Below are positions 1-62,712 of a stretch of DNA of 62,712 nt, in pieces. Position numbers and translations under genes: made by a program. Origin of the DNA: Microgenomates group bacterium Gr01-1014_16 (lineage in GTDB: Bacteria; Patescibacteriota; Microgenomatia; CAZETR01; Amesbacteraceae). Every line of letters starts with the position of its first letter. Position 1 is the first letter of the stretch. The stretch is taken from positions 1 through 62,712 of the forward strand of contig VMGA01000003.1 in assembly GCA_007376345.1 (NCBI GenBank), in the 5' to 3' direction. The notes below the pieces were generated by a model that was given only the letters and a program-made list of their open reading frames with translations, made no database searches and was not told where the DNA came from.

Positions 1-73
1 TAAACAACGGGTCGTCCTCATGCGCGTCCGCGAATCCCAAACACGTCACAACTTTAATCAACTTGTCATCCAT
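1..73 (-). CDS. N-terminal fragment of an unidentified gene that continues past the window start
   Basis: ATG at 73 (minus) lies directly after the rpe stop. The open frame MDDKLIKVVTCLGFADAHEDDPLF runs off the left edge and is too short to identify. Confidence 0.25.
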   Translation of the reverse strand, partial: MDDKLIKVVTCLGFADAHEDDPLF

Positions 74-74
74 C

Positions 75-671
75 TCACCATTCTAACACCCGTCTCGCCC
101 CCACGGCTACCTCATCCGCCCCCGCCTCTTCCAGTATCTTCAAATGCTCTTTCTGTACCCCCCCATCCACGCAAATTTTAAATTTATATCCATTTATTCG
201 TCCTATCTGTCCTATTTGTCTTATTTTGTCCAATGTTGTTTTGTTAAATTCCTGCCCTCCAAACCCTGGCTCTACTGACATTACAACTACATATTTCAGC
301 TTGGGTAAATAAGGTTTAATTGCCTCAACCGGCGAATGTATATCCAGCGCCAGGGCCGAAAAATCCTCCGGCCGCGAAATACTTTCCATCTGGGCGATGA
401 TCCGATCAAATCCAACGTTTTTCGCCTCCTGGACATATTTATTTATATTTCTTTCAGTCACCATCAAATGAGCGTCGAACTTTAATTCCGGATATCTTTT
501 TACACTTTTACACTCTGATACTTTTACACTTTCGTTTGCAGCATACTCCCCGTCAATAAAATCAATCTGAACTCTCCCAAATTTCTTACTCTCGCCTATC
601 CTCCGCATCAGCTCACCAAACTCCACCGGATCATTAGTCAATATTGCCGGAATTATTTCCATAACTGCCAA
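75..671 (-). CDS. rpe: ribulose-phosphate 3-epimerase
   Basis: 198 aa. Motifs DAHLMV, MSVEPGFGGQEF and CVDGG are typical of the Rpe TIM barrel. The gene sits in a sugar-phosphate operon. Confidence 0.8.
   Translation of the reverse strand: MAVMEIIPAILTNDPVEFGELMRRIGESKKFGRVQIDFIDGEYAANESVKVSECKSVKRYPELKFDAHLMVTERNINKYVQEAKNVGFDRIIAQMESISRPEDFSALALDIHSPVEAIKPYLPKLKYVVVMSVEPGFGGQEFNKTTLDKIRQIGQIGRINGYKFKICVDGGVQKEHLKILEEAGADEVAVGARRVLEW
496..534 (+). repeat. TTTTACAC-type tract, in-frame in rpe (a minus-strand gene)
   Basis: ctttttacacttttacactctgatacttttacactttcg, encoding ESVKVSECKSVKRY. Confidence 0.75.
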
Positions 672-1114
672 AACTCCTCCAATGCCATTTCCTGCACCTC
701 CTCTAAATGAATCTCCGGCCTGTTTTGTCCAATAAACTCAACCGCCCCTTCCACTGTCTTTTTCTCATACCTGATCAAATACGCCGCCACCATTGTCGGG
801 CTTCGGCTGTGCCCTTCCCGGCAATGCACGTACACAGTGTGTCCCGCGGTCACAATCTCACGCATGGCCGCCGTCCCCACCAGCAGCTGTCCCAGCTTTG
901 GCGCTGTTTTATCCATTACCGGCAACCACAAGTACACTTCCACTCCAGGTGTGGGCATTTCCACCCGCTCCATCTCCAAATTAATCTCCGCCATTATCCC
1001 CAGTTTTTTAAACTCCACCGAGTGCAATGGGCATTCCAGTCCCTTACACAAATCCGACCCGATATAAATCTGATTCGTTATTTTTGAATAATCTGTCAAA
1101 TGATCGTCCCTCAT
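653..1114 (-). CDS. dual-specificity / protein-tyrosine phosphatase-like protein
   Basis: P-loop VHCREGHSRSPT matches HCX5R(S/T). The start was moved to the ATG at 1114, which overlaps the gap stop as ATGA. Confidence 0.7.
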   Translation of the reverse strand: MRDDHLTDYSKITNQIYIGSDLCKGLECPLHSVEFKKLGIMAEINLEMERVEMPTPGVEVYLWLPVMDKTAPKLGQLLVGTAAMREIVTAGHTVYVHCREGHSRSPTMVAAYLIRYEKKTVEGAVEFIGQNRPEIHLEEVQEMALEEFWQLWK

Positions 1115-2160
1115 GCCTGTCCGAATTTTATCACCTGCTCTACTAACCTGTTGGTATACCCCCATTCGTTATCATACCAAACCACCACTTTCACCAAATC
1201 CCCGTCAATCACCTGCGTCAATTCAAGGTCTACTATCGCGCTATATGAACTACCTATCACATCCGAACTCACCAAATATTCCGGTACCCCATTTATCCCA
1301 CTTATCCCCATTATCCCCTCGTACTCCGGCCTTCCACTCGCCTCCACCAATACCTGATTCACTTCCTCCCTAGTTGTCTTTCTCTTTGTCACAAATACAA
1401 AATCCGCGATGGACCCCGTAATCACCGGTACTCGTAATGAAATCCCATCAAACAAGCCTTTAAGTTCCGGTATCACTTCCGTCGTGGCTATCGCCGCCCC
1501 CGTACTTGTTGGCACCACGTTCATCGCCGCCGCCCTCGCCCGCCGCAAATCTTTGTGCGACCCATCCTGCAATACCTGGTCATCGGTATACGCGTGTACC
1601 GTCGTCATCATGGCTTTAGCAATCCCGAATTTGGCATGTATAACAGCCGCTACCGGCGTCACGCAGTTCGTCGTACAGCTCGCATTAGAGATCACTTCCG
1701 CTTTCCCGTCAACCGTATTAACTCCCAGCACAAAAGTGCCTACATTCCCACCCTTGCTCGGCGCCGAAATTACTACTTTCTTCGCCCCGGCCTTGGCATG
1801 TTTTAGCGCTCCCAACTCATCCGTAAATTTCCCCGTACATTCCATCACCACGTCTACCCCATATTTGCCCCATGGCAACTTCTCCGGATCTTTTTGCGCC
1901 AACACCGGGATCTTCAAATACATACTCGGAACAACTAAATAGCCAATCAGCGGATCTTCAATTTTTTCTTCACTCGCCACTGGAATCTCAAACTTTCTGT
2001 ATGTCGTGTCCTGGTTCACCAAATGCGCCCATCCCATCACATTCATCGACCCGCTGGTATTAATCGCCACCACTTCCATCTCGTTAGCATGCTTCAGTAG
2101 CCACACCCTAAACGCCAGCCTCCCAATCCTCCCAAATCCATTGACAGCAACTTTGACCAT
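1111..2160 (-). CDS. gap: glyceraldehyde-3-phosphate dehydrogenase, type I
   Basis: 349 aa. N-terminal NGFGRIGR Rossmann motif and the catalytic SNASCTTNC motif. Confidence 0.95.
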   Translation of the reverse strand: MVKVAVNGFGRIGRLAFRVWLLKHANEMEVVAINTSGSMNVMGWAHLVNQDTTYRKFEIPVASEEKIEDPLIGYLVVPSMYLKIPVLAQKDPEKLPWGKYGVDVVMECTGKFTDELGALKHAKAGAKKVVISAPSKGGNVGTFVLGVNTVDGKAEVISNASCTTNCVTPVAAVIHAKFGIAKAMMTTVHAYTDDQVLQDGSHKDLRRARAAAMNVVPTSTGAAIATTEVIPELKGLFDGISLRVPVITGSIADFVFVTKRKTTREEVNQVLVEASGRPEYEGIMGISGINGVPEYLVSSDVIGSSYSAIVDLELTQVIDGDLVKVVVWYDNEWGYTNRLVEQVIKFGQA

Positions 2161-2181
2161 CGATCACAAGTATAAACATTT

Positions 2182-2217
2182 CCCCCTCTTAAGTTAAGAG
2201 GGGGATTAGGGGGTGTT
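2182..2217 (+). repeat. palindromic hairpin element, variant copy (E1)
   Basis: ccccctcttaagttaagagggggattagggggtgtta, lying between the pgk stop and the gap start. Confidence 0.6.
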
Positions 2218-3103
2218 ATGAAATCGCTTCAATCCCAACTAAAGTTCCCGTACTCAAATACTCCAACATTGCCCCACCGCCCACCGATATCCAATCAAAT
2301 TTTTCTGTCAGCCCAAACATGTCAATTGCTCTTTCAATATCTCCCCCCCCGGCTACTTTATAAGCGTGACTCCCAGCAATTGCATTCAAAACTTCTTTAG
2401 TTCCCCGGCTTGAGTTTTCATTTTCATATTTTCCCATCACCCCCGCCGCCAATATCACCTCAGCGCTCGAAATTTCATGAATATAATTATTGATAGCCTC
2501 GTCAGAAATATCCAGCCCGTCCGGCCGCAAGTCCACTCCCACCAGTAATCCTCCTTTCAACACAGCAGCAAACCTATTCCCCATTTTATCCGCGAATTTT
2601 TGTTTCTCCTCGACTTTTACTCCACCAATCACCAAAATTCTCTTCCCCGGCTTCTCCCATATTTGACCTAACTTCTCTATCTCTATCCCAAATCTCAAGC
2701 CTATTACTATTTCTTTACCCTGCTTTTTCATCAACTTTGGCAGAGCATCAATCGACGCGTGGTCCCTGTGGCTCGTTGCGAATGCCTCGTTTACATATAC
2801 ATCCCACCCCTCGGCCAACTGCTCGGCAAATTTCTCACTATTTCCCTTCTCTCCGGGATTATCCCGCAACCTATCATCAAACTCCGCTCTGGGAAATTCA
2901 ACCCGCAAATCATCCACCACCCGGTATTTCGTCTCCGTGTGCCCAATTACCTTAATCTTTTTTGCACCCTTTTCCAGCAAATATTTCACCACTTGTCTCA
3001 CCGACTCCGTCCGCAGGTTGTCTTTATCATCCACATCCAAATCCCCCCGTACTAATATGTTTTTTTCGGAAAAATTAATATCCTTGACTGTTAATAAATT
3101 CAT
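2216..3103 (-). CDS. pgk: phosphoglycerate kinase, unusually short (295 aa)
   Basis: PGK motifs are present in order: RGDLDV, NEAFATSHRDHAS, GGVKVEEK, GGGD, GGGAMLEYL. The protein is about 100 aa shorter than canonical PGK. Confidence 0.75.
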   Translation of the reverse strand: MNLLTVKDINFSEKNILVRGDLDVDDKDNLRTESVRQVVKYLLEKGAKKIKVIGHTETKYRVVDDLRVEFPRAEFDDRLRDNPGEKGNSEKFAEQLAEGWDVYVNEAFATSHRDHASIDALPKLMKKQGKEIVIGLRFGIEIEKLGQIWEKPGKRILVIGGVKVEEKQKFADKMGNRFAAVLKGGLLVGVDLRPDGLDISDEAINNYIHEISSAEVILAAGVMGKYENENSSRGTKEVLNAIAGSHAYKVAGGGDIERAIDMFGLTEKFDWISVGGGAMLEYLSTGTLVGIEAIS

Positions 3104-3143
3104 TTTGGTTCCCCTCTCCGGATAATACCCCTTCCTTTTGGTT

Positions 3144-3183
3144 TCCCTCCCCTAAATTAGGGGAGGGATTAAAGGGTGAGGTA
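3144..3183 (+). repeat. palindromic hairpin element (E2)
   Basis: tccctcccctaaattaggggagggattaaagggtgaggta, lying between the rpiB stop and the pgk start. A half-copy (cccctctccgg) at 3108-3120 provides the pgk SD. Confidence 0.7.
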
Positions 3184-3221
3184 TTATTCGGGTCAGGGGT
3201 GAGGTGATATAAAAATCGAGA

Positions 3222-3692
3222 TCAGGTTTTATTATGTTTCTCAAAGACAGCCCCCTCATACCTGGCTATTTTTTCAATCCTCCTCATATAACGCTCGCTT
3301 TTGACAAACTCCGTCTCCAAAAACCGCTCCACCAGTTTCAATGCTTCTTCCTCGGTTACGTTGTCCGATGCCAGCGCCAATACATTTATATTGTCATCCT
3401 TTCTGCCCGCGTACACTTGATCCGCTTCAAATCCCAATCCGCACCGCACTCCCCTCACTTTGTTCGCCGCAATTTCTACCCCCACTCCCGATCCGCACAA
3501 CACTATTCCCATATTTTTGTCCGGCGACTGGACCACCCGCTGCGCCACGTCAATCGCATAGTCCGCGTAATCATCTCCATGGTCGTAACTAAACGCCCCC
3601 ACATCCTCAAACTCATACCCCCGCCCCTTCATCCAGCGGTCAATCGTCGCCTTCATCTCAAACCCCCGATGATCAGCTCCGATATAAATCAT
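3222..3692 (-). CDS. rpiB: ribose-5-phosphate isomerase B
   Basis: 156 aa. IGADHRGFE and LCGSGVGVEIAANK are typical of RpiB/LacAB. Confidence 0.9.
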   Translation of the reverse strand: MIYIGADHRGFEMKATIDRWMKGRGYEFEDVGAFSYDHGDDYADYAIDVAQRVVQSPDKNMGIVLCGSGVGVEIAANKVRGVRCGLGFEADQVYAGRKDDNINVLALASDNVTEEEALKLVERFLETEFVKSERYMRRIEKIARYEGAVFEKHNKT

Positions 3693-3967
3693 ACTTTCAA
3701 GCTTACCGTCAGTTTACCCCCCAGCGCCCCCGCTAGCCTTTCCAAGAATGATAACGTCGGCTTGGTCTGGGCGTTTTCCACCCGGGAAATAACCGACTGC
3801 TTAGTCTTCATTTTACGCGCCAACTGCGCCTGTGTCATCTTCTTCTCAATCCGGGCCTTAATTAATGCTCTCGCCACTTCATACTCCAACCTGGTTTTCT
3901 CCCAAGCCTTCCTAAATTCCGGATCCTTCATCAAAATTTTCCTGTGTTCTTCCCACGTCATCGGCAT
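3689..3967 (-). CDS. XRE-family HTH antitoxin (HigA-like)
   Basis: HTH MTQAQLARKMKTKQSVISRVENAQTKPTLSFLERLA. It lies immediately downstream of a Gp49/HigB-like toxin. Confidence 0.8.
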   Translation of the reverse strand: MPMTWEEHRKILMKDPEFRKAWEKTRLEYEVARALIKARIEKKMTQAQLARKMKTKQSVISRVENAQTKPTLSFLERLAGALGGKLTVSLKV

Positions 3968-3999
3968 ACCTCACAAAATATCACAATATTGCGATAAAG

Positions 4000-4347
4000 T
4001 CAATGTCTCAATTTGTAATCAACCAACCGCTTCATGGCAATGGACATTTCTTTTTCTGGTGTTTTCTGGGTTTTCTTTACAAACCCGTGCAGTAGCAAAA
4101 ATATCTTTCCGCTTTTAGCTAAGTACAAAATTCTGGTTGCTACTTCACCACTAGTCCGTAACTCCCACAAGCCAGTCCCTTTCAATTTCTTTACATGAGG
4201 CGCTCCCACCATGACACCGAATTCCCTCATCAAATCCAGAACGGAATAAACTTTAGTCCTCGGATCCACTGGCAAACCAAGAATGAAATCCTCAACCGGC
4301 CTCTCGCCTCTTGCGTTCTCGTAATACTCAATCTCCCATTTTTCCAC
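4000..4347 (-). CDS. Gp49/HigB-like RelE-superfamily toxin
   Basis: LWELRTSG..RILY..LLHGFVKKTQKTPEKE. It is a paralogue of 56445..56753. Confidence 0.75.
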   Translation of the reverse strand: MEKWEIEYYENARGERPVEDFILGLPVDPRTKVYSVLDLMREFGVMVGAPHVKKLKGTGLWELRTSGEVATRILYLAKSGKIFLLLHGFVKKTQKTPEKEMSIAMKRLVDYKLRH

Positions 4348-4352
4348 TACCC

Positions 4353-5081
4353 TTATCTTAGTACATACCCCCCGTTAATATCTAGGCACGCCCCCGTTAT
4401 GTGTCCCGCCTCCTCGCTGGCCAAAAAATATATCCCATTCGCCACATCTTCCGGCTGAGCGATCTTTTTAAGCAAAGTGGCATTAATTAAAAACTCTTTT
4501 CTATCAGCATCATAGTTTTTCATCATATCCGTATCCGTCGCCCCTGGCGCTACCGCATTTACTCGTATTTTTGGAGCCATCACTTTTGCCAAACTTTTGG
4601 TAAACCCCAAAATCGCCGCTTTAGTTGCAGAATACATAGGATCAGTCCCCCCAACTTGAGCTACAGTAGAACTCACACTTATTATCGAACCGGATTCCAT
4701 CTTAGCTAGCACCGACTTTGTACACCAATACACCCCTTTTTCGTTAATTCCTATCATTTCATCAATCATCTTTTCATCTACGTTAGGATATTTCTTATAC
4801 CCAAAAATTCCTGCATTGTTCACCAAACAATCTATTCTCCCAAAATCAGCGAATGCCTGATCAAACGCCTTTTGAACACTACTCGCGTCAGCCACATCAC
4901 ACTGGTAGTATTTCACAGTTTCAGTATTTTCAATTCTTGTTTGTTTATAAAACCCCGCCACATTCCAACCATTATCAGAAAATTTCCTAACACACGCCGC
5001 CCCGATCCCCCTGCTCGCCCCAGTAATAAATACTACCTTCCTGTCCATCAATCGGTAGTATACCCCTGCCTGCTTACCCAA
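4353..5081 (-). CDS. short-chain dehydrogenase/reductase (FabG-like)
   Basis: TGASRGIG cofactor motif, NNAG, and a YSATK catalytic YxxxK. Confidence 0.85.
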   Translation of the reverse strand: MGKQAGVYYRLMDRKVVFITGASRGIGAACVRKFSDNGWNVAGFYKQTRIENTETVKYYQCDVADASSVQKAFDQAFADFGRIDCLVNNAGIFGYKKYPNVDEKMIDEMIGINEKGVYWCTKSVLAKMESGSIISVSSTVAQVGGTDPMYSATKAAILGFTKSLAKVMAPKIRVNAVAPGATDTDMMKNYDADRKEFLINATLLKKIAQPEDVANGIYFLASEEAGHITGACLDINGGYVLR

Positions 5082-5340
5082 GCAATCTCTCCAACAATTT
5101 GTACACTTCTTTTCTGTGTCCGATTACCAATACGCACACTTCATCAATAGTTTTCCTATATACAATCCTATAATCACCAACTCTAACTCTATACGCGTTT
5201 TTATAGCCGCTTAATACTTCCACATTAGATACCATCTCGCCGATTGCCAAGGATCTTATTTTTTGACTTATGATTAGTTGCTTGAATTTCGGTAACCCCT
5301 TAAGCTGTTTCTTCGCCGAACCCAAAATCGTCAACTTCAT
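5074..5340 (-). CDS. RelE/ParE-family toxin
   Basis: YRVRVGDYRIVYRK..VLVIGHRKEVY. It overlaps the upstream antitoxin by 4 nt. Confidence 0.8.
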   Translation of the reverse strand: MKLTILGSAKKQLKGLPKFKQLIISQKIRSLAIGEMVSNVEVLSGYKNAYRVRVGDYRIVYRKTIDEVCVLVIGHRKEVYKLLERLLG

Positions 5341-5576
5341 ATTCCCAATTTTTTTGCCACCTTTTCAAAATCTTCGGCTGTAGAAAAATCAGCCGTTTCT
5401 ACTGCCCGTCTATCCATAAAATCTTCTACATATCGTTCTAATCTCTCAAACAAGTCCTTTCCCACCAAATATGCCTTCACTTCACCTCTGTTTTCAACTG
5501 CCACTGGATAGTCTCCGGACGCCAAAATAGCCTTAGCGGGATTTATTTTCAATTGACTTATCGATAAAGAGGTCAT
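5337..5576 (-). CDS. Phd/YefM-type antitoxin
   Basis: 79 aa, located upstream of and overlapping the RelE-like toxin. The N-terminus resembles Phd/YefM (ISQLKINPAKAI..YPVAVENRGEVKAYLV). Confidence 0.7.
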   Translation of the reverse strand: MTSLSISQLKINPAKAILASGDYPVAVENRGEVKAYLVGKDLFERLERYVEDFMDRRAVETADFSTAEDFEKVAKKLGI

Positions 5577-5627
5577 AAATAAATATTAAACTCAAACAGG
5601 TCTCATGTCAAGACCATTAAACAGGTC

Positions 5628-6272
5628 TTATCTAAACGCCTCCGCCAGTTTTCTTAATTGATATTCAGGATCTTCGGCCAAAACCACATTTGTCGCCAGC
5701 AGTACTCCTTTTGCCCCCAGCTTAACTCCCACTTTTATATCCTCCGGACTATGCACCCCCGCCCCGATTAAAACCGGTGTTTTCAACATTTTTACAACCT
5801 TCTCCACCACCTCTGGTTTCTCACTCGCCACCGATTTGTCTGTACTCCCAATAAGTTCCGGCGGCTCATAAGCTATATAGTTTGGTTCCAACCTATCCAA
5901 TTCCACCGCCTCGTTTTCATCCGCCGCGCACAAACATAATTCAAACGCCATCCCTCGCGTCTGGTCGGCAATATTTTTCACCAAATCAAAAGCCAATTTA
6001 TGTTCAGAATGATTAAGTAATGTCCCCCTCGCCCCTGCTTCCTCCACATCCTCAACCGTAATCCATCCGGTCTTTTTCCCCTGTTCGACAGTATCTACAT
6101 GCTGTACCCAGCATTCCGCCCCCGTTTCCACGCAGTTGCGCAAATCCGCCACCTGCGGTACCGCCACAATTCTCACTTTCGTTTCCTCCTGCACCCTCCG
6201 GCAAATCTGCGCCAACCGCACCGCCGCATACCCCGTCCCCTCCTTATACGTTTTAAAGTTCACCACTATCAT
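5628..6272 (-). CDS. tpiA: triosephosphate isomerase, archaeal-type (about 214 aa)
   Basis: VNFKTY, GTLLNHSEH, YEPPELIG, GAG. Length and motifs match the short archaeal TIM class. Confidence 0.85.
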   Translation of the reverse strand: MIVVNFKTYKEGTGYAAVRLAQICRRVQEETKVRIVAVPQVADLRNCVETGAECWVQHVDTVEQGKKTGWITVEDVEEAGARGTLLNHSEHKLAFDLVKNIADQTRGMAFELCLCAADENEAVELDRLEPNYIAYEPPELIGSTDKSVASEKPEVVEKVVKMLKTPVLIGAGVHSPEDIKVGVKLGAKGVLLATNVVLAEDPEYQLRKLAEAFR

Positions 6273-6316
6273 GTCCTCATCTTACTGTGCAACTGTGCAA
6301 CTGTGCAACTGAAAAA

Positions 6317-6826
6317 CTATTCCACAATCAGCTTTCCCACCATTCCCATCGCCCTGTGGTTCCCGACCGAACAGTAATACTCAAAAGTACCCACTTTATC
6401 AGCTGTAAATTCCACTTCCTCTTCTTCCCCTTCCCCGATTTGGTTCGTCCTTACGTCAAACTCGTCAATCACAAAATCGTGCGTCCCCTGCATATTCTTA
6501 AACACCACTCTCACGGTATCTCCTTTTTTCACCCTCAACACCGTCGGCAAAAACTTAAACGGACTCCCCTCCACTACAAACTCTTTTATTACCTCCCCAG
6601 CCTCCATCGTCGTTTCTTCAGCGGGCAACACGGTAGGCTCAATTGCCACTTCCGTCACTGTTGGTGGGTTTACGTTTTGAGTTCTTGAATTTCTCAGCAT
6701 TAAAACTCCACCCACAACTACCACCAACCCAACTATTCCCAACACCACCCACATCCCCACCCCCTTCTTTTCCCCTTCCACCACCGGCTGTACTTGGTTT
6801 TCTTCCATGTCCAAGTACTTAATCAT
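6317..6826 (-). CDS. membrane-anchored cupredoxin (plastocyanin/azurin-like blue copper protein)
   Basis: N-terminal TM helix followed by a cupredoxin domain. Candidate type-1 Cu ligands are GTHDF ... YYCSVGNHRAMGM (H, C, H, M). Confidence 0.7.
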   Translation of the reverse strand: MIKYLDMEENQVQPVVEGEKKGVGMWVVLGIVGLVVVVGGVLMLRNSRTQNVNPPTVTEVAIEPTVLPAEETTMEAGEVIKEFVVEGSPFKFLPTVLRVKKGDTVRVVFKNMQGTHDFVIDEFDVRTNQIGEGEEEEVEFTADKVGTFEYYCSVGNHRAMGMVGKLIVE

Positions 6827-6873
6827 ATTGCGTCCGTCTTGACAACCCCCAATTTCGACCTCACAATAACTTC

Positions 6874-7416
6874 ATGTTCCGTCTATTCGCTATTCTCTCA
6901 CTTACACTTCTACACTTCTACACTTTTACACTTTCGGCTGCGTCAGCAGCCGACCCGGATCTGGTTATTCTCTCCCCCACCAAAGGCCAAATCCTTCCCG
7001 GTCACGAACTTTCCGTCCAGTTCCTCACCCCGGACTTTACCTTGCCGAAAGCAGGCCATATCCACGTTTGGCTGGATCAAACCCCACTCACCAAAACATC
7101 CGCTATCAAGGTCTACTCTTCTTCCCACACTCTCACCAACCTCAAATACGGCTATCATACTCTAACCGCCGAGTTGGTCCAACCCGACCATTCCTCTTTC
7201 TCACCCGCTCTGATCTCCTCCGTTACCTTCAAGCTCAACCCTCCCTCCATGTTTCCTAAGTCTACCCCACCCGTCGGTCTTCCCCCCCTCCATCTCGCCT
7301 TCACCATTATAATTCTTTTGGCCGCCGCCTTCTATTTAGTCTCCAAACAACGGGAATCGTTCACAAAAAAGCCCGTCAAAACATCCAAACCCAAGTCAAA
7401 ATCAAAAAGACACTAA
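6874..7416 (+). CDS. hypothetical secreted protein with a C-terminal TM anchor and basic tail
   Basis: Signal peptide ending AASA, a C-terminal hydrophobic helix, and a KPKSKSKRH tail. Confidence 0.5.
   Translation: MFRLFAILSLTLLHFYTFTLSAASAADPDLVILSPTKGQILPGHELSVQFLTPDFTLPKAGHIHVWLDQTPLTKTSAIKVYSSSHTLTNLKYGYHTLTAELVQPDHSSFSPALISSVTFKLNPPSMFPKSTPPVGLPPLHLAFTIIILLAAAFYLVSKQRESFTKKPVKTSKPKSKSKRH
6901..6936 (+). repeat. TTCTACAC/TTTTACAC tract forming the signal-peptide core of 6874..7416
   Basis: Encodes LTLLHFYTFTLS. Confidence 0.75.
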
Positions 7417-7851
7417 GCTCTTCGCGATTTCTCCGGCCAGCCCTTCCATTGGACTGATTATTTTTATAAACACGTCACCTTTTTTCGTCAGTGCTGTCTG
7501 ATTACCGTCCTTAGTCAGTACTGTAACATTCGTGCTAACGTGGTCCGGCTCTCTGTCAAGTTTTCCCAGCCTAGCCACTTCCTCATCCACCAAATCCGGC
7601 AAGTTCTTCCCAGACTTCTCAATCTTCAAGTTCTTCTCAATTTCCCAATCTGCCGGATACTTTAACCTTATCCCCAGCTCATCATTCTGATAAATCTCCG
7701 TCAATTGAACATTGAACATTGAACTTTGAACATTTATTTTTGGACCTTTCCCATATTCCCTAATTTCTTCTCTTCTCCAGCTTTTATAATCCCAAACCGA
7801 AAACCCCACCCCCACTACCAGCAAAAGTGCTACAATTATCTTTAGTCGCAT
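7402..7851 (-). CDS. hypothetical membrane-anchored protein
   Basis: Start moved to MRLKIIVALLLVVGVG (a TM helix). The gene contains a TTGAACA tract encoding SSMFNVQL. Confidence 0.45.
   Translation of the reverse strand: MRLKIIVALLLVVGVGFSVWDYKSWRREEIREYGKGPKINVQSSMFNVQLTEIYQNDELGIRLKYPADWEIEKNLKIEKSGKNLPDLVDEEVARLGKLDREPDHVSTNVTVLTKDGNQTALTKKGDVFIKIISPMEGLAGEIAKSLVSF
7704..7734 (+). repeat. TTGAACA-type heptamer tract, in-frame in 7402..7851
   Basis: attgaacattgaacattgaactttgaacatt, encoding VQSSMFNVQL. Confidence 0.85.
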
Positions 7852-7852
7852 T

Positions 7853-8224
7853 ATGAAAGTAATTTTATCACTTCTGTTACTGTTACTGTTTACTTCGCCC
7901 GCCATAGCTTTAGCGGCGGCGGGTCCGGATGCTTCTCTTCGCACCGATCCCACCCACCGCTACGTTTTCCTGACTTTCTCCAACCTCCAAACAGCATCCA
8001 AAGTCAGCTATTCCCTGACCTACGAAACAAATAGCGTCACCAAAGGATTGGAGGGGGGCTTCAGGCTATTTGGCCGCCAGCGCCGCTCCGTCCGCCGCCA
8101 AATATTAGGCACCTGTTCGTCCGGCAAATGCGTTTTCCACGCCAACCCCCACTCCCTCCAGCTCAACGTCACCTTTACTCTCAAATCCGGCCTTACCACA
8201 ACAATTTCTAAATCTTTACAGTGA
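7853..8224 (+). CDS. hypothetical secreted protein
   Basis: Clear signal peptide MKVILSLLLLLLFTSPAIALAAA. It is divergent from 7402..7851 with a 1-nt spacer. Confidence 0.45.
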   Translation: MKVILSLLLLLLFTSPAIALAAAGPDASLRTDPTHRYVFLTFSNLQTASKVSYSLTYETNSVTKGLEGGFRLFGRQRRSVRRQILGTCSSGKCVFHANPHSLQLNVTFTLKSGLTTTISKSLQ

Positions 8225-8268
8225 TTGAGCATTGAACATTGAACATTGAACATTGAACATTGAATATT
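8224..8268 (+). repeat. TTGAACA-type heptamer tract (about 6 units), intergenic
   Basis: attgagcattgaacattgaacattgaacattgaacattgaatatt. Confidence 0.9.
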
Positions 8269-8273
8269 AAAGT

Positions 8274-8456
8274 ATGATCCCCCTCTACGGCCGGCCTCCC
8301 ACTACCTTAGAGCGCCTCAAAGACTACTTTACCTCCCGCTCACCCTACTGGTTAATCAAATTTTTCCGCTTCCTGGCCAAAATCGTCGAAATCGCTATTC
8401 GTTTTGTCATCGGTCTTTTCCAGGAAGCTATCCGTACTTTCCAAGGCAAGTACTAA
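8274..8456 (+). CDS. small hypothetical protein
   Basis: 60-aa ORF with an amphipathic/hydrophobic C-terminus. No homology recognised. Confidence 0.3.
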   Translation: MIPLYGRPPTTLERLKDYFTSRSPYWLIKFFRFLAKIVEIAIRFVIGLFQEAIRTFQGKY

Positions 8457-8457
8457 G

Positions 8458-9102
8458 CTATAAACCGGGCGGGACATTCTTCTTCGACCCCAAACTCGAT
8501 ACCAGAACCACTACCACAATCGCCCCGATCCCCAGTACAAACGCCACCCCCAATACTCTCAATATCGTCACTCCCAGTTGAACTCCCTTGGCTGCAACCC
8601 GTTCAGGCGCCTGCCCCTCCGAAGCCCCCGTAGGGCGAAGGGGGGTTACCTCTCCAAAAACCACCGATGTAGGCGTGGGCACCCCCGGCTCCACTTCCAA
8701 AAATCCAATTGGCCGCACCGTTCCCCTCATTACAATTGGACCCATCTTCTGATTAAACCCCTGTTGTCTTCCTTCTTTAGTTACCCATGCCTCCGAAAAT
8801 TTTGACCGGACGTCAAACTCCGCCTTTCCCACTCCCAACACCCCCAACCTCTCCGGATCTTTCCCGCTTACCGGTATTATCCACAAAGCGTAATCAAATA
8901 CATCTTCGTCCGAAGCCGGATACGTCAAATCCCGGCAGCTCACAATCAGCCTGTAATTAAATGTCTTTAAAAGCACCGACCCCATCCAGCATCTGGCCGG
9001 CTCTCCCTCCGTGTTTCTCAGCTCCACTGTCCCCTCACTCGCCGCAACGCTTCCCGCCATCAAAAGTCCCGTTATCAAAAACCCTCCCACCCACTTCTTC
9101 AT
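8458..9102 (-). CDS. hypothetical secreted protein with a C-terminal TM anchor
   Basis: Start moved to MKKWVGGFLITGLLMAGSVAASEG (signal peptide). C-terminal TM helix VLGVAFVLGIGAIVVVVLV. Confidence 0.5.
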   Translation of the reverse strand: MKKWVGGFLITGLLMAGSVAASEGTVELRNTEGEPARCWMGSVLLKTFNYRLIVSCRDLTYPASDEDVFDYALWIIPVSGKDPERLGVLGVGKAEFDVRSKFSEAWVTKEGRQQGFNQKMGPIVMRGTVRPIGFLEVEPGVPTPTSVVFGEVTPLRPTGASEGQAPERVAAKGVQLGVTILRVLGVAFVLGIGAIVVVVLVSSLGSKKNVPPGL

Positions 9103-9187
9103 AGTCAATCCATTATAAACATCCCTGTTCAATAAATCACCATAAACATATGCTATAGGTTATAAGAAGTGGTACAATGGGTTTCCC

Positions 9188-9400
9188 ATGGAATTCGACA
9201 CTATTCATTATACATTAGCGGCTGTCGCGGGATTTATATCGTTCATAGCAATAAGGAGCCAAGACCAAACATATTTCACCCCCCCAAAAGACCCAAGTGG
9301 ATTGGAATTGCATCACCAAGAAGAAAATAATACTTTCATCATCGGCGTGATTGGAGCCTTTCTTACTCCCGCACTTTTGTACATATCAACAATGTTTTAA
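9188..9400 (+). CDS. small hypothetical two-TM protein
   Basis: 70 aa with two hydrophobic helices. A TACAAT -10-like box lies 9 nt upstream of the ATG. Confidence 0.3.
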   Translation: MEFDTIHYTLAAVAGFISFIAIRSQDQTYFTPPKDPSGLELHHQEENNTFIIGVIGAFLTPALLYISTMF

Positions 9401-9559
9401 ATTAAGTTTAAATTACAATAAACACCACGACCGCATATGTTTTTGTAAAAACAAAGCGTTGCACTTTATAACGGTTTCATTTGTACGATTTCCTCGTACA
9501 CGCAATACTGCAAAAAATCCGATCTTCCGATTCTCCGAGTTTTCCCAAGTTTTCCGAAT

Positions 9560-10795
9560 TTATGGTCCCACCGCCGTCGCTGCATTCACCCGCCCCGCCG
9601 ACCAATATGTTCCCGTCCCGGAGATCTTATCTGCTTTTCCTTCAATCCTCGCCCTCACCGCCGAGTTGCTCGTCCCCCACGAGCTGGACCACACCATCCC
9701 GGCCACAGCTGCCGTCATTGGAGTCGCCATCGACGTCCCGGAAGCAAAGTCGTAATTTTGCGCTCGCCCGTAATTTGTCCCGATCACAAACGGATGATTA
9801 GGAAAAGTGGAAAAGATATTTTCCCCCGGCGCCGCCACGTCCACCCACTTCACCCCCCAGTTAGACCAGCTGGCTTTAGCATCCAGATTGTTCGTTGCCG
9901 CTACCGCAATCACCTTGGTATACGCCGCCGGGTACAGTTTGCTGCTGCTTCCCGAATTCCCCGCCGCCGCCACAATTACCGCTCCCTTATTCCAGGCATA
10001 ATTCACCGCCCGCTCCAAAGTCAGCGACCGCGCCGTACCTCCCAAACTCAAATTAATTACCCTGGCCCCGTTATCCGCCGCCCAGGTAATCCCATTCGCA
10101 ATCCACGAATACGCCCCACTCCCATTATTCCCCAGCACCTTGCCGTCTAGTATCACACACTGCGGACATCCTCCGGCCACACCTAGTCCATTATTTGTTG
10201 CCGCCGCGATTATTCCCGCCACATGTGTTCCGTGCCCGTAAAAATCATCTACCGAGCCTGATCCGGAAAAATCCTCATCCAAAACCACCTTGGCCGAAAT
10301 ATCCTCATGGTCCTGGTCCACCCCGGTATCCAACACTGCCACTCTCACACCTGCTCCGCTGGCCACATCCCACGCCTCCGGCCCGTCAATATCCGCGTCT
10401 ACTACCCCCGCCACTCCCAATATCGTCTGACCCGTATTATTTAGACCCCATTGTTTATCGGCAAAATTCGGGTCATTCGGCACTTCGAGCGCCTTAGCCA
10501 CATAATCCGGCTCCGCAAATTCCACCAGCGGATTTGCCGCCAAAATCTTTGTCCACACTTCCTGCGTCGCCGCTGGCACACTCAAACTCCACACATCCAA
10601 CGCCTCCAGCCTTTCCTTTATCCGTCCTATCCGTCCCATCTGTCTTATGGCCTCATTTCTCCCCACCCCGTCCCGAAACTTCAGAAGTACTCTCCCCTCA
10701 ATTTTCTCCCCCAAATCCCTCCCATCAATTACCATTGCCTTCACCGGTACCACTCCCCACAAAAACACCACCGCTACTAGCAATGCTTTCTTCAT
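9560..10795 (-). CDS. subtilisin-like serine protease (peptidase S8) with signal peptide
   Basis: Catalytic triad contexts VAVLDTGV, HGTHVAG and GTSMATP. Start moved to MKKALLVAVVFLWG. Confidence 0.9.
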   Translation of the reverse strand: MKKALLVAVVFLWGVVPVKAMVIDGRDLGEKIEGRVLLKFRDGVGRNEAIRQMGRIGRIKERLEALDVWSLSVPAATQEVWTKILAANPLVEFAEPDYVAKALEVPNDPNFADKQWGLNNTGQTILGVAGVVDADIDGPEAWDVASGAGVRVAVLDTGVDQDHEDISAKVVLDEDFSGSGSVDDFYGHGTHVAGIIAAATNNGLGVAGGCPQCVILDGKVLGNNGSGAYSWIANGITWAADNGARVINLSLGGTARSLTLERAVNYAWNKGAVIVAAAGNSGSSSKLYPAAYTKVIAVAATNNLDAKASWSNWGVKWVDVAAPGENIFSTFPNHPFVIGTNYGRAQNYDFASGTSMATPMTAAVAGMVWSSSWGTSNSAVRARIEGKADKISGTGTYWSAGRVNAATAVGP

Positions 10796-10809
10796 ATCTC
10801 GAGTATACA

Positions 10810-11043
10810 CTACTTCTTCATCATTTCCCCGCAAATTTTGCAGTCGTCCTTATGCCCGGCAAATACATATACTGCCGAAACACCCACCAGGATATAAACC
10901 AGTTTAACCAGTCCCGGCCACGACCCCAACAAGGTCGCCACCAGGTCAAAATTAAGTAGGCCGACTAGCCCCCAGTTCAGAGCCCCGACCATCGCCAGGG
11001 AAAAAGCCACTACATGCAAAGTTGCTTTTGTCTGTTTATCCAT
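10810..11043 (-). CDS. DUF378-family small membrane protein
   Basis: VGALNWGLVGLLNFDLV is typical of DUF378. Confidence 0.65.
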   Translation of the reverse strand: MDKQTKATLHVVAFSLAMVGALNWGLVGLLNFDLVATLLGSWPGLVKLVYILVGVSAVYVFAGHKDDCKICGEMMKK

Positions 11044-11050
11044 TTCTTTT

Positions 11051-11269
11051 TCACCTCCCCCCGCTCAAAGGATATAAATGTCCCAACACGCCAACCAGTA
11101 CAAACGCCGTCCCCCACCTAAATGGGTGTTCACCCACCAGCGGATAAGTCATCAGTATCCCGATCCCCACTCCCATCAACGTATGTACCAGAGCGTTGTA
11201 GTTGTAATGTTTTTTAAAGTAGTCTTCAATTTTCTTCAACTCACTCACCCCCTCTATCCAATATAACAT
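11051..11269 (-). CDS. small hypothetical membrane protein
   Basis: 72 aa with two hydrophobic helices. Its start abuts the stop of the upstream C39-like peptidase gene (shared base 11269). Confidence 0.4.
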   Translation of the reverse strand: MLYWIEGVSELKKIEDYFKKHYNYNALVHTLMGVGIGILMTYPLVGEHPFRWGTAFVLVGVLGHLYPLSGGR

Positions 11270-11982
11270 TATTTCCCCAATGCAATCATCACTTTTTTTC
11301 TCTCGGTTATTGGCTCATGATCCCCCGTGGGATAGTCTCGGATGGCATTAAACAGCGTTTCATATTTATACCGGTACTTTTCTCCCTTTCTCGTCCCCGG
11401 ATCATTCGTTATAAACTCCCCCGTTTCGTCATTGTACCCCCGAATCAAAATCATGTGCCTCTCCGGCCCCGGCGCCGTGTAATTCGGGTTCAGCCCCCTC
11501 CCGTCCACCGGTACAATCACAATCCTTCCCTTCGCCAACTCATCCCTTATCTCCTCGTAACCATGTAACAATGTAACCATGTAACCATCGAACTTAAAGT
11601 AATTTTTAATAATTCTTTCGGCCGTGTCCTCGGCCGACGTATCCACCCCACTCCCGTAATTCTCCTCCTCCCACTCCCAAATCCCCTCAATCTCCCTCTT
11701 CGCATAATTTTTATCTATGATTCCGTCCTTTATTAAACATTGATCATTGAACATTGAACATTTAAGCATCAGCGCTGATGCTTCCTCGCATCCGTCCTGA
11801 TGCCTTGGGTCACCCCACTCTCCAAACGGCGCCTGGCTGGTAAACGGAACGTCTAGTAACACAAAACTCTTCCTAACTGTTACAGTAGGCGTCGGCGATA
11901 TTTGCTCAATTGAAAATTGATTGAATCTTGAATATTGAATATTGAATATTAACGCAGCAATCGCTGCGATCATCCACTTCAT
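11269..11982 (-). CDS. peptidase C39-like (papain-fold) secreted protein
   Basis: DVPFTSQAP..DGCEEASALM resembles the catalytic Cys region of the Peptidase_C39_2 family. The gene contains two heptamer tracts. Confidence 0.6.
   Translation of the reverse strand: MKWMIAAIAALIFNIQYSRFNQFSIEQISPTPTVTVRKSFVLLDVPFTSQAPFGEWGDPRHQDGCEEASALMLKCSMFNDQCLIKDGIIDKNYAKREIEGIWEWEEENYGSGVDTSAEDTAERIIKNYFKFDGYMVTLLHGYEEIRDELAKGRIVIVPVDGRGLNPNYTAPGPERHMILIRGYNDETGEFITNDPGTRKGEKYRYKYETLFNAIRDYPTGDHEPITERKKVMIALGK
11732..11763 (+). repeat. TTGAACA-type heptamer tract, in-frame in the C39-like peptidase gene
   Basis: Encodes LKCSMFNDQCLI. Confidence 0.85.
11908..11950 (+). repeat. TTGAATA/TTGAAAA heptamer tract, in-frame in the C39-like peptidase gene
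   Basis: Encodes IFNIQYSRFNQFSI. Confidence 0.85.
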
Positions 11983-12044
11983 CTCCCCATTTTACGCTCC
12001 AGACTAGCTTGCGGTATAATTGCCCTCGCACATTCAAAAAACAT

Positions 12045-12119
12045 TCCGCGGTAGCTCAACGGTAGAGCAGGTCGCTGTTAACGACAAGGTTCGGGGTTCG
12101 AATCCCTGCCGCGGAGCCA
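12045..12119 (+). tRNA. tRNA-Asn (GTT), CCA encoded
   Basis: Hand-folded cloverleaf: acceptor TCCGCGG/CCGCGGA, anticodon loop CTGTTAA, T-loop TTCGAAT, 3' GCCA. Confidence 0.9.
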
Positions 12120-12142
12120 GTTGGCACTTAATATACCTAAAT

Positions 12143-12727
12143 ATGATTAAATTTACACAAGAAGCCTGGAACGGCATAAATAAATTAAGCCCTAGGAGTT
12201 ATATTTGTGGATTCTGTGGAGACAAGATTGCTTCGGATAAAGGCTATTACAATAGTTCCTATTCAGTTATTTCCTTTCTCTATATTTGTCCATCGTGTGG
12301 TTGGCCTACATTTTTTGACACGCAAAACGATCAATACCCCGGCCCAATGTTAGGAAGAAATATAAAACATCTTCCGGAAAATATTGAAGTAGTTTACAAC
12401 GAACTTAGGGAAGATATTAAAAACGGAAGTTATACTTCCGCTGTTTTACTTGGACGAAAGTTAATAATGCACCTAGCGGTGGATATTGCAAAAGCCCCTG
12501 AGGGTGAATCATTCGTAAAATACATAACTCATCTGAAATCTTCAGGATATGTCCCGCCAAACGGCGATAAGTGGTTGGAGTATATGAAGGATATGGGTAA
12601 TGAAAAAAACCATGAAATCAAAATTGGAAGCAAAGAGGAAGCTGAGAGAATTATAAAATTTGTTGAAATGTTGCTTATTTTTATATACGAATTCTCGCAA
12701 GAATTTGAGCAGGCCGGGGAAAAATAA
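12143..12727 (+). CDS. zinc-ribbon plus DUF4145-like protein
   Basis: CGFCGDKI...CPSCGWPTFF zinc ribbon followed by a helical C-terminus resembling DUF4145 (LGRKLIMHLAVDIA...GNEKNHE). Start moved downstream of the tRNA. Confidence 0.55.
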   Translation: MIKFTQEAWNGINKLSPRSYICGFCGDKIASDKGYYNSSYSVISFLYICPSCGWPTFFDTQNDQYPGPMLGRNIKHLPENIEVVYNELREDIKNGSYTSAVLLGRKLIMHLAVDIAKAPEGESFVKYITHLKSSGYVPPNGDKWLEYMKDMGNEKNHEIKIGSKEEAERIIKFVEMLLIFIYEFSQEFEQAGEK

Positions 12728-12740
12728 TAAAAGGAAAACT

Positions 12741-13319
12741 ATGAACAAAATTAATAGCAATAAAGAAGAACTACTCAGAGCATTGAAAGCCCGTTTTGAG
12801 AAAAACATGAACCGCCATAAAGGTCTTGAGTGGGCTAAAGTCCAGGCAAAGCTGGATCCGCCAGCTGGCGGAGAAAAACTGTGGTCACTTTCAGAAATGG
12901 AAAGAACTGGCGGCGAACCGGATGTTGTCGAATTTGATGACAAGACAGGGCGCCTGCCTGCCGGCAGGCAGGAATACATTTTTTATGATTGTTCAACCCA
13001 AAGCCCTTATGGCCGCAGAAGTGTTTGTTACGACCGGCAAGCGCTGGATTCAAGAAAAGAACATAAACCGAAAAATAACGCTCTTGATATGGCTGCCACC
13101 ATGGGCATCGAGATTTTATCGGAAGAACAATATAGGCAGTTACAAAAATTTGGAAACTTCGATACGAAAACATCCAGCTGGATAAAAACACCAACTGACA
13201 TTAGAAAGCTCGGCGGCGCCCTCTTTGTTGATCGCCGTTACAATAATGTCTTCGTGTATCACAACGGTGCGGAATCTTATTATGCCGCCAGGGCATTCCG
13301 TGGCTCGCTAAGGGTCTAG
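12741..13319 (+). CDS. DUF4256-family protein
   Basis: LKARFEKNMNRHKGLEWAKVQAKL, ERTGGEPDVV, YDCS, HNGAESYYAARAFRGSLRV. This is highly characteristic of DUF4256 as I recall the family. Confidence 0.7.
   Translation: MNKINSNKEELLRALKARFEKNMNRHKGLEWAKVQAKLDPPAGGEKLWSLSEMERTGGEPDVVEFDDKTGRLPAGRQEYIFYDCSTQSPYGRRSVCYDRQALDSRKEHKPKNNALDMAATMGIEILSEEQYRQLQKFGNFDTKTSSWIKTPTDIRKLGGALFVDRRYNNVFVYHNGAESYYAARAFRGSLRV
12953..12972. repeat. perfect 20-bp palindrome CCTGCCTGCCGGCAGGCAGG inside the DUF4256 gene
   Basis: Read directly from the sequence. It encodes the extra residues (R)LPAGRQ. Confidence 0.9.
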
Positions 13320-13340
13320 CCATCTGGCACTTATGGGCTG

Positions 13341-14408
13341 TTACTTGTCCGCGTCAATACTTAAAGAAAGTTGGGGTTTCTCTACTCTGCCGACCATGAA
13401 CTTCACACCTGCGGACATATTTACAGATTCAATCTTGGTATTGGGGTGCTGGCTCGCAAATACTCGGAAGACTTCGTCCGCGAACGCTTGTCCTACTGTT
13501 TCAATTCCATCAAAATCAAGAATGACCACCTTGAACTTGTCAAGATTTGACATAAGTCTTCTTCCTTGAGACCTAGAAATATAAAGGGTTCCGGCCTTAT
13601 ATAATTTGACATGAATTTTGGTTTTATCGAATGAATAGGAATCCGGTTCAGCCTGGAATTGGGCGAAAATGTTATTGAGATGTTTATTTGAACTTTTACT
13701 AATCTCAAATCTCACTAGCGTTCCGATTGTGGATGGGGCCTTGTCAATGAATAGGTCGGGAAGGGTGTTATCGATCCTGAGAATATTCCCATAGCTGTTG
13801 AGTATAAATAAATCGGCAACCTTAGAGGTAAAAAAGATTCCTTCACCGGTGTGAGAATGGGGAAGAGTTGTGGTCTTACCTTTCAATAGCTCTTGGATAG
13901 CTTCTAGCTCGGACGAGAGACGTTTCTTTTCCATGATATTTCTAAAGACACCAACCCCATGATCTTGTATTTCAAAGGCGATTCTCTGTTCATATTTCTC
14001 GATATTTACATCAATCCGCTTAGATTGAGAGTGCTCTATGGCGTTGTTGAACATTTCAGTAAAAGCGTAGTCAACGATACTGGCGACATTTTCGTCGAGA
14101 GAATTTAAGATAGGGCTTTCTGACTTGATTTGAACCAAAATACGGTCTTCGCTCAGGTTGGTGTTTACGAAGTGTTTTGTGAGCCTATTTGCTAGTGCTG
14201 TCTCGTTCTGGGGAAGGGCATAAATTAGATATTTTCCACTTCTGGCTCTGACGAGACGTTTTTCTTTTATTAACTCATTAAGCTGTCTGCTGATCCAAAT
14301 ACGGGATCTGGGCGTGTCTAGACTGGCCAGTATTTGGGACACGCTAGCCTTACCTAGCCGAGATAGGGTGGCGATAACTTCTTCTTTTGTACTTGTTTTT
14401 GTAGACAT
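13341..14408 (-). CDS. fused wHTH / GHKL (anti-sigma-kinase-like ATPase) / STAS-like (DUF4325) protein
   Basis: N-terminal winged-helix region (ISRQLNELIKEKRLV). Central region has NNAIEHS and DHGVGVF, resembling the N and G1 boxes of RsbW/SpoIIAB-type HATPases. C-terminal VVILDFDGIETVGQAFADEVF resembles DUF4325/STAS. Confidence 0.6.
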   Translation of the reverse strand: MSTKTSTKEEVIATLSRLGKASVSQILASLDTPRSRIWISRQLNELIKEKRLVRARSGKYLIYALPQNETALANRLTKHFVNTNLSEDRILVQIKSESPILNSLDENVASIVDYAFTEMFNNAIEHSQSKRIDVNIEKYEQRIAFEIQDHGVGVFRNIMEKKRLSSELEAIQELLKGKTTTLPHSHTGEGIFFTSKVADLFILNSYGNILRIDNTLPDLFIDKAPSTIGTLVRFEISKSSNKHLNNIFAQFQAEPDSYSFDKTKIHVKLYKAGTLYISRSQGRRLMSNLDKFKVVILDFDGIETVGQAFADEVFRVFASQHPNTKIESVNMSAGVKFMVGRVEKPQLSLSIDADK

Positions 14409-14439
14409 GTAAACTGATTATACAAACATGTAAACTGAT
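14405..14439. promoter_or_regulatory. two 14-bp direct repeats (ACATGTAAACTGAT) at the 5' end of 13341..14408, candidate operator
   Basis: Exact copies at 14405-14418 and 14426-14439, spaced 21 bp start to start. The first copy overlaps the start codon. Confidence 0.4.
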
Positions 14440-14486
14440 ATGTCAAGTGTCTCGCCTATCGTGTAAGCTACTGGTTTGATAAAAAC

Positions 14487-14726
14487 TCACTGATCTTCCG
14501 GCATCGCAGCGAAGTCATTTTGAAACTTTTCCATAAACCGTTTAACCGCTTCCGGATCATCCATGTATTGTCTCATGGCCTCCACAACTTTAATGTGCGC
14601 TTCGTCTCCAATGGCTGCCATTTCCATTCCGTGTTTTTTACTATTCTCCATCATTTCTTCAGCGGTTTCACCATGGATAAGCGCCTCGCACGGTCCATAT
14701 AATTGTTTACATGTCATTGTTTTCAT
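14487..14726 (-). CDS. DUF1059-family small protein
   Basis: MKTMTCKQLYGPCEALIHGETAEEMMENSKKHGMEM matches the DUF1059 pattern. Confidence 0.65.
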   Translation of the reverse strand: MKTMTCKQLYGPCEALIHGETAEEMMENSKKHGMEMAAIGDEAHIKVVEAMRQYMDDPEAVKRFMEKFQNDFAAMPEDQ

Positions 14727-14780
14727 CTAATCACCTCCTCACAAATTTAATATACATTTAATTGTAGCATATTTGAATCT

Positions 14781-14819
14781 TGCATAGATTTGCATAGATA
14801 TGGTAATATATGCATAGAT
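14781..14819. promoter_or_regulatory. three direct repeats of TGCATAGAT in the divergent intergenic region, candidate operator with a TAATAT -10
   Basis: Copies at 14781-14789, 14791-14799 and 14811-14819, upstream of the MerR-type HTH gene that starts at 14831. Confidence 0.4.
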
Positions 14820-14830
14820 TTTGATAAATT

Positions 14831-15559
14831 ATGCCAAATAGCCTTGTTTCAATCGGAAATACCGCCAAGCAGCTAGGCGTATCTATTGACACCCTAAGGA
14901 GATGGGATACCGCGAATAGGTTACCGTCAATCAGAAGTGGTTCGGGTGGACATCGTTTCTATCGACAAGAAGACATAGATCTTTTTTTGAGAAACGAAAG
15001 CGCACTGGCTAAACAATGGGCCATGGCCTCTACCGGCGTGCCGCCATCGAATGATGTCTATTGCCAAACTAGAGATGTATTTCAGGCTCGGCTTGAAAGT
15101 CTCCAACACACGCTTCAAGGTAAAGTGCCGGAATCGGCCGTATCACTTTTAAGCGCGGTTGCGGGGGAAATTGGCAACAATTCATTTGATCACAATCTTG
15201 GCAACTGGCCGGATGTAACTGGAATATATTTTTCATACGATTTACGAAATAGGAATATTGTTTTAGCCGACCGTGGACAAGGAATACTTACTACTCTCAA
15301 ACGGGTTAGGCCGGAGTTAACCACTGCCGGTGAGGCCCTAAAAGTTGCCTTTACCGAAACCATATCCGGCCGGCTTCCGGAAGCCCGGGGAAACGGGTTA
15401 AAATTTGTTAGGTCCGTCATAATTGAAAATCCGTTTACACTTATGTTTCAATCCGGCGACGCGCGTTTATTCTTAAAAGAAAACGATAAAGATATTGTCG
15501 TTACCCAAGTAGAAGAATATATTAGAGGGTGTATGGCTGTTATCGGCTTTGAAAACTAG
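14831..15559 (+). CDS. MerR/excisionase-type HTH fused to a GHKL (anti-sigma-kinase-like) ATPase domain
   Basis: IGNTAKQLGVSIDTLRRWD HTH. GEIGNNSFDHN and DRGQGI resemble HATPase N and G1 boxes. This is a split counterpart of 13341..14408. Confidence 0.55.
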   Translation: MPNSLVSIGNTAKQLGVSIDTLRRWDTANRLPSIRSGSGGHRFYRQEDIDLFLRNESALAKQWAMASTGVPPSNDVYCQTRDVFQARLESLQHTLQGKVPESAVSLLSAVAGEIGNNSFDHNLGNWPDVTGIYFSYDLRNRNIVLADRGQGILTTLKRVRPELTTAGEALKVAFTETISGRLPEARGNGLKFVRSVIIENPFTLMFQSGDARLFLKENDKDIVVTQVEEYIRGCMAVIGFEN

Positions 15560-15562
15560 AAA

Positions 15563-15820
15563 ATGATCATAGCTATAAAAAAGTTCGGCACGACATTAGT
15601 TTCTCGGCCTTCCGGCAAAGAAGCGTGGTTGGCTTTTCAGCCCATTCTTAAAGATGTTTCAGATACCGAAGAGGTCGTCGTTGATTTCAGCGATGTCTTA
15701 GTCCTAGCCCCTTCATGGGCAGACGAATTTTTAACACCGCTCCGGAGTCGCTTCAATGACAAGGTAAAACTAATTAATACGGATAACGCTTCCGTCAAAG
15801 CCACCTTGGCGATACTTTAG
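15563..15820 (+). CDS. STAS-like DUF4325 protein
   Basis: 85 aa. VVVDFSDVLVLAPSWADEFL matches the C-terminal domain of 13341..14408. There is a 3-nt gap to the upstream kinase-like gene. Confidence 0.55.
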   Translation: MIIAIKKFGTTLVSRPSGKEAWLAFQPILKDVSDTEEVVVDFSDVLVLAPSWADEFLTPLRSRFNDKVKLINTDNASVKATLAIL

Positions 15821-16512
15821 CCCTCTATAGGATCCAGGGTTAAACATCCTGGAATAGCCAAGGATTCATCATACAGGCTTTGGTCTCCCATATATTCCTC
15901 CCAGGACTTAAAAAGATTCCTCAAATTTGTAAAGGTTTCCTCTCTGATGGAATCATCGAGGTAAGCAAACGGACAAACGTGTTCCGGCTTTTGGCCTCCT
16001 TTCAAAATCCCTATCTCCACACTTCCAAAGCCTGCCGGCGCCCCATGATTAAAATCGCTCACCTCCCCGACTATCTGGCCGGCCGTTACCTTATCCCCCA
16101 CTTTAACCTTGGGGTTTATCAAATGCTCCGTTTCATAAACCCATTTTTGCATTTTTCCGTCCGCCGTTACCTGGACCGAGAAATCCCCGCTCCAAAGAAC
16201 GGGTATTGCTGCCACTATCCCGTCCACGGTTGACCGGACCGGCGTCCCCAAGGGCACGACAAAAGTCGGCTGCGGATTATTTTTGGCCGGGTTATCATTG
16301 CCCGCTGGGATATAAAAACCATACTCCATAAAAAGTTTCCCGAACTGTAATTTCTCTTTGATAAATTCAAAGTCGGAAAACTCCACCCCTATGCCTTTTA
16401 ATTTTAAAGGCGGCTCATCCGGGTGTGGGATGTTACTCTGCCTAAACAGTGAAAACGTTATTGCGCCAATAACCAGAACCGTCGAGACACCCGCAAATAC
16501 CTTAAGTGGCAT
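15817..16512 (-). CDS. M23/LytM-like peptidase-domain protein (tentative)
   Basis: N-terminal TM helix. The C-terminal barrel-like segment VRSTVDGIVA...VKVGDKVTAGQIVGEV resembles the Peptidase_M23 / lipoyl-like fold. Confidence 0.4.
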   Translation of the reverse strand: MPLKVFAGVSTVLVIGAITFSLFRQSNIPHPDEPPLKLKGIGVEFSDFEFIKEKLQFGKLFMEYGFYIPAGNDNPAKNNPQPTFVVPLGTPVRSTVDGIVAAIPVLWSGDFSVQVTADGKMQKWVYETEHLINPKVKVGDKVTAGQIVGEVSDFNHGAPAGFGSVEIGILKGGQKPEHVCPFAYLDDSIREETFTNLRNLFKSWEEYMGDQSLYDESLAIPGCLTLDPIEG

Positions 16513-16610
16513 TAATTAAACTATAGCCAACTAACTCAAATTTGCAACTGACCACCAATCCTAACATCTACTTGACACATGTAAGGATTAAGTCCACTAA
16601 TCCTAACAAT

Positions 16611-17069
16611 TCATTTCAATATTTTAGGTTCCGCTGCCAGTCCCGCGTCTTGATCCGCCCGGATCTCAAAAATATTTCCGGCATGGGGGTTTTGATATCC
16701 CTCAATTTTTGAGTCGACCCAAGCCACCAGATGCGCCGCTCCATACAAGGGCAGAAAAGCTGGTCCCAAAATGGAATACTGCCTCGTATGCGCCAGCTCA
16801 TGTCTGTAAATTGTTTCAGGCAAACTATTCCCCATCGTCAATATCACATTGTCAAAAGTCACCGCGCCCGCCCCTAACAACTCATCAATAAAATATCTAG
16901 TAAAACCCCCGCAATTATAAAATGACCACACCCTGTTTGGTCGATCGAATAATCCATCGCATTTGCCAACAAAGGCTAGAGATCGCCCAATAACTCTGTT
17001 CATTGAAAAAAGGACCAAAATACCGAAGACAATTATTATTACCTTCCCCTTCCGCCCAATTTCCGCCAC
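16611..17069 (-). CDS. hypothetical membrane protein with an HExxH motif
   Basis: N-terminal TM helix plus HELAH (HExxH), suggesting a small metallopeptidase-like protein. Confidence 0.35.
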   Translation of the reverse strand: MAEIGRKGKVIIIVFGILVLFSMNRVIGRSLAFVGKCDGLFDRPNRVWSFYNCGGFTRYFIDELLGAGAVTFDNVILTMGNSLPETIYRHELAHTRQYSILGPAFLPLYGAAHLVAWVDSKIEGYQNPHAGNIFEIRADQDAGLAAEPKILK

Positions 17070-17119
17070 ATTTCAAATGTTAACACATTGATTTGTTGAT
17101 ATACTACACAAAAGTGAAT

Positions 17120-17536
17120 ATGAACATGTTCAAACCAATCAAAACAAAATCTATCAAGGAGTATTTTGAAGCGCTCCCGGAGCAAAGGCGGGAACCGATG
17201 GAGTTTCTGCACAAGTTCATTCAAACAACGGTTCCGTCTCTTAAGCCCAATTTTATTTACAATATGCCGGGTTACGGAAGTTTTAAATACAAAAACTACA
17301 AAAAAGAAATACTCAACTGGCCGATTATCGCCCTCGCCAGCCAGAAAAATTATATTAGTCTATACGTCTGTGCTCTCGAAAACGGTAAATACCTCGCCGA
17401 AAAATATAAACTGGACTTAGGCAAAGTCAGCGTCGGAAGAAGTTGCATTCGATTCAAAAAACTTGAAGACTTGAATTTAAAAACACTCAAGAAAATCATA
17501 CTCTTAGCTGAAAAATCCCCAGGTCTACAAGTATGA
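17120..17536 (+). CDS. DUF1801 (YdhG-like) domain protein
   Basis: SIKEYFEALPEQRREPMEFLHKFI...ISLYV...GRSCIRFKKLEDL matches the DUF1801 pattern. The start was chosen at the internal ATG at 17120. Confidence 0.6.
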   Translation: MNMFKPIKTKSIKEYFEALPEQRREPMEFLHKFIQTTVPSLKPNFIYNMPGYGSFKYKNYKKEILNWPIIALASQKNYISLYVCALENGKYLAEKYKLDLGKVSVGRSCIRFKKLEDLNLKTLKKIILLAEKSPGLQV

Positions 17537-17651
17537 AGCTCGCAAAAGATGACCCCCTGGAAACCAGAAGCTTGATATCAATTTTGTGCATTGAAAGACA
17601 TCCAGCTCACGTTTATTAGTTTGTCTAAGTATTGACAAAGGAAGTATAAAT

Positions 17652-17917
17652 ATGGTTTCTCTAGAGAGAAAAACGAGCTGCTAAAAGAAACCAGAGGCCT
17701 TGGCTTCAGAGATATCATAGAAGCAATCGAGTCTGACAAGTTACTTGACAACAAAAGTCATCCCAATAAAAACAAATATCCAAGGCAAAAAATATTTGTT
17801 GTAAAAATAGATACCTATGTTTATGCTATACCGTACGTGATAGACAAAGAAAGAAAATTATTTTTCTTAAAAACCTTTTATCCCAGCAAGAAACTTACAA
17901 AAAAATATGAAAAATAA
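17652..17917 (+). pseudogene. BrnT-like toxin, start codon out of frame (apparent 1-nt frameshift)
   Basis: The frame from 17636 encodes ..FSREKNELLKETRGLGFRDIIEAI...YVYAIPYV...FFLKTFYPSKKLTKKYEK, paralogous to 46247..46513, but has no in-frame start. The only nearby ATG (17652) is in another frame and stops after 10 codons. Confidence 0.5.
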
Positions 17918-18215
17918 AACTGTTGATCCTTTCAAAAACTTAATACTCGACGAATATGAACAAGAGCTGGAAGACGCTTTGGAAAAAGGCGAGTTTATTA
18001 GTGACCCTAATTTCAAGAAAAATAAAAAGATATTTGAAGAAGCGGCGAAAAGATTTATTGAGCTTGAAGAGAGTAAAAGCATTACTTTGAGAGTTAAGAA
18101 AAAGGATTTGATTCGGGTGAAAGCAAGAGCCGAGAGAAACAGACTCCCCTATCAAACCCTTATAAACCTGCTCATTACAAATTATGTGGACGGCAGACCA
18201 CAACTTACTATATAA
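17907..18215 (+). CDS. BrnA/CopG-type antitoxin
   Basis: C-terminal RHH-like segment ITLRVKKKDLIRVKARAERNRLPYQTLINLLI. It is a paralogue of 46510..46788 and overlaps the toxin remnant by 11 nt. Confidence 0.7.
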   Translation: MKNKTVDPFKNLILDEYEQELEDALEKGEFISDPNFKKNKKIFEEAAKRFIELEESKSITLRVKKKDLIRVKARAERNRLPYQTLINLLITNYVDGRPQLTI

Positions 18216-18224
18216 TCTAAACAT

Positions 18225-18437
18225 ATGAACCCCGTTGTCCATTCTGATGTTCCGACCGCGAATGACGAACATACCCAAAAGTCCCCGCACTACATCTGTA
18301 CCGGCGGCTGCAAAGGCGTCTCCGATCACCCCGGATCATGCCAAACCGACGGCTGCCCCCTCAAAAGCCACACACTTCAGCCCTGCGACTGCACAGACGA
18401 CAATCATTCTGATATGCTTAATAAACTCTGTCAATGA
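18225..18437 (+). CDS. small Cys/His-rich protein (putative metal-binding)
   Basis: 70 aa containing HYICTGGCKGVSDHPGSCQTDGCPLKSHTLQPCDCTDDNH. Confidence 0.4.
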   Translation: MNPVVHSDVPTANDEHTQKSPHYICTGGCKGVSDHPGSCQTDGCPLKSHTLQPCDCTDDNHSDMLNKLCQ

Positions 18438-18649
18438 AAAATTCCACTCTTAAACAAAGACTAGAAGCCCTACTTTGGATACTTTTTAGTCTAGTAGGAG
18501 TTTACATTGTACTAATTCAAGTAGAAACAACAATCGTGTATTCAATTTTAGATGGTAAAATTAGGGATCCCCTAGATATTGGACTTTTCATCGGTCTTCT
18601 GATTTCTTCTATGGGTATTTTACAAATTGTTTTATTCCTCAAAAGATAA
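18434..18649 (+). CDS. small two-TM membrane protein
   Basis: 71 aa with two hydrophobic helices. It overlaps the upstream ORF by 4 nt. Confidence 0.35.
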   Translation: MKNSTLKQRLEALLWILFSLVGVYIVLIQVETTIVYSILDGKIRDPLDIGLFIGLLISSMGILQIVLFLKR

Positions 18650-19160
18650 CCATAGATCCAAACTCCTTATATAGCTTTGTTATCTTCGGGTCGATCACTA
18701 TCCGACAATATCCGGCGGTCCTGTTTTTTTCATAATAATCTTTGTGGAAATTCTCGGCCGGACAAAAATTAGTTAGCGGGCTAATCTCCGTCACCGCCCC
18801 GGCAATTTTGGCTTTGGCCGCCTCAGCCATATTCCTCTGTTCCTCATCATGGTAAAAAACCGCCGACCGGTATTGCGTCCCTTCATCCGCTCCTTGCTTG
18901 TTCAAACTGGTTGGATCATGCACCGCAAAAAACACCTCCAACAACTTTTCGTACGAAATTATCTCCGGATCAAATTTTACCTGTATCGCCTCCGCCGCCC
19001 CGGTACTACCTGAGAAAACATCTCCATATGTGGGATTGGCCTTATTGGAGTTGGCATAACCCGGCATCACCTCATCCACCCCTTTCAGTTTCCGAAATAC
19101 CGCCTCTGTACACCAAAAACACCCACCCGCAAAAATTGCCGTTTCTATTTTCTCTTCCAT
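18639..19160 (-). CDS. msrA: peptide-methionine (S)-S-oxide reductase
   Basis: The GGCFWCTEAVF active-site motif and a length of 173 aa. Confidence 0.9.
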   Translation of the reverse strand: MEEKIETAIFAGGCFWCTEAVFRKLKGVDEVMPGYANSNKANPTYGDVFSGSTGAAEAIQVKFDPEIISYEKLLEVFFAVHDPTSLNKQGADEGTQYRSAVFYHDEEQRNMAEAAKAKIAGAVTEISPLTNFCPAENFHKDYYEKNRTAGYCRIVIDPKITKLYKEFGSMVIF

Positions 19161-19165
19161 GTAGT

Positions 19166-19202
19166 TCCCTCTCCTAGGTTAGGAGAGGGCTAGGGTGAGG
19201 TA
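19166..19202 (+). repeat. palindromic hairpin element (E3), 3' arm is the msrA Shine-Dalgarno
   Basis: tccctctcctaggttaggagagggctagggtgaggta. On the minus strand, GGAGAGGG lies 6 nt before the msrA ATG. Confidence 0.75.
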
Positions 19203-19206
19203 CTAG

Positions 19207-20355
19207 TCATTCTAGATAGTCCTGCAATTTCTTTCTTCGACTAGGGTGTTTCAACTTCCGCAGCGCCTTAGCCTCGATCTGCCGGATGCGCTCCCGGGTC
19301 ACCCCGAATTCCCGCCCCACCTCTTCCAATGTCATCGGATTTTTGCCATCCAGCCCGAATCGCATCCGCAACACCCTCGCCTCCCGGTCGGACAATGTCG
19401 CCAATACTTCCTCAATATTCTCCTTTAGCAGTTCTTTAGACGCCGCTTCAATCGGCGACGGTTGGCTCGTGTCCGCGATAAAGTCCCCCAACATCGAGTC
19501 CTCCTCGTCCCCCACCGGCGTCTCCAAGCTGGTCGTGTCCTGGGCGATTTTCAAAATCTCCCGCACCCGATGAGCCGTGATCTCCCCCATTTCGGTAGCC
19601 ACCTCCTCCGCCGTCGGCTCCCTCCCCAGTTTCTGCATCAGCTGTCTCTGAATTCGAATCAACTTGTTTATCGTCTCCACCATGTGCACCGGGATCCGGA
19701 TCGTCCTCGCCTGGTCGGCAATCGCCCGGGTAATGGCCTGCCTTATCCACCACGTGGCATAAGTAGAAAACTTATATCCTTTCCGCCAGTCATACTTCTC
19801 CACCGCCCGGATTAGCCCTTGATTTCCCTCCTGGATTAGATCGAGTAAAGACAATCCCCGCATTACGTACTTTTTAGCTATAGATACTACCAACCTCAAA
19901 TTACTTTCTGTCAGCTTTTTCTTTGCCCGCCGGTCCCCTTTTTCAATTTTTTGGGCCAGTGCGATTTCTTCCGGGGATTTTAAAAGTGGGATCCTTCCGA
20001 TTTCCCGCAAGTACATCCGCACCGGATCGGTCGTTATCGCCCCTTCGGTTTTTGTCAGCGCTTCAATCTCTTTTTCCAAGTCCACCACCGATTTTTCACT
20101 TTCTTCAATTTCCTCCTCCGTTACCGTCTCAAAAACATCCACGTCCACGCTCAACAATTTTCCAAACAAACAATCCAGTTCCTCCACCCTTTCCTCCGCG
20201 TTCGGATATACCTCCAATATTTCATCCAGGGTCAAATAACCCTGATGCCGGCCTTTTGCTACTAGTTTTTCCGCCCCTTCCGAAAATTTCACCGTTTTAG
20301 CCATATAAAAAGGACCTGTGTCAAGCACGTTCGGTTCACCCGAACGTACCGTCAT
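19207..20355 (-). CDS. rpoD: RNA polymerase sigma-70 factor (primary-like)
   Basis: Regions 2-4 are recognisable: [47 protein letters not shown]. An alternative start is MAKTVKF at 20304. Confidence 0.9.
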
Positions 20356-20381
20356 GGTCAGATTCGGCCAACTATACAGGT

Positions 20382-22010
20382 TTATTTATTCCGCGTCAAC
20401 TCCGCCTTTCTCCTGCTCAACTCCCCAATCTTGCTCGTATCATCTCCCACCATCCTTTCCTCAATATCAACTAGCTCCAGCAAATCCTTCGCCTCCTCCC
20501 ACTTTTTCTCGCTAAACTCTTCGTCAGTCAGCATCAACTCCTGCACCCGGCCTTTCAATTCACTAGGCAAATCATCAATGCGTTCTACTACTCTTCTCCA
20601 AAAATCCGTCTTTATCCATGAAATTTTACCCAGCTCTTTAGTTTTTTTCCCCAGCAGCGCCATCAGTATTAGTCTCTCCTCCCGTACTTCCCTCCGGCTT
20701 TTTTGGGATTTAAAATTTGGGATTTGGGATTTGTTTAGGATTTCGTGCTTAGAATTTAGAGTTTTCGCCAACTGGACTCTTATATCATCTTCGCCCACAT
20801 CCAACACTTTTGCCAGTTGGCGTATGTAGTGTGCTTTGACTATCTCATCGCTTATCCCCGCCCAAATCGGCAGCAATTCCTGTCCGATCTTCTTCTTCCC
20901 CGCTATCTCTAATCCATGTCTGGTAACCGCCGACTCGATATAAAAATCATAAATCGGTATCGCCTCCTTCACCGCCTTCTTCCACTCCTCCGGTTTTTGT
21001 ATTGCCAATTCTCCTGGATCCTTCGCCCCAGACAATCTAACCATCTTAACCATCAAACCGTTTTTATCTGCTATTTCTATTCCCCGCCGTGCAGCCGAAT
21101 CTCCCGCCACGTCCGCATCCAGCGCCAAAACTACCGTGTCACAAATCCTCCTCAATATTTCCACTTGCCTCTCAGTCAACGCCGATCCCTTTATCGCCAC
21201 CACGTTTGTCACCCCTGATTGCCAACTGGCAATCATGTCAATTTCTCCCTCCACAATTACCGCCCACCCCGCGTGTTTAATCTCACTCCTAGTTATATCC
21301 AATCCGTATAACAACTCGCTTTTGTGATAAATCTCCGTCTCCGGCGTATTCACATACTTAGCCTGTCCCTCACCATCCAATATTCTTCCCGCGAATCCCA
21401 TCACCTGACCCCTCGCATTGGCCAACGGAAAAATAATTCTATTTCTAAATCTATCATAACTTTTGCCTTCGACTACTAACCCCGCTCTTCTTAAATCGTC
21501 AATCTTTATGTTCTTTTTCCCCATGTACTTCGTCAGGAATTCCCATTCATCAGGAGCGTATCCCAAATTAAATTTCTCCACACTCTCTTCACTTATCCCC
21601 CGATCCTTCAAATACTCCAGCGCTTTTTTACCCGACTTATGCTTGGTCAGCAAATAATGATATGCCTGCGCCGCCAGGGTATTTATTCCGATCAACTTTT
21701 CCCTCACCTCTTCCACCCCGCTCGGCCGGTAACTCTCCAACGTCACCCCCACTCTTTTCGCCAACGTCTGCAACGCTTCTCCAAATTCCATTCCCTCTAT
21801 TTTTTGCAAAAAAGAGTAACAATCACCTCCCTCATTACAACCAAAACATTTAAATATCTGCAGCTCCGGATTGACCATAAACGACGGCGTCTTCTCCCCG
21901 TGAAACGGACACAATCCCTTAAAATTCCGCCCCGCCCGCTTCAGCTGCACATACTCCTGCACCAACTCCACAATATCGACTTTTTGTTTTATTTCCTCAA
22001 CCTGATCCAC
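20382..22010 (-). CDS. dnaG: DNA primase
   Basis: Zinc finger [17 protein letters not shown] and a Toprim segment ([20 protein letters not shown]). It lies upstream of rpoD, as in the classic dnaG-rpoD arrangement. Confidence 0.9.
20703..20765 (+). repeat. TGGGATT-type heptamer tract, in-frame in dnaG
   Basis: ttgggatttaaaatttgggatttgggatttgtttaggattt..., encoding ..[15 protein letters not shown].. Confidence 0.8.
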
Positions 22011-22036
22011 TCCTGCATCTTACCATTTAGGCACAT

Positions 22037-22891
22037 TTATGGTAATTGCATCAGGGTGTTGGTGTCACCCCCGCCCACGTAAGTTGGTAATTTCCCATCC
22101 CATTTCTCAATCCACAATTTGCGCAGTAGTGCGTCATTTATCGTCAGTCTTTGCAATTCCTGCTCGCGGGCTTGACCCTCCGCCGCCGTAATTCTCTGCT
22201 CTTTTCTAAACTCCTCCTGCGCCGCTTTATTTTTCTCCACTTCAATCATCACCAGTTCCACCTGTTTTTGTTTAATAGCCTCGACATAGCTCATGTCAAA
22301 AACTATCTCTCGTATTCCTACTGTGTCCAAAACTAATCCATTCGTTTCAAACACCGGTTTCAATTTTTCAAAAATCGCGTCTTGCACTTTTATCGACCCC
22401 TCTCCTGTATACAATTCTTCCGCCGAATAATTCCGAGGCACGTTTCTTGCCCAGATTCGCGACTCGGTTTTGACAATCTTTTCTACCAGTGCTTCTTCTG
22501 GTCCTATATTTTGGGCTATCCACTTCGCCTTCTCCGGGTCTACTGAAAATCGCACCGTATACGAAATATCCACCGGCTGGCCGTCCTTGGTATTTGTATC
22601 CACCGGCGAATCCCGATAGTCGGCGTTGGATAATCCCTTTTTCTCCGTCGGCGCCGTCTCATATGTAATTTTCTTGGTATTGTAATTCAAGGTTGTTTCC
22701 ACAAAAGGCATTATAAAATTTGCCCCGGGATACAAAACTCTTCCGGTCACCTGGCCAAACCGCGTTACCACCGCCACCTCTCCTGTTTTTACCGTCCGAA
22801 ACGCCGCCAACACTACAACCAACATCCCCAACAATACTCCTGCTGTCCTTGTTCCCCCTCTCACTCTCTGCCACACCTCATCTGGTCTCAT
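22037..22891 (-). CDS. SPFH/Band-7 (prohibitin/HflC-like) membrane protein
   Basis: N-terminal TM helix, then a typical SPFH core (VVTRFGQV...) and a coiled-coil tail. Confidence 0.8.
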   Translation of the reverse strand: MRPDEVWQRVRGGTRTAGVLLGMLVVVLAAFRTVKTGEVAVVTRFGQVTGRVLYPGANFIMPFVETTLNYNTKKITYETAPTEKKGLSNADYRDSPVDTNTKDGQPVDISYTVRFSVDPEKAKWIAQNIGPEEALVEKIVKTESRIWARNVPRNYSAEELYTGEGSIKVQDAIFEKLKPVFETNGLVLDTVGIREIVFDMSYVEAIKQKQVELVMIEVEKNKAAQEEFRKEQRITAAEGQAREQELQRLTINDALLRKLWIEKWDGKLPTYVGGGDTNTLMQLP

Positions 22892-23423
22892 ATGTCTTTG
22901 CCGCCTCCTGTGCCTTTTGTAACTGTCCGAGCGGATTAATAGCTATCAATAATATTGTCGCCACTATTCCCAACACAACCACAATCGGCAGTGAACAAAC
23001 CAGCAAGTAAGCCAAAAACTTTCTTCCCCCGCCGATTGCCTCATACTGCACCACAAAAGTCTTAGCGATTTTGTCATGCCACCCCTGTTTGTTTTTGTCC
23101 CAAATAATCCAGAAATACCCCAACGAAAAGACCAAAGTCGAAAGGATCTTTCCCAAGGTTTCTCTCAAGAATGCTTTTCCCATTCCCACCTTGGTGCCGT
23201 CCTCGGTTACCACCCTCAAGTGGAAAAATCTTTTTCCCAGCGTCATTCCGTACATTCCCGTTGCCAAACTCGAATAAACCATAAACATCAACCCGGCTAT
23301 CATGTCTATCTCTCCCCGGTTATTACCCAGCAGCACAATCAAGGGAGACACCAATAAGGTCGCCAAAAAAATATCCACCAGATAAGCCGCCCCTCTAATT
23401 ACAAACCCTGCCTTATTCTCCAT
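22878..23423 (-). CDS. RDD-family membrane protein
   Basis: RGAAYLVDI...GMTLGKRFFHLRVV...QGWHDKIAKT is characteristic of RDD. Confidence 0.75.
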   Translation of the reverse strand: MENKAGFVIRGAAYLVDIFLATLLVSPLIVLLGNNRGEIDMIAGLMFMVYSSLATGMYGMTLGKRFFHLRVVTEDGTKVGMGKAFLRETLGKILSTLVFSLGYFWIIWDKNKQGWHDKIAKTFVVQYEAIGGGRKFLAYLLVCSLPIVVVLGIVATILLIAINPLGQLQKAQEAAKTYETR

Positions 23424-23429
23424 ACTCCC

Positions 23430-24863
23430 TCACTTTACTCCTATGATTTTATCCCTGTCAATCCACTTGCTTGCCGCCAACTTCCCGTTATAAATCAATT
23501 TATAATCAAACCCCTCAATTCCCGGCTGACGCTTGATGAGTATCTTATACTGATTTCCCTCTCCGAAAAATATCTCTCTCTTCTTATCCCCCTCTCCTAA
23601 ATTAGGAGAGGGGTCAGGGGTGAGGTATTGGAGCTCCGCCGTTATCGTCTTTTTCGCCGGCACGTTCGCCCAAAACCCGATTATTTGTAAATCGCCCCTT
23701 TCTTCAACGTTATACATATCTGTGCTCATTTCTTGCCTCAGCGAATTCGGCATGACAAAATCCTTCTCCGTCGCCAATCTTAATTCTCGTCCTTGGAGCT
23801 TGACGGCTTGGATCTTGTGGCTTGAGGGAATTACAACTCTGTTGTAATTCACGTACTGTCCGCCCCAAAACACCGGCGGCTTCGTGGCATCAAACTCATT
23901 CTCATTTTTCCAAGTTATTGTTAACTTAACTTTATTATTCTCAATCTCTTGTCTCACGTCTCTATCCATACAACAATTGGCTTTATTAGCTCCTAAATTA
24001 CTCTCCACTATATATAAGTAGTCCGATTTTTTGTCCCATCCGTCTTCAAGCCTTCCCCCCCACCTCCGAATTTCCGCATCCTTTATCCACACCAAAATCT
24101 GTTTCTTTCTCAGCTCATCCCACACCAATTTGCCCAATTTGCCCAATTCGACTAATCCGGCATCTTTTACTTTTCTCACCAGCGCACCACCTACTGAACC
24201 CAAAAAATCCTTCTTTTTAGTCGATCCGGGGAAAAAGCCTTCTTCTGCATATCTTTGTGCAAGTGAATACAAGTTTTGTCCGGTAACCGTCTTATCAAAA
24301 TCTAACACTTTCACCCCTCCGAGTACATCAATTATCTTAGCAACTGTTGTTTGATTGATCGCAACAATCCCCGCTGGTTCCGGTTCGTTACCTTGTTTTA
24401 GAAACCAGGCAATTGTCGCCGCAGAAGAAGCAAAATCCGGATCCCAATTGCTATCCCGCAGCCACCAGTAACCAATCTTAAAAGCTTCCTGCACCGGATA
24501 CGGCGGTTCCACGTGTCCCGGCAATTGCCCATCCGGTACATATATATCCTGAATGTCTATACTCTTCACTCCGCATTGAACATTGAACATTGAACATTGA
24601 ACATTTATTTTCGCGTAGCTTCCCATAAACCCCCCCGTCGCCCGGAGTTCGGTATTATTCTGCAACATCACGTAGTACGTTTTATTATCCAGCAATCTAT
24701 CCAAATCCACCAACCCGCTCGTGCACCAGTTAAACAACTTATGATCCCCCAAATTATTATTCAACATCCTCCTCATTACACCCGCTGCACTCCACCCACA
24801 CCCCCCTCCCAACAACCCCAAAATCCCTAAACTACCTAAAACTATAAACCACACTTTCTTCAT
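23430..24863 (-). CDS. DUF4012-domain secreted/membrane-anchored protein
   Basis: YYVMLQNNTELRATGGFMGSY is the hallmark DUF4012 motif. The gene carries a TTGAACA tract and a palindromic element in-frame. Confidence 0.75.
   Translation of the reverse strand: MKKVWFIVLGSLGILGLLGGGCGWSAAGVMRRMLNNNLGDHKLFNWCTSGLVDLDRLLDNKTYYVMLQNNTELRATGGFMGSYAKINVQCSMFNVQCGVKSIDIQDIYVPDGQLPGHVEPPYPVQEAFKIGYWWLRDSNWDPDFASSAATIAWFLKQGNEPEPAGIVAINQTTVAKIIDVLGGVKVLDFDKTVTGQNLYSLAQRYAEEGFFPGSTKKKDFLGSVGGALVRKVKDAGLVELGKLGKLVWDELRKKQILVWIKDAEIRRWGGRLEDGWDKKSDYLYIVESNLGANKANCCMDRDVRQEIENNKVKLTITWKNENEFDATKPPVFWGGQYVNYNRVVIPSSHKIQAVKLQGRELRLATEKDFVMPNSLRQEMSTDMYNVEERGDLQIIGFWANVPAKKTITAELQYLTPDPSPNLGEGDKKREIFFGEGNQYKILIKRQPGIEGFDYKLIYNGKLAASKWIDRDKIIGVK
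23588..23626 (+). repeat. palindromic hairpin element (E4), in-frame inside the DUF4012 gene
   Basis: cccctctcctaaattaggagaggggtcaggggtgaggta, translated as ..YLTPDPSPNLGEGD.. Confidence 0.75.
24574..24606 (+). repeat. TTGAACA heptamer tract (4 units), in-frame in the DUF4012 gene
   Basis: Encodes KINVQCSMFNVQCGV. Confidence 0.9.
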
Positions 24864-26304
24864 TGTCTTTATGAATTATTACATAATCGACTTTCGCGTC
24901 TATTTCTGGCGGCTTAAATCCCGAGTACCCATTAACTAGTTTTTTATCATGTATCCAACTGTAATACATCCTTTGCAACTCTATATCTTCGTTCCCCCTC
25001 GGCAACTCCAATATCACCTCTCCCGGCTGGTCCTTTAACCATTTATAAACCTTCGGAAATTCCTCCGGCCTCGGCAACTCCCTGTATTTTACTAAGTGTG
25101 TCCCTCCAAATATCGCAACAAATATCGCTCCTACAAGCCCTAAGGTTTTTTTATTGAACATTGAATATTGAATATTGGACATTCCTAGTGCAATCAGTCC
25201 GCTTGCCCCAAACCCCGCCAGCCACATCCACCTGCTAGTTGTCCGCGAAGCTTGCAATCCCGGAACTGCGTAATACGCTGCCGCGTACGGCAGCGGTATC
25301 GGATATCCGCCAACTTTGACCGTCTCCCCCCGCCATCTCAAGGTCGGCCCCATCGCCATCACCACCCCAATAAATAATATCAATATTAACCACTTTCCCT
25401 CTCCTAATTTAGGAGAGGGATAAGGGTGAGGTACTACCAGCCTAATAACAGCAACTGCCAGCAATATGAATAGACCCGGCGAATAGAACTTCCCCCACAA
25501 ATCATTCACCGAAATACTGCCGTGTGCCGCGTCCCTAATCGTCCTCACAAACCCCATCTCTCTCGAAACTTTGGAATAAACTCTAACTACCGGCCACGCA
25601 ACTACTCCCGCAATTACACAAATAAATAATAATTTCTTGAATTTATTGAATCTTGAATCTTGAATCTTGAATATTAAAGCGGCAAGTATTATTGTAGCCG
25701 CAAAATACACCGGCAACACAGTCTGCCACATTTGCAACCCCAAAAGTATCGCCCCCACCACCCCCTTAACCCATTTTTCCCCCTTAACCCATTTTATTAT
25801 TAACCAACAACCAACTAACCAATACTGCATTCCCCACATCTGCAAATGTACCTGGTACTCCCACCTTATTTGTGACAGTCCAAATGCCACACTTCCCACC
25901 ACCGCTCCCCAACTGTTTCCGGCAATTTCTTTAAACCAAAAATATAAAACTAGCATTGTCGTCACTTGTCCCACCGCCATTACCCATCCACTGGCAACTG
26001 CCGGATTTTTACTCAATATCACCGGAAAATATGCCACCGCAGCGTCTATAAAAAATAACTCGGAATAGGCCAAAGTATTCTTATACGGGTAATAAATGTT
26101 TCCCTGAAAAAGCAGGTGTTTGCACTCACCCGGATTGCGAATACAACCCGAAATAATTTTTGCCTCCCGGTTAATAACCCAGTTTATAAACCACCCGTCA
26201 TATCCATAGTCCGGAATCCGGCTCTGCCGGACCACAACCGGCCACACCGACCACAACGCTACCGCGGCAACAACTACCGCCGGCGCCAGTTTCCTAAAAT
26301 CCAT
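24832..26304 (-). CDS. polytopic membrane protein, GT-C-fold glycosyltransferase-like (tentative)
   Basis: More than 10 predicted TM helices. Start moved to MDFRKLAPAVVV. Contains three in-frame repeat insertions. Confidence 0.45.
   Translation of the reverse strand: MDFRKLAPAVVVAAVALWSVWPVVVRQSRIPDYGYDGWFINWVINREAKIISGCIRNPGECKHLLFQGNIYYPYKNTLAYSELFFIDAAVAYFPVILSKNPAVASGWVMAVGQVTTMLVLYFWFKEIAGNSWGAVVGSVAFGLSQIRWEYQVHLQMWGMQYWLVGCWLIIKWVKGEKWVKGVVGAILLGLQMWQTVLPVYFAATIILAALIFKIQDSRFNKFKKLLFICVIAGVVAWPVVRVYSKVSREMGFVRTIRDAAHGSISVNDLWGKFYSPGLFILLAVAVIRLVVPHPYPSPKLGEGKWLILILFIGVVMAMGPTLRWRGETVKVGGYPIPLPYAAAYYAVPGLQASRTTSRWMWLAGFGASGLIALGMSNIQYSMFNKKTLGLVGAIFVAIFGGTHLVKYRELPRPEEFPKVYKWLKDQPGEVILELPRGNEDIELQRMYYSWIHDKKLVNGYSGFKPPEIDAKVDYVIIHKDNEESVVYSFR
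25153..25183 (+). repeat. TTGAA(C/T)A heptamer tract, in-frame in 24832..26304
   Basis: Encodes MSNIQYSMFNKK. Confidence 0.85.
25396..25433 (+). repeat. palindromic hairpin element (E5), in-frame inside membrane protein 24832..26304
   Basis: tccctctcctaatttaggagagggataagggtgaggta, translated as ..PHPYPSPKLGEGK.. Confidence 0.75.
25636..25675 (+). repeat. TTGAATC heptamer tract, in-frame in 24832..26304
   Basis: Encodes FKIQDSRFNKFKK. Confidence 0.85.
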
Positions 26305-27413
26305 ATTGCCATTAGTACTGCAAATAACTTCGGATGAAAATCTAGTTGCGTGAACTCTACCACCATCATAAGTAGCGCAAGAATTCCCAACTCCTCTTCT
26401 CTCTTGTGTTCCTTTGCCCACAAAAAACACGCCAACATCAGCGGAATCATAACCAAATATATGTATCTCGAATCAGATAATACATTTTCCACCCCCGCCG
26501 GAATAAACAAATACACCCCGAAATTCCCCGCCGCCAAAAACAGTAATGTACTTGTTTTTAAATTTAAAAATTTAGATTTGAAAATTGATTTAAAATTAAA
26601 AATTAAAAATTTAAAATTATGAGCTATTAAAACAATTCCTAATACTGGCCACAACAGGTATTCAGAAAATAAAGCTTCCGCAAATTTAGCCGGGTGGTAA
26701 ACCGGAATCATCCACACTCTTCTTTCCAACATCCGGAAATTAGCCGCCCCCACCGGATACAGCGCATGCCCCATTTCCAAATAGTTTCTCAGGTACCACC
26801 CACCACCCACCAAAATCATCACTAAAACCGCCACCAAAAAATTCTTGCTTTTGTATTTCCAGACCGCCGCCGCCAGAAATACCGCCGCAAACCCCAAACC
26901 GGAATATTTAGTCCCGATTAAAAGTCCCAAAAACACTCCAAACTTTATCCAACTCTTTATTGAACATTGAACATTGAACATTAAACATTCCCGCAACGCG
27001 AACAACCCCCAAACTGCCATCCAAATATCAACTGTTTGAGTCGGAATCAATCTAACGACCGACGGCAACAAGCCCGCCGCCGCCGCCAATATCGTCGCCC
27101 CGTCCTTCCCGATCCCCCAAACCTCCCCAAACTCCCTAACCACCCAAAACAACACTATCCACCCCACCACATTATACAAATTCAGCGGTATTCCCAATTT
27201 CATAAACCCGGCCAAAATTATCTCCCCCGTCCCCGGGTAATACTCCAGCCAGTTATCAAAATTCCCCCATTTCCCCGCCACAATATTCCTGGCAATGGGA
27301 ATGTGATACGCCAAACTGTCCCCCTCCCACGCCCGTCCCAACATCCCTAAATACCCAAAATACCCCAAAACTATTAACCAAATCCCCACCGCCACTTTAG
27401 CCAGAATCTTCAT
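26274..27413 (-). CDS. polytopic membrane protein, ArnT/PMT-like glycosyltransferase (tentative)
   Basis: Many TM helices. Start moved to MKILAKVAVGIW so that it does not run into tRNA-Ser. Confidence 0.45.
   Translation of the reverse strand: MKILAKVAVGIWLIVLGYFGYLGMLGRAWEGDSLAYHIPIARNIVAGKWGNFDNWLEYYPGTGEIILAGFMKLGIPLNLYNVVGWIVLFWVVREFGEVWGIGKDGATILAAAAGLLPSVVRLIPTQTVDIWMAVWGLFALRECLMFNVQCSIKSWIKFGVFLGLLIGTKYSGLGFAAVFLAAAVWKYKSKNFLVAVLVMILVGGGWYLRNYLEMGHALYPVGAANFRMLERRVWMIPVYHPAKFAEALFSEYLLWPVLGIVLIAHNFKFLIFNFKSIFKSKFLNLKTSTLLFLAAGNFGVYLFIPAGVENVLSDSRYIYLVMIPLMLACFLWAKEHKREEELGILALLMMVVEFTQLDFHPKLFAVLMAIWILGNWRRR
26556..26619 (+). repeat. A/T-rich TTTAAAA/TTGAAAA tract, in-frame in 26274..27413
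   Basis: Encodes NFKFLIFNFKSIFKSKFLNLK. Confidence 0.75.
26959..26989 (+). repeat. TTGAACA heptamer tract, in-frame in 26274..27413
   Basis: Encodes CLMFNVQCSIK. Confidence 0.9.
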
Positions 27414-27439
27414 TCTGGGGTAAAATATACACCACACCG

Positions 27440-27526
27440 GGAAGGGTCGCATAGTGGTCTAGTGCCCGCGCTTGGAGAGCGCGTATGGCCGCAAGGTCAT
27501 CGGGGGTTCGAATCCCCCCCCTTCCG
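27440..27526 (+). tRNA. tRNA-Ser (GGA), class II with long variable arm
   Basis: Acceptor GGAAGGG/CCCTTCC, anticodon stem CGCGC/GCGCG with loop TTGGAGA, variable arm TATGGCCGCAAGGTCATC, T-arm GGGGG-TTCGAAT-CCCCC. Confidence 0.85.
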
Positions 27527-27544
27527 CCTTCGGTCACCATAGCT

Positions 27545-28711
27545 TTAGTGAAGGCGACCCTCCAATAAGATCGCTCCCGCCAATACTATTATCCCCACTA
27601 GTTCAAGTATCGCGTACCACGCGGGCCCTATTTGCAAGGCTCCCACCACCCCAATCATTCCCAACGCCAAAAAGACACCCCGCGTCTCCCCTAATTTCAT
27701 CATCAATCCGCGCGCGCTCAAAAACACGACCACCAGCAGCAATGTCAAATCAGAATAATTTACATGCCGGCTGGTAAACAAAGCCAAAAGTATAGCTAGG
27801 GCCCATCTCAAATCCAGCTCCTCAGAATCAACTCTCCATTTTCCTCTCCACACCAAAAATCCCACTATCATTACCACTGTCACACCTACCAACCAAACTG
27901 CGTCCCCCAACTGAAGTTTAGCCACCAATCCACTCCAACTATACTCCAGCTGGCTGTGTAATCCGTATGTTTCCCCCAGGTTCACTGCCTTCATACCCAA
28001 AGTCATCCATCCCACCAGTCCCGTCCATCCCACCATGTACCAACTTACTACCATCAACCCCAATATCCCCACCACCACGCCCCCCAAAAATCTCGTTTCC
28101 TTCTTCACGGTCCACATCAACACCAAAACCATCAGTAAATGCGGTTTTACCAGCATTAGCGACATCACCACTCCTGCCCAAAAAATTTTATTTCGCCTGG
28201 CCAACTCTGCCACCCCCCACATCGCCATTGCCAACCATCCGTCAAATCTTCCGTGTAGCCAATTCACTACCATTGGCGGAAATATCATCACCCCAATTAT
28301 CACCAACATTCCTCTTCCCAATCCTTTCCACGTCTCCGCTATCCCTCTTCCTCCTGCCATCCAGCTCGCCCAGCCCACAGTCATCACTACATTAATCCCT
28401 GCCCACACCCTATACGCTATCTCCACCCCCCACCCGGTCAATGGGACCAATATCAACACCGCCACCGGCAAATAAAACATCGGCAACACCCTCTGGCTTT
28501 CCGCCGCTTCCGGAAACAGTTTCCCCTGCCACTGCTTCTGTTCCTCCAGGTCATACAGCCTCTCCCCCGCCCCGCTCTTCCACATCACGGCTGCCCTAAA
28601 AAACGACCCGAAGTCTTTATTCACCATTCGGTTTTCAGCTTCCCGCTCTACATATTTCCACTGTGCTACCAGTAATACCCCGACTATTGCCAATACTATC
28701 CCCCACCTCAT
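27545..28711 (-). CDS. polytopic membrane protein (DUF2029/GT87-like, tentative)
   Basis: 388 aa, almost entirely TM helices. Confidence 0.4.
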   Translation of the reverse strand: MRWGIVLAIVGVLLVAQWKYVEREAENRMVNKDFGSFFRAAVMWKSGAGERLYDLEEQKQWQGKLFPEAAESQRVLPMFYLPVAVLILVPLTGWGVEIAYRVWAGINVVMTVGWASWMAGGRGIAETWKGLGRGMLVIIGVMIFPPMVVNWLHGRFDGWLAMAMWGVAELARRNKIFWAGVVMSLMLVKPHLLMVLVLMWTVKKETRFLGGVVVGILGLMVVSWYMVGWTGLVGWMTLGMKAVNLGETYGLHSQLEYSWSGLVAKLQLGDAVWLVGVTVVMIVGFLVWRGKWRVDSEELDLRWALAILLALFTSRHVNYSDLTLLLVVVFLSARGLMMKLGETRGVFLALGMIGVVGALQIGPAWYAILELVGIIVLAGAILLEGRLH

Positions 28712-30252
28712 TACATCCCCTTTCTCATAAATATCAATGCCGCCCCATCTTCATACACCATCTTCCATCCGACCGCTTCCAGTCTTACCGGCAATGGTTT
28801 CGGTTTTTTCCCCGGCTTCCCTAGTTCAATATTTATCCACACTTTAGTTTTAACCAGATCCCTCTTCGGCCACAACACCGCCTCCACTCCATGTTTATCA
28901 AAAATCGGCTCAAAATCCGCCCCCTCCCGGGTAATGTCCAAAAACTCCTCAAACGCCGAATAACCAGGCATTAAACATTGAACATTGAACATTGAACATT
29001 TCCATGATGGCATTCTCCCGTCCACAAATGTCTTATACTCCGGCAACTTCCAAATCAGATACCCTCCCCAATCATATGTAGAAAACAGCCTTCCCATGTC
29101 AGGCTGTCCTTTTAGCCATGCCACGGCTTTTTGCGGATAAAAACTGGCCTCACTCAAACTCCTCGAAAACCACAACTCCAACCCGCCCTGGACCACAAAT
29201 ACCATCACTGCCACTCCCACCATCAATTTATAAAATCCGCCCAGTCTCCGTCTCGCCTCGTCGTTTACCCCCACATCCTCCTCAAAAGCTTTCCACACCT
29301 TCCCCAGTCCCCATCCGGCCGTCAGGGCAAATACCGGCATATGCCGCAGGCTGGACAATCCTGCCACAAAAGTTCCCCCCACTATTAATCTTTCCGGCCA
29401 ACCCATCACCCTTCTGTATTTCCACCCCCACATCCCCACCATTGCCGCTAGCATCCAAAATGCTAAATCCACCCCCCCGTACCACGGCAGCCACTCGGCA
29501 ATCGTCGTCTTCAGACTCCGGTCCCCCGCCACTTCCCCAATCTCTTTCCACAACCTAATTCCATACGGGTTTATTAATACTGCCGCCACAACCAACCCCC
29601 CAACAAATAAGGCTTTTACTGCTTGGCTTCCCTCTCCTGCGGCGAAGCCACGAGCTTGCGAGATGCTAGGAGAGGGACCAGAGGGTGAGGTAGGGGGTAA
29701 GGTATTAGTAAGAATTTTCCCCGTCACCCCAGCTCCCAAAATCGCCAAACCCATCGCCACTCCGCTATGCAAATTTACCCACCAGCCGAAAATCACCGGC
29801 ACTACCCATTTCCACTTTTGCCAAACAGCATCTTCAAGTAATCTCAATATCACGGCAATCAGTAACCAATCTTCTACCTGTTGCCTCACTCCGGCTCTTC
29901 CGATCAAAACTGCTGCTCCCAATATCGCAGTCACTACCCCCCATCTTCCCTTGTCTGTCACTAGCCACAATGCTCCTATCGCCATAGTCGCGTACACCGC
30001 CGCCAAAAACTCTGTTCCCCCGGCCTGATACCCCACCCAAACCAGCACATCAGACAACCAGGCGTGGTCAATATATTTCCAATCGGGCATGGTGTACGAA
30101 AACGGATCGGTCACGGGCAACCCCGACTTCACAATCACTTCTCCCGTTCTCAAGTGCTGCCCAAAGTCCGGGTCCAGCATCCACAGCCCCTTCACCAAAA
30201 ACACCACCCACAATAAAACCCAACTAACAACCCGCCAGTAATTCTTTTTCAT
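28711..30252 (-). CDS. polytopic membrane protein with a C-terminal soluble domain
   Basis: 513 aa with about 10 or more TM helices. Contains a palindromic element (expanded loop) and a TTGAACA tract in-frame. Confidence 0.45.
   Translation of the reverse strand: MKKNYWRVVSWVLLWVVFLVKGLWMLDPDFGQHLRTGEVIVKSGLPVTDPFSYTMPDWKYIDHAWLSDVLVWVGYQAGGTEFLAAVYATMAIGALWLVTDKGRWGVVTAILGAAVLIGRAGVRQQVEDWLLIAVILRLLEDAVWQKWKWVVPVIFGWWVNLHSGVAMGLAILGAGVTGKILTNTLPPTSPSGPSPSISQARGFAAGEGSQAVKALFVGGLVVAAVLINPYGIRLWKEIGEVAGDRSLKTTIAEWLPWYGGVDLAFWMLAAMVGMWGWKYRRVMGWPERLIVGGTFVAGLSSLRHMPVFALTAGWGLGKVWKAFEEDVGVNDEARRRLGGFYKLMVGVAVMVFVVQGGLELWFSRSLSEASFYPQKAVAWLKGQPDMGRLFSTYDWGGYLIWKLPEYKTFVDGRMPSWKCSMFNVQCLMPGYSAFEEFLDITREGADFEPIFDKHGVEAVLWPKRDLVKTKVWINIELGKPGKKPKPLPVRLEAVGWKMVYEDGAALIFMRKGM
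28969..29001 (+). repeat. TTGAACA heptamer tract, in-frame in 28711..30252
   Basis: Encodes KCSMFNVQCLM. Confidence 0.9.
29629..29704 (+). repeat. palindromic hairpin element with an expanded loop (E6), in-frame inside 28711..30252
   Basis: tccctctcc-[28-nt insert]-ggagaggg-accagagggtgaggtagggggtaaggta, translated as ..TLPPTSPSGPSPSISQARGFAAGEGS.. Confidence 0.65.
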
Positions 30253-30625
30253 TTTTGAATGCTAACATTGTTAAAGCTTCATCTTTCGTTACCCATTTTA
30301 CTTCTTCAGTCTCAAAGTCATACCCCTCCGGCACGTCTTTTTCCCATTCCATCACAAAATAAGTTATGAATTTCATCACCGTCTCCCCCTTATCCTTAAA
30401 AAATACCTTTATTGTTGGCAATTTTTTAATTATTTTCGCCTCCACTCCCCCCTCCTCCCTCACTTCCCTCACCGCCGCTTCTTCCAGCTTTTCTCCCTCG
30501 TCCACCCAACCTTTAGGAAAGCCCCATCCTAGATTTCCCCGATACTCTGGATTGGCCTTCGGCCGCCGCAACAGCACCTTACTCCCCTTAAACACAATCC
30601 CTCCGGCACTAAATTCACGTCGCAT
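30224..30625 (-). CDS. NUDIX hydrolase
   Basis: Nudix box GWGFPKGWVDEGEKLEEAAVREVREEGG. Confidence 0.85.
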   Translation of the reverse strand: MRREFSAGGIVFKGSKVLLRRPKANPEYRGNLGWGFPKGWVDEGEKLEEAAVREVREEGGVEAKIIKKLPTIKVFFKDKGETVMKFITYFVMEWEKDVPEGYDFETEEVKWVTKDEALTMLAFKNEKELLAGC

Positions 30626-30656
30626 GAAGCCATTTTAGCGTATAATTTGCGCTACT

Positions 30657-30741
30657 GGAGGGTTGGCCGAGCGGTAAGGCGTTGGTCTTGAAAACCAATG
30701 AGCGTAAGCTCTCGGGGGTTCGATTCCCTCACCCTCCGCCA
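30657..30741 (+). tRNA. tRNA-Ser (TGA), CCA encoded
   Basis: Acceptor GGAGGGT/ACCCTCC, anticodon loop CTTGAAA, long variable arm, T-loop TTCGATT, 3' GCCA. Confidence 0.9.
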
Positions 30742-30744
30742 GTT

Positions 30745-31167
30745 ATGAATTCAAAAAATAAAATCTTAATTGGAGTGTTTATCAGCGGATTAGTTTTAAT
30801 TGGTTTGTGGTGGATATTGGATAAGCAAAAAATCTCAACCGAAAAAACAGAACCTAGGCAATGTAATCTAGAAAAAATCACCTTTGATCTAACCGAAATT
30901 GACGAAAATGGATTGATCGGCCCGCCAGACAGGAAAGTTTCTGAGGACTACGAATTTTGTATTCCTCACGAAGATCAATATCTACAGGAAATTAAGAAAA
31001 TAAACCAAAATATCAAGTGTCATTACGGATCTGAGGGGCGAGTAGGATGTACTGATGCGGAATATTTATGTATCGGGAACACGGGTTTCAAGGATTTTAG
31101 AAACATTTTATGTAAACTATCAACACTGGGTTACATAGATCGTATAGACCGAACTCTTTGGGAATAA
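30745..31167 (+). CDS. hypothetical membrane-anchored protein
   Basis: Start moved to MNSKNKILIGVFISGLVLIGLWW, past the tRNA. Cys-containing ectodomain. Confidence 0.4.
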   Translation: MNSKNKILIGVFISGLVLIGLWWILDKQKISTEKTEPRQCNLEKITFDLTEIDENGLIGPPDRKVSEDYEFCIPHEDQYLQEIKKINQNIKCHYGSEGRVGCTDAEYLCIGNTGFKDFRNILCKLSTLGYIDRIDRTLWE

Positions 31168-31200
31168 GTTTTATGACATTACTTGTGGTATATTATCTGT

Positions 31201-31710
31201 ATGCCGGATAAGTCCGATCCCCAGATTCAGCAGGAAAAGATTCTCATTTCCTGGCAAGCCCCCGTCCGCCTGGTTGCCCCCGGCAACAAGCAAATTTACA
31301 CCACCGCTATTGTCATCCTCTCTCTGGTCGGAATTATTTTAGCCATCGCCGGCGAATGGATGCTCATTGCCACCCTGGCCGCCCTCCTTTTTGCCTACTA
31401 TCTCTGGTCCACCGCTACCCCGGAAATGACTTCATATTCCATATCCAACTGGGGCATTCGAGCCCACGAACGCCTGTATCGCTGGCAGGAAATGGATCGC
31501 TGGTGGCTGGACTCCAAATGGGGCAAAGATCTTTTGGTTATAGATACTCCCTTTAGTTTCCCCCCCCGGCTTCACCTCATCCTGGGCGCTACCAAGACCA
31601 AAGACGTCTCCGATATTATGGCCAAATATCTGATCATGGAAAAGCCTCTGCCTACCACCCTGGACAAAACTTCCTCCTGGCTCTCCGCCAAATTCCCTCT
31701 TCATATATAA
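31201..31710 (+). CDS. hypothetical two-TM membrane protein
   Basis: Start at MPDKSDP. Two adjacent TM helices are followed by a Trp-rich soluble domain. Confidence 0.4.
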   Translation: MPDKSDPQIQQEKILISWQAPVRLVAPGNKQIYTTAIVILSLVGIILAIAGEWMLIATLAALLFAYYLWSTATPEMTSYSISNWGIRAHERLYRWQEMDRWWLDSKWGKDLLVIDTPFSFPPRLHLILGATKTKDVSDIMAKYLIMEKPLPTTLDKTSSWLSAKFPLHI

Positions 31711-31718
31711 TACTCTCA

Positions 31719-34103
31719 ATGCTCGAAAAGTTTGGTCATTGGTTCTTGGTACTTGCGATTTTATTGGGATTTGGGATTTGGTCATTGAGTTTTGCCTCGC
31801 CTTTGGCGAGGGCAGCCTGTTGGTGCACTACTCCGAATGCGACCACTCCCTGCGGCTGTGGCTACAGTCGTCCTCCTGGAGGACAATTTGATGAAGACGC
31901 CCTCAAAGCCAAATATTCCAGCGGCACATATATACCCGGACTAGATTATGTTGATCCTGAATTCTTTGATGGTGCTTATCATTCCGCCTCTCTTTGGGGT
32001 GTCCAACTAGAATGTAATACGGCCAAAGAAGCCAACAATTTTTACGCCAATCGCTCTCCCATTTGTCTCGGACTCGGACCGGAACAGGTTCCTTATTGCG
32101 CTTGCCGTCTCGATCCAAACGGCTCCATTGATTGTAGTCAAGTCACTTGTTACGGCACCGGAGCATACGTCAATAATGTCAATTTACCTAGAAACATCCC
32201 TGACGCCACCGCTGGATTAATAGAATGGAAACAAGATGTTGACTTCAATGGATTTCACGCCACTAACGTTAAAGATCTTCTGGTTTGTAGCTCGTCAGAT
32301 TTTTGTTGCAACAGAGGAGATCCGGATCCCCCCGGTTCCAAGCGTATTTTTCAATGCGCTGGAGACACAAACCCCCAGTTTCCTGGGTATGATAACTACA
32401 CCCACATTTGTCAACCGGAACGCAATGACTTAGTTTCCAAACTCAATCCCCAATGCGGCAACGACGAAACGGGCGGCGAATCCCGCCTCTTTTTCCCCCA
32501 CCTCAAATCCACTTCATTTTTAGCCACCCTGCTCCAATCCATGTTCATCCCCCACCCCAGCAGCCTTATTAGAAATCTCTTACCGACCAAAAACCTTGCC
32601 GACTACCTCAACAAAACAGTTACCAATCCCAACATCGATACTTCAAAAGTATATGAACACCAGGGAATAGACGATCAGACCCGAGTCGTCAATACTTCAG
32701 ACAACAATTCTTCAGTAATCGTAAATCGTGACGTCCAGCCCCCATATCCCGCTCCCAGATCTCCCTACAACTCATATGTTTGTTCTCTGACCCCCGTTCA
32801 ATCCAACAATCCCGGCGATGATTTATTGGGCCCCAAAATCCGTGCCTCGCTCACCTTCACTCAAAAATTCACTTACTCCTATTTGGGCAAACGCCCCGGA
32901 TGTAAAGAGGACGGTGCAGAGACAACCGACCTCAAGCTGTGTTGCTCCGTCGATCCCGCCACTCCCACCCCCGGCGGCCCCACCCCCACCCCGGGAACTT
33001 CATCTGGATGCGAATGCCAAATACCGTTCCAGTCTTGTCCCCCTGATAAACCAAGCGAAATTCCCAACCCAATCTGCACAGACACCGGCAGAGCTTGTTG
33101 CCCAGCCACCACTCCCGGCGGCCCCACTCTTGTCTGCCCCCCCATTCCTCCCCCTGGCCACCCCAAGCTTCCCAGCACCGGCACTCTCAACGTCGCCGTC
33201 AAAACTCCCCTCGTCGAGTATATTTCCGATACTGTTCTCACTGGTACCCAAGCCCTCATCAACCGTTTCTTTCCCCAGGGTTGGACCAAAACTATCCAGG
33301 AACTCCCCGTCCCGGTCACCTATTCCGCCTCCAGTGGCACCGTTCCTCTCAAAGTCGGCGACGGATCAACCTCAATTCCCACTTTCTACATCCCCAGAAT
33401 TGGCGCCTTATATCAACATTTTCTCGGCTCCGGCTGCAATTCCTATAATCTCCAACGTCTCCTCCGCCCCCTAGGTCTCATGGGCACCTGCCCCCCACCC
33501 GGTTCAGTCTATATCCCGCCTCCGACTACCCAATGTACTGAATTCTCTGTTCCCCTGGTAACCCAAGCCATCCAACTTGCTGCCGCCAGATATAATGTTC
33601 CCGTCTCTCTTCTTACTGCCGTTTTTGAAATCGAATCCTTCCCCTATATCACCGGCGCAATTCCCTATGTTTGTCAAAACAATCCCGCCCTAGCCGCCGG
33701 TCCCATGCAAATTACCCGCCCCACCTATGAACTTGTCACCTGTGCTGGTGAAGAATACCCCAACGATATAGGCATCTGTACTTCCGTTGCCGGGAAACTC
33801 TCCCGCTGCAGTATTGCTGACAACGTCGAGCTCGCCGCTCGCGTATTACTCTCCAAAGTCGGTTTGTGGAACTATACAACTTGTCAACCAACCGGAACAA
33901 TTTCACCCACAGCCAAAAGAACAATTTATGACGCAGTCAATCGTTATTATGGATTATGCGCCCCCGATAGTTTCACTAGGAACTATTCATACATTCTTCC
34001 GGGTCCCAAGCGAACTTTAGGTGACAATTACGGAGACATTATTCTCAACAAAATGGGTTTCATAAATTCACAATCAGATTACATTATCCCCCAATGCCCA
34101 TGA
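31719..34103 (+). CDS. large Cys-rich secreted protein with a C-terminal lytic-transglycosylase (SLT)-like domain
   Basis: Signal/TM helix, many Cys, Pro/Thr-rich linkers. The C-terminus LLTAVFEIES...AAGPMQITRPTY resembles the SLT catalytic E-S ... G-x-M-Q motifs. Confidence 0.5.
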   Translation: MLEKFGHWFLVLAILLGFGIWSLSFASPLARAACWCTTPNATTPCGCGYSRPPGGQFDEDALKAKYSSGTYIPGLDYVDPEFFDGAYHSASLWGVQLECNTAKEANNFYANRSPICLGLGPEQVPYCACRLDPNGSIDCSQVTCYGTGAYVNNVNLPRNIPDATAGLIEWKQDVDFNGFHATNVKDLLVCSSSDFCCNRGDPDPPGSKRIFQCAGDTNPQFPGYDNYTHICQPERNDLVSKLNPQCGNDETGGESRLFFPHLKSTSFLATLLQSMFIPHPSSLIRNLLPTKNLADYLNKTVTNPNIDTSKVYEHQGIDDQTRVVNTSDNNSSVIVNRDVQPPYPAPRSPYNSYVCSLTPVQSNNPGDDLLGPKIRASLTFTQKFTYSYLGKRPGCKEDGAETTDLKLCCSVDPATPTPGGPTPTPGTSSGCECQIPFQSCPPDKPSEIPNPICTDTGRACCPATTPGGPTLVCPPIPPPGHPKLPSTGTLNVAVKTPLVEYISDTVLTGTQALINRFFPQGWTKTIQELPVPVTYSASSGTVPLKVGDGSTSIPTFYIPRIGALYQHFLGSGCNSYNLQRLLRPLGLMGTCPPPGSVYIPPPTTQCTEFSVPLVTQAIQLAAARYNVPVSLLTAVFEIESFPYITGAIPYVCQNNPALAAGPMQITRPTYELVTCAGEEYPNDIGICTSVAGKLSRCSIADNVELAARVLLSKVGLWNYTTCQPTGTISPTAKRTIYDAVNRYYGLCAPDSFTRNYSYILPGPKRTLGDNYGDIILNKMGFINSQSDYIIPQCP
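31758..31781 (+). repeat. TGGGATT heptamer tract in the signal/TM region of 31719..34103
   Basis: attttattgggatttgggatttgg, encoding ILLGFGIW. Confidence 0.7.
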
Positions 34104-35110
34104 AAAAACTATTTTTTATACTTACACTTTTACACCTTTACACTTTTATGCTTCCGCGGCCAGCCTCCGCCCAATCAACCGATTTAACTCAATTCATAGC
34201 CGGACCAAATTTCATAGAACACTTGTTAAGCACCGGCGAAACTATCCGTTTTACCAACCAAGGAACGACCGCCTGTCCCGGTGGATCTTCTCCTGCCAGA
34301 ATGTATAAAAATAATAATTACGAACAATATTGCGTTGGCTCTTCGGGTGTATTCCGTCAGGAAGATACCAGCTGGGCTCCCCTTCCGGGATTTCAAGATG
34401 CGCACTGCCTAAACGGTGACAGGGCCATCTATACGTTAGACCCGGGATGCACCAAATATTCCGAAGGCCAAATAGTTAGTGGGGACGGAACTCTCTGGGC
34501 CATTCCATCCGCCTCTGTCGGTCAAACCTGGAACACCCAAGTTCACCAGATAGTCACAATTGATTCGGTCAAACTTGCCAATAACAATCAAAAAAACTAT
34601 TGTACTCTCGTCGATCTTTCTGGGTACTCAAATCCTGCCGCCTGCAACCAATCAAACACCATTCTTTTCGCTCAATTCATTCCAGCCAATTCAGGATTTA
34701 GATTTTGCACAGGAATAGAAAATCCTGAAGATATGATCAAACTCCAAAACACTGGTGGCGCCGGCTCTGGAGAAACATACTATTTCATGAAGGGATATGG
34801 TCTGGTTGGCTTCGAAGCCACGGGGTTCATTGCCGGGCTGATGGGACCGGGCGCAAACCCTTCCGGTTGCACTGGAGGGTCTGGTCCTCCGCCCGGTTCT
34901 CCTTCCAACCCCAATCCCCTCCTCTGGTCACCGGTACTAAAAGTTGGTTGTCCGGATTACAAAACCAATTTCCACTATCTCCGCCCGTATCCCGGCAACC
35001 CGATGTGCGATCCACTTATCCCCAGAACCAATCCAGACGCCGAGTCAGATCCCAACAAAAAATACAACACTTTGTCTTGCGGAAACAGTCTTTCCGGAGA
35101 ATCAACCTAA
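34094..35110 (+). CDS. hypothetical secreted protein
   Basis: Signal peptide ending PASAQS. It overlaps the upstream gene by 10 nt. Confidence 0.5.
   Translation: MPMKKLFFILTLLHLYTFMLPRPASAQSTDLTQFIAGPNFIEHLLSTGETIRFTNQGTTACPGGSSPARMYKNNNYEQYCVGSSGVFRQEDTSWAPLPGFQDAHCLNGDRAIYTLDPGCTKYSEGQIVSGDGTLWAIPSASVGQTWNTQVHQIVTIDSVKLANNNQKNYCTLVDLSGYSNPAACNQSNTILFAQFIPANSGFRFCTGIENPEDMIKLQNTGGAGSGETYYFMKGYGLVGFEATGFIAGLMGPGANPSGCTGGSGPPPGSPSNPNPLLWSPVLKVGCPDYKTNFHYLRPYPGNPMCDPLIPRTNPDAESDPNKKYNTLSCGNSLSGEST
34121..34150 (+). repeat. TTTACAC-type tract forming the signal-peptide core of 34094..35110
   Basis: Encodes LTLLHLYTFML. Confidence 0.75.
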
Positions 35111-35556
35111 ATACCGCCAATTTGGGAATTTTAGGTAATACCCAAACCGACGGTAGTTTACCCAATGTCACCAAACAAAACGAGTACTTGAGCTGGTATC
35201 TGTCAGGGCCGTCTACTGTCGACAGTCGCAGCACTACAAACTTAGGTAACGACGCCGGCCCAGTCTGGAAATTATTACCCGCCATACTCAAAGACAAAGC
35301 CCAGCAAGCCGTCAGGGGATCAATCGGTACCGAAGTCCATCCGGTCGACAATTTTCGCTACCAATCCTCTCCCATTACTTCTATGGAAGACCTGGCCGGT
35401 GAATTCATCCCCTATGCCGACAAAAACAATAAACCCCCCGAAATTGTCGATCCCGTTTGTCCTTCAATCGTTCCTGCCGGCCCATTAGCCGCCGGAGCCA
35501 CCTGCACCGCCCCCTACGTCGTCATCCCCAAATCCGCCATCCCCGCCGGCCACTAA
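35101..35556 (+). other. coding-like open frame without a start codon, possibly the shifted C-terminal part of 34094..35110
   Basis: A protein-like translation (NLGILGNTQTDGSLPNVTKQNEYLSWYLSG...VCPSIVPAGPLAAGATCTAPYVVIPK) begins exactly where the upstream frame stops. There is no ATG/GTG and no properly spaced SD. Confidence 0.35.
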
Positions 35557-35563
35557 TCTCAAG

Positions 35564-35635
35564 TGCCTCCTGTGCGAATCGGACGCACATCTACGGTTCC
35601 GGAAACCGGCGCTCTGTCCATTGAGCTAAGGAGGC
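35564..35635 (-). tRNA. tRNA-Arg (CCG) with an atypical T-loop
   Basis: Reverse complement folds as GCCTCCT-TA-GCTC..GAGC-G-CCGGT-TTCCGGA-ACCGT-AGAT-GTGCG-TCCGATT-CGCAC-AGGAGGC-A. There is a 27:43 mismatch, and the T-loop reads TCC where TTC is expected. Confidence 0.7.
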
Positions 35636-35640
35636 CTGAG

Positions 35641-35727
35641 CGGAGAGAGTGGGATTCGAACCCACGAGGATGTTACCACCCTACCGCTTTTCGAGAGCGG
35701 CCAGTTCAACCACTCCTGCATCTCTCC
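35641..35727 (-). tRNA. tRNA-Ser (CGA), class II
   Basis: Reverse complement: acceptor GGAGAGA/TCTCTCC, anticodon loop CTCGAAA, long variable arm, T-arm GTGGG-TTCGAAT-CCCAC. Confidence 0.85.
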
Positions 35728-35778
35728 CCGGGCTCGCCCTGAGCGAGTCGATGGGCTCGCACTGAGCCTGTCGAAGTG

Positions 35779-35850
35779 TGCTCCCGATAGGAATCGAACC
35801 TATATTTTGTCTTCCGCAAAGACACGCTCTGTCCATTGAGCTACGGGAGC
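35779..35850 (-). tRNA. tRNA-Arg (GCG)
   Basis: Reverse complement: GCTCCCG-TA-GCTC..GAGC-G-TGTCT-TTGCGGA-AGACA-AAAT-ATAGG-TTCGATT-CCTAT-CGGGAGC-A. All stems are perfect. Confidence 0.85.
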
Positions 35851-36543
35851 AGCTGGAACTATTATTCTTTTCCCAACCAATCTCTCCCCCAGAGCATATC
35901 CGTATTGTAAAATACGCTCCTTCAGATTGATGTCATTATATCTGATCGTGCATATTCCACCAAAATTCCTCCTAAAAGTCTTCTCCTTATTGCGCTTCTT
36001 CCAATAAATCTTTCCGAATTTGGAGATAGGAATTTCCAATAGTCCTGACCAGTACCGAACTATCTCGCTTGATTTGTGATAATAATGCAAATGTAATCTA
36101 ACTCTCCATTTTCTCTCGTCAATCTGATAACAAGAGCGTAATAATGTTACAAACAACAAACACATCCTCGGATCAACATTCACAAAGCCAACTGTTGAAC
36201 CTGTTTTAGAACCCTCGCTCCAATACAATATCGCTAAAACCATCTTCTTTACTTCCAAGGCGATATCTTCAATCTTTCCAACTTCTCCCCAAGACTCATT
36301 GCGTATTTTTTCAAATCTCTGAATTTTCTCCTTTTTAAGAGCCGCAACCGCCATAGACTGTATAGACTTAATCCACTCTCTGTTATTAAACCGTTCAGGT
36401 CTTGGCAATGGCTTAACCCATTCAAATACGGTTGTCCTCGGAACCCCCAACTCCTTCATAATCTCCCCCAAAGACCTACCTTCTCGTCTCAATTTAACAG
36501 CTCTTAATTTAATCTCATCCTGCCAAACTATTCTCATAAACAA
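35800..36543 (-). CDS. HTH-domain protein with a possible degenerate LAGLIDADG-like homing-endonuclease core (tentative)
   Basis: N-terminal HTH (RSLGEIMKELGVPRTTVFEW). The segment LAILYWSEGSKTG...FVTLLRSCYQI resembles single-motif LAGLIDADG proteins. The last 17 codons read through tRNA-Arg(GCG) on the same strand. Confidence 0.4.
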   Translation of the reverse strand: MFMRIVWQDEIKLRAVKLRREGRSLGEIMKELGVPRTTVFEWVKPLPRPERFNNREWIKSIQSMAVAALKKEKIQRFEKIRNESWGEVGKIEDIALEVKKMVLAILYWSEGSKTGSTVGFVNVDPRMCLLFVTLLRSCYQIDERKWRVRLHLHYYHKSSEIVRYWSGLLEIPISKFGKIYWKKRNKEKTFRRNFGGICTIRYNDINLKERILQYGYALGERLVGKRIIVPAAPVAQWTERVFAEDKI

Positions 36544-36622
36544 CTCTAAACTTTAGAATATACCAAAGAATACCCGAATTCAAGTAGTAATTTCGGTCAA
36601 TTTTTGAGACAATCAGCCATAA

Positions 36623-36707
36623 GGAGGGTACCTCGAACGGCTTAGAGACGGGTTTGCTAAACCCGAGTCGGGCAACCGGCTGGTGGGTTCGACTCCCACA
36701 CCCTCCG
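36623..36707 (+). tRNA. tRNA-Ser (GCT), class II
   Basis: Acceptor GGAGGGT/ACCCTCC, anticodon loop TTGCTAA, long variable arm, T-arm GTGGG-TTCGACT-CCCAC. Confidence 0.85.
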
Positions 36708-36763
36708 CAGATCATAAGGTTTCTTCTTGACAAATACACACGTTCATGTGTACAATCATTAAT

Positions 36764-37075
36764 ATGAATCTCACCTCTGCTCAAAACCTCCAGTACTTCA
36801 ACGATTTATCTGAAAGTTTAAGCGGAAATAAACATCCGTCCGATCACCGCATCCAAGTCAAAATGCCCCGGCGTGTAGTCAAGGAGTTAGACCGGCTTTT
36901 CCCTCACATTGATCGCAGTCGTTTACTCTCTCAGTTAGCCATCACAGCTATCGCTCAATCGCTTCGGTTTCAGGACCGTTCCATTCTGCGCGATCAGGCA
37001 GTATCGCAGCAGCTTGGGCTTAACGATATGATTACTTACTTAGAGGATCGTGATGCCGGCACAATCGATAGTTAA
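36764..37075 (+). CDS. putative RHH/MazE-type antitoxin
   Basis: Small ORF that overlaps the downstream MazF-like toxin by 26 nt. MPRRVVKELDRLFP suggests a ribbon-helix-helix. The start could also be 36746. Confidence 0.5.
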   Translation: MNLTSAQNLQYFNDLSESLSGNKHPSDHRIQVKMPRRVVKELDRLFPHIDRSRLLSQLAITAIAQSLRFQDRSILRDQAVSQQLGLNDMITYLEDRDAGTIDS

Positions 37076-37400
37076 CACCGGAGATATTTTTTTAGTCAAG
37101 TTTCATCCCGGATATGGCTCAGAGTTTCAAAAATACCGACCGGCTGTAATAGTCTCCGAAAAAATAACCTCTTTTGATCCGAGATTTACCCTCATTGCCC
37201 CCTTAACCACCAATACCAACATCGTTGTTAAAAATTTCGAGTTCGTTATTTCCAAAAACCCGGGTCTGGAAAAAGACTCTTTGCTTCTGTGTTGGTATCT
37301 ATGGACAATTGACGCTACCAGGCTTATCAAAAAACTAGGTAAGCTTAAGACTGTGGACAAAGTAAAAATGCTGCGGGCAGTTAGTAGTCTTTTTATATAA
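37050..37400 (+). CDS. MazF/PemK-family toxin (mRNA interferase)
   Basis: GDIFLVKFHPGYGSEFQKYRPAVIVS...LIAPLTT is typical of the PemK fold. Confidence 0.8.
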   Translation: MMPAQSIVNTGDIFLVKFHPGYGSEFQKYRPAVIVSEKITSFDPRFTLIAPLTTNTNIVVKNFEFVISKNPGLEKDSLLLCWYLWTIDATRLIKKLGKLKTVDKVKMLRAVSSLFI

Positions 37401-38132
37401 TGGCCAAACACACCCTCTCCCGCGGTAAAGCCGCATTTTTAGACTATTACACTCGCCTTTTCCCAACTCTGGATATAGACACATATTTATCAATATCGAA
37501 TCCGCCTGTCCTTCTGGTTTCTCCCATTCATGAATCGGAAATAAAAAAACAATTTCTCCTCAATAAATATTCATGGATCCCTCTAAGTTGGTTTCCCCAC
37601 CGACACCATTTTGGACGCCTGTGCTGCTCCTGGTGGTAAAACTCTGGCCACCCAAATTTTAGGTCATCCCACAATAGTCGCAGCTGATGCCTCTCTTCCC
37701 CGCTTCAAACGCCTCCGCTCTACTCTAAAATTATTCGGTTTCCCCGAAATTGCCACCGTCCATTCCTCCGTCCAGGCTTTGCCCTATAAATTAACCGGTC
37801 AATTTGACAAGATTTTATTGGACGCCCCTTGCAGCAGCGAAAAACACGTCTACAACTCCAAGCGCTTTCTCAAAATCTGGTCCGAAAATAAAATTACCAC
37901 CCTCTCCCACCTCCAACAACTATTAGTAAATACTCTACTTCCTCTCCTCAAACCCGGCGGCCTCTTGGTCTACAGTACCTGCGCCCTCAATCCTTCCGAA
38001 AACGAAGAAGTCGTATCCAAAACGCTCTCTAAGCATCCAAATCTAGCCCTCAAATCCATGTCCTACTCCATTCCCCCCTCCGACCCAATGTTCATCGCAA
38101 TCCTCCAAAACAATCGTATGCCCATTGTATGA
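37400..38132 (+). pseudogene. NOL1/NOP2/Sun (RsmB-like) RNA m5C methyltransferase, split by a +1 frameshift near 37586-37600
   Basis: The downstream frame has ILDACAAPGGKT, LLDAPCSSE and LVYSTCALNPSENEEVV. The N-terminal 60-odd residues are in another frame (37400..37590), and there is a stop at 37584 in the methyltransferase frame. Confidence 0.55.
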
Positions 38133-38159
38133 CTATCGCATGACCATCGTATGCCAATA

Positions 38160-38873
38160 TTATCTAGCCAGCACAAACCCCCAAACTTGCTTCACCCCAG
38201 CCTTTTTTAGCACGCGGGCGCACTCTCTCATCGTTGCCCCCGTCGTCCACACATCATCCACCAAAATAACAGCCGAAGGCGTTCTGATTTCCCTCTCCTT
38301 AAATAAGGAGAGGGGCAGGGGTGAGGTAGTAAAAGCGCCACTCATAGCGCTTAATCTCTCTTCCCTCGTCCTTCCTACCTGCGGCTTCGTTTCCTTAATT
38401 CTCGACAACAAATGACTATTGCATGCCAATGAATGCCGCGCAGCAAATGACTTAGCTATAATTTCCGCCTGATTAAACCCCCTCTCCCGCAATCTCTTCG
38501 GGTGCAGCGGCACCGGCACAACCACCGGCTTAGTTTTCAGGAATTTTTGAAAATTGAAAAATTGAGAATTATTTGAAAATTGAAAATTGAAAATTGAAAA
38601 TTCCCGCAAATAATCAAAGTAGAAATTGTATTTTGTTTTAGTAATTAATTTGCGGGTAATCCCCTCATATGTCCACAAACACGTCAGCCCCTCCAAATCT
38701 CCCTTGCAATATTTATGTCTTAATCCATTCCTGGAATTCCGCCCGCAAGTGGGACAAATCTGTTCCTCCTCCCACAATCCCACCTCGCAGTCACTGCACA
38801 CATAACTGCCGTATTTCCCACACCCCACGCACTTCTTCGGAAAAATCCAATCCAAAATATCCGAAATATTCAT
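38160..38873 (-). CDS. comF: ComF-family phosphoribosyltransferase-domain protein
   Basis: N-terminal double CxxC zinc finger and C-terminal VILVDDVWTTGATM PRTase motif. A heptamer tract and a palindromic element are both in-frame. Confidence 0.8.
   Translation of the reverse strand: MNISDILDWIFPKKCVGCGKYGSYVCSDCEVGLWEEEQICPTCGRNSRNGLRHKYCKGDLEGLTCLWTYEGITRKLITKTKYNFYFDYLREFSIFNFQFSNNSQFFNFQKFLKTKPVVVPVPLHPKRLRERGFNQAEIIAKSFAARHSLACNSHLLSRIKETKPQVGRTREERLSAMSGAFTTSPLPLSLFKEREIRTPSAVILVDDVWTTGATMRECARVLKKAGVKQVWGFVLAR
38290..38328 (+). repeat. palindromic hairpin element (E7), in-frame inside comF
   Basis: tccctctccttaaataaggagaggggcaggggtgaggta, translated as ..TTSPLPLSLFKERE.. Confidence 0.75.
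38543..38602 (+). repeat. TTGAAAA heptamer tract, in-frame in comF
   Basis: Encodes FSIFNFQFSNNSQFFNFQKF. Confidence 0.85.
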
Positions 38874-38886
38874 ATCTTCAATATAG

Positions 38887-38928
38887 CCCCCCCTCTCCTA
38901 AATTAGGAGAGGGGCGGGGGGTGAGGTA
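38887..38928 (+). repeat. palindromic hairpin element (E8), upstream of comF
   Basis: cccccctctcctaaattaggagaggggcggggggtgaggta. Confidence 0.75.
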
Positions 38929-38979
38929 CTGGGAAAAATGGACAAATCGGTAAAAAATGATATAATTCAATCTAGTTCA

Positions 38980-39336
38980 GGGGATGACGGGATTCGCTGA
39001 TTTAGCCCTTTGAAAACACATCAAGCCGAGTTTGAACCGCACTCGTAAAACAGGCTCAAAACTAAGTGTCAAAAATACTTTGACACGCGTGGCTAAGGCT
39101 CTCTTTGGAGAACCCAAGTACGCTCCTAATTATCTTTACGCTTAAGCGGGATAATTACGCATCTTAAATTCGCTTCCTCGACTGTGAATTTAGGGTGACA
39201 ACCAATCGAGGTGCTTCTAAACCAGTTTTGTTTAAGCGCGTTTAGAAAAAGACCAGTTAAACAAAAACAAAAAAGCTTGTACAAATGTGTTTCAATCCTA
39301 TTTCACACGGGGGTTCAACTCCCCCCATCTCCACCA
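38980..39336 (+). ncRNA. ssrA: tmRNA (SsrA)
   Basis: The 5' GGGGATGACGGGATTCG pairs with the 3' ..CATCTCCACCA, including a G3:U70 pair. T-arm GGGGG-TTCAACT-CCCCC. An internal open frame ends ...PNYLYA-TAA at 39143-39145. smpB is adjacent. Confidence 0.9.
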
Positions 39337-39761
39337 CGTTCCAAATCCCTCTTCTTAATACTTTCCCTCTTCTCATACTTCCTCTTCCCCCTGGCCAATC
39401 CCAATTCGATTTTCACAAACCCCGATTTGGTATATATCGCCGTTGGAATGAGGGTCAGTCCTCCGGATTTCATTTTCATCTGCAACGCCACCAGTTCCCT
39501 CTGGTGCAGCAACAATTTTCTCGTTCTCATCGGATCATAATTCGTGTTATCCGCGTGTTTATACGGATAAATCTGCATTCCCACCAACCACGCTTCCCTT
39601 TGAGTCTTGAACCTTGAATCTTGAATCTTTACATGAGAGCTTCCCATCTCCACCGCTCCCGCCTTTGCCGATTTAACTTCCGCCCCCGTCAACTGTATCC
39701 CCGCCTCCACAGTATCTTTTATTTCATAATCGAAATATGCCTTTCTATTAGTAATCTTCAT
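39315..39761 (-). CDS. smpB: SsrA-binding protein
   Basis: NRKAYFDYEI, AGIQLTGAEVKS, DPMRTRKLLLHQREL and a basic C-tail. The last 22 nt overlap the 3' end of ssrA on the opposite strand. Confidence 0.9.
   Translation of the reverse strand: MKITNRKAYFDYEIKDTVEAGIQLTGAEVKSAKAGAVEMGSSHVKIQDSRFKTQREAWLVGMQIYPYKHADNTNYDPMRTRKLLLHQRELVALQMKMKSGGLTLIPTAIYTKSGFVKIELGLARGKRKYEKRESIKKRDLERGGDGGS
39605..39630 (+). repeat. TTGAA(T/C)C heptamer tract, in-frame in smpB
   Basis: Encodes KIQDSRFKTQ. Confidence 0.8.
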
Positions 39762-39768
39762 ATTGGTC

Positions 39769-39807
39769 TCCCTCTCCTAAATTAGGAGAGGGATCAAGGG
39801 TGAGGTA
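39769..39807 (+). repeat. palindromic hairpin element (E9), 3' arm is the smpB Shine-Dalgarno
   Basis: tccctctcctaaattaggagagggatcaagggtgaggta. On the minus strand, GGAGAGGGAG lies 6 nt before the smpB ATG. Confidence 0.75.
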
Positions 39808-39817
39808 TATCCGGGAT

Positions 39818-41389
39818 TCACAACCCAATTTCCCAGATTTTAGCTCCGGAAAGCAAATATAATTTCTCATTCTGCTCATCGGCAATCATACCCGTCGCCT
39901 CCTTCGCCTGATCGAATATATATTGGCTCTCATATTCCCCAGTCTTTTTATACACCATTACCTTCCCCTCCCCCAAAACATACAATTTATCCGTTTCATC
40001 GCTCGTATAAATAACATCTCCACCCTCAATCTCCATCTCCATCTCTTTCACCCCCCTCGTAAATTTCAAAATTGAACATTGAACATTGGAAATTGGACAT
40101 TTTAGTATCCATATACTCCCGTCTATTGCCATACTTTTTCCCAAATCTTGCTTTTCATCCAACCACTCGTCCTTTTTTTCATTCGACCGATATACCCATA
40201 TTTCATCCGTGTCCAACAAATAAATATTTCCCGCCCAAGTCTCAGTGTCTTTTATCTCTTTCCACCCTTTATCTATGGGTATTTGCACTTGATTGCCCAA
40301 CACATACAACTTTCCCTCACTCACTTGTGCGACCACCTTACCGTTCCCCGATTTCAAACCCACCTCCACTACCCTTCCTTCGTCCGCCAAAATCCGCAAA
40401 CTTCCTTCCGCCATCACCATTTTTTCTCCTGTCATTCCATCCCGAACCAGTCCCAAATCAACCAACTCCTCCGCCTCCGGCCTTCTTACTCCCATCGCCT
40501 CTTCCCTCACACCCTCAATTTCATTCTCAATCTCCGCTATCCCCTTTATCCCCCTTAACTCGCTTATCCCGCTTTGAACTTCATCTAGCAGTTCCCGGCT
40601 TCTCACTGGATTCAACCCCGCCAGTCCCTTCGCCTCATCAAATTTCTGTTTTATTGTTTCTATCTTTTCATCTATGCCGCTCCGTCTTCTTTCAATTTCT
40701 TTCTTCCACATCGCCCCTCCTCCCACTAAAATCGCGAATAACACCAAAAACCCCACCCCAGCCCAAATCGGCTTTATTTTCGGTGTCCTCGGAACCTGGT
40801 ACTTGATGCTCGGCATCCTCACCCCTCCCCACCACTGCGTCCTCTCCGGTTTTTGTATTTGAATTTTGTCATTTAGATTTGAATTGATATTTGTAATTTG
40901 TAATTTGAATTTGATAATGGCTCCCACCGCGCCCCTCCCCCTCTCTCCTCCATGCACCACCGCTCCCAACTCCTCGGCGTCCGTCATTGTCCTCACCATC
41001 CCTTCCGGCACACACCCCCAAAATCTCTCATTCCCCATAGTTAAAGTCAATCCGTCCTCAATATTACTTACCAATACTCCCTGATTAGCCAACCATCCTT
41101 GTTTTCCCCCATTCCGCCTCACCCAAGTCTTCAGTTTTCCCGCTACAAAAACTCGTGTTGCTACCACCGCTACTACACCTACTTCCGCTCCAAATTCTCC
41201 CATTACCGCGGTCACCGCTTTTTCCAATCCCTCCCCATGCTGCAATTCTCTAATTCGGGTCAATGCTTCCCGCCCTGCCTCCGCCCCACCCGCGAAACTA
41301 ATCACCACTACCAAATCCCCGAAATTATGCACCTGTCCCCACTCCCCCTCCCCCATCTGTCCCACAATCTTCCCCACACTCATTTCCAT
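39818..41389 (-). CDS. hypothetical single-pass membrane protein (cytoplasmic N-domain, coiled coil, repeat-rich ectodomain)
   Basis: 523 aa with a central TM helix IWAGVGFLVLFAILVGGGAMW. Two low-complexity repeat tracts are in-frame. Confidence 0.45.
   Translation of the reverse strand: MEMSVGKIVGQMGEGEWGQVHNFGDLVVVISFAGGAEAGREALTRIRELQHGEGLEKAVTAVMGEFGAEVGVVAVVATRVFVAGKLKTWVRRNGGKQGWLANQGVLVSNIEDGLTLTMGNERFWGCVPEGMVRTMTDAEELGAVVHGGERGRGAVGAIIKFKLQITNINSNLNDKIQIQKPERTQWWGGVRMPSIKYQVPRTPKIKPIWAGVGFLVLFAILVGGGAMWKKEIERRRSGIDEKIETIKQKFDEAKGLAGLNPVRSRELLDEVQSGISELRGIKGIAEIENEIEGVREEAMGVRRPEAEELVDLGLVRDGMTGEKMVMAEGSLRILADEGRVVEVGLKSGNGKVVAQVSEGKLYVLGNQVQIPIDKGWKEIKDTETWAGNIYLLDTDEIWVYRSNEKKDEWLDEKQDLGKSMAIDGSIWILKCPISNVQCSILKFTRGVKEMEMEIEGGDVIYTSDETDKLYVLGEGKVMVYKKTGEYESQYIFDQAKEATGMIADEQNEKLYLLSGAKIWEIGL
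40070..40101 (+). repeat. TTGAACA/TTGGAAA heptamer tract, in-frame in 39818..41389
   Basis: Encodes KCPISNVQCSILKF. Confidence 0.85.
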
Positions 41390-41468
41390 ATAATTCCAGT
41401 ATACCCCAAGATCTCCAGGCGCAGACGCGCCAGTCCCGAGCGAAGTCGAGGGGCGCGCGTCGAGCCTG

Positions 41469-41699
41469 TTAAAGAATCACAACCATCCCCGCCGTCAACA
41501 ATATCGCCAATATCAAATGCAATATTCCCGCTATTTTTACAACCCGATTTGCTTCCGATTCCAGAGTTTCTGTCATTATCTTCACCTGCATCACCAGAAC
41601 TACCGCGAATCCGCAGTACAGCGCCATGCCCGCAATCATCATCAATTTTACCAGCCCCAACACTGAAAAATTGAGTATTGAATCTTGAATATTGAACAT
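41469..41699 (-). CDS. small two-TM membrane protein
   Basis: 76 aa. The N-terminus MFNIQDSILNF is encoded by a heptamer tract. Confidence 0.35.
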   Translation of the reverse strand: MFNIQDSILNFSVLGLVKLMMIAGMALYCGFAVVLVMQVKIMTETLESEANRVVKIAGILHLILAILLTAGMVVIL

Positions 41700-41700
41700 T
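41669..41700 (+). repeat. TTGAnnA heptamer tract forming the 5' end of 41469..41699
   Basis: Encodes MFNIQDSILNF. Confidence 0.8.
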
Positions 41701-42387
41701 TTATTCCCCCCGTTCCCTTCTTTTTTCCAGCTCCTCGGATAATTCCGAAATAATCCGCACTACTCTGTCCGGATACGGCACCGCCCGGGCTTCGGCCGTT
41801 CCGTCGGACGCCGCCGTGGCCACAAACACATCGCCGTACTTAAACAATGATCGGAAAAACCCGCCGGCTACCATCGAAGGCTCCTCAATATGATTCAAAT
41901 TGGCATAACTCACCACCCGAGTCAATAAATTTATAAAGTCAATATCCACCACCCGCTCGTTTGTTACAAAAAAAACCGAGTAATACCAATTCAAAAACCG
42001 CTCCAGTCCATACGCCAGCACCCCCAGGTACCACATCAGCTTTCCCATCACTACAAACCTCACCGGCACAGTAGAAAATACTCCCACAGCCGTCAGCAAT
42101 TCCGGTAAAACCACTAACCCCATCATTACCAATATCCATTTCAAATTTGTGATCGGGTGCGCCCGCAACAGCAGCACAACTTCTTCATCATCCTGCTCAT
42201 TTATAAATCTCTTCCCCGGATTGACACAGTACGCCCCCATCATCTCCCTCCCCTGCTTCTCCCCGGACTTTTCCAATATCTGGGCCACAAACACCTTCGG
42301 GTCAAACCTACTTGCCCCTAACGTAGCTTCATGCGAAGTGGGGTCTACTGGCTTCACTGCATCTGGGGCTTGATAAACATCCGGCAT
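41701..42387 (-). CDS. membrane protein with a bacterial PH-like (bPH_2/YdbS-like) domain (tentative)
   Basis: Two TM helices are followed by ...NERVVDIDF...FKYGDVFVATA, resembling bPH domains. Confidence 0.4.
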   Translation of the reverse strand: MPDVYQAPDAVKPVDPTSHEATLGASRFDPKVFVAQILEKSGEKQGREMMGAYCVNPGKRFINEQDDEEVVLLLRAHPITNLKWILVMMGLVVLPELLTAVGVFSTVPVRFVVMGKLMWYLGVLAYGLERFLNWYYSVFFVTNERVVDIDFINLLTRVVSYANLNHIEEPSMVAGGFFRSLFKYGDVFVATAASDGTAEARAVPYPDRVVRIISELSEELEKRRERGE

Positions 42388-42503
42388 AACTCAATTCTAT
42401 CACTACTTTCTTTTCAATCACGCCCCTCACGACTTGCGAAAGCGGACCCTGCTTTGCAGGGGAGCACTGAGCAACAAAGTGAGGTAAGGGATACAGAAAA
42501 AGT

Positions 42504-44240
42504 TTACTTTTTCTCTATATTAAACAGATAAGACTTGAGAGATAGCATCCCAGGAGCTCTTAAATTAAAGGCTTTATAAAAATTAGCCCCCGAAATGTTT
42601 ACCTCACCCCTATTAGTACTAAAAACTACCTGATTTGTCTGTCCATTACTGCCGTGTTTAATTGAAATATTTGTTACGTTTGTCACATTTCCCCCGTATT
42701 TTCCAGCCTCTTCAGCCATTTTTCCTTTACTCCACCCTGCCGTTCCGGTACACCCGTCCTCCGGCAGTATCCCGCTGGTGTCTCCCCCGCCGGCTACAAT
42801 AATCACCGCGTTTACCACATCTGCCATTTCTTCCGTCCGCAACCACGGGTGGCTTCGTCCACAGGTCTTGCCCGACCTCGACTTATACCACCCCTTATAA
42901 AACCACGGGCTTTTCGCCTTCACTTCCCACGCCCCGTCCGCCCACTTTGTCCAATCAGAAGTCGTGTCCCAAAATCCCGGCGTGCTGTGTCCACTCGCAC
43001 TGTACGCCTGCTGGTATCCCCCGGATGTTGACGCATACCAAGACGAAAACGACTTTCCTCCCGCCACCAGTACCCAACCCCTTGTCGCGTTCACCGCCTC
43101 CTCCCACCTCCCGCCCTTATTGGCCGGTTTATAAACTTGGCAAGCTTCAGTGGCACAAATCGACCCCGCTCCGTTGTTTGTGTAGGCCAGGGCATAGCTT
43201 CTCGCCGCCACTGCCTGTGCTTTCAGCGCTTCCATTCCCCCCTCGTCCCCCCAACTCCCCGGCATCTCGTAAATTCGCTTTACATAAGTTTCAATATCTA
43301 CCGTACCATACCCCCGCACACTTATATTTATATCCGTCCTATAAACCTTATCTAGACTTATTTCCCCATAATACGCCCGCAGTATCTGCTCCACATTTTG
43401 TCCAGCCTTCGCCCGTCCAAATGCTCCGTACTGGCTCATCCCCCGAAAATGCGGCGCCCCGAACGAAAACACCGCGAATGCCGGCGAAAATCCCGGATTA
43501 TAATCCGGCCGGGACGCCGGGTCGTCCGCCAGCGGCACATCTCCCACCGTCGTCGAAAACACTCCCGTCCTCTCCGCCAACAATTCCTGTTGCCGGGCAG
43601 ACAGCGCCGCTATCTTCCCTCCCAAGTCCGTAACATATCTATCTGCTTTTGCCACCTCTCCCGCCAAAAACGTCGCCTGCTTATCCACCCTCACCCTCAA
43701 TCCGTCCAAATTCTTTTTTTGGACATTGAGCATTGAACTTTGAACATTCAAATCATTTATTTCTCTAGAGATCCCTGATATGACTTCTCTATCATTCGCC
43801 GCCAGTCTCTCTCTATACCCAGCGTCTCTAAAAAACTTCTCCGCCGTCCCCGAAGAAAGTAGTACCAACAGCATGGGCTGTTCCCTCCTCCTCACATAAT
43901 CCTGCCTGATCTTCGCCGCCAGCAACTCCTCTTTCACCCCAATCTTCACCTCCCTCTCAAAAATATCCTTACTCAACTTATCCAGCTGCTTGTCCAAATT
44001 TGAAATCTGATTCTTGAGCCCTGCAACCTGAACCCTGAGTCCTTCCAATTCTTTAGCGTTGGTTGCGTTTGCCTTTGCTATCGCATCCAAAATCCCGGAA
44101 TACTTACCAATGCACTGCCCGATCTTAACCGCATCCGTCAAGCCTCCCGGATTGTCACACTCCTCAGCGCGGACGAGCGACAAAGCCACAAAGTAGCAAA
44201 GTAGCAAAGTAACTAATGCCAAACTTACTCGCTTAACCAT
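42504..44240 (-). CDS. SpoIID/LytB-domain protein with an N-terminal coiled coil
   Basis: Signal peptide, a long coiled coil, then RGMSQYGA...ALKAQAVAARSYAL...CATEACQVY, typical of SpoIID. Confidence 0.75.
   Translation of the reverse strand: MVKRVSLALVTLLLCYFVALSLVRAEECDNPGGLTDAVKIGQCIGKYSGILDAIAKANATNAKELEGLRVQVAGLKNQISNLDKQLDKLSKDIFEREVKIGVKEELLAAKIRQDYVRRREQPMLLVLLSSGTAEKFFRDAGYRERLAANDREVISGISREINDLNVQSSMLNVQKKNLDGLRVRVDKQATFLAGEVAKADRYVTDLGGKIAALSARQQELLAERTGVFSTTVGDVPLADDPASRPDYNPGFSPAFAVFSFGAPHFRGMSQYGAFGRAKAGQNVEQILRAYYGEISLDKVYRTDINISVRGYGTVDIETYVKRIYEMPGSWGDEGGMEALKAQAVAARSYALAYTNNGAGSICATEACQVYKPANKGGRWEEAVNATRGWVLVAGGKSFSSWYASTSGGYQQAYSASGHSTPGFWDTTSDWTKWADGAWEVKAKSPWFYKGWYKSRSGKTCGRSHPWLRTEEMADVVNAVIIVAGGGDTSGILPEDGCTGTAGWSKGKMAEEAGKYGGNVTNVTNISIKHGSNGQTNQVVFSTNRGEVNISGANFYKAFNLRAPGMLSLKSYLFNIEKK
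43721..43749 (+). repeat. TTGA(A/G)C(A/T) heptamer tract, in-frame in the SpoIID-like gene
   Basis: Encodes LNVQSSMLNVQKK. Confidence 0.85.
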
Positions 44241-44254
44241 AGTAAAATCTTATC

Positions 44255-44920
44255 ATGGCCGATTTGGTCTACGCTTTCCTGGACGAGTCCCCATCCCTCA
44301 ATAGTTCCGACCTCTTTTTCTGCGTGGCCATAATCCTCACCGATCTGTCCACCCAAAAACCCCTTGCCAAAATCCTCAAAAAAGCCCGGGGCAGACTAGA
44401 CCGTTCCCATAAAACGTCTGCGGAAATCAAATTTCACAAAGCCTCCGCTGCCACCAAGCGCTACATTCTCTCCGAACTGGCTAATATCGATATCGAAATT
44501 GTTGCCACCGTCATCGACAAAAACCACCGTCAGGTTTCCGACACTCCAGCAAATTATGGCCTGGTCATTGGCGCCGCTGTCGCCCAGTGCCTTACCCTCC
44601 ATCCTAACCTAGCCGTCACCCACGACCGGCATTACACCAATCGGCAACAATACACCGAATTTGTCAATTCCGCCAACCAATCTCTCCAGGTTTCTTCCCG
44701 TAAGCCATCGAGCGTCTTCTTCTCTCCTCCCGCCGACAGTCAAGTCCAACCCTTAATTCAACTGGCCGATTTCGTCGCCGGCGCACTTAATTACAAATAC
44801 AACCGCAAAGATTCCCAATACTTCAACCTTATCCGCACTCTGATCAAAAAAGAGTTTGTGTTTAAATGGACAGAATTAAAAAGAGCGGCGACCCCCGGGC
44901 TCCGATTCTCACCCCGCTAA
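44255..44920 (+). CDS. DUF3800-family protein
   Basis: N-terminal YAFLDES and C-terminal PLIQLADFVAGAL are the DUF3800 hallmarks. Confidence 0.75.
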   Translation: MADLVYAFLDESPSLNSSDLFFCVAIILTDLSTQKPLAKILKKARGRLDRSHKTSAEIKFHKASAATKRYILSELANIDIEIVATVIDKNHRQVSDTPANYGLVIGAAVAQCLTLHPNLAVTHDRHYTNRQQYTEFVNSANQSLQVSSRKPSSVFFSPPADSQVQPLIQLADFVAGALNYKYNRKDSQYFNLIRTLIKKEFVFKWTELKRAATPGLRFSPR

Positions 44921-45023
44921 ACGGGGATTAAGGCCGCACAAGGCGGCCTAGAGACACCGGGACTTACTCGTCCGCTCTCCAACCGCTATTATATACTTCC
45001 CATCAATGCTAAACTATCGGTAG

Positions 45024-45881
45024 ATGAAAAAACTCCCCCTATTCCTACTTACACTCTTCTACTCTTCCACTCTTCTACTCTTATTTCCTACCCCCGCCCC
45101 CGCCGCCGACTGCATTCCCACTAGCTGGTGCAAAGATCCTTCCATTGGTTGTACTTCTGGAGAAACATACCGAGGAGATCTCACTTGTCCTGATCTGGGC
45201 TGGGGCACAAACGGATCCTGCTGCGTCCCAGTCGGGGTCCCAACCCCAGTTATTCCCCCCACTTGCCCAGGAACTTGCAAAACTGGATGTAACCCCCTCA
45301 CTGAAGATAGTTGGGGTACTTCCTCTTGCATGGTTACCGGCTCCACTCCATTTTGTTGCGTCCCAAAACCAACTGCTGTCCCCCCCCCCGCTGGTTGCGT
45401 AAATCCGATTTGCGGCTCTACTGGTTGTTCCTGTGCAGCGTCAGGTAAGCCCGCCCAGTGTTATGACAACAGTGTCTCTCCCCCAAAAATTGTCTTATGT
45501 TGTGACTCTATGTCTCAATGCACCCCAGGCACTACCCCTATTCCTGTCGGTAGCGGCGGAGGCGCTTTTGTATTTTGCGACGTCAACGGAAGCAAAGGTG
45601 TTCCCACGGCCCTCGGTTGTCTGAATATTACCGGCAAGCAGACAATTTCCCAGATCCTCGGCTGGGCGGTGGGAGTTGGAGGAGGCATTGCCTTCCTGCT
45701 CATTGTCTACTCCGGCTTCCAGATGGCCACAGCTAGTGGCGACCCCAAGCGCGTCAAAGCCAGCCAGGAACTATTGACCGCCGCCCTCGGCGGCCTCGTC
45801 CTCATCGTTTTATCAGTCGTCTTGTTAAACTTCATTGGTGTCAAAGTTCTTAATTTGGGCGGCCTCGGATTTGGCCCCTAA
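45024..45881 (+). CDS. T4SS-pilin-like (VirB2/TrbC-type) protein with a large Cys-rich N-terminal domain
   Basis: Signal peptide, an ectodomain of about 190 aa with many Cys, then the two-helix pilin module ...GGGIAFLLIVYSGFQMATASGDPKRVKASQELLTAALGGLVLIVLSVV. Confidence 0.55.
   Translation: MKKLPLFLLTLFYSSTLLLLFPTPAPAADCIPTSWCKDPSIGCTSGETYRGDLTCPDLGWGTNGSCCVPVGVPTPVIPPTCPGTCKTGCNPLTEDSWGTSSCMVTGSTPFCCVPKPTAVPPPAGCVNPICGSTGCSCAASGKPAQCYDNSVSPPKIVLCCDSMSQCTPGTTPIPVGSGGGAFVFCDVNGSKGVPTALGCLNITGKQTISQILGWAVGVGGGIAFLLIVYSGFQMATASGDPKRVKASQELLTAALGGLVLIVLSVVLLNFIGVKVLNLGGLGFGP
45048..45083 (+). repeat. CTCTTCTA/CTCTTCCA tract forming the signal-peptide core of 45024..45881
   Basis: Encodes LTLFYSSTLLLL. 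Confidence 0.65.
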
Positions 45882-45911
45882 TTCATGATTCATAATTCAT
45901 AATTCAAATAT

Positions 45912-46223
45912 ATGCGCCTCGCCCAACTTGATATCCCCAACCCGCCCATCCTTCAAAGACTGGAAGTCCCTTTCTCCGGAACTGAGGCTGTCACCAAACT
46001 CACCTCCCGCTTTCTCCTTTTCACCATCGCCGGCGCCGGGTTTGTTTTCGTCATCCAGGTCGTCATGGCCGGGTATAAATATTTGACCAGTCTGGGCGAG
46101 CCGGCCAGCATTCAATCCGCCACCAAGCAATTGTTACACGCCACAACCGGCCTGCTCGTCGTCATCACCACTTTTTTCATCATCCAAATCCTCGAAACCA
46201 TCTTCGGCCTTGACATTCTATAG
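45912..46223 (+). CDS. T4SS-pilin-like (VirB2/TrbC-type) small two-TM protein
   Basis: Two helices flank LTSLGEPASIQSATKQLLHATTGLLVV. Same module as its neighbours. Confidence 0.55.
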   Translation: MRLAQLDIPNPPILQRLEVPFSGTEAVTKLTSRFLLFTIAGAGFVFVIQVVMAGYKYLTSLGEPASIQSATKQLLHATTGLLVVITTFFIIQILETIFGLDIL

Positions 46224-46246
46224 ACATTGTCATACACTAAACACTG

Positions 46247-46513
46247 GTGAAGCACGTTGACTGGAATGTGGAAAAAAACTCCTGGCTCAAAAAAGAGCGT
46301 GGTGTTTCTTTCGAAGATGCCATTTCGGCAATCATCGAAGGTCATTTACTCGAAGTTTCTCCCCATCCCAATCCCAAATATGCCCACCAGCAAATTTTTA
46401 TAGTCGAGATGAACAAATATATCTACGTCGTCCCATTTGTGGAAGACGAAGAAAAAATTTTTCTCAAAACCATTATTCCCAGCCGTAAGGCCAAGAAAAA
46501 GTATCTAAAATGA
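46247..46513 (+). CDS. BrnT-like toxin
   Basis: W..EKNSWLKKERGVSFEDA...IFLKTIIPSRKAKKKY follows the BrnT/DUF497 pattern. Confidence 0.7.
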   Translation: MKHVDWNVEKNSWLKKERGVSFEDAISAIIEGHLLEVSPHPNPKYAHQQIFIVEMNKYIYVVPFVEDEEKIFLKTIIPSRKAKKKYLK

Positions 46514-46788
46514 AAAACTACAAACTCGATCCGGAAGAAAAAGCCATTTTAAAAGCCTACAACGCGGGTGAGTTTAAAACTATCAACGATCCCAAAGCGC
46601 TGGCTCGGTATCAGGAGTACGCCAAATACACCCTTCAACAAAAAACCAAAAACATCAACATTCGCCTAACGTTAAAAGACCTTCTGGATCTCAAAAACCG
46701 GGCCGCCCAATCCGGCCTCCCTTACCAAACTCTCGTTTCTCTCCTCATCCGCCAGTTCAATGAAAACAAACTCCCCCTGACAATTTAG
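46510..46788 (+). CDS. BrnA/CopG-type antitoxin
   Basis: NIRLTLKDLLDLKNRAAQSGLPYQTLVSLLI. It overlaps the toxin by 4 nt. Confidence 0.7.
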   Translation: MKNYKLDPEEKAILKAYNAGEFKTINDPKALARYQEYAKYTLQQKTKNINIRLTLKDLLDLKNRAAQSGLPYQTLVSLLIRQFNENKLPLTI

Positions 46789-46806
46789 GTGTATAGTTAA
46801 ACAACG

Positions 46807-47142
46807 ATGTCCAACCTTCTCGCCATCTCCATTCCCGACCAATTTTATCTCAACCAAACCGCCGGCGTCAAAAATATTAATTCCGTCGGCGCTCTCGTTT
46901 CCGTCATTCTCCCCAATGTCATGATCGCCGCCGGGGTTATCTTTTTCCTTCTTATTTTGGGCGGGGGTTTCGGTATGATCAAAAGCGCCGGGGCGGAAGC
47001 CAATCCCCAAATGGCCGCCAAAGCCAAGGCCGCCGTTACCTACGGCTTTGCCGGCTTCTTGATAGTTGTCACCGCCTACTTTATACTTCAATTAGTCCAA
47101 ACCGCCACCGGCGTTAATTTAAACAACCCAAATCTGCCATAA
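46807..47142 (+). CDS. T4SS-pilin-like small two-TM protein
   Basis: IAAGVIFFLLILGGGFGMIKSAGAEANPQMAAKAKAAVTYGFAGFLIVV. Confidence 0.55.
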   Translation: MSNLLAISIPDQFYLNQTAGVKNINSVGALVSVILPNVMIAAGVIFFLLILGGGFGMIKSAGAEANPQMAAKAKAAVTYGFAGFLIVVTAYFILQLVQTATGVNLNNPNLP

Positions 47143-47144
47143 CC

Positions 47145-47501
47145 ATGTTCGGAGTGTTCGGAACTATCGATAATCCTTTCACAACTCTGGGTGGCCCACT
47201 GGCCACTGCTGGTGCCGAAGGCCAAGGCCTCATTCTCATCCTCAACTCTCTCGTTAAATTCGTCATCGTCCTCGCCGGCCTGTATACTTTCTGGAATCTG
47301 ATAGCCGCCGGCTTCATGTTCATGTCCGCGGGCGGTGATTCCAAAGCCATCGGCAAGGCCTGGGACAAAATCTGGCAATCCCTCATTGGTTTATTACTAG
47401 TCGCGGGTTCGTTCGTGTTAGCCATCATCTTCGGCTATCTCATCTTCGGTCCCCAAAACGCCATGATTCTTATTCAACCCCAGATTTTCAAGCCTCAATA
47501 A
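47145..47501 (+). CDS. T4SS-pilin-like small two-TM protein
   Basis: FMSAGGDSKAIGKAWDKIWQSLIGLLLVAGS. Confidence 0.55.
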   Translation: MFGVFGTIDNPFTTLGGPLATAGAEGQGLILILNSLVKFVIVLAGLYTFWNLIAAGFMFMSAGGDSKAIGKAWDKIWQSLIGLLLVAGSFVLAIIFGYLIFGPQNAMILIQPQIFKPQ

Positions 47502-47503
47502 CT

Positions 47504-47914
47504 ATGAAATTACTTGCTCAAGGCGTCCCTCTCGGAAATATAAATGGTATTGGGCCGTTAGGTACTGTCGCCACCCAAACCGACGCCTTTGTCGCTTTTA
47601 CTACGGTTTTATCAACTACCGTCGGCGTCCTCACTGTCTCTGCCGGAATTTGGTTTATTTTTCAAATTTTTGGCGGATCTCTCCAATGGCTTACAAGTGG
47701 CGGAGACAAACAAGGATTAGAAGCCGCAAAAAAAAGAATTACCCATGCCATTGTTGGTTTGCTCATGGTCGTCTTATCCTACGCCCTCATATCAATTATC
47801 GGCCTTATATTTGGGTTAAATATTCTATCCCCAATAGGATCCCTATTAGGAATTAATCTTCCCGGCGGAGGCGGTGGCGGAGGTACTTGTCCAATAATCG
47901 GAGTACCTTGTTAA
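47504..47914 (+). CDS. T4SS-pilin-like protein with a Gly-run and Cys tail
   Basis: LTSGGDKQGLEAAKKRITHAIVGLLMVVLS, then GGGGGGTCPIIGVPC. Confidence 0.55.
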   Translation: MKLLAQGVPLGNINGIGPLGTVATQTDAFVAFTTVLSTTVGVLTVSAGIWFIFQIFGGSLQWLTSGGDKQGLEAAKKRITHAIVGLLMVVLSYALISIIGLIFGLNILSPIGSLLGINLPGGGGGGGTCPIIGVPC

Positions 47915-47925
47915 CCATAAAGATT

Positions 47926-48264
47926 ATGAAGCTGTTAGCTCAAGGGTTAGACATCACCAACCCCGCCCTTCTTCCAGCCGTCGGTACTGGCGATGGTCGC
48001 ACCATTCTTCAGACATTTTTAACCAACTTCATCACTATCGGTTTCGGTATTGGCGCTATTGTTTTGGTATTTATGCTCATTTCCGGCGGAATTAAGTTTA
48101 TTGCCGCCGGATCAGACAAAGATGCAGTTCAACATGCCTCCAAACAATTAACCCACGCCCTGATCGGCATCGTTATTCTCCTTTCCGTCTACGCCATCGT
48201 GGCTTTAATCGGCGGCGTCTTCGGCATCAACATCCTCCAGGTGAACTTTCCGGTAATTCAATAA
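47926..48264 (+). CDS. T4SS-pilin-like small two-TM protein
   Basis: Start at MKLLAQGLD, which parallels MKLLAQGVP of the previous gene. IAAGSDKDAVQHASKQLTHALIGIVILLS. Confidence 0.55.
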   Translation: MKLLAQGLDITNPALLPAVGTGDGRTILQTFLTNFITIGFGIGAIVLVFMLISGGIKFIAAGSDKDAVQHASKQLTHALIGIVILLSVYAIVALIGGVFGINILQVNFPVIQ

Positions 48265-48265
48265 T

Positions 48266-48814
48266 ATGGCCGATCTTGATCTTACCCGTCTTCCCTCTGC
48301 CCAGCTCCAAAAGCTCACCCTTATCAAGCCCACCAATCTCTCTTCGGCCATCATCCAATTCATGTTTGTCATCGCCGGTGTCCTTTTTTTCTTATACTTC
48401 CTGACCGGCGCCGCCCAATGGGTTGCCTCCGGTGGCGACAAAGAAGGCCTGGACAAGGCAAGTAAAAAAATCAAACACGCCCTCATCGGTCTGTTTATCG
48501 TCTTGGGCATCTACGGTTTCGGTGCCATCTTAAATGGCCTTACCGGCGTCGATCTTTTCCGTGTCTGCTTCCCGGGACCAACCACTTCCGCATTTTCCTG
48601 TCCCCCTTCCGGCATCGGTTCCGGCGGCGGAGGAGGCGGCGGAGGAGGAGGTGGCCCGCCCGGAACATCCGCCTGTCGTTGCTTCAATGGAGGCTGCGCA
48701 TCCGTAGGCCAAATTGGTTATTTTAATGGAGGTTGTTACCGTTGCACCACAACACAGTGGGATGGACCTATTGGCGGAAGTTGTCCGCCCATTTCCTGCG
48801 GTACTTGCAATTAG
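48266..48814 (+). CDS. T4SS-pilin-like protein with a poly-Gly linker and a C-terminal Cys-rich knot
   Basis: VASGGDKEGLDKASKKIKHALIGLFIVLG, then G11, then CRCFNGGCASVGQIGYFNGGCYRCTTTQWDGPIGGSCPPISCGTCN. Confidence 0.55.
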   Translation: MADLDLTRLPSAQLQKLTLIKPTNLSSAIIQFMFVIAGVLFFLYFLTGAAQWVASGGDKEGLDKASKKIKHALIGLFIVLGIYGFGAILNGLTGVDLFRVCFPGPTTSAFSCPPSGIGSGGGGGGGGGGGPPGTSACRCFNGGCASVGQIGYFNGGCYRCTTTQWDGPIGGSCPPISCGTCN

Positions 48815-48865
48815 CTATATTTACCCCTAAACTTGAACTAACTTTGAAAGGAGGTGAGACAATAA

Positions 48866-49270
48866 GTGACTAAACTTCACAAAACTTTAGGTTACGCCGC
48901 GGCGTTTGGCAGCCTTTTGGCCGTCTCGCCTCTCTCGGCTCTGGCCCAAGGAGTCCAGGATATCAATCTGGCCCTTCCCGGTGGTAGCAGTTTTTCCAAT
49001 GTCGTCACCTGGAACGCTACCCGGATCGTCCAGGCTCTGATCAATATCATCTTGGTGACCGTCGGCCTGATCGCCTTTTTCTGGTTGTTAATCGGCGGTG
49101 TCCAATGGATTATGGCCGGAGGTGACAAGGAAGGGACCGAAAAAGCCAGGAAGAGAATCACGGCCGCCCTCATCGGGTTGGTTATCGTTTTCTCTGTCTT
49201 TGCTTTCACCCAAATCCTGTCCGCCTTCTTTGGTATCAACTTGCTGTTCTTCAGCATCAACGCTATCTAA
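48866..49270 (+). CDS. T4SS-pilin-like protein with signal peptide (GTG start)
   Basis: Strong SD AAAGGAGGTGA lies 8 nt upstream of the GTG. IMAGGDKEGTEKARKRITAALIGLVIVFS. Confidence 0.55.
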   Translation: MTKLHKTLGYAAAFGSLLAVSPLSALAQGVQDINLALPGGSSFSNVVTWNATRIVQALINIILVTVGLIAFFWLLIGGVQWIMAGGDKEGTEKARKRITAALIGLVIVFSVFAFTQILSAFFGINLLFFSINAI

Positions 49271-49354
49271 TTGGGTACGCTGCCCCCTTCGCTCTTCGAA
49301 GCCTTGGCGAAGAAGAGGCCGGGGGTGGCGTGGAAAGAGGGAAAGTAAAACAAT

Positions 49355-49639
49355 ATGCCCGCCAAGCTATCTAATCTTGATTCAGTCTTTTCTTCAATCT
49401 TAAACGTCGCTCTGGCCGGAGTCGGCATCGGCGTCGTCATCATGTTTATCGTCGGCGGATATCAATTTATGATGGCCGGTGGGGACAAAGAGGCCGCCGC
49501 TCGTGCCCGTCTCACCCTGACTTACGCCGTCATCGGCCTCATCGTCGCTCTTTCCGCCTGGATCATCCTCGCTCTCCTGGGCAATTTCCTAGGGATCAAC
49601 TTCACTCTCTTCACCGTCTGCTGGGGCACAGGGTGTTAA
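49355..49639 (+). CDS. T4SS-pilin-like small two-TM protein with a CxxxC tail
   Basis: MMAGGDKEAAARARLTLTYAVIGLIVALS...FTVCWGTGC. Confidence 0.55.
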   Translation: MPAKLSNLDSVFSSILNVALAGVGIGVVIMFIVGGYQFMMAGGDKEAAARARLTLTYAVIGLIVALSAWIILALLGNFLGINFTLFTVCWGTGC

Positions 49640-49675
49640 TTTTCGCCTCCGCCGCCCTCGTGATATAATTTCCCC

Positions 49676-49900
49676 ATGCCAAAAACATTCACCCACATCA
49701 ACGTCGATCCGGAAATCCTCGGCGGCAAACCAGTCATTCGCGGCACCCGCATTCCGGTTTACGTCATCGTCAATCTCACGGCACAAGGTCAAAATACAAA
49801 ATATATCCTCAAAAACTACCCCGACCTGACCCCCCAAGACATCACCGAAGCCCTCCAATATGCCGCTTGGACCACCCAGCTTTCGGAAATGTATGCCTAA
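49676..49900 (+). CDS. DUF433 antitoxin-like protein
   Basis: DPEILGGKPVIRGTRIPV...YPDLTPQDITEALQYA is the DUF433 signature. Confidence 0.75.
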   Translation: MPKTFTHINVDPEILGGKPVIRGTRIPVYVIVNLTAQGQNTKYILKNYPDLTPQDITEALQYAAWTTQLSEMYA

Positions 49901-50264
49901 ATTACTCGTTGACGAGAATCTCTCTCCAAGATTAACAGTGTTTCTCTTTGATTTGGGCTACGAAGCTAAACATGTCCGAGACATTAGCCTTAAAGGCCAA
50001 CCGGATTACAAAATCGTCGCCTGGGCCAAGAAAAACAATCACATCATAATTACCCGCGATTTAGGCTTCGGCCTCACCTACTCCCAATCGTCCAATCCAT
50101 CGGGAATTATTCTCCTGCGCTCAAAAATCGACACCATCGAAACCCTCCAAGACATCCTCCATCACCTCCATACCGAAAAAGTACTCTCAAATCCCGAAAT
50201 TGACCGGTCATTGATCATCGCCACTCCCACCAAAACCCGCATCATAAATCTCAATATTGCCTAA
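49893..50264 (+). CDS. DUF5615 (Mut7-C/PIN-like) toxin-like protein
   Basis: Start at MPKLLVDENLSPRL. The ..IIITRDLGF pattern matches DUF5615, the usual partner of DUF433. Confidence 0.7.
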   Translation: MPKLLVDENLSPRLTVFLFDLGYEAKHVRDISLKGQPDYKIVAWAKKNNHIIITRDLGFGLTYSQSSNPSGIILLRSKIDTIETLQDILHHLHTEKVLSNPEIDRSLIIATPTKTRIINLNIA

Positions 50265-50292
50265 CTGCTATTTATGCTAATATGGAACTAGG

Positions 50293-50382
50293 ATGAAAAA
50301 ACTCCTGCTCCTCATCTCCTCCATCCTTTTAGTCGCCGTAGCCTTGGCGAAGGCTGACCCCGCCTCCGCCGCCATGATATAA
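50293..50382 (+). pseudogene. orphan signal-peptide remnant (29 codons)
   Basis: MKKLLLLISSILLVAVALAKADPASAA followed by MI-stop. It ends in the 13-bp cgcctccgccgcc that also encodes the PASAA cleavage region of 51036..52397. Confidence 0.4.
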
Positions 50383-50389
50383 TTTCCCC

Positions 50390-50653
50390 ATGACCTACAA
50401 ACTCTACGATCGGATTGAGGTCAATCCCAAGATTTCTTCCGGCAAGCCTGTAATTGCTGGCACCAGAATTGCCGTCGGGTTCATCATTCAGCTTTTAGCC
50501 AACGGCTGGACCATCAACCAAATTATGAAAGGCTATCCTAATCTCAAAAAGGATGATGTGTTAGCCTGCCTCGAATACGCCCGGCAAACAATCGAAACCC
50601 AGTCCTTTCTCCCCCTCGGCTCTTCCCCTTCGCTGCAAGTAGCCCAAACATGA
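50390..50653 (+). CDS. DUF433 antitoxin-like protein (second copy)
   Basis: NPKISSGKPVIAGTRIAV...YPNLKKDDVLACLEYA. Confidence 0.75.
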   Translation: MTYKLYDRIEVNPKISSGKPVIAGTRIAVGFIIQLLANGWTINQIMKGYPNLKKDDVLACLEYARQTIETQSFLPLGSSPSLQVAQT

Positions 50654-51018
50654 AGTTATTAGCCGATGAAAACGTTTCCCGCTATCTCATCGACGAACTC
50701 AAACATTTAGGATACGCCGTCAGGGATCTCAAACAAATCTCTCCCCGTGCCTCTGATTCTCAAGTCGCCCAAATAGCAGTTTCCGCCGCCGAAATTCTCA
50801 TCACTCACGATTCGGACTTGGTCAGCCTTCTTTCCGGCAAAAAATATCCCAGCCTCAAACTCATCCACCTGGACACTCCCAACCTTACGGTCAACCAATG
50901 CCTCCAAATAGCCAGGTTACTACACGAGAACGGATTCCTCCAAAAAGAATTTACATTTCTCCAGGTTCATCTCCATGGCCAATTACTCTCTATCTCTTTA
51001 CATCCCCCCACCCAATAA
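50650..51018 (+). CDS. DUF5615 (PIN-like) toxin-like protein (second copy)
   Basis: MKLLADENVSRYL...ILITHDSDL. It overlaps the DUF433 gene by 4 nt. Confidence 0.7.
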   Translation: MKLLADENVSRYLIDELKHLGYAVRDLKQISPRASDSQVAQIAVSAAEILITHDSDLVSLLSGKKYPSLKLIHLDTPNLTVNQCLQIARLLHENGFLQKEFTFLQVHLHGQLLSISLHPPTQ

Positions 51019-51035
51019 GTTATTGTATACCTGCC

Positions 51036-52397
51036 ATGAAAAAACTCGCCGCAACTCTTCTTACACTTTTATACTTTTACACTGTTACACTTTCGTCCGC
51101 CCCCCCCGCCTCCGCCGCCTGGTACAACCCCACCACCGAAGAATTCTACGGCAAAGTTTACGGCACCAACCCCGTCAGCTCCAATGATGAAATCTTTGGC
51201 GAACGCTACACATTTGCCCAAGTCAATTGGATAGTAAATAGCTTAGCTATTATCTTCGCTCCTCCAAACATGACCCCTACCCAATTTCTCGACATTATTA
51301 GAGGAATTATCGCTTCTCTTGTCGCAGGCACACAACCAACCTTCCAACAATACGCCCAACTGGGTGTTCCTGGAATTCTCATGGGCGCCATAAACGAAAC
51401 TTACACCAACCCCCCGGCTTCCGGCATAAAATACGTCAGCGACACCCTCGCCAAGTTTGATCCCGCACCTCCGGTCTACGCCCAAGGGTACGGCTATAAA
51501 TCCCTCGAAATCGCCCAAACTCTCTGGAAAGCCTCCCGCAATATGGCCTATCTTCTTATGATTGTCCTTTTGGTTGTTTCTGGCTTCATGGTCATGTTCC
51601 GCGTCAAAATCAACCCCCAAACAGCAGTTACTCTCCAACTAATGATTCCCAAAATCATCATCACTTTACTACTGGTCACTTTCTCCTATGCAATTGCCGG
51701 CTTTGTCATCGATCTCATCTATGTCGTCATCACTTTCATTATCTCGATGCTCGCCATGCCCGGCATCGCCGTCATTACCGACGCCCCCAGAGCCATCCGG
51801 TTCTTCACGGGGGGATATATTGGTCCAATTGTTTACTTCATCGCCCCCTGGATAATGATCGCGTTTCTTGGTGCGGTAGGTGGTGGCCTTATAGGTCTTG
51901 TTGGCGGACCACTCGGAGCACTAATAACCGGAGCAATAGTCCCCATCATTTCCCTTATTGTTATGATCTTTCTTGTCTGGACTCTCTTCAAAATCTGGTG
52001 GCTCCTCCTTAAAACTTACATCGTTCTTCTGTTTTCAATTATAGTTGGTCCCTGGCAAATCATGCTGGGGTTACTTCCGGGTCAATCTGGTTTTGGCCCT
52101 TGGTTAAGAAATATAATTGCCAACGCCTCCGTCTTCGTCGCCGTCCCTATAATGTTCCTTATCAACATGCTTTTTTGGAAACCCGGATTCGGCTTAGACG
52201 CTTTGGCTGGACTCTTTAGTCCTGTGGGTGTAGTCCTTCCCTCAACTGGTGTCAGCCCCGGTCTTCCCTTTGTGAACGGCGGCGGAATTCTCAACTTAGC
52301 CCTTGGTTACGCCGTCCTTGCCCTCACCCCCAAAATCGCCGAAATCATCAGGGATGCCCTCAAAGTCCCAAATGGGAATCTTAACTGGCACTGTTAA
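51036..52397 (+). CDS. polytopic membrane protein, VirB6/TrbL-like (tentative)
   Basis: Start at MKKLAATLLTLLYFYTV (signal peptide). An ectodomain of about 150 aa is followed by six or more Gly-rich TM helices. It sits directly after the pilin array. Confidence 0.4.
   Translation: MKKLAATLLTLLYFYTVTLSSAPPASAAWYNPTTEEFYGKVYGTNPVSSNDEIFGERYTFAQVNWIVNSLAIIFAPPNMTPTQFLDIIRGIIASLVAGTQPTFQQYAQLGVPGILMGAINETYTNPPASGIKYVSDTLAKFDPAPPVYAQGYGYKSLEIAQTLWKASRNMAYLLMIVLLVVSGFMVMFRVKINPQTAVTLQLMIPKIIITLLLVTFSYAIAGFVIDLIYVVITFIISMLAMPGIAVITDAPRAIRFFTGGYIGPIVYFIAPWIMIAFLGAVGGGLIGLVGGPLGALITGAIVPIISLIVMIFLVWTLFKIWWLLLKTYIVLLFSIIVGPWQIMLGLLPGQSGFGPWLRNIIANASVFVAVPIMFLINMLFWKPGFGLDALAGLFSPVGVVLPSTGVSPGLPFVNGGGILNLALGYAVLALTPKIAEIIRDALKVPNGNLNWHC
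51060..51095 (+). repeat. TTTTACAC-type tract forming the signal-peptide core of 51036..52397
   Basis: Encodes LTLLYFYTVTLS. Confidence 0.75.
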
Positions 52398-52407
52398 ATC
52401 GTAATTA

Positions 52408-55083
52408 TCACCTTCCAGAGAATACAGAGGTTATTCCCGAAGCCTTAAGAATAGACTGAATCTTTTTGTCCAGAGAATTATCCACGTACTTTTCCCCCGT
52501 CAATGGATCGACCACGTGCTTCAACCTCGAGTTGGTCATATTACTAATAACTGCAAAAAGGTAGGGTCGTTTTTCCAGCCTTAAATTACGAGAGTCCTGA
52601 TCTACGCCCAAACAATTTGCCTCAATCCACCCCAACGATTCGGGTGTATTAATATATCTTCCCAAATACTTCCCCACCTCGCTTCCCCTTATCTTCGCAA
52701 GCGCGTTTGCCAAATCAACTCCCCAAGCCTCTTCCATAGCTGAAGTGGTTTTTGCAGGAAGAGCCCTCTTTTTCTCATCCCCGGTAACATATTCATTAAC
52801 CGTCGTCACTGAACTCCACAAGTCACCATAATAACCCTTAAATTCTTGAGCCTCCACTTTATCCCACTGGATAGCCTCACCATTAATCAACCTTTCAGCC
52901 AACGAAGGGCCTCCTTTTTCACCTATTACCTCCAACATGCTCACAAACATCGTCTCCGGAAACGGTGTCATTCCAGGTTGACCTAGCTTTTCTCGAATGC
53001 TTGGCTGCATTCCGTTCTCAGCCAACCAGTTACCTAGCGACCCACCCCAGCTCTCAATAGTTTCAGCCGCTTCTTCATCAGTCTTATGAAGCTTCAGTTT
53101 AGCTTTGATCTTCGCCAAAGGATGAAACTCTGTTCTGACTTGTTCTGAATAAACCGGTGTTCCTGGGGGTAATTTTCTATCTTTATCGGCAGACTCTGCC
53201 AAATGGGAAAGAAATATCAAATTCCAAGCATTTGCCACCTTGCCTTCGGCCACCACTTTAGGTTCCACATTAAACATCCCAGCCTCGTTGGCAATCCCCT
53301 CATGAGCTATCAAGCCCATAGCAACTCCCTCTTTTGCTTTGGTAAATTTGGAAATATCACAAAACTCTTCCATTGCTTCCTTGTTTTTAAACCTCACCCT
53401 AAATGTTCCGTTCGGCTCTGGAGAATCGTCTTGTTCAAAATACCTCTGAACTAATTGCTCCAAAGCCTCCCTTCCCCCAGCCGTTTCGTAAAACTGCTGA
53501 ATATCCAATTTGCCAATTGCCGGAAGAGCTTCATTTTTTTGTACTGCCTCTAAATTTGTGGGTCCATAAAGTTTTTTAACATATGCGCCATTTGCCAACG
53601 ATTCGTATAGTTCTGCCTGGTCTTTCGCCTCTTGATCCAGCTCCTGATACCACCGGGGAGGAAAGTCCGTCCAGTTGGTATGAGCGGCCGATTGGCCTTT
53701 TATTCTTCTTATAAAATCACCGTAACCCGTCCCTCTCCCCATTGCTCTCTCCAAAGCCTTAGTTATTGCATCCGGATCCTGACCTGTTATTGGCGGCTGA
53801 CCGTGTGATACACCGGCTTCTCGTTTTGTAGTTCCCCCACTACCTCCACCGCCTCCTCTCAAAATCTCCAACGCCTTCAACATCGCCCCTTCTGCACTTC
53901 CAGCTTTGCAATACGAACATGCAGCCCCCGTTTCCTTAGGAGCACCACATCGACTACACGTCTTTTCCCTCTCCACAACCGCATTAAATTGATCCTCTAT
54001 ACTTTTTCCTTTCTTCGCCTCTGCTGCAATTTTCTCCATCGTCTCCCTCAAAAGTTTCCTCTCCTCAGTATCCCCCTGATTTCTCTCCTCTTGTTTTTCT
54101 AAAACGGTGGTCACTCTATCCAAAATCTTCAGCAGCGCCCCCTCTTGTCCATTATTCGCAGCCTCCGTAACCACCGACTCCGCCGGAACCGCAGGTGCCG
54201 CCGGCGCCGCTTCAGTTTCACTGGCTTCTCTAGCCGCCCCCCCCGCCGGCCTTGCCGATTCTACCATCGGTCTACCTTCTTCTTTCATCCTCCTTCCCAA
54301 ATTTCTGTCTGCTTCATATTGTTTCAACAACAAATCCAACGCATCCCCTGCCTTTTCAATTACAATACCAAGTGCAACCGTCGCCGCTTTGTCTACCAAC
54401 GGATTTTGCCACCACTCTTTTTCAGGATTTCCCTCCGGCGCCTGCCGCGCAGATGAACCGGTCGTCTCCTCTTCGTCTCTTTTATTATCACCCCCCCCGG
54501 CTTCTCTTGCCGCTTTCACCCTCATCTCCCACACGTTCATATCCCAAGTATCGCTATTGATCTGTCCGCTCACTGACCCCACCGCGTCAAGCACATCCTG
54601 TCTCGGGCTTAGGCTTCCCCGTTCATGTACCTGAGCCGCCAATCTTACCATCTCCCCCCCCACCCATCCCCCAACTTTATCAGCAACCCCACTTTCCAAT
54701 AATCCGTCCGCCACCAATTTGTCTAATATCTTTTGGGCCTCCCCTTCTGCCCCCGGCGCCGCTTTCAATAATGCTTTAGCGATTTCACCCCCCCTTCTTT
54801 CCGCTCCAATGGGAACATTTGCTAGTGCCGTCTTTGCCTCGTTAATTGCAATTTCAGGCAACCTCAGCTGCCCAGCAATATTGCTCACCTGCCCAACTTC
54901 ACCTCTGATCCTCGTCAGTTCGTCAGGATCCCCCCGGGCAGCCATTGCCTCATCCAGCTTTCTCAAATAAGGAAAGTCCATCCTCGCTGCTTTCACAAAG
55001 CCTTCGGTTATATCAAATTCCCCGGACTTGGGTGCTCCTTTCGCGCCATTTTCTTGTGGAGCCGTCATATTACTTGCGGGCAT
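52408..55083 (-). CDS. large (891 aa) hypothetical protein with no recognisable enzymatic domain and a central zinc ribbon
   Basis: Long uninterrupted ORF. CSRCGAPKETGAACSYCK (CxxC..CxxC), a Gly run, and Ala/Glu-rich linkers. No TM helix or signal peptide seen. Confidence 0.6.
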   Translation of the reverse strand: MPASNMTAPQENGAKGAPKSGEFDITEGFVKAARMDFPYLRKLDEAMAARGDPDELTRIRGEVGQVSNIAGQLRLPEIAINEAKTALANVPIGAERRGGEIAKALLKAAPGAEGEAQKILDKLVADGLLESGVADKVGGWVGGEMVRLAAQVHERGSLSPRQDVLDAVGSVSGQINSDTWDMNVWEMRVKAAREAGGGDNKRDEEETTGSSARQAPEGNPEKEWWQNPLVDKAATVALGIVIEKAGDALDLLLKQYEADRNLGRRMKEEGRPMVESARPAGGAAREASETEAAPAAPAVPAESVVTEAANNGQEGALLKILDRVTTVLEKQEERNQGDTEERKLLRETMEKIAAEAKKGKSIEDQFNAVVEREKTCSRCGAPKETGAACSYCKAGSAEGAMLKALEILRGGGGGSGGTTKREAGVSHGQPPITGQDPDAITKALERAMGRGTGYGDFIRRIKGQSAAHTNWTDFPPRWYQELDQEAKDQAELYESLANGAYVKKLYGPTNLEAVQKNEALPAIGKLDIQQFYETAGGREALEQLVQRYFEQDDSPEPNGTFRVRFKNKEAMEEFCDISKFTKAKEGVAMGLIAHEGIANEAGMFNVEPKVVAEGKVANAWNLIFLSHLAESADKDRKLPPGTPVYSEQVRTEFHPLAKIKAKLKLHKTDEEAAETIESWGGSLGNWLAENGMQPSIREKLGQPGMTPFPETMFVSMLEVIGEKGGPSLAERLINGEAIQWDKVEAQEFKGYYGDLWSSVTTVNEYVTGDEKKRALPAKTTSAMEEAWGVDLANALAKIRGSEVGKYLGRYINTPESLGWIEANCLGVDQDSRNLRLEKRPYLFAVISNMTNSRLKHVVDPLTGEKYVDNSLDKKIQSILKASGITSVFSGR

Positions 55084-55098
55084 AAACCCATTTTAACA

Positions 55099-55587
55099 TC
55101 ATTCTTTAACCATCCAGTTTGTTTCTGAGGAAACCTTGTCTGTCACTGGCGATTTTCCCTGAGTCAAGTCCACACCTGAACCAGAAAATCCCATTGTTCT
55201 CGCTTCTTTGACCGCTTTTCTCTTTTCCCACGCCTCATCGACAGCTATAGGGTTAGCAACTTTTTGCAAAGCCCAGATTGACACTGCTCCCAATACGGCT
55301 GTCGCTAAACTCTTACTTACCAAGCCGTTATCCAATGCCCCCGCATCCACTCCCCTAAATACAAAAACACCATCCGGGATAATTCCTTCTTCAGGTATTT
55401 TACTAACTATAAAATACATCGCACCGGACGCAGCCGCCCCCAGTAATCCCTTGGTCCAAGGACTGACTCTTGGATCTTTCACCAAATCAGCCGCTACCAT
55501 AATGTTATCCAAAACAAACTCCCCCAATTGATCTACAACTTTGGCGGTATCCTGAAACTCTTTTAGTATTCCATCCAATCCACTCAT
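55099..55587 (-). CDS. hypothetical protein, DUF1232(YkvA)-like membrane segment (tentative)
   Basis: LVKDPRVSPWTKGLLGAAASGAMYFIVSKIPEEGIIPD resembles the DUF1232 core. It lies 15 nt upstream of the 891-aa gene. Confidence 0.4.
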   Translation of the reverse strand: MSGLDGILKEFQDTAKVVDQLGEFVLDNIMVAADLVKDPRVSPWTKGLLGAAASGAMYFIVSKIPEEGIIPDGVFVFRGVDAGALDNGLVSKSLATAVLGAVSIWALQKVANPIAVDEAWEKRKAVKEARTMGFSGSGVDLTQGKSPVTDKVSSETNWMVKE

Positions 55588-55618
55588 CCCCCAAATCTAC
55601 CACAATACTACAGGATAG

Positions 55619-55813
55619 TCAAGACTTTTGCTTCAATGATTTCCTTACCTCATTTAGTCCAAGTGCAACCAACCCCACCCCCAAAGCTAGCTTCTTTCGA
55701 TTCTCCCACGCAAGTCTAGCCAAATTTTCAAGCTTAAATATAAAAATATTCGCCCTATCTCTCACCTCAGCCCTCAATTCCCCATTTTTCCGCCAAGCCT
55801 CAAATTTTTCCAT
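55619..55813 (-). CDS. small hypothetical protein with a C-terminal TM helix
   Basis: 64 aa, KKLALGVGLVALGL. It is tightly packed within the operon. Confidence 0.35.
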   Translation of the reverse strand: MEKFEAWRKNGELRAEVRDRANIFIFKLENLARLAWENRKKLALGVGLVALGLNEVRKSLKQKS

Positions 55814-55819
55814 AAACTA

Positions 55820-56173
55820 CTATTTATCAGCCAACAATAAAGCAAGATACGCTCCTCCACTACAAAGAGCACACGCCCCGAGCGAACACCCCAAAGCCAC
55901 CTCCGCCAACGTCCTGCCACACCCTTTCTTCTTTTCTACTTTCGGCATCTCAACTGGAGCTGCGTGACTTCTGTGCGTTACCCGATGAACTGAATCGCTC
56001 ACTGCTTCCGCTGCCCCACCCAACACCGCCTGGGCTTTTAATTTCAGTGCCTCCAATGGTTCAAAAATAAATCTTTCGTACTCTTCGTTAGTCAAAGTTC
56101 CCTGACTAAAATCAGCCGCTTCACCTGGAAACATATGAAAAACGTGATCCGGAGGATATTCCTTTCTTTTCAT
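55820..56173 (-). CDS. small hypothetical protein with a Cys-rich C-terminal TM helix
   Basis: Start moved to MKRKEYPPDH, because the upstream codons are the translated 22-bp repeat motif. C-terminus GCGRTLAEVALGCSLGACALCSGGAYLALLL. Confidence 0.4.
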   Translation of the reverse strand: MKRKEYPPDHVFHMFPGEAADFSQGTLTNEEYERFIFEPLEALKLKAQAVLGGAAEAVSDSVHRVTHRSHAAPVEMPKVEKKKGCGRTLAEVALGCSLGACALCSGGAYLALLLADK

Positions 56174-56208
56174 TTCGCAATAATATACTATCGGTCGGAT
56201 TTTCGCAA

Positions 56209-56415
56209 CCCCTTCCCACACTACAGGCCGCAACGATTTTTCAACCTAGGGCGCACCAAACCCCGAACCAGGAGCGTCGAATAGCGCCGTGCCCGCCAAA
56301 GAGTCGCTCCGTGAGCCGCAGTTCAAATGAACTAAGGCGAACGGTAAGATCTGGCGGGAGTGTGAGGGCGTCCTTTTTTCCGTCCGCTATTTTGGACGAG
56401 CAAAAAAGCGGACAA
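56209..56415 (+). repeat. non-coding module of about 200 bp, copy A (22-bp motif ... conserved stem-loop 56382-56413)
   Basis: Shares cccgaaccaggagcg and gagtgtgagggcgtccttttttccgtc.gct.ttttggacgagcaaaaaagcggacaaa with copy B. Confidence 0.65.
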
Positions 56416-56444
56416 ATCAAATCCAAAGATGATATTCTAAATTA

Positions 56445-56753
56445 ATGGAGATTAATACTCCACCGGAAGTAGACAAATTTTTTAAATCCCTCGAAAAACC
56501 TACTCGCTCCAAACTGCTTCGGACTCTTGATCTTCTCCTTGTCTTTGGTTCCACTCTCGGACTACCCCACTCCAAAAAACTTGCCCCAGATCTTTATGAA
56601 CTTCGCATTCGCGGTCAGCAAGAAATCCGAGTTTTTTACACTCTCAGTAATAATCAGGTCTTTTTACTCCACGGTTTTGTCAAAAAAACCCAAAAAACAC
56701 CACCGCAAGAGCTGGCCAAAGCTCAAAAACTTCTTCAAACCCTTGACGTATAA
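56445..56753 (+). CDS. Gp49/HigB-like RelE-superfamily toxin
   Basis: LYELRIRGQQEIRVFY..FLLHGFVKKTQKTPPQE. It is a paralogue of 4000..4347. Confidence 0.75.
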   Translation: MEINTPPEVDKFFKSLEKPTRSKLLRTLDLLLVFGSTLGLPHSKKLAPDLYELRIRGQQEIRVFYTLSNNQVFLLHGFVKKTQKTPPQELAKAQKLLQTLDV

Positions 56754-56776
56754 CATATCTGTGATATCATCATCCT

Positions 56777-57055
56777 ATGAAATATAAAAGTTACACAACA
56801 CTCAAACGCGAATTGCTTTCTGACCCAGAGGTTAAAGCGGAATATGTTCGACTTGAGCCGGAATATAAGCTAATTGAACAAATCATCCGTAAACGCATCC
56901 AAAAAAGCCTTACCCAGTCTCAATTGGCCAAACTTGCCGGCACCAAACAAAGTGCCATTTCCCGTCTGGAATCTGGATCATACAATCCTAGTCTCAATTT
57001 TCTCCAAAAAATATCCCACGCCCTCAATTCCCAACTCCAAATAATTCTGAACTAA
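56777..57055 (+). CDS. XRE-family HTH antitoxin (HigA-like)
   Basis: LTQSQLAKLAGTKQSAISRLESGSYNPSLNFLQKISHAL. Confidence 0.8.
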   Translation: MKYKSYTTLKRELLSDPEVKAEYVRLEPEYKLIEQIIRKRIQKSLTQSQLAKLAGTKQSAISRLESGSYNPSLNFLQKISHALNSQLQIILN

Positions 57056-57060
57056 CCCCG

Positions 57061-57272
57061 CCCTCCCCACACTACAGGCTGCAGCGATTTTTCCTATCTA
57101 TTCGTTTCTACCCGCAAGTGGGAGCGTTAAACGCAAAATTCAAAAACACCTTGCTTGGTGAGGGCGTAATATAAACCCTGAACATAATCAATTTTTGAAT
57201 TTTGCGTAGCGAGCCTTGCGGCGTGCTTTCTTTGGTTCATTTCTTTCGCACGAGCAAAGAAATGAACAAAAA
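57061..57272 (+). repeat. non-coding module of about 200 bp, copy C (22-bp motif ... stem-loop 57235-57267)
   Basis: Same architecture as copies A and B, but the stem sequence differs (GTTCATTTCTTT/AAAGAAATGAAC) around a loop ending ACGAGC. Confidence 0.55.
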
Positions 57273-57274
57273 CA

Positions 57275-57532
57275 TCACTTCTTCCCCAACCCCTCATCAT
57301 GCATTCCAATCGTCTTCAAAACCAATTGTTCTCCCACAAACTCAAACGTAAATCGATAGTGAATATCTACTCTTGCTTCCCAAGTTGTCTCCGACTTTTT
57401 CTTCGTGTGCAACGACGGATGGCGAAAATCGCCCTGCATCAATCTCATCTGTTTCAAAAACTTTTTCTGGATCTCCCTCGGTAATCTGGAAAACTTCTTA
57501 TCAAACCCGCCGGTTCGAACAAAACTCCACAT
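57275..57532 (-). CDS. RelE/ParE-superfamily toxin
   Basis: 85 aa. F.KKFSRLPREIQKKF...WEARVDIHYRFTFEFVGEQLVLKTIGMHD follows the RelE-fold pattern. Confidence 0.6.
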   Translation of the reverse strand: MWSFVRTGGFDKKFSRLPREIQKKFLKQMRLMQGDFRHPSLHTKKKSETTWEARVDIHYRFTFEFVGEQLVLKTIGMHDEGLGKK

Positions 57533-57534
57533 AT

Positions 57535-57789
57535 CTACAATCCGAACTTCTTCTCCATTGCCTTAACTAAATCGTCTATCGACGCATGCTCTGTATACCT
57601 CCCCGCCCGATAGTCTTCCATTGCCAGTTCGTCTTCCTTCACCCACCACTCTTCCGTCCCCTCCCTAGCCGGCAGCGCCCGCACAATCTTTTTATACAAC
57701 TTCTCCACCGCTTCCCGCACAACAACCACCTCCCGATACAAGGACATAGCATCATCAGCCTTAGAAATATTCACTGTTTTCCCATTCAT
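57535..57789 (-). CDS. putative antitoxin of the downstream RelE-like toxin
   Basis: 84 aa, 2-nt gap to the toxin. No family recognised. Confidence 0.45.
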   Translation of the reverse strand: MNGKTVNISKADDAMSLYREVVVVREAVEKLYKKIVRALPAREGTEEWWVKEDELAMEDYRAGRYTEHASIDDLVKAMEKKFGL

Positions 57790-57820
57790 AAAACCATTAT
57801 ACTACACCAGAAAAAATCCT

Positions 57821-57842
57821 CCCCTCCCCACACTACAGGCCG
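57821..57842 (-). promoter_or_regulatory. 22-bp conserved motif (minus strand CGGCCTGTAGTGTGGGGAGGGG) followed by TAGTATAAT and the ATG of 57535..57789
   Basis: One of six copies (56209, 57061, 57821, 58728, 59531, 60164). In five of them a -10-like box and a start codon lie downstream on the minus strand (within 40 nt in four copies, about 110 nt in the 59531 copy); the 57061 copy has no downstream minus-strand gene. Confidence 0.45.
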
Positions 57843-57868
57843 CAAGATAGTTTCGACTCTTCTGATTA

Positions 57869-57907
57869 TCCCTCTCCAAAATTTTGGAGAGGGATCAAGG
57901 GTGAGAT
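57869..57907 (+). repeat. palindromic hairpin element (E10)
   Basis: tccctctccaaaattttggagagggatcaagggtgagata, just after the HEPN stop. Confidence 0.7.
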
Positions 57908-57915
57908 AAACTCCC

Positions 57916-58389
57916 TTACTTCTCCTCATCCAATTTTTTCATTTCTTCTTCTACTTTTTCATTCTCGCTTCTTACCATCTCTTCCGTCACCTCCCCGGAG
58001 ACACCCAACTTCTTTCTAATTTCAACCTGGACAGCCTCGGCCGCAACCAGCGCTTCTTTCGCTTGATCTTTTGTTGTCACTACAAACTTTTCATCTGGAT
58101 ACCGCGGCTCAATATAAAACCCATCTAAAAAATCGCATTTTGGTCTCAACACACGAAGTTTCTCATCGCCAGCCGAACAAATCTCAAGTAATTCAACCAG
58201 GTCGTGTGTTTTTGTAAACTTGAGTTTCCTTCCCACTACAAAAGCCTTCAGGTACTTTTCCGCAGCTTGCTGGAACATAAAGCAAATTTGATCATAATAG
58301 GGCTGTTCGGACTCAAACGTCGTTTTAGCAAAACCAAAATCTTGGTCTGCTTTATACAACCACTCCCACACCACCAGTCTATGTGCCAT
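57916..58389 (-). CDS. HEPN-domain protein
   Basis: Start at MAHRLVVWEW. ...FQQAAEKYLKAF..THDL..L...YIEPRYPD contains the HEPN R-x4-6-H-type context. It overlaps the upstream MNT by 11 nt. Confidence 0.7.
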   Translation of the reverse strand: MAHRLVVWEWLYKADQDFGFAKTTFESEQPYYDQICFMFQQAAEKYLKAFVVGRKLKFTKTHDLVELLEICSAGDEKLRVLRPKCDFLDGFYIEPRYPDEKFVVTTKDQAKEALVAAEAVQVEIRKKLGVSGEVTEEMVRSENEKVEEEMKKLDEEK

Positions 58390-58702
58390 AAAGCACTTTC
58401 CCCTGATCAAAGACAGATAACACAAATGGATCTTCAAGATACAGTCTTTTTTTCAACTCTTTCGGACTATAAACCAGCGCATCAACTGCTGTATCGTCCG
58501 GCAATAGCCCACGCACCTCCACATGCCTATCGTGAACTGGCACGTCATCCACCCCGTCTTTAATAATCAACAAGTCAAAATCACTGTCTTCCCCAAAGTC
58601 TCCTCGAGCCATCGATCCGAACAAGATTACCTTCTCTGGTCTATAACCTCTAACCAGAGTATCGACCACTCTATCCAACTTAATTTTAATATCCCCAGGC
58701 AT
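58379..58702 (-). CDS. MNT-type nucleotidyltransferase (antitoxin-like partner of HEPN)
   Basis: LFGSMARGDFGEDSDFDLLII (GS-x10-DxD). Confidence 0.8.
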   Translation of the reverse strand: MPGDIKIKLDRVVDTLVRGYRPEKVILFGSMARGDFGEDSDFDLLIIKDGVDDVPVHDRHVEVRGLLPDDTAVDALVYSPKELKKRLYLEDPFVLSVFDQGKVLYGT

Positions 58703-58727
58703 GCAAAAATTATAACAGAAATCCTAA

Positions 58728-58860
58728 CCCCTCCCCACACCACAGGCCGGATGAATAATGTGTCTCTTCTAATTAGCCCTCTCCTGAAATCAGGAGAGGG
58801 ACGAAGGGTGAGGTACAGGGCGGGTGAGGTAAACCCCCAACCTATATCTGCACCCCATAC
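58728..58860 (+). repeat. 133-bp composite repeat, copy A (22-bp motif plus palindromic element E11 plus tail)
   Basis: Nearly identical to 60164..60296 apart from a few mismatches near the 5' end. Its right end abuts a truncated MNT gene. Confidence 0.8.
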
Positions 58861-59080
58861 CATTAACTGACAATCCACGTAACTCCATTTCCTCATCCAA
58901 ATAATTCTTCCCAAAAAATCGTGAAACGATACACACATCAATGTCGCTGCTTTCGTCATCCCGACCCTTAGCAAACGATCCAAAAACATAAGCCTTATCC
59001 ACCGGATATTTTTTACCTACAACTGCGACAAACCTCTTAGCTGCTCCAATCGCGTCCTGTCTACTCATTTTTGCCTCCAA
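58790..59080 (-). pseudogene. MNT-type nucleotidyltransferase with its C-terminus replaced by a repeat element
   Basis: VFGSFAKGRDDESSDIDVCIV is intact. From about residue 74 onward the ORF reads through the 133-bp repeat (58728..58860): GMGCRYRLGVYLTRPVPHPSSLS. Confidence 0.55.
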
Positions 59081-59414
59081 ACAACGACAACAAATAATCC
59101 CGCAAGCTGCTAGATTTATTCATCCAGATATCAACAAACTCCTTAGTCGCTCCTTTTCGAAAACTTCTTTTATAATCATCGTATCTGGCATTAATATTAA
59201 AAGTCGAAATCTTTTTCAGATCTTTACCCGTTTCGTTCTCTGTTTCCAAACCCACTTTTTTAGCTAACAATGTCAAGTCATGTGTCATCAACGGATGATC
59301 GTCTTTTTTGTAGTAATGCAAAGCCTTAAGAATCTTTTCTAATGACAACTGCGCAAAAAATAGCGCATTATGCAAATCCTTCCCTGATTTCCACACCACC
59401 TTAGCTTTTTTCAT
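59061..59414 (-). CDS. HEPN-domain protein
   Basis: LFFAQLSLEKILKAL...THDLTLLA...INARYDDY. Confidence 0.7.
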   Translation of the reverse strand: MKKAKVVWKSGKDLHNALFFAQLSLEKILKALHYYKKDDHPLMTHDLTLLAKKVGLETENETGKDLKKISTFNINARYDDYKRSFRKGATKEFVDIWMNKSSSLRDYLLSLFGGKNE

Positions 59415-59530
59415 ACACTCATTATAGCCGCCACGCTCAATAATAACAAAAGTGGCGGATATATACCCGTCGAAATGCGTTCATACGCATAACATTTACC
59501 TCATGATGGGTATATACCAGAAAATCCTAA

Positions 59531-59748
59531 CCCCTCCCCACACTACAGGCCGCAATGATTTTTCAATCTAAGACCCGAACCCCGAACCAGGAGCGCAATG
59601 AGCGCGAGCAAAGTTCAATGCTTGGCGAAGAACGTAATACAAACTTCGAGCATAACTGCTTTGTAAAGCGCGAATAGCGAGTGTGAGGGCGTCCTTTTTT
59701 CCGTCTGCTTTTTTGGACGAGCAAAAAAGCGGACAAAACGATCTACTT
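59531..59748 (+). repeat. non-coding module of about 200 bp, copy B (22-bp motif ... stem-loop 59703-59734)
   Basis: See copy A. It lies between a degraded toxin stop and the HEPN gene 59061..59414. Confidence 0.65.
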
Positions 59749-60136
59749 CTTCCCCAATCCCTCGTCATGCATTCCCACCACTTCCAACACCATTTTGCCC
59801 TCCATTTCCCTTCCCCTCATTCGATAATGCAAATCCACCCTAAATTCCCACACTTCGGAATTTCCCATTCTTTTTGCCCCCAATCCCGGATGACTCATGT
59901 TTGTCTGAATAAATCCTACTGCTTTTTTCGCCTTCTTCCCTACCGGCCTCAATATCCTCCTGAGACAACAACTGCTCCCGTTCCCACCACGCCTCACTTC
60001 TCTCTTTCAAAAAGCCGTCGGGCAGGGACTTCAAAAGCCACGTTTTCAGTTCTCTAACCACCGCCCCGCTCGGCCGCTTGGCCGCCAAAAAATCCACCGC
60101 TATTCTTTTACCAATTGTCACATTCAAAGTGTCCAT
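59743..60136 (-). pseudogene. degraded paralogue of the 57275..57789 antitoxin-toxin pair (internal deletion/fusion)
   Basis: The antitoxin-like N-part (EAWWEREQLLSQEDIEAGR) and the toxin-like C-part (VWEFRVDLHYR...VLEVVGMHDEGLGKK) are in different overlapping frames. The antitoxin C-terminus and the toxin N-terminus are both missing. Confidence 0.5.
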
Positions 60137-60149
60137 ACTCCAAAGTATA

Positions 60150-60407
60150 TCACATCCCCGATTCCCCCCACCACACTACAGGCCGGATGAATAATGAGTC
60201 TCTTCTAATTAGCCCTCTCCTGAAATCAGGAGAGGGACGAAGGGTGAGGTACAGGGCGGGTGAGGTAAACCCCCAACCTATATCTGCACCCCATACGGCT
60301 CTGTTTTTTGCATAGGAGCCAAATAAATAAGCTTGGGATACGGGAATTTGCTTTTTTACCAACTCCACAAAACGTCTGGCAACTAAAATTGCACTATCAG
60401 TACTCAT
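60150..60407 (-). pseudogene. MNT nucleotidyltransferase remnant truncated after the GS motif by a repeat element
   Basis: AYLFGSYAKNRA, then the translated repeat (60164..60296). The DxD part is absent. Confidence 0.55.
60164..60296 (+). repeat. 133-bp composite repeat, copy B (22-bp motif plus palindromic element E12 plus tail)
   Basis: Nearly identical to 58728..58860. Its right end abuts the MNT remnant 60150..60407. Confidence 0.8.
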
Positions 60408-60421
60408 ATCTTAATTAAAAA

Positions 60422-60659
60422 TTAATAATCTCTAAATTTCCCTGCTTTTCTCATCCATTCTTCCACAAACTTCTGTGACGCTTTTTCGTAAAACTTACGT
60501 TTGTAATCATCGTATCTGGTTGCCGTGTTGAATAAGGTTAACTGAGCGAAAAAACAGAGCGTGGCGATAATGTTGGTTAGACTTGGTCAATTCATTAGCT
60601 AAGTTCCAATTTTCCTGAGCGCTTCCCAACCAAAAATTTACTACTTGATCCCTCTTCAT
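60422..60659 (-). pseudogene. HEPN-domain remnant (frameshift plus internal deletion)
   Basis: MKRDQVVNFWLGSAQENW...HALFF, then a frame change to QLTLFNTATRYDDYKRKFYEKASQKFVEEWMRKAGKFRDY. The central part seen in 59061..59414 is missing. Confidence 0.5.
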
Positions 60660-60819
60660 ATTCCAATTATATCAACCCGAAACCAATCTCTATTCCTCAA
60701 GTCCTGAATTGGCCTCGCCTGCCGACTGTTCCCCATAACTTTCCACGGCTTGCACAGTAAACATCCGCCTCTTCTCGATTTTGGTCGACCACGCTTAAAG
60801 TTCATGTGATAATCATATC

Positions 60820-61599
60820 ATGCGTAATCTCATTCTAAATCGCCTCCAGCAAATCGAAACTGAAGAAAACATTAAGATTCTTTATGCCTGTGAATCCGGT
60901 AGTCGAGCCTGGGGCTTCCCTTCCAGAGACAGTGATTACGACATCCGCTTCATTTATGTTCACCCAATCGATTGGTATTTGTCCATTTTCCCAAAATCTG
61001 ATGTTATCGAATTCCCCCTTCAAGACTCACTCGATTTCAGTGGTTGGGATCTGAAAAAAGCTCTCCAACTTTTTGCCAAATCCAACCCGCCCCTCTACGA
61101 ATGGCTTGGTTCATCCACTATATATCTTGAAAACAATCAGGTTATCCAAGAAATGCGCCGTCTTTCGTCCATCTTCTACTCCAAAACCGCCAGCTTATAC
61201 CATTACCTCCACATGGCTCGCCGCAATTTCCGCCAATATTTACAAGGCGAGCAGGTTTGGGTCAAAAAATATCTTTACGTCTTACGCCCACTTCTGGCTA
61301 TCTTATGGCTAGAGCGAAACCTCGGGATTGCTCCCACCGATTTCAATATTCTCGTCGAAAAATTAGTCACCGACCCTACCCTGAAAGATGCTGTTAATAA
61401 ACTTCTCTCTTCAAAAAAATCCGGAGCCGAACTAGACTCGGGTCCTCGCATCAACGTCATCAGTCAATTTTTAGAGCAAGAACTAAACCGGCTCGAACAC
61501 AAAGTTATCCCCCCCGAAAAGCACGGCCTGCAGTTTGACAAGCTTGATAGGCTTTTCCAGTCCGCAGTGTTAAAATCACCCCATGGATCGGGTTTTTGA
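60820..61599 (+). CDS. RlaP/COG3541-type nucleotidyltransferase
   Basis: YACESGSRAWGFPSRDSDYDIRFIY is the hallmark of this Pol-beta-superfamily NTase family. Confidence 0.7.
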   Translation: MRNLILNRLQQIETEENIKILYACESGSRAWGFPSRDSDYDIRFIYVHPIDWYLSIFPKSDVIEFPLQDSLDFSGWDLKKALQLFAKSNPPLYEWLGSSTIYLENNQVIQEMRRLSSIFYSKTASLYHYLHMARRNFRQYLQGEQVWVKKYLYVLRPLLAILWLERNLGIAPTDFNILVEKLVTDPTLKDAVNKLLSSKKSGAELDSGPRINVISQFLEQELNRLEHKVIPPEKHGLQFDKLDRLFQSAVLKSPHGSGF

Positions 61600-62712
61600 A
61601 CTGATAAAACTTGAGCAAATTCGTCAGGCGGACACTTTGCAAATGATCCCCAGTGAAAATTATGCCAGTTCTGCCGTCCGTCAAGCCATGGGTTCGGTAT
61701 TTGCCAACAAATACGCCGAGGGCTACCCCGGCAAAAGATATTACCAGGGCAACGAAGTCGTCGATGAACTGGAAAGGTTGTGTCAAGAAAGAGCCAAAAC
61801 TCTCTTCGACGTTCCCCACGTCAATGTTCAACCCCTTTCCGGTTCCCCCGCCAACCTAGCCATCTTAAAAGCCCTCAAATCTAATCCTAAAGATATCCAA
61901 TTATCCCAAGCTTTGGAAATGGGGGGCCATTTGTCCATGGGCCAAACAGTCAGCATCACCAGTGAATATATGAACGCTATCCATAATGGCTTAACACCGG
62001 ACGGAGAAATAAACTGGGAAGAATTAGAAAATTTAGCCATAAAACACCATCCCCGTATCATCTGGTCCGGCGGCACGGGTTATACCCGGATTTTTCAATG
62101 GGCCAAATACGCCGAAATCGCCGACCGGGTCGGCGCCTATTTTGTCGCTGATATTTCCCACATTGGCGGACTAGTCGCCGGCGGCGCCCACCCCAGTCCT
62201 GTGCCCTTTGCCCATTTAGTCATGACCACCACCCATAAAACTCTCCGTGGTCCCCGAGGGGCGATGATACTAGTCACCGAAAAAGGTCTGACCAAAGATC
62301 CGCAACTGGCCGCCAAAATCGACAAAGCCGTTTTTCCCGGCGTCCAGGGCGGCCCCCACATGGAAAATATCGCCTCGCTTGCCGTCGCCTTGGCCGAAGC
62401 CCAATTACCCCAATTTGCCCAATATGCCAAACAAATAGTTAAAAATTCCCAATTCCTGGCCCATGAACTAATAACTAATAACTATAAACTCATCGGTAAC
62501 GGCACCCAAAACCACATGCTCTGGATAGACCTGCGCAACCAGAACATCGACGGCTGGACTGTCGCCTGGGGATTGGAATCCGCCGGCATTATCGCCAACC
62601 GCCAAACCGTGCCGGACGAAACTGGCTCGCCTTATTTTCCTTCCGGCCTGCGCATGGGCACCCCCGCTGTCACTACCCGAGGTATGAAAGAAACCGAAAT
62701 GAAAATGATCGC
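61583..62712 (+). CDS. glyA: serine hydroxymethyltransferase (partial, runs off the window end)
   Basis: This frame is not in the ORF track because it has no stop in the window. LQMIPSENY, KYAEGYPGKRYYQG, VQPLSGSPAN, TTTHKTLRGPRG, FPGVQGGPH. Confidence 0.9.
   Translation, partial: MDRVFELIKLEQIRQADTLQMIPSENYASSAVRQAMGSVFANKYAEGYPGKRYYQGNEVVDELERLCQERAKTLFDVPHVNVQPLSGSPANLAILKALKSNPKDIQLSQALEMGGHLSMGQTVSITSEYMNAIHNGLTPDGEINWEELENLAIKHHPRIIWSGGTGYTRIFQWAKYAEIADRVGAYFVADISHIGGLVAGGAHPSPVPFAHLVMTTTHKTLRGPRGAMILVTEKGLTKDPQLAAKIDKAVFPGVQGGPHMENIASLAVALAEAQLPQFAQYAKQIVKNSQFLAHELITNNYKLIGNGTQNHMLWIDLRNQNIDGWTVAWGLESAGIIANRQTVPDETGSPYFPSGLRMGTPAVTTRGMKETEMKMI

Follow-up and report, generated by a model that had tools for sequence, protein, structure and literature searches.

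The question raised by this locus is what an 891-residue protein without a recognisable domain, encoded next to three small genes, does in a Microgenomates bacterium. The window is the whole stretch of DNA that was analysed (62,712 nucleotides). The open reading frame list places four genes on its minus strand, to be referred to as A (55820–56173, 117 residues), B (55619–55813, 64 residues), C (55099–55587, 162 residues) and D (52408–55083, 891 residues). They are co-directional, with gaps of 6, 31 and 15 nt, as an earlier note on this DNA had reported, and the annotated frame scores best of six for each of them in a codon log-odds test. None of the four proteins has a match in Pfam, PHROGs, NCBIfam, PADLOC or the PDB sequences, apart from noise-level PADLOC matches to Cas10 (E = 0.014–0.024) in the coiled-coil region of D. 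The locus is not an orphan, however, as the note had supposed. An exhaustive HMMER scan finds 82 relatives of D at E<1e-3, and A and C have homologues as well. The genes had also been thought to lack the C-richness of the top strand. Their GC skew is −0.372, compared to −0.303 for the window, which contradicts this claim and, with it, the compositional argument for foreign DNA. Overall, the observations of the note are confirmed in part, and its interpretation is supported in part.

D does not belong to a free-standing unit. In all the related loci examined, it is located in a fixed slot of the Patescibacterial T4SS cluster. Its convergent neighbour in the window encodes a VirB6-like polytopic membrane protein (50898–52397, plus strand, from the open reading frame list and homologues), and 10 nt separate the two stop codons. 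The true start of this protein is likely the ATG at 51036, with the signal-peptide start MKKLAATLL. An array of eight VirB2-like pilin genes (45912–49639, plus strand) lies upstream, for which the source record carries a weak match to PF18895 (T4SS_pilin), and two TA pairs (49676–51018) are inserted between this array and the VirB6-like gene. Genes A to D are thus between the pilin/VirB6-like array and the HEPN/MNT TA island, as had been noted. Pfam TrbL/VirB6 is matched by one of 11 VirB6-like homologues (E = 5.5e-4). The family has at least 534 relatives in GTDB genomes, compared to the 'scarce' VirB6 of Microgenomatia in a survey (Quinonero-Coronel et al. 2025, PMC12102498).

Among 16 distinct related loci, every one has a homologue of the C-terminal domain (D-C) or of the N-terminal module (N-module) of D whose gene converges directly on that of a VirB6-like homologue (L002, L003, L005, L006, L007, L008, L010, L011, L012, L016, L018, L019/20, L021/22, L023, L024 and L025-30, with duplicate contigs counted once). 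Homologous pilin arrays are found in all of them, and PrgI and a VirB4-type ATPase are on the other side of the D homologue in L011, L020, L021 and L025-28. A search from the VirB6 side finds a convergent ORF of at least 300 residues, without TM segments, abutting the VirB6-like stop codon in 73 of 80 Microgenomatia loci; six of the remaining seven have no flank. The 73 slot proteins range from 370 to 1300 residues. In the same 80 loci, the 316 pilin ORFs all precede VirB6, with none downstream of it; immediately past the slot gene, 53 loci have PrgI and 44 have VirB4. The cluster runs from the pilin array through secreted protein(s), the VirB6-like gene and the slot gene to PrgI/VirB3 and VirB4. 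A promoter of its own, of the leaderless type, drives the slot gene in the direction opposite to the remaining cluster. Beyond the cluster, the flanking genes vary among the loci (FtsH, DUF6909, ATP-grasp and DnaJ-like genes). In this window, which closes with RlaP and a gene that looks SHMT/GlyA-like by eye, D has neither PrgI nor VirB4 beside it; the pair of D and the VirB6-like gene persists. D is the occupant, in this genome, of the fixed slot of a Microgenomatia-type Patescibacterial T4SS cluster that is found across hundreds of ultra-small bacteria, and its link to this cluster carries high confidence.

D is a soluble protein, as described earlier, with no TM segment (maximum 19-residue Kyte-Doolittle mean of 1.36), and no signal peptide was seen. 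It consists of the N-module, a coiled coil and a zinc ribbon, the D-C domain and a short tail. The helical N-module (residues about 25–215, 54439–55011, minus strand) is shared with P0007, P0017, P0029-31, P0034 and P0035. Every locus in which it occurs has a C-like gene too, and often an A-like one. The zinc ribbon (CSRCGAPKETGAACSYC, residues 376–392, 53908–53958, minus strand) follows an Ala/Glu-rich coiled-coil linker. The CxxC..CxxC pattern recognised earlier is present as CSRC-x9-CSYC and is conserved in homologues, with CxxC-x9-11-CxxC kept in P0017, P0029, P0031, P0034 and an 849-residue protein of L026. The ribbon is limited to the N-module subgroup and has weak profile matches to the zinc-ribbon ribosomal proteins L40e and L32. 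No conserved NTPase motif was found in D, and its only Walker-A-like string (AEAKKGKS, residues 354–361) is in the non-conserved coiled-coil linker. Profile searches in Pfam with D and 53 relatives, drawn from both module families, gave no ATPase or enzyme family match, and none of the 53 has any Pfam match.

The D-C domain (about 430 residues, residues about 440–866, 52486–53766, minus strand) is common to 75 representative clusters. Its conserved motif is AWN-x8-ESADxxR ... EQxRxxxHPxxK ... WGGxxGxW ... PFP. The AF2 model of the domain is mostly α-helical, with pLDDT of 91.1 and pTM of 0.90. The D-C profile finds nothing among the PDB sequences, and a Foldseek search of PDB and BFVD with the model gives no match below E = 0.3 (TM scores at most 0.15). 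As modelled, D-C is a new, mostly α-helical domain. Profile and structure searches of the kind proposed in the note, here in Pfam, NCBIfam, PDB and BFVD, assign D to no characterised family. A second group of C-terminal domains (type 2) are remote homologues of D-C (hhalign, probability 93.9%).

The last 25 residues of D (VDNSLDKKIQSILKASGITSVFSGR, 52411–52485, minus strand) form its tail, and the last 10 of them are predicted to be disordered (pLDDT<50). In the D-C family, the last 25 residues have a mean net charge of +4.2, compared to −0.5 for the remaining protein, and the charge is at least +3 in 78% of the tails; that of D itself is +2. Across all 73 slot proteins, the basic tail is a weak signal (+1.6, compared to +0.9 in decoys, p=0.03). 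The tails of slot proteins often resemble amphipathic membrane-targeting helices of the MinD/FtsA type (for example LLKRLFGYVF), and their hydrophobic moment is greater than that of decoys (p=9e-5).

The three small genes differ in their relationship to D. Protein A is tail-anchored and has a KKKGCG motif and four Cys residues, rather than the five counted earlier, in or near its C-terminal helix. Its homologue L021_106 (phmmer E = 2.6e-5) links it to a 115-residue ORF of L024 (E = 4e-12), with a KKKGCGC/Cys-rich tail in common. A 123-residue ORF of L025-30 has an A-type tail by eye. Protein C is small and has two hydrophobic segments; the suggested likeness to DUF1232 lacks statistical support, with no match for C at E<=5 and one for a single one of five homologues, at E = 0.18. 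Homologues of C (phmmer E values of 2e-7 to 8e-35; P0098 is 62% identical) are directly upstream of the N-module proteins in L019/20, L021/22, L023, L024 and L025-30, and C-like genes are absent from loci with the D-C domain alone. The A-like and C-like genes are just 43–51 nt apart in related loci. B has an in-frame codon score of 0.22, with negative scores in the other frames, and is a small ORF specific to this window, as no homologue was found in any related locus retrieved. Its description as tail-anchored is doubtful because the hydrophobic stretch is weak (mean Kyte-Doolittle of 1.13 over 17 residues). The neighbourhood comparison across related loci, another step proposed by the note, joins A and C, and not B, to D: A and C are co-inherited with the N-module, and co-occur only with it.

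The four genes probably constitute two or three transcription units rather than one operon, since separate promoter elements precede A, C and D. A consensus scan locates the promoter of C, and probably also of D, at 55594–55622 (minus strand, TTGACT-17-TGgTAGATT). It is of the leaderless type, with the ATG 6 nt downstream, and TTGACT-at-CCTGTAGTA-N-TGGTATAAT-N6-ATG is found ahead of all four other C-like genes displayed (L020, L021, L023, L024). The start of D is preceded by TGTTAAAAT-N6-ATG. The upstream region of A (56180–56248, minus strand) contains a conserved promoter core (CCGATAGTATATTAT, 56180–56194) with its own −10 box, 6 nt from the ATG, and one copy of a 42-nt island repeat (56207–56248). 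The A-like genes of L021 and L024 carry GGCCGATAGTGTATAAT-N8-ATG. The repeated upstream motif seen earlier is real, with five copies (at 56207, 57058, 57819, 58726 and 59529).

By sequence comparison, slot proteins diverge far faster than VirB6. The 73 proteins fall into 22 BLAST clusters, most of them without profile similarity to D-C, and BLAST detects 14% of the slot-protein pairs at VirB6 identity of 40–50%, and 41% at 50–70%. Between the window and L026, the identity is 56% for VirB6, 62% for C and 28% for the N-module, and the C-terminal domain in L026 is of the divergent type 2. Inside the D-C subfamily, on the other hand, slot-protein identities of 43–45% and 26–29% correspond to VirB6 identities of 46–51% and 31–35%, an about equal rate of divergence. 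Such a rate fits a co-inherited core component better than a typical effector.

The Patescibacterial T4SS is essential, has pilin arrays and has no nearby coupling protein or relaxase, for which reason it has been proposed to export proteins (PMC10633639; PMC12102498). The cluster of Southlakia epibionticum ML1 (SEML1_0006-0019; Wang et al. 2023, PMC10633639) and the clusters described here both contain divergent VirB2-like (PF18895) pilins, VirB6-like, PrgI/VirB3 and VirB4 ATPase genes, with neither a relaxase nor a coupling protein nearby. The ML1 cluster also has large uncharacterised essential proteins, such as SEML1_0011 (998 residues) between PrgI and VirB6. Compared by description only, it differs in that all machine genes are on one strand and SEML1_0011 is given a permease-type KO. 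The accounts of Patescibacterial T4SSs consulted, including these two, make no mention of a convergent slot gene, of D-C or the N-module, or of the A and C partners.

The explanation that we favour, tentatively, is that the slot protein is a putative passenger of the T4SS, an effector or other translocated, host-facing factor. The step to a translocated substrate is weaker than the link to the cluster. Arguments for a passenger are the synteny seen from D and from VirB6, the fast evolution of the slot protein, the basic tails of the D-C family, the predicted disorder of the tail of D, the lack of a TM segment, signal peptide or enzyme match, and the protein export proposed for this T4SS. Substrates of VirB/D4 systems have C-terminal signals that are unstructured and positively charged. 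This rule stems from diderm systems having a coupling protein, a component not seen in these clusters, and that counts against a passenger, as do the net charge of only +2 in D and the weakness of the basic tail among slot proteins. A passenger of this kind would be recognised by its basic tail and handed to the translocon of VirB4, PrgI and VirB6. At the membrane, A and C may serve as partners dedicated to it, for docking, as chaperones or for immunity. In that case, the very fast divergence of the slot protein and the swapping of its domains would be an adaptation to different host bacteria, as with the pilins, which are equally variable. Known substrates for comparison are VirE2/VirF of Agrobacterium, with basic tails, and the X-Tfe toxins of Xanthomonas, with an XVIPCD and cognate X-Tfi immunity proteins. 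D resembles T4SS effectors in being soluble, modular and fast-evolving, in the position of its gene beside machine genes, in its unstructured, positively charged C-terminus and in the small companion genes just upstream (A and C). It differs from them in having no XVIPCD, other known effector domain or recognisable toxic domain, and in the missing coupling protein to read the signal. Moreover, it occurs once, always at the same position, and not as a variable repertoire. Such strict placement over deep divergence is unusual for effectors, and the separation of PrgI and VirB4 from D in this window likewise speaks against a passenger.

A somewhat less probable explanation is that D acts in the cytoplasm as a structural or adaptor subunit, either a lineage-specific substitute for the missing T4CP or VirB11 or a factor for pilin extraction or assembly. 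Its basic or amphipathic tail would tether it to the membrane, together with A and C in this sub-lineage. The single copy at a fixed place amid machine genes (73 of 80 loci), the divergence of D-C in step with VirB6 in its subfamily and the co-inheritance of the membrane proteins A and C with the N-module argue for it. The D-C fold is confident and compact and bears a patch of strongly conserved motifs, which would be in keeping with a conserved interaction. The tails have the high hydrophobic moment noted above, and these clusters have neither T4CP nor VirB8 (PMC12102498). As with VirD4-type coupling proteins and VirB11, D would be a cytoplasmic protein that may associate with the membrane, through partners or tail, in a cluster otherwise without such a component. 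However, it has neither the P-loop NTPase domain nor the TM anchor of these proteins, the amphipathicity of the tail inside the D-C family is only moderate, and the slot gene is always transcribed separately, opposite to the machine genes. Core subunits are, moreover, seldom undetectable between genomes with 40–50% identical VirB6, and proteins of at least 22 sequence clusters occupy the slot, most of these clusters without profile similarity to D-C. Accessory genes of uncharacterised role in monoderm MPF-FATA systems (PrgF, TrsD, TrsJ, Gbs1347/1350; PMC12102498) are similarly lineage-specific and kept beside virB4 and virB6. They differ from D in size and in its soluble modular architecture, and no sequence relationship was found in the libraries searched.

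It is unlikely that the synteny is structural only, with D a fast-evolving protein of a non-secretion role (for example, a regulator or zinc-ribbon nucleic-acid binder) whose gene is trapped between virB6 and prgI. The absence of homology to any known T4SS component, the opposite orientation with its own promoter, and the persistence of the D/VirB6 pair here with PrgI and VirB4 not adjacent are consistent with such a role, and the zinc ribbon and basic tail could bind nucleic acid. However, the position is kept down to about 30% VirB6 identity while the outer flanks differ, such persistence in small, rearranging CPR genomes usually means functional coupling, and the ribbon is restricted to one subgroup. 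A defence or TA-like cassette of the adjoining HEPN/MNT island, as the shared 42-nt repeat and the MNT/HepT or HEPN pairs just upstream in L007, L008/9 and L025-30 might suggest, is unsupported and highly improbable, as D-type genes stay beside VirB6 in dozens of loci without a TA island, TA pairs are variable insertions that occur also between pilins and VirB6, PADLOC gives only the noise-level Cas10 matches, and no D relative was found in phage, plasmid and viral-contig collections.

Among the contexts considered earlier, a secretion accessory or effector is supported by the T4SS slot, and defence, with no meaningful PADLOC matches, is not. With a T4SS passenger as the favoured reading, D is a candidate cargo or cytoplasmic part of the T4SS in ultra-small (Microgenomatia/CPR) bacteria.

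The window encodes DnaG, RpoD, tmRNA, tRNAs and SpoIID, and its DNA is chromosomal, from a Patescibacterium. The four co-directional ORFs on the minus strand, A (55820-56173, 117 aa), B (55619-55813, 64 aa), C (55099-55587, 162 aa) and D (52408-55083, 891 aa), are separated by 6, 31 and 15 nt, as described in the earlier note, and the annotated frame has the top codon log-odds score for each of them. None of the four has a match in Pfam, PHROGs, NCBIfam or the PDB sequences, and matches in PADLOC are at noise level only. Several details of the earlier description need revision. The Cys residues of A number four rather than five, and the hydrophobic stretch that was read as a tail anchor in B is weak. 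The resemblance of C to DUF1232 is not borne out, as PF06803 does not match C at E ≤ 5 and matches one of five C-like homologues with an E value of 0.18. The supposed lack of top-strand C-richness is also incorrect, as the GC skew is −0.372 over the four genes and −0.303 over the window, making them C-richer if anything. The top strand of the whole window is extremely C-rich (GC skew about −0.3, also within plus-strand genes); the skew reaches −0.58 at 39818-41389, and disappears between roughly 12 and 16 kb (near 0 at 12001-16000). Because of this strong skew, long spurious plus-strand ORFs lie opposite real genes, for example at 54107-54634 opposite D.

D had been considered an orphan protein. 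An exhaustive HMMER scan of 1.84 billion representative proteins finds 82 relatives with E values below 1e-3, which fall into two sets. In 75 of them the similarity covers the C-terminal ~430 residues (the D-C domain), and in the other seven the N-terminal ~190 residues (the N-module), together with the coiled coil and the CxxC...CxxC zinc ribbon. D is the sole representative that has both the N-module and the D-C domain. A word-index search returned D alone, and six proteins only when the D-C alignment was used; an ORFan assignment from this index, which the HMMER scan refutes, would be false because the index overlooks relatives at 45% identity. A profile scan with alignment A8 recovered nothing.

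The earlier statement that D has no recognisable domain is upheld. Searches of Pfam, NCBIfam and the PDB sequences with D, with 53 relatives and with profiles are empty, as is Foldseek; in particular, no Pfam domain is found in any of the 53 relatives, taken from both module sets, and the D-C profile has no match among PDB sequences. The AlphaFold2 model of D-C, produced with an alignment of 76 sequences, is confident and mostly helical (pLDDT 91.1, pTM 0.90); the single-sequence model of full-length D (pLDDT 40) is unusable. Foldseek finds no neighbour of the D-C model in the PDB or BFVD (best E value 0.3, TM ≤ 0.15). As modeled, D-C is a new domain with a confidently predicted fold that has no counterpart in these two collections. 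Its conserved motif is AWN-x8-ESADxxR...EQxRxxxHPxxK...WGGxxGxW...PFP, although the His does not occur in every member, and the motif allows no catalytic assignment. Lysozyme/SLT-like catalysis was considered from the 'ES' and 'AWN' strings and dropped, because their order and spacing are unlike those in SLT, His224 is not conserved, and the fold is without a match.

Homology of D to the described T4SS components (VirB1-11, VirD4, Prg/Trs) is not detected with Pfam, NCBIfam, the PDB or Foldseek. D was also considered as a VirD4-type coupling protein or P-loop ATPase. It does not fit this description, as it has no conserved domain with Walker A and B motifs and no N-terminal membrane anchor. 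A TM segment is absent, Pfam gives neither an AAA nor a P-loop match, and the sole Walker-A-like match, the string AEAKKGKS, is a chance occurrence within a non-conserved linker.

What D is follows from the position of its gene. In the window, it converges on the gene for a 499-aa polytopic, VirB6-like membrane protein (50898-52397, plus strand), with the two stop codons 10 nt apart and pilins located upstream. A D-type gene is convergent with a VirB6-like homologue in all 16 D-related loci. In every one of the loci with D-C homologues, drawn from GTDB genomes, JGI/ENA metagenomes and Logan contigs, the stop of the D-type gene is 0-25 nt from, or overlaps, that of the convergent membrane-protein gene, and past the latter are secreted proteins together with 6-8 VirB2-like pilin genes in an array. 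In one of these loci (L011), where the D-C domain is 45% identical to that of D, the far side of the D-type gene is occupied by PrgI (PF12666) and a VirB4-type ATPase (P-loop_TraG, AAA_10, DUF87). PrgI/VirB3 and VirB4 are clustered in L011, L020, L021 and L025-28. VirB4 is usually split (L025-L027 and about 40 of L031-L110), into a TraC-like N-terminal ORF of ~215 aa and a P-loop ORF of ~600 aa; L011 and L021 have one undivided VirB4 ORF of 794-810 aa.

A second search, anchored on the VirB6-like protein and independent of D, finds at least 534 relatives in GTDB species genomes. Of the best 80 loci among these at least 534 relatives, 73 have an ORF of at least 300 aa (370-1300 aa) that converges on the VirB6-like gene and abuts its stop, and for nearly all of these ORFs no TM segment is predicted. 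Flank is missing in six of the other seven loci. The same 80 loci contain 316 pilin ORFs upstream of the VirB6-like gene and none downstream. PrgI (in 53 of the 80) and VirB4 (in 44) are located directly past the convergent gene and are divergent from it. With pilins upstream only, and PrgI and VirB4 beyond, the order of the cluster is pilins > secreted proteins > VirB6 > < slot / PrgI > VirB4 >, where the slot is the gene convergent with VirB6. D is the slot gene of this window, and its tie to the T4SS cluster is firm.

The VirB6-like protein of the window is most closely related to counterparts from Candidatus Amesbacteria (class Microgenomatia), with 44-52% identity. It has no match to PF04610 (TrbL/VirB6), and one of 11 homologues matches TrbL (E value 5.5e-4). 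For its homologues elsewhere, 8-10 TM segments are predicted, and the position behind the pilin array fits. The name is therefore reasonable, not proven, as just this one homologue matches TrbL/VirB6. There is no adjacent PrgI or VirB4 in the window itself, where D and its neighbors are followed by a TA island, RlaP and, at the contig end, a gene that we take by eye to be SHMT/GlyA-like. This contig-end ORF was considered for PrgI (BLAST not significant), and the 794-aa ORF at 31719-34103 for VirB4 (unlike that of L011, no Pfam match); both were rejected.

Other features were observed along the pilin region. Two proteins encoded on the plus strand have a pilin-like two-TM core fused to a long extracellular extension rich in Cys and in Pro/Gly: a 285-aa protein (45024-45881) with many CxxC-like spacings, and a 182-aa pilin (48266-48814) with a poly-Gly run and a Cys-rich tail. 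Directly upstream of the region is an Rfam match to the DUF3800-III RNA (44882-44978, minus strand; 71 bits, E value 3e-15), antisense to the end of, and just downstream of, a 221-aa ORF (44255-44920, plus strand). In another genome, the AAA domain of the FtsH encoded beside the Shapirobacteria T4SS locus (L003, 171-3395) is interrupted by an intein that contains a LAGLIDADG homing endonuclease.

Homologues of A, B and C are not found in loci that carry the D-C domain alone. From their absence in 11 D-C loci, their presence beside D was taken as a chance juxtaposition, a reading withdrawn once the contexts of the N-module homologues were seen. The slot is also the place of the N-module proteins P0029, P0034, P0017 and P0031 and the 849-aa protein of L025-30. 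Ahead of each of them, 15-30 nt upstream, is a C-like gene that encodes 139-167 aa (phmmer E values across the C-like family from 2e-7 to 8e-35). The C-like protein P0098, on at least 24 contigs, has 62% identity to C. L021/22, L024 and L025-30 have an A-like gene as well, whose product combines a KKKGCG motif with a tail anchor rich in Cys, and the layout of the window is repeated in L025-28, with BrnT, MNT/HEPN and MNT/HepT pairs upstream of this gene. HMMs for the C-like and A-like families have no matches outside the N-module loci. A and C are thus conserved partners of the N-module of D, and B is confined to this window.

The promoter of the C-like genes is strikingly conserved, TTGACT-at-CCTGTAGTA-N-TGGTATAAT-N6-ATG, the A-like genes have the common promoter sequence GGCCGATAGTGTATAAT, and TGnTAnAAT is located 5-8 nt ahead of the start codon in nearly all slot genes. 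As each of these gene classes has a conserved promoter of its own, the genes are probably transcribed as A(-B) and C-D units rather than as one four-gene operon, possibly with an extra start at D, all of the leaderless type. An extended −10 element (TGnTAnAAT) that ends 5-8 nt ahead of the start codon is found at almost all the slot genes (L002-L023, and 55084-55098 in the window), C-like genes and A-like genes, which also lack a Shine-Dalgarno sequence. In these genomes, mRNAs may typically be leaderless.

There are large differences in the rate of change across the cluster. Within its subfamily, identity of D-C follows that of VirB6 (43-45% versus 46-51%, and 26-29% versus 31-35%). In the N-module loci, VirB6 identity is 42-56%, yet the N-modules are merely 26-32% identical. 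The C-terminal regions of N-module proteins are matched to D-C by profile only (hmmsearch E value 1e-8, hhalign probability 93.9%); the hhalign comparison of alignment A6 was negative with a poor four-sequence alignment of these divergent (type-2) C-termini and reached 93.9% with a better subset. The 73 slot proteins of the VirB6-anchored loci form 22 BLAST clusters. Twelve of the 73 enter the D-C family by iterated profile search (jackhmmer), two clusters tied to D-C by hhalign contain 23, and most slot proteins are recruited by neither method. Slot proteins are BLAST-detectable in 14% of genome pairs with VirB6 identity of 40-50%, and in 41% of those at 50-70%. The pace of evolution is much higher in the slot protein than in VirB6. 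With 22 clusters and such low detectability, the slot has a fixed position and hypervariable content, like the pilins, which show ~25% mean identity within one array (PMC12102498).

Beyond synteny, the role of the slot protein is one that we infer. The favoured reading is that D and its counterparts would be passengers of the T4SS, effectors or other translocated, host-facing factors, because they are soluble, transcribed apart from the machine genes, modular and fast-evolving, and usually have a basic C-terminal tail, and because this T4SS has been proposed to export proteins and has no relaxase (PMC10633639). A and C would serve as membrane partners, for loading or immunity. In the D-C family, the last 25 residues have a mean net charge of +4.2, compared to −0.5 over the remaining protein, and 78% of the tails are at +3 or above. 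The tail of D itself has a net charge of +2, and its last 10 residues are predicted to be disordered. The basic-tail signal is weak when taken over all slot proteins. In its full form, that slot proteins including D are hypervariable effectors translocated by the T4SS, with D-C as a predicted new fold, and are either injected into host bacteria or displayed to them, with A and C as dedicated loading or immunity partners, the proposal is a tentative one, and we would not be surprised to see it fail.

The main rival is that D is a lineage-specific cytoplasmic subunit or adaptor of the T4SS. Such a protein would be consistent with the single copy and fixed place of the gene, with the divergence of D-C alongside VirB6 within its subfamily, and with the conserved patch of the D-C motif, which would fit a conserved interaction. 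MinD-like amphipathic tails on many slot proteins, and the absence of a T4CP and VirB8 from these clusters, also point in this direction; inside the D-C family, support for an amphipathic membrane-targeting tail is weak.

A reading of A-D as a defence or TA cassette has no support, as PADLOC gave only Cas10 for D (E values 0.014-0.024, 11-12 bits, in the coiled-coil linker) and nothing for A, B or C, and the TA pairs are inserted variably, both around the T4SS cluster and inside it. Two TA-like pairs (74+134 aa and 87+122 aa) at 49676-51018 (plus strand) separate the pilin array from the VirB6-like gene, and related clusters (L025-L029) have MNT/HEPN pairs and 23S_rRNA_IVP (weakly bAvd-like) genes at the matching junctions. 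Insertion of small selfish cassettes appears to be concentrated in the T4SS cluster.

The TA island also contains repeats. A 42-nt repeat is found five times in the island and upstream of A (56207-56248, 57058-57099, 57819-57860, 58726-58767 and 59529-59570), with the minus-strand core TTGCGGCCTGTAGTGTGGGGAGGGG. Within it, GGCCTGTAGTG resembles the CCTGTAGTA spacer of the C-like promoters and GGCCGATAGTG of the A-like promoters in other genomes. One copy, at 57058, is directed into the 3′ end of a HigB/HigA-like pair on the plus strand rather than at a gene. The repeat may serve as a promoter module or be bound by a regulator. A 133-nt intergenic repeat (58728-58860 and 60164-60296, 97% identical) includes the palindrome CCCTCTCCTGAAATCAGGAGAGGG, and one of 59 nt (56358-56416 and 59679-59737, also 97% identical) holds a GTCCGC...GCGGAC hairpin between A and T runs. 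These two repeats suggest duplicated cassette boundaries or bidirectional terminators.

The Patescibacterial T4SS is the first shown to be essential to its own carrier, and its cargo, and how it operates without a nearby coupling protein, are not known (PMC10633639, PMC12102498, PMC12857230). The same studies describe pilin arrays, VirB3, VirB4, VirB6 and uncharacterised large proteins, and VirB6 is scarce in Microgenomatia according to the survey (PMC12102498). The slot gene, the D-C domain, the N-module and the A and C partners are absent from that survey, from the Southlakia Tn-seq study (PMC10633639) and from the 2025 review (PMC12857230). The slot gene is thus an undescribed, widely conserved element of a known, poorly understood secretion system. 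The 'missing' VirB6 of Microgenomatia is probably present in divergent form, and the question of the cargo and cytoplasmic side of the T4SS in the CPR becomes a testable list of proteins and motifs. If the translocation reading is true, the secretion system on which many ultra-small epibionts depend would have a first family of candidate cargo in the slot proteins.
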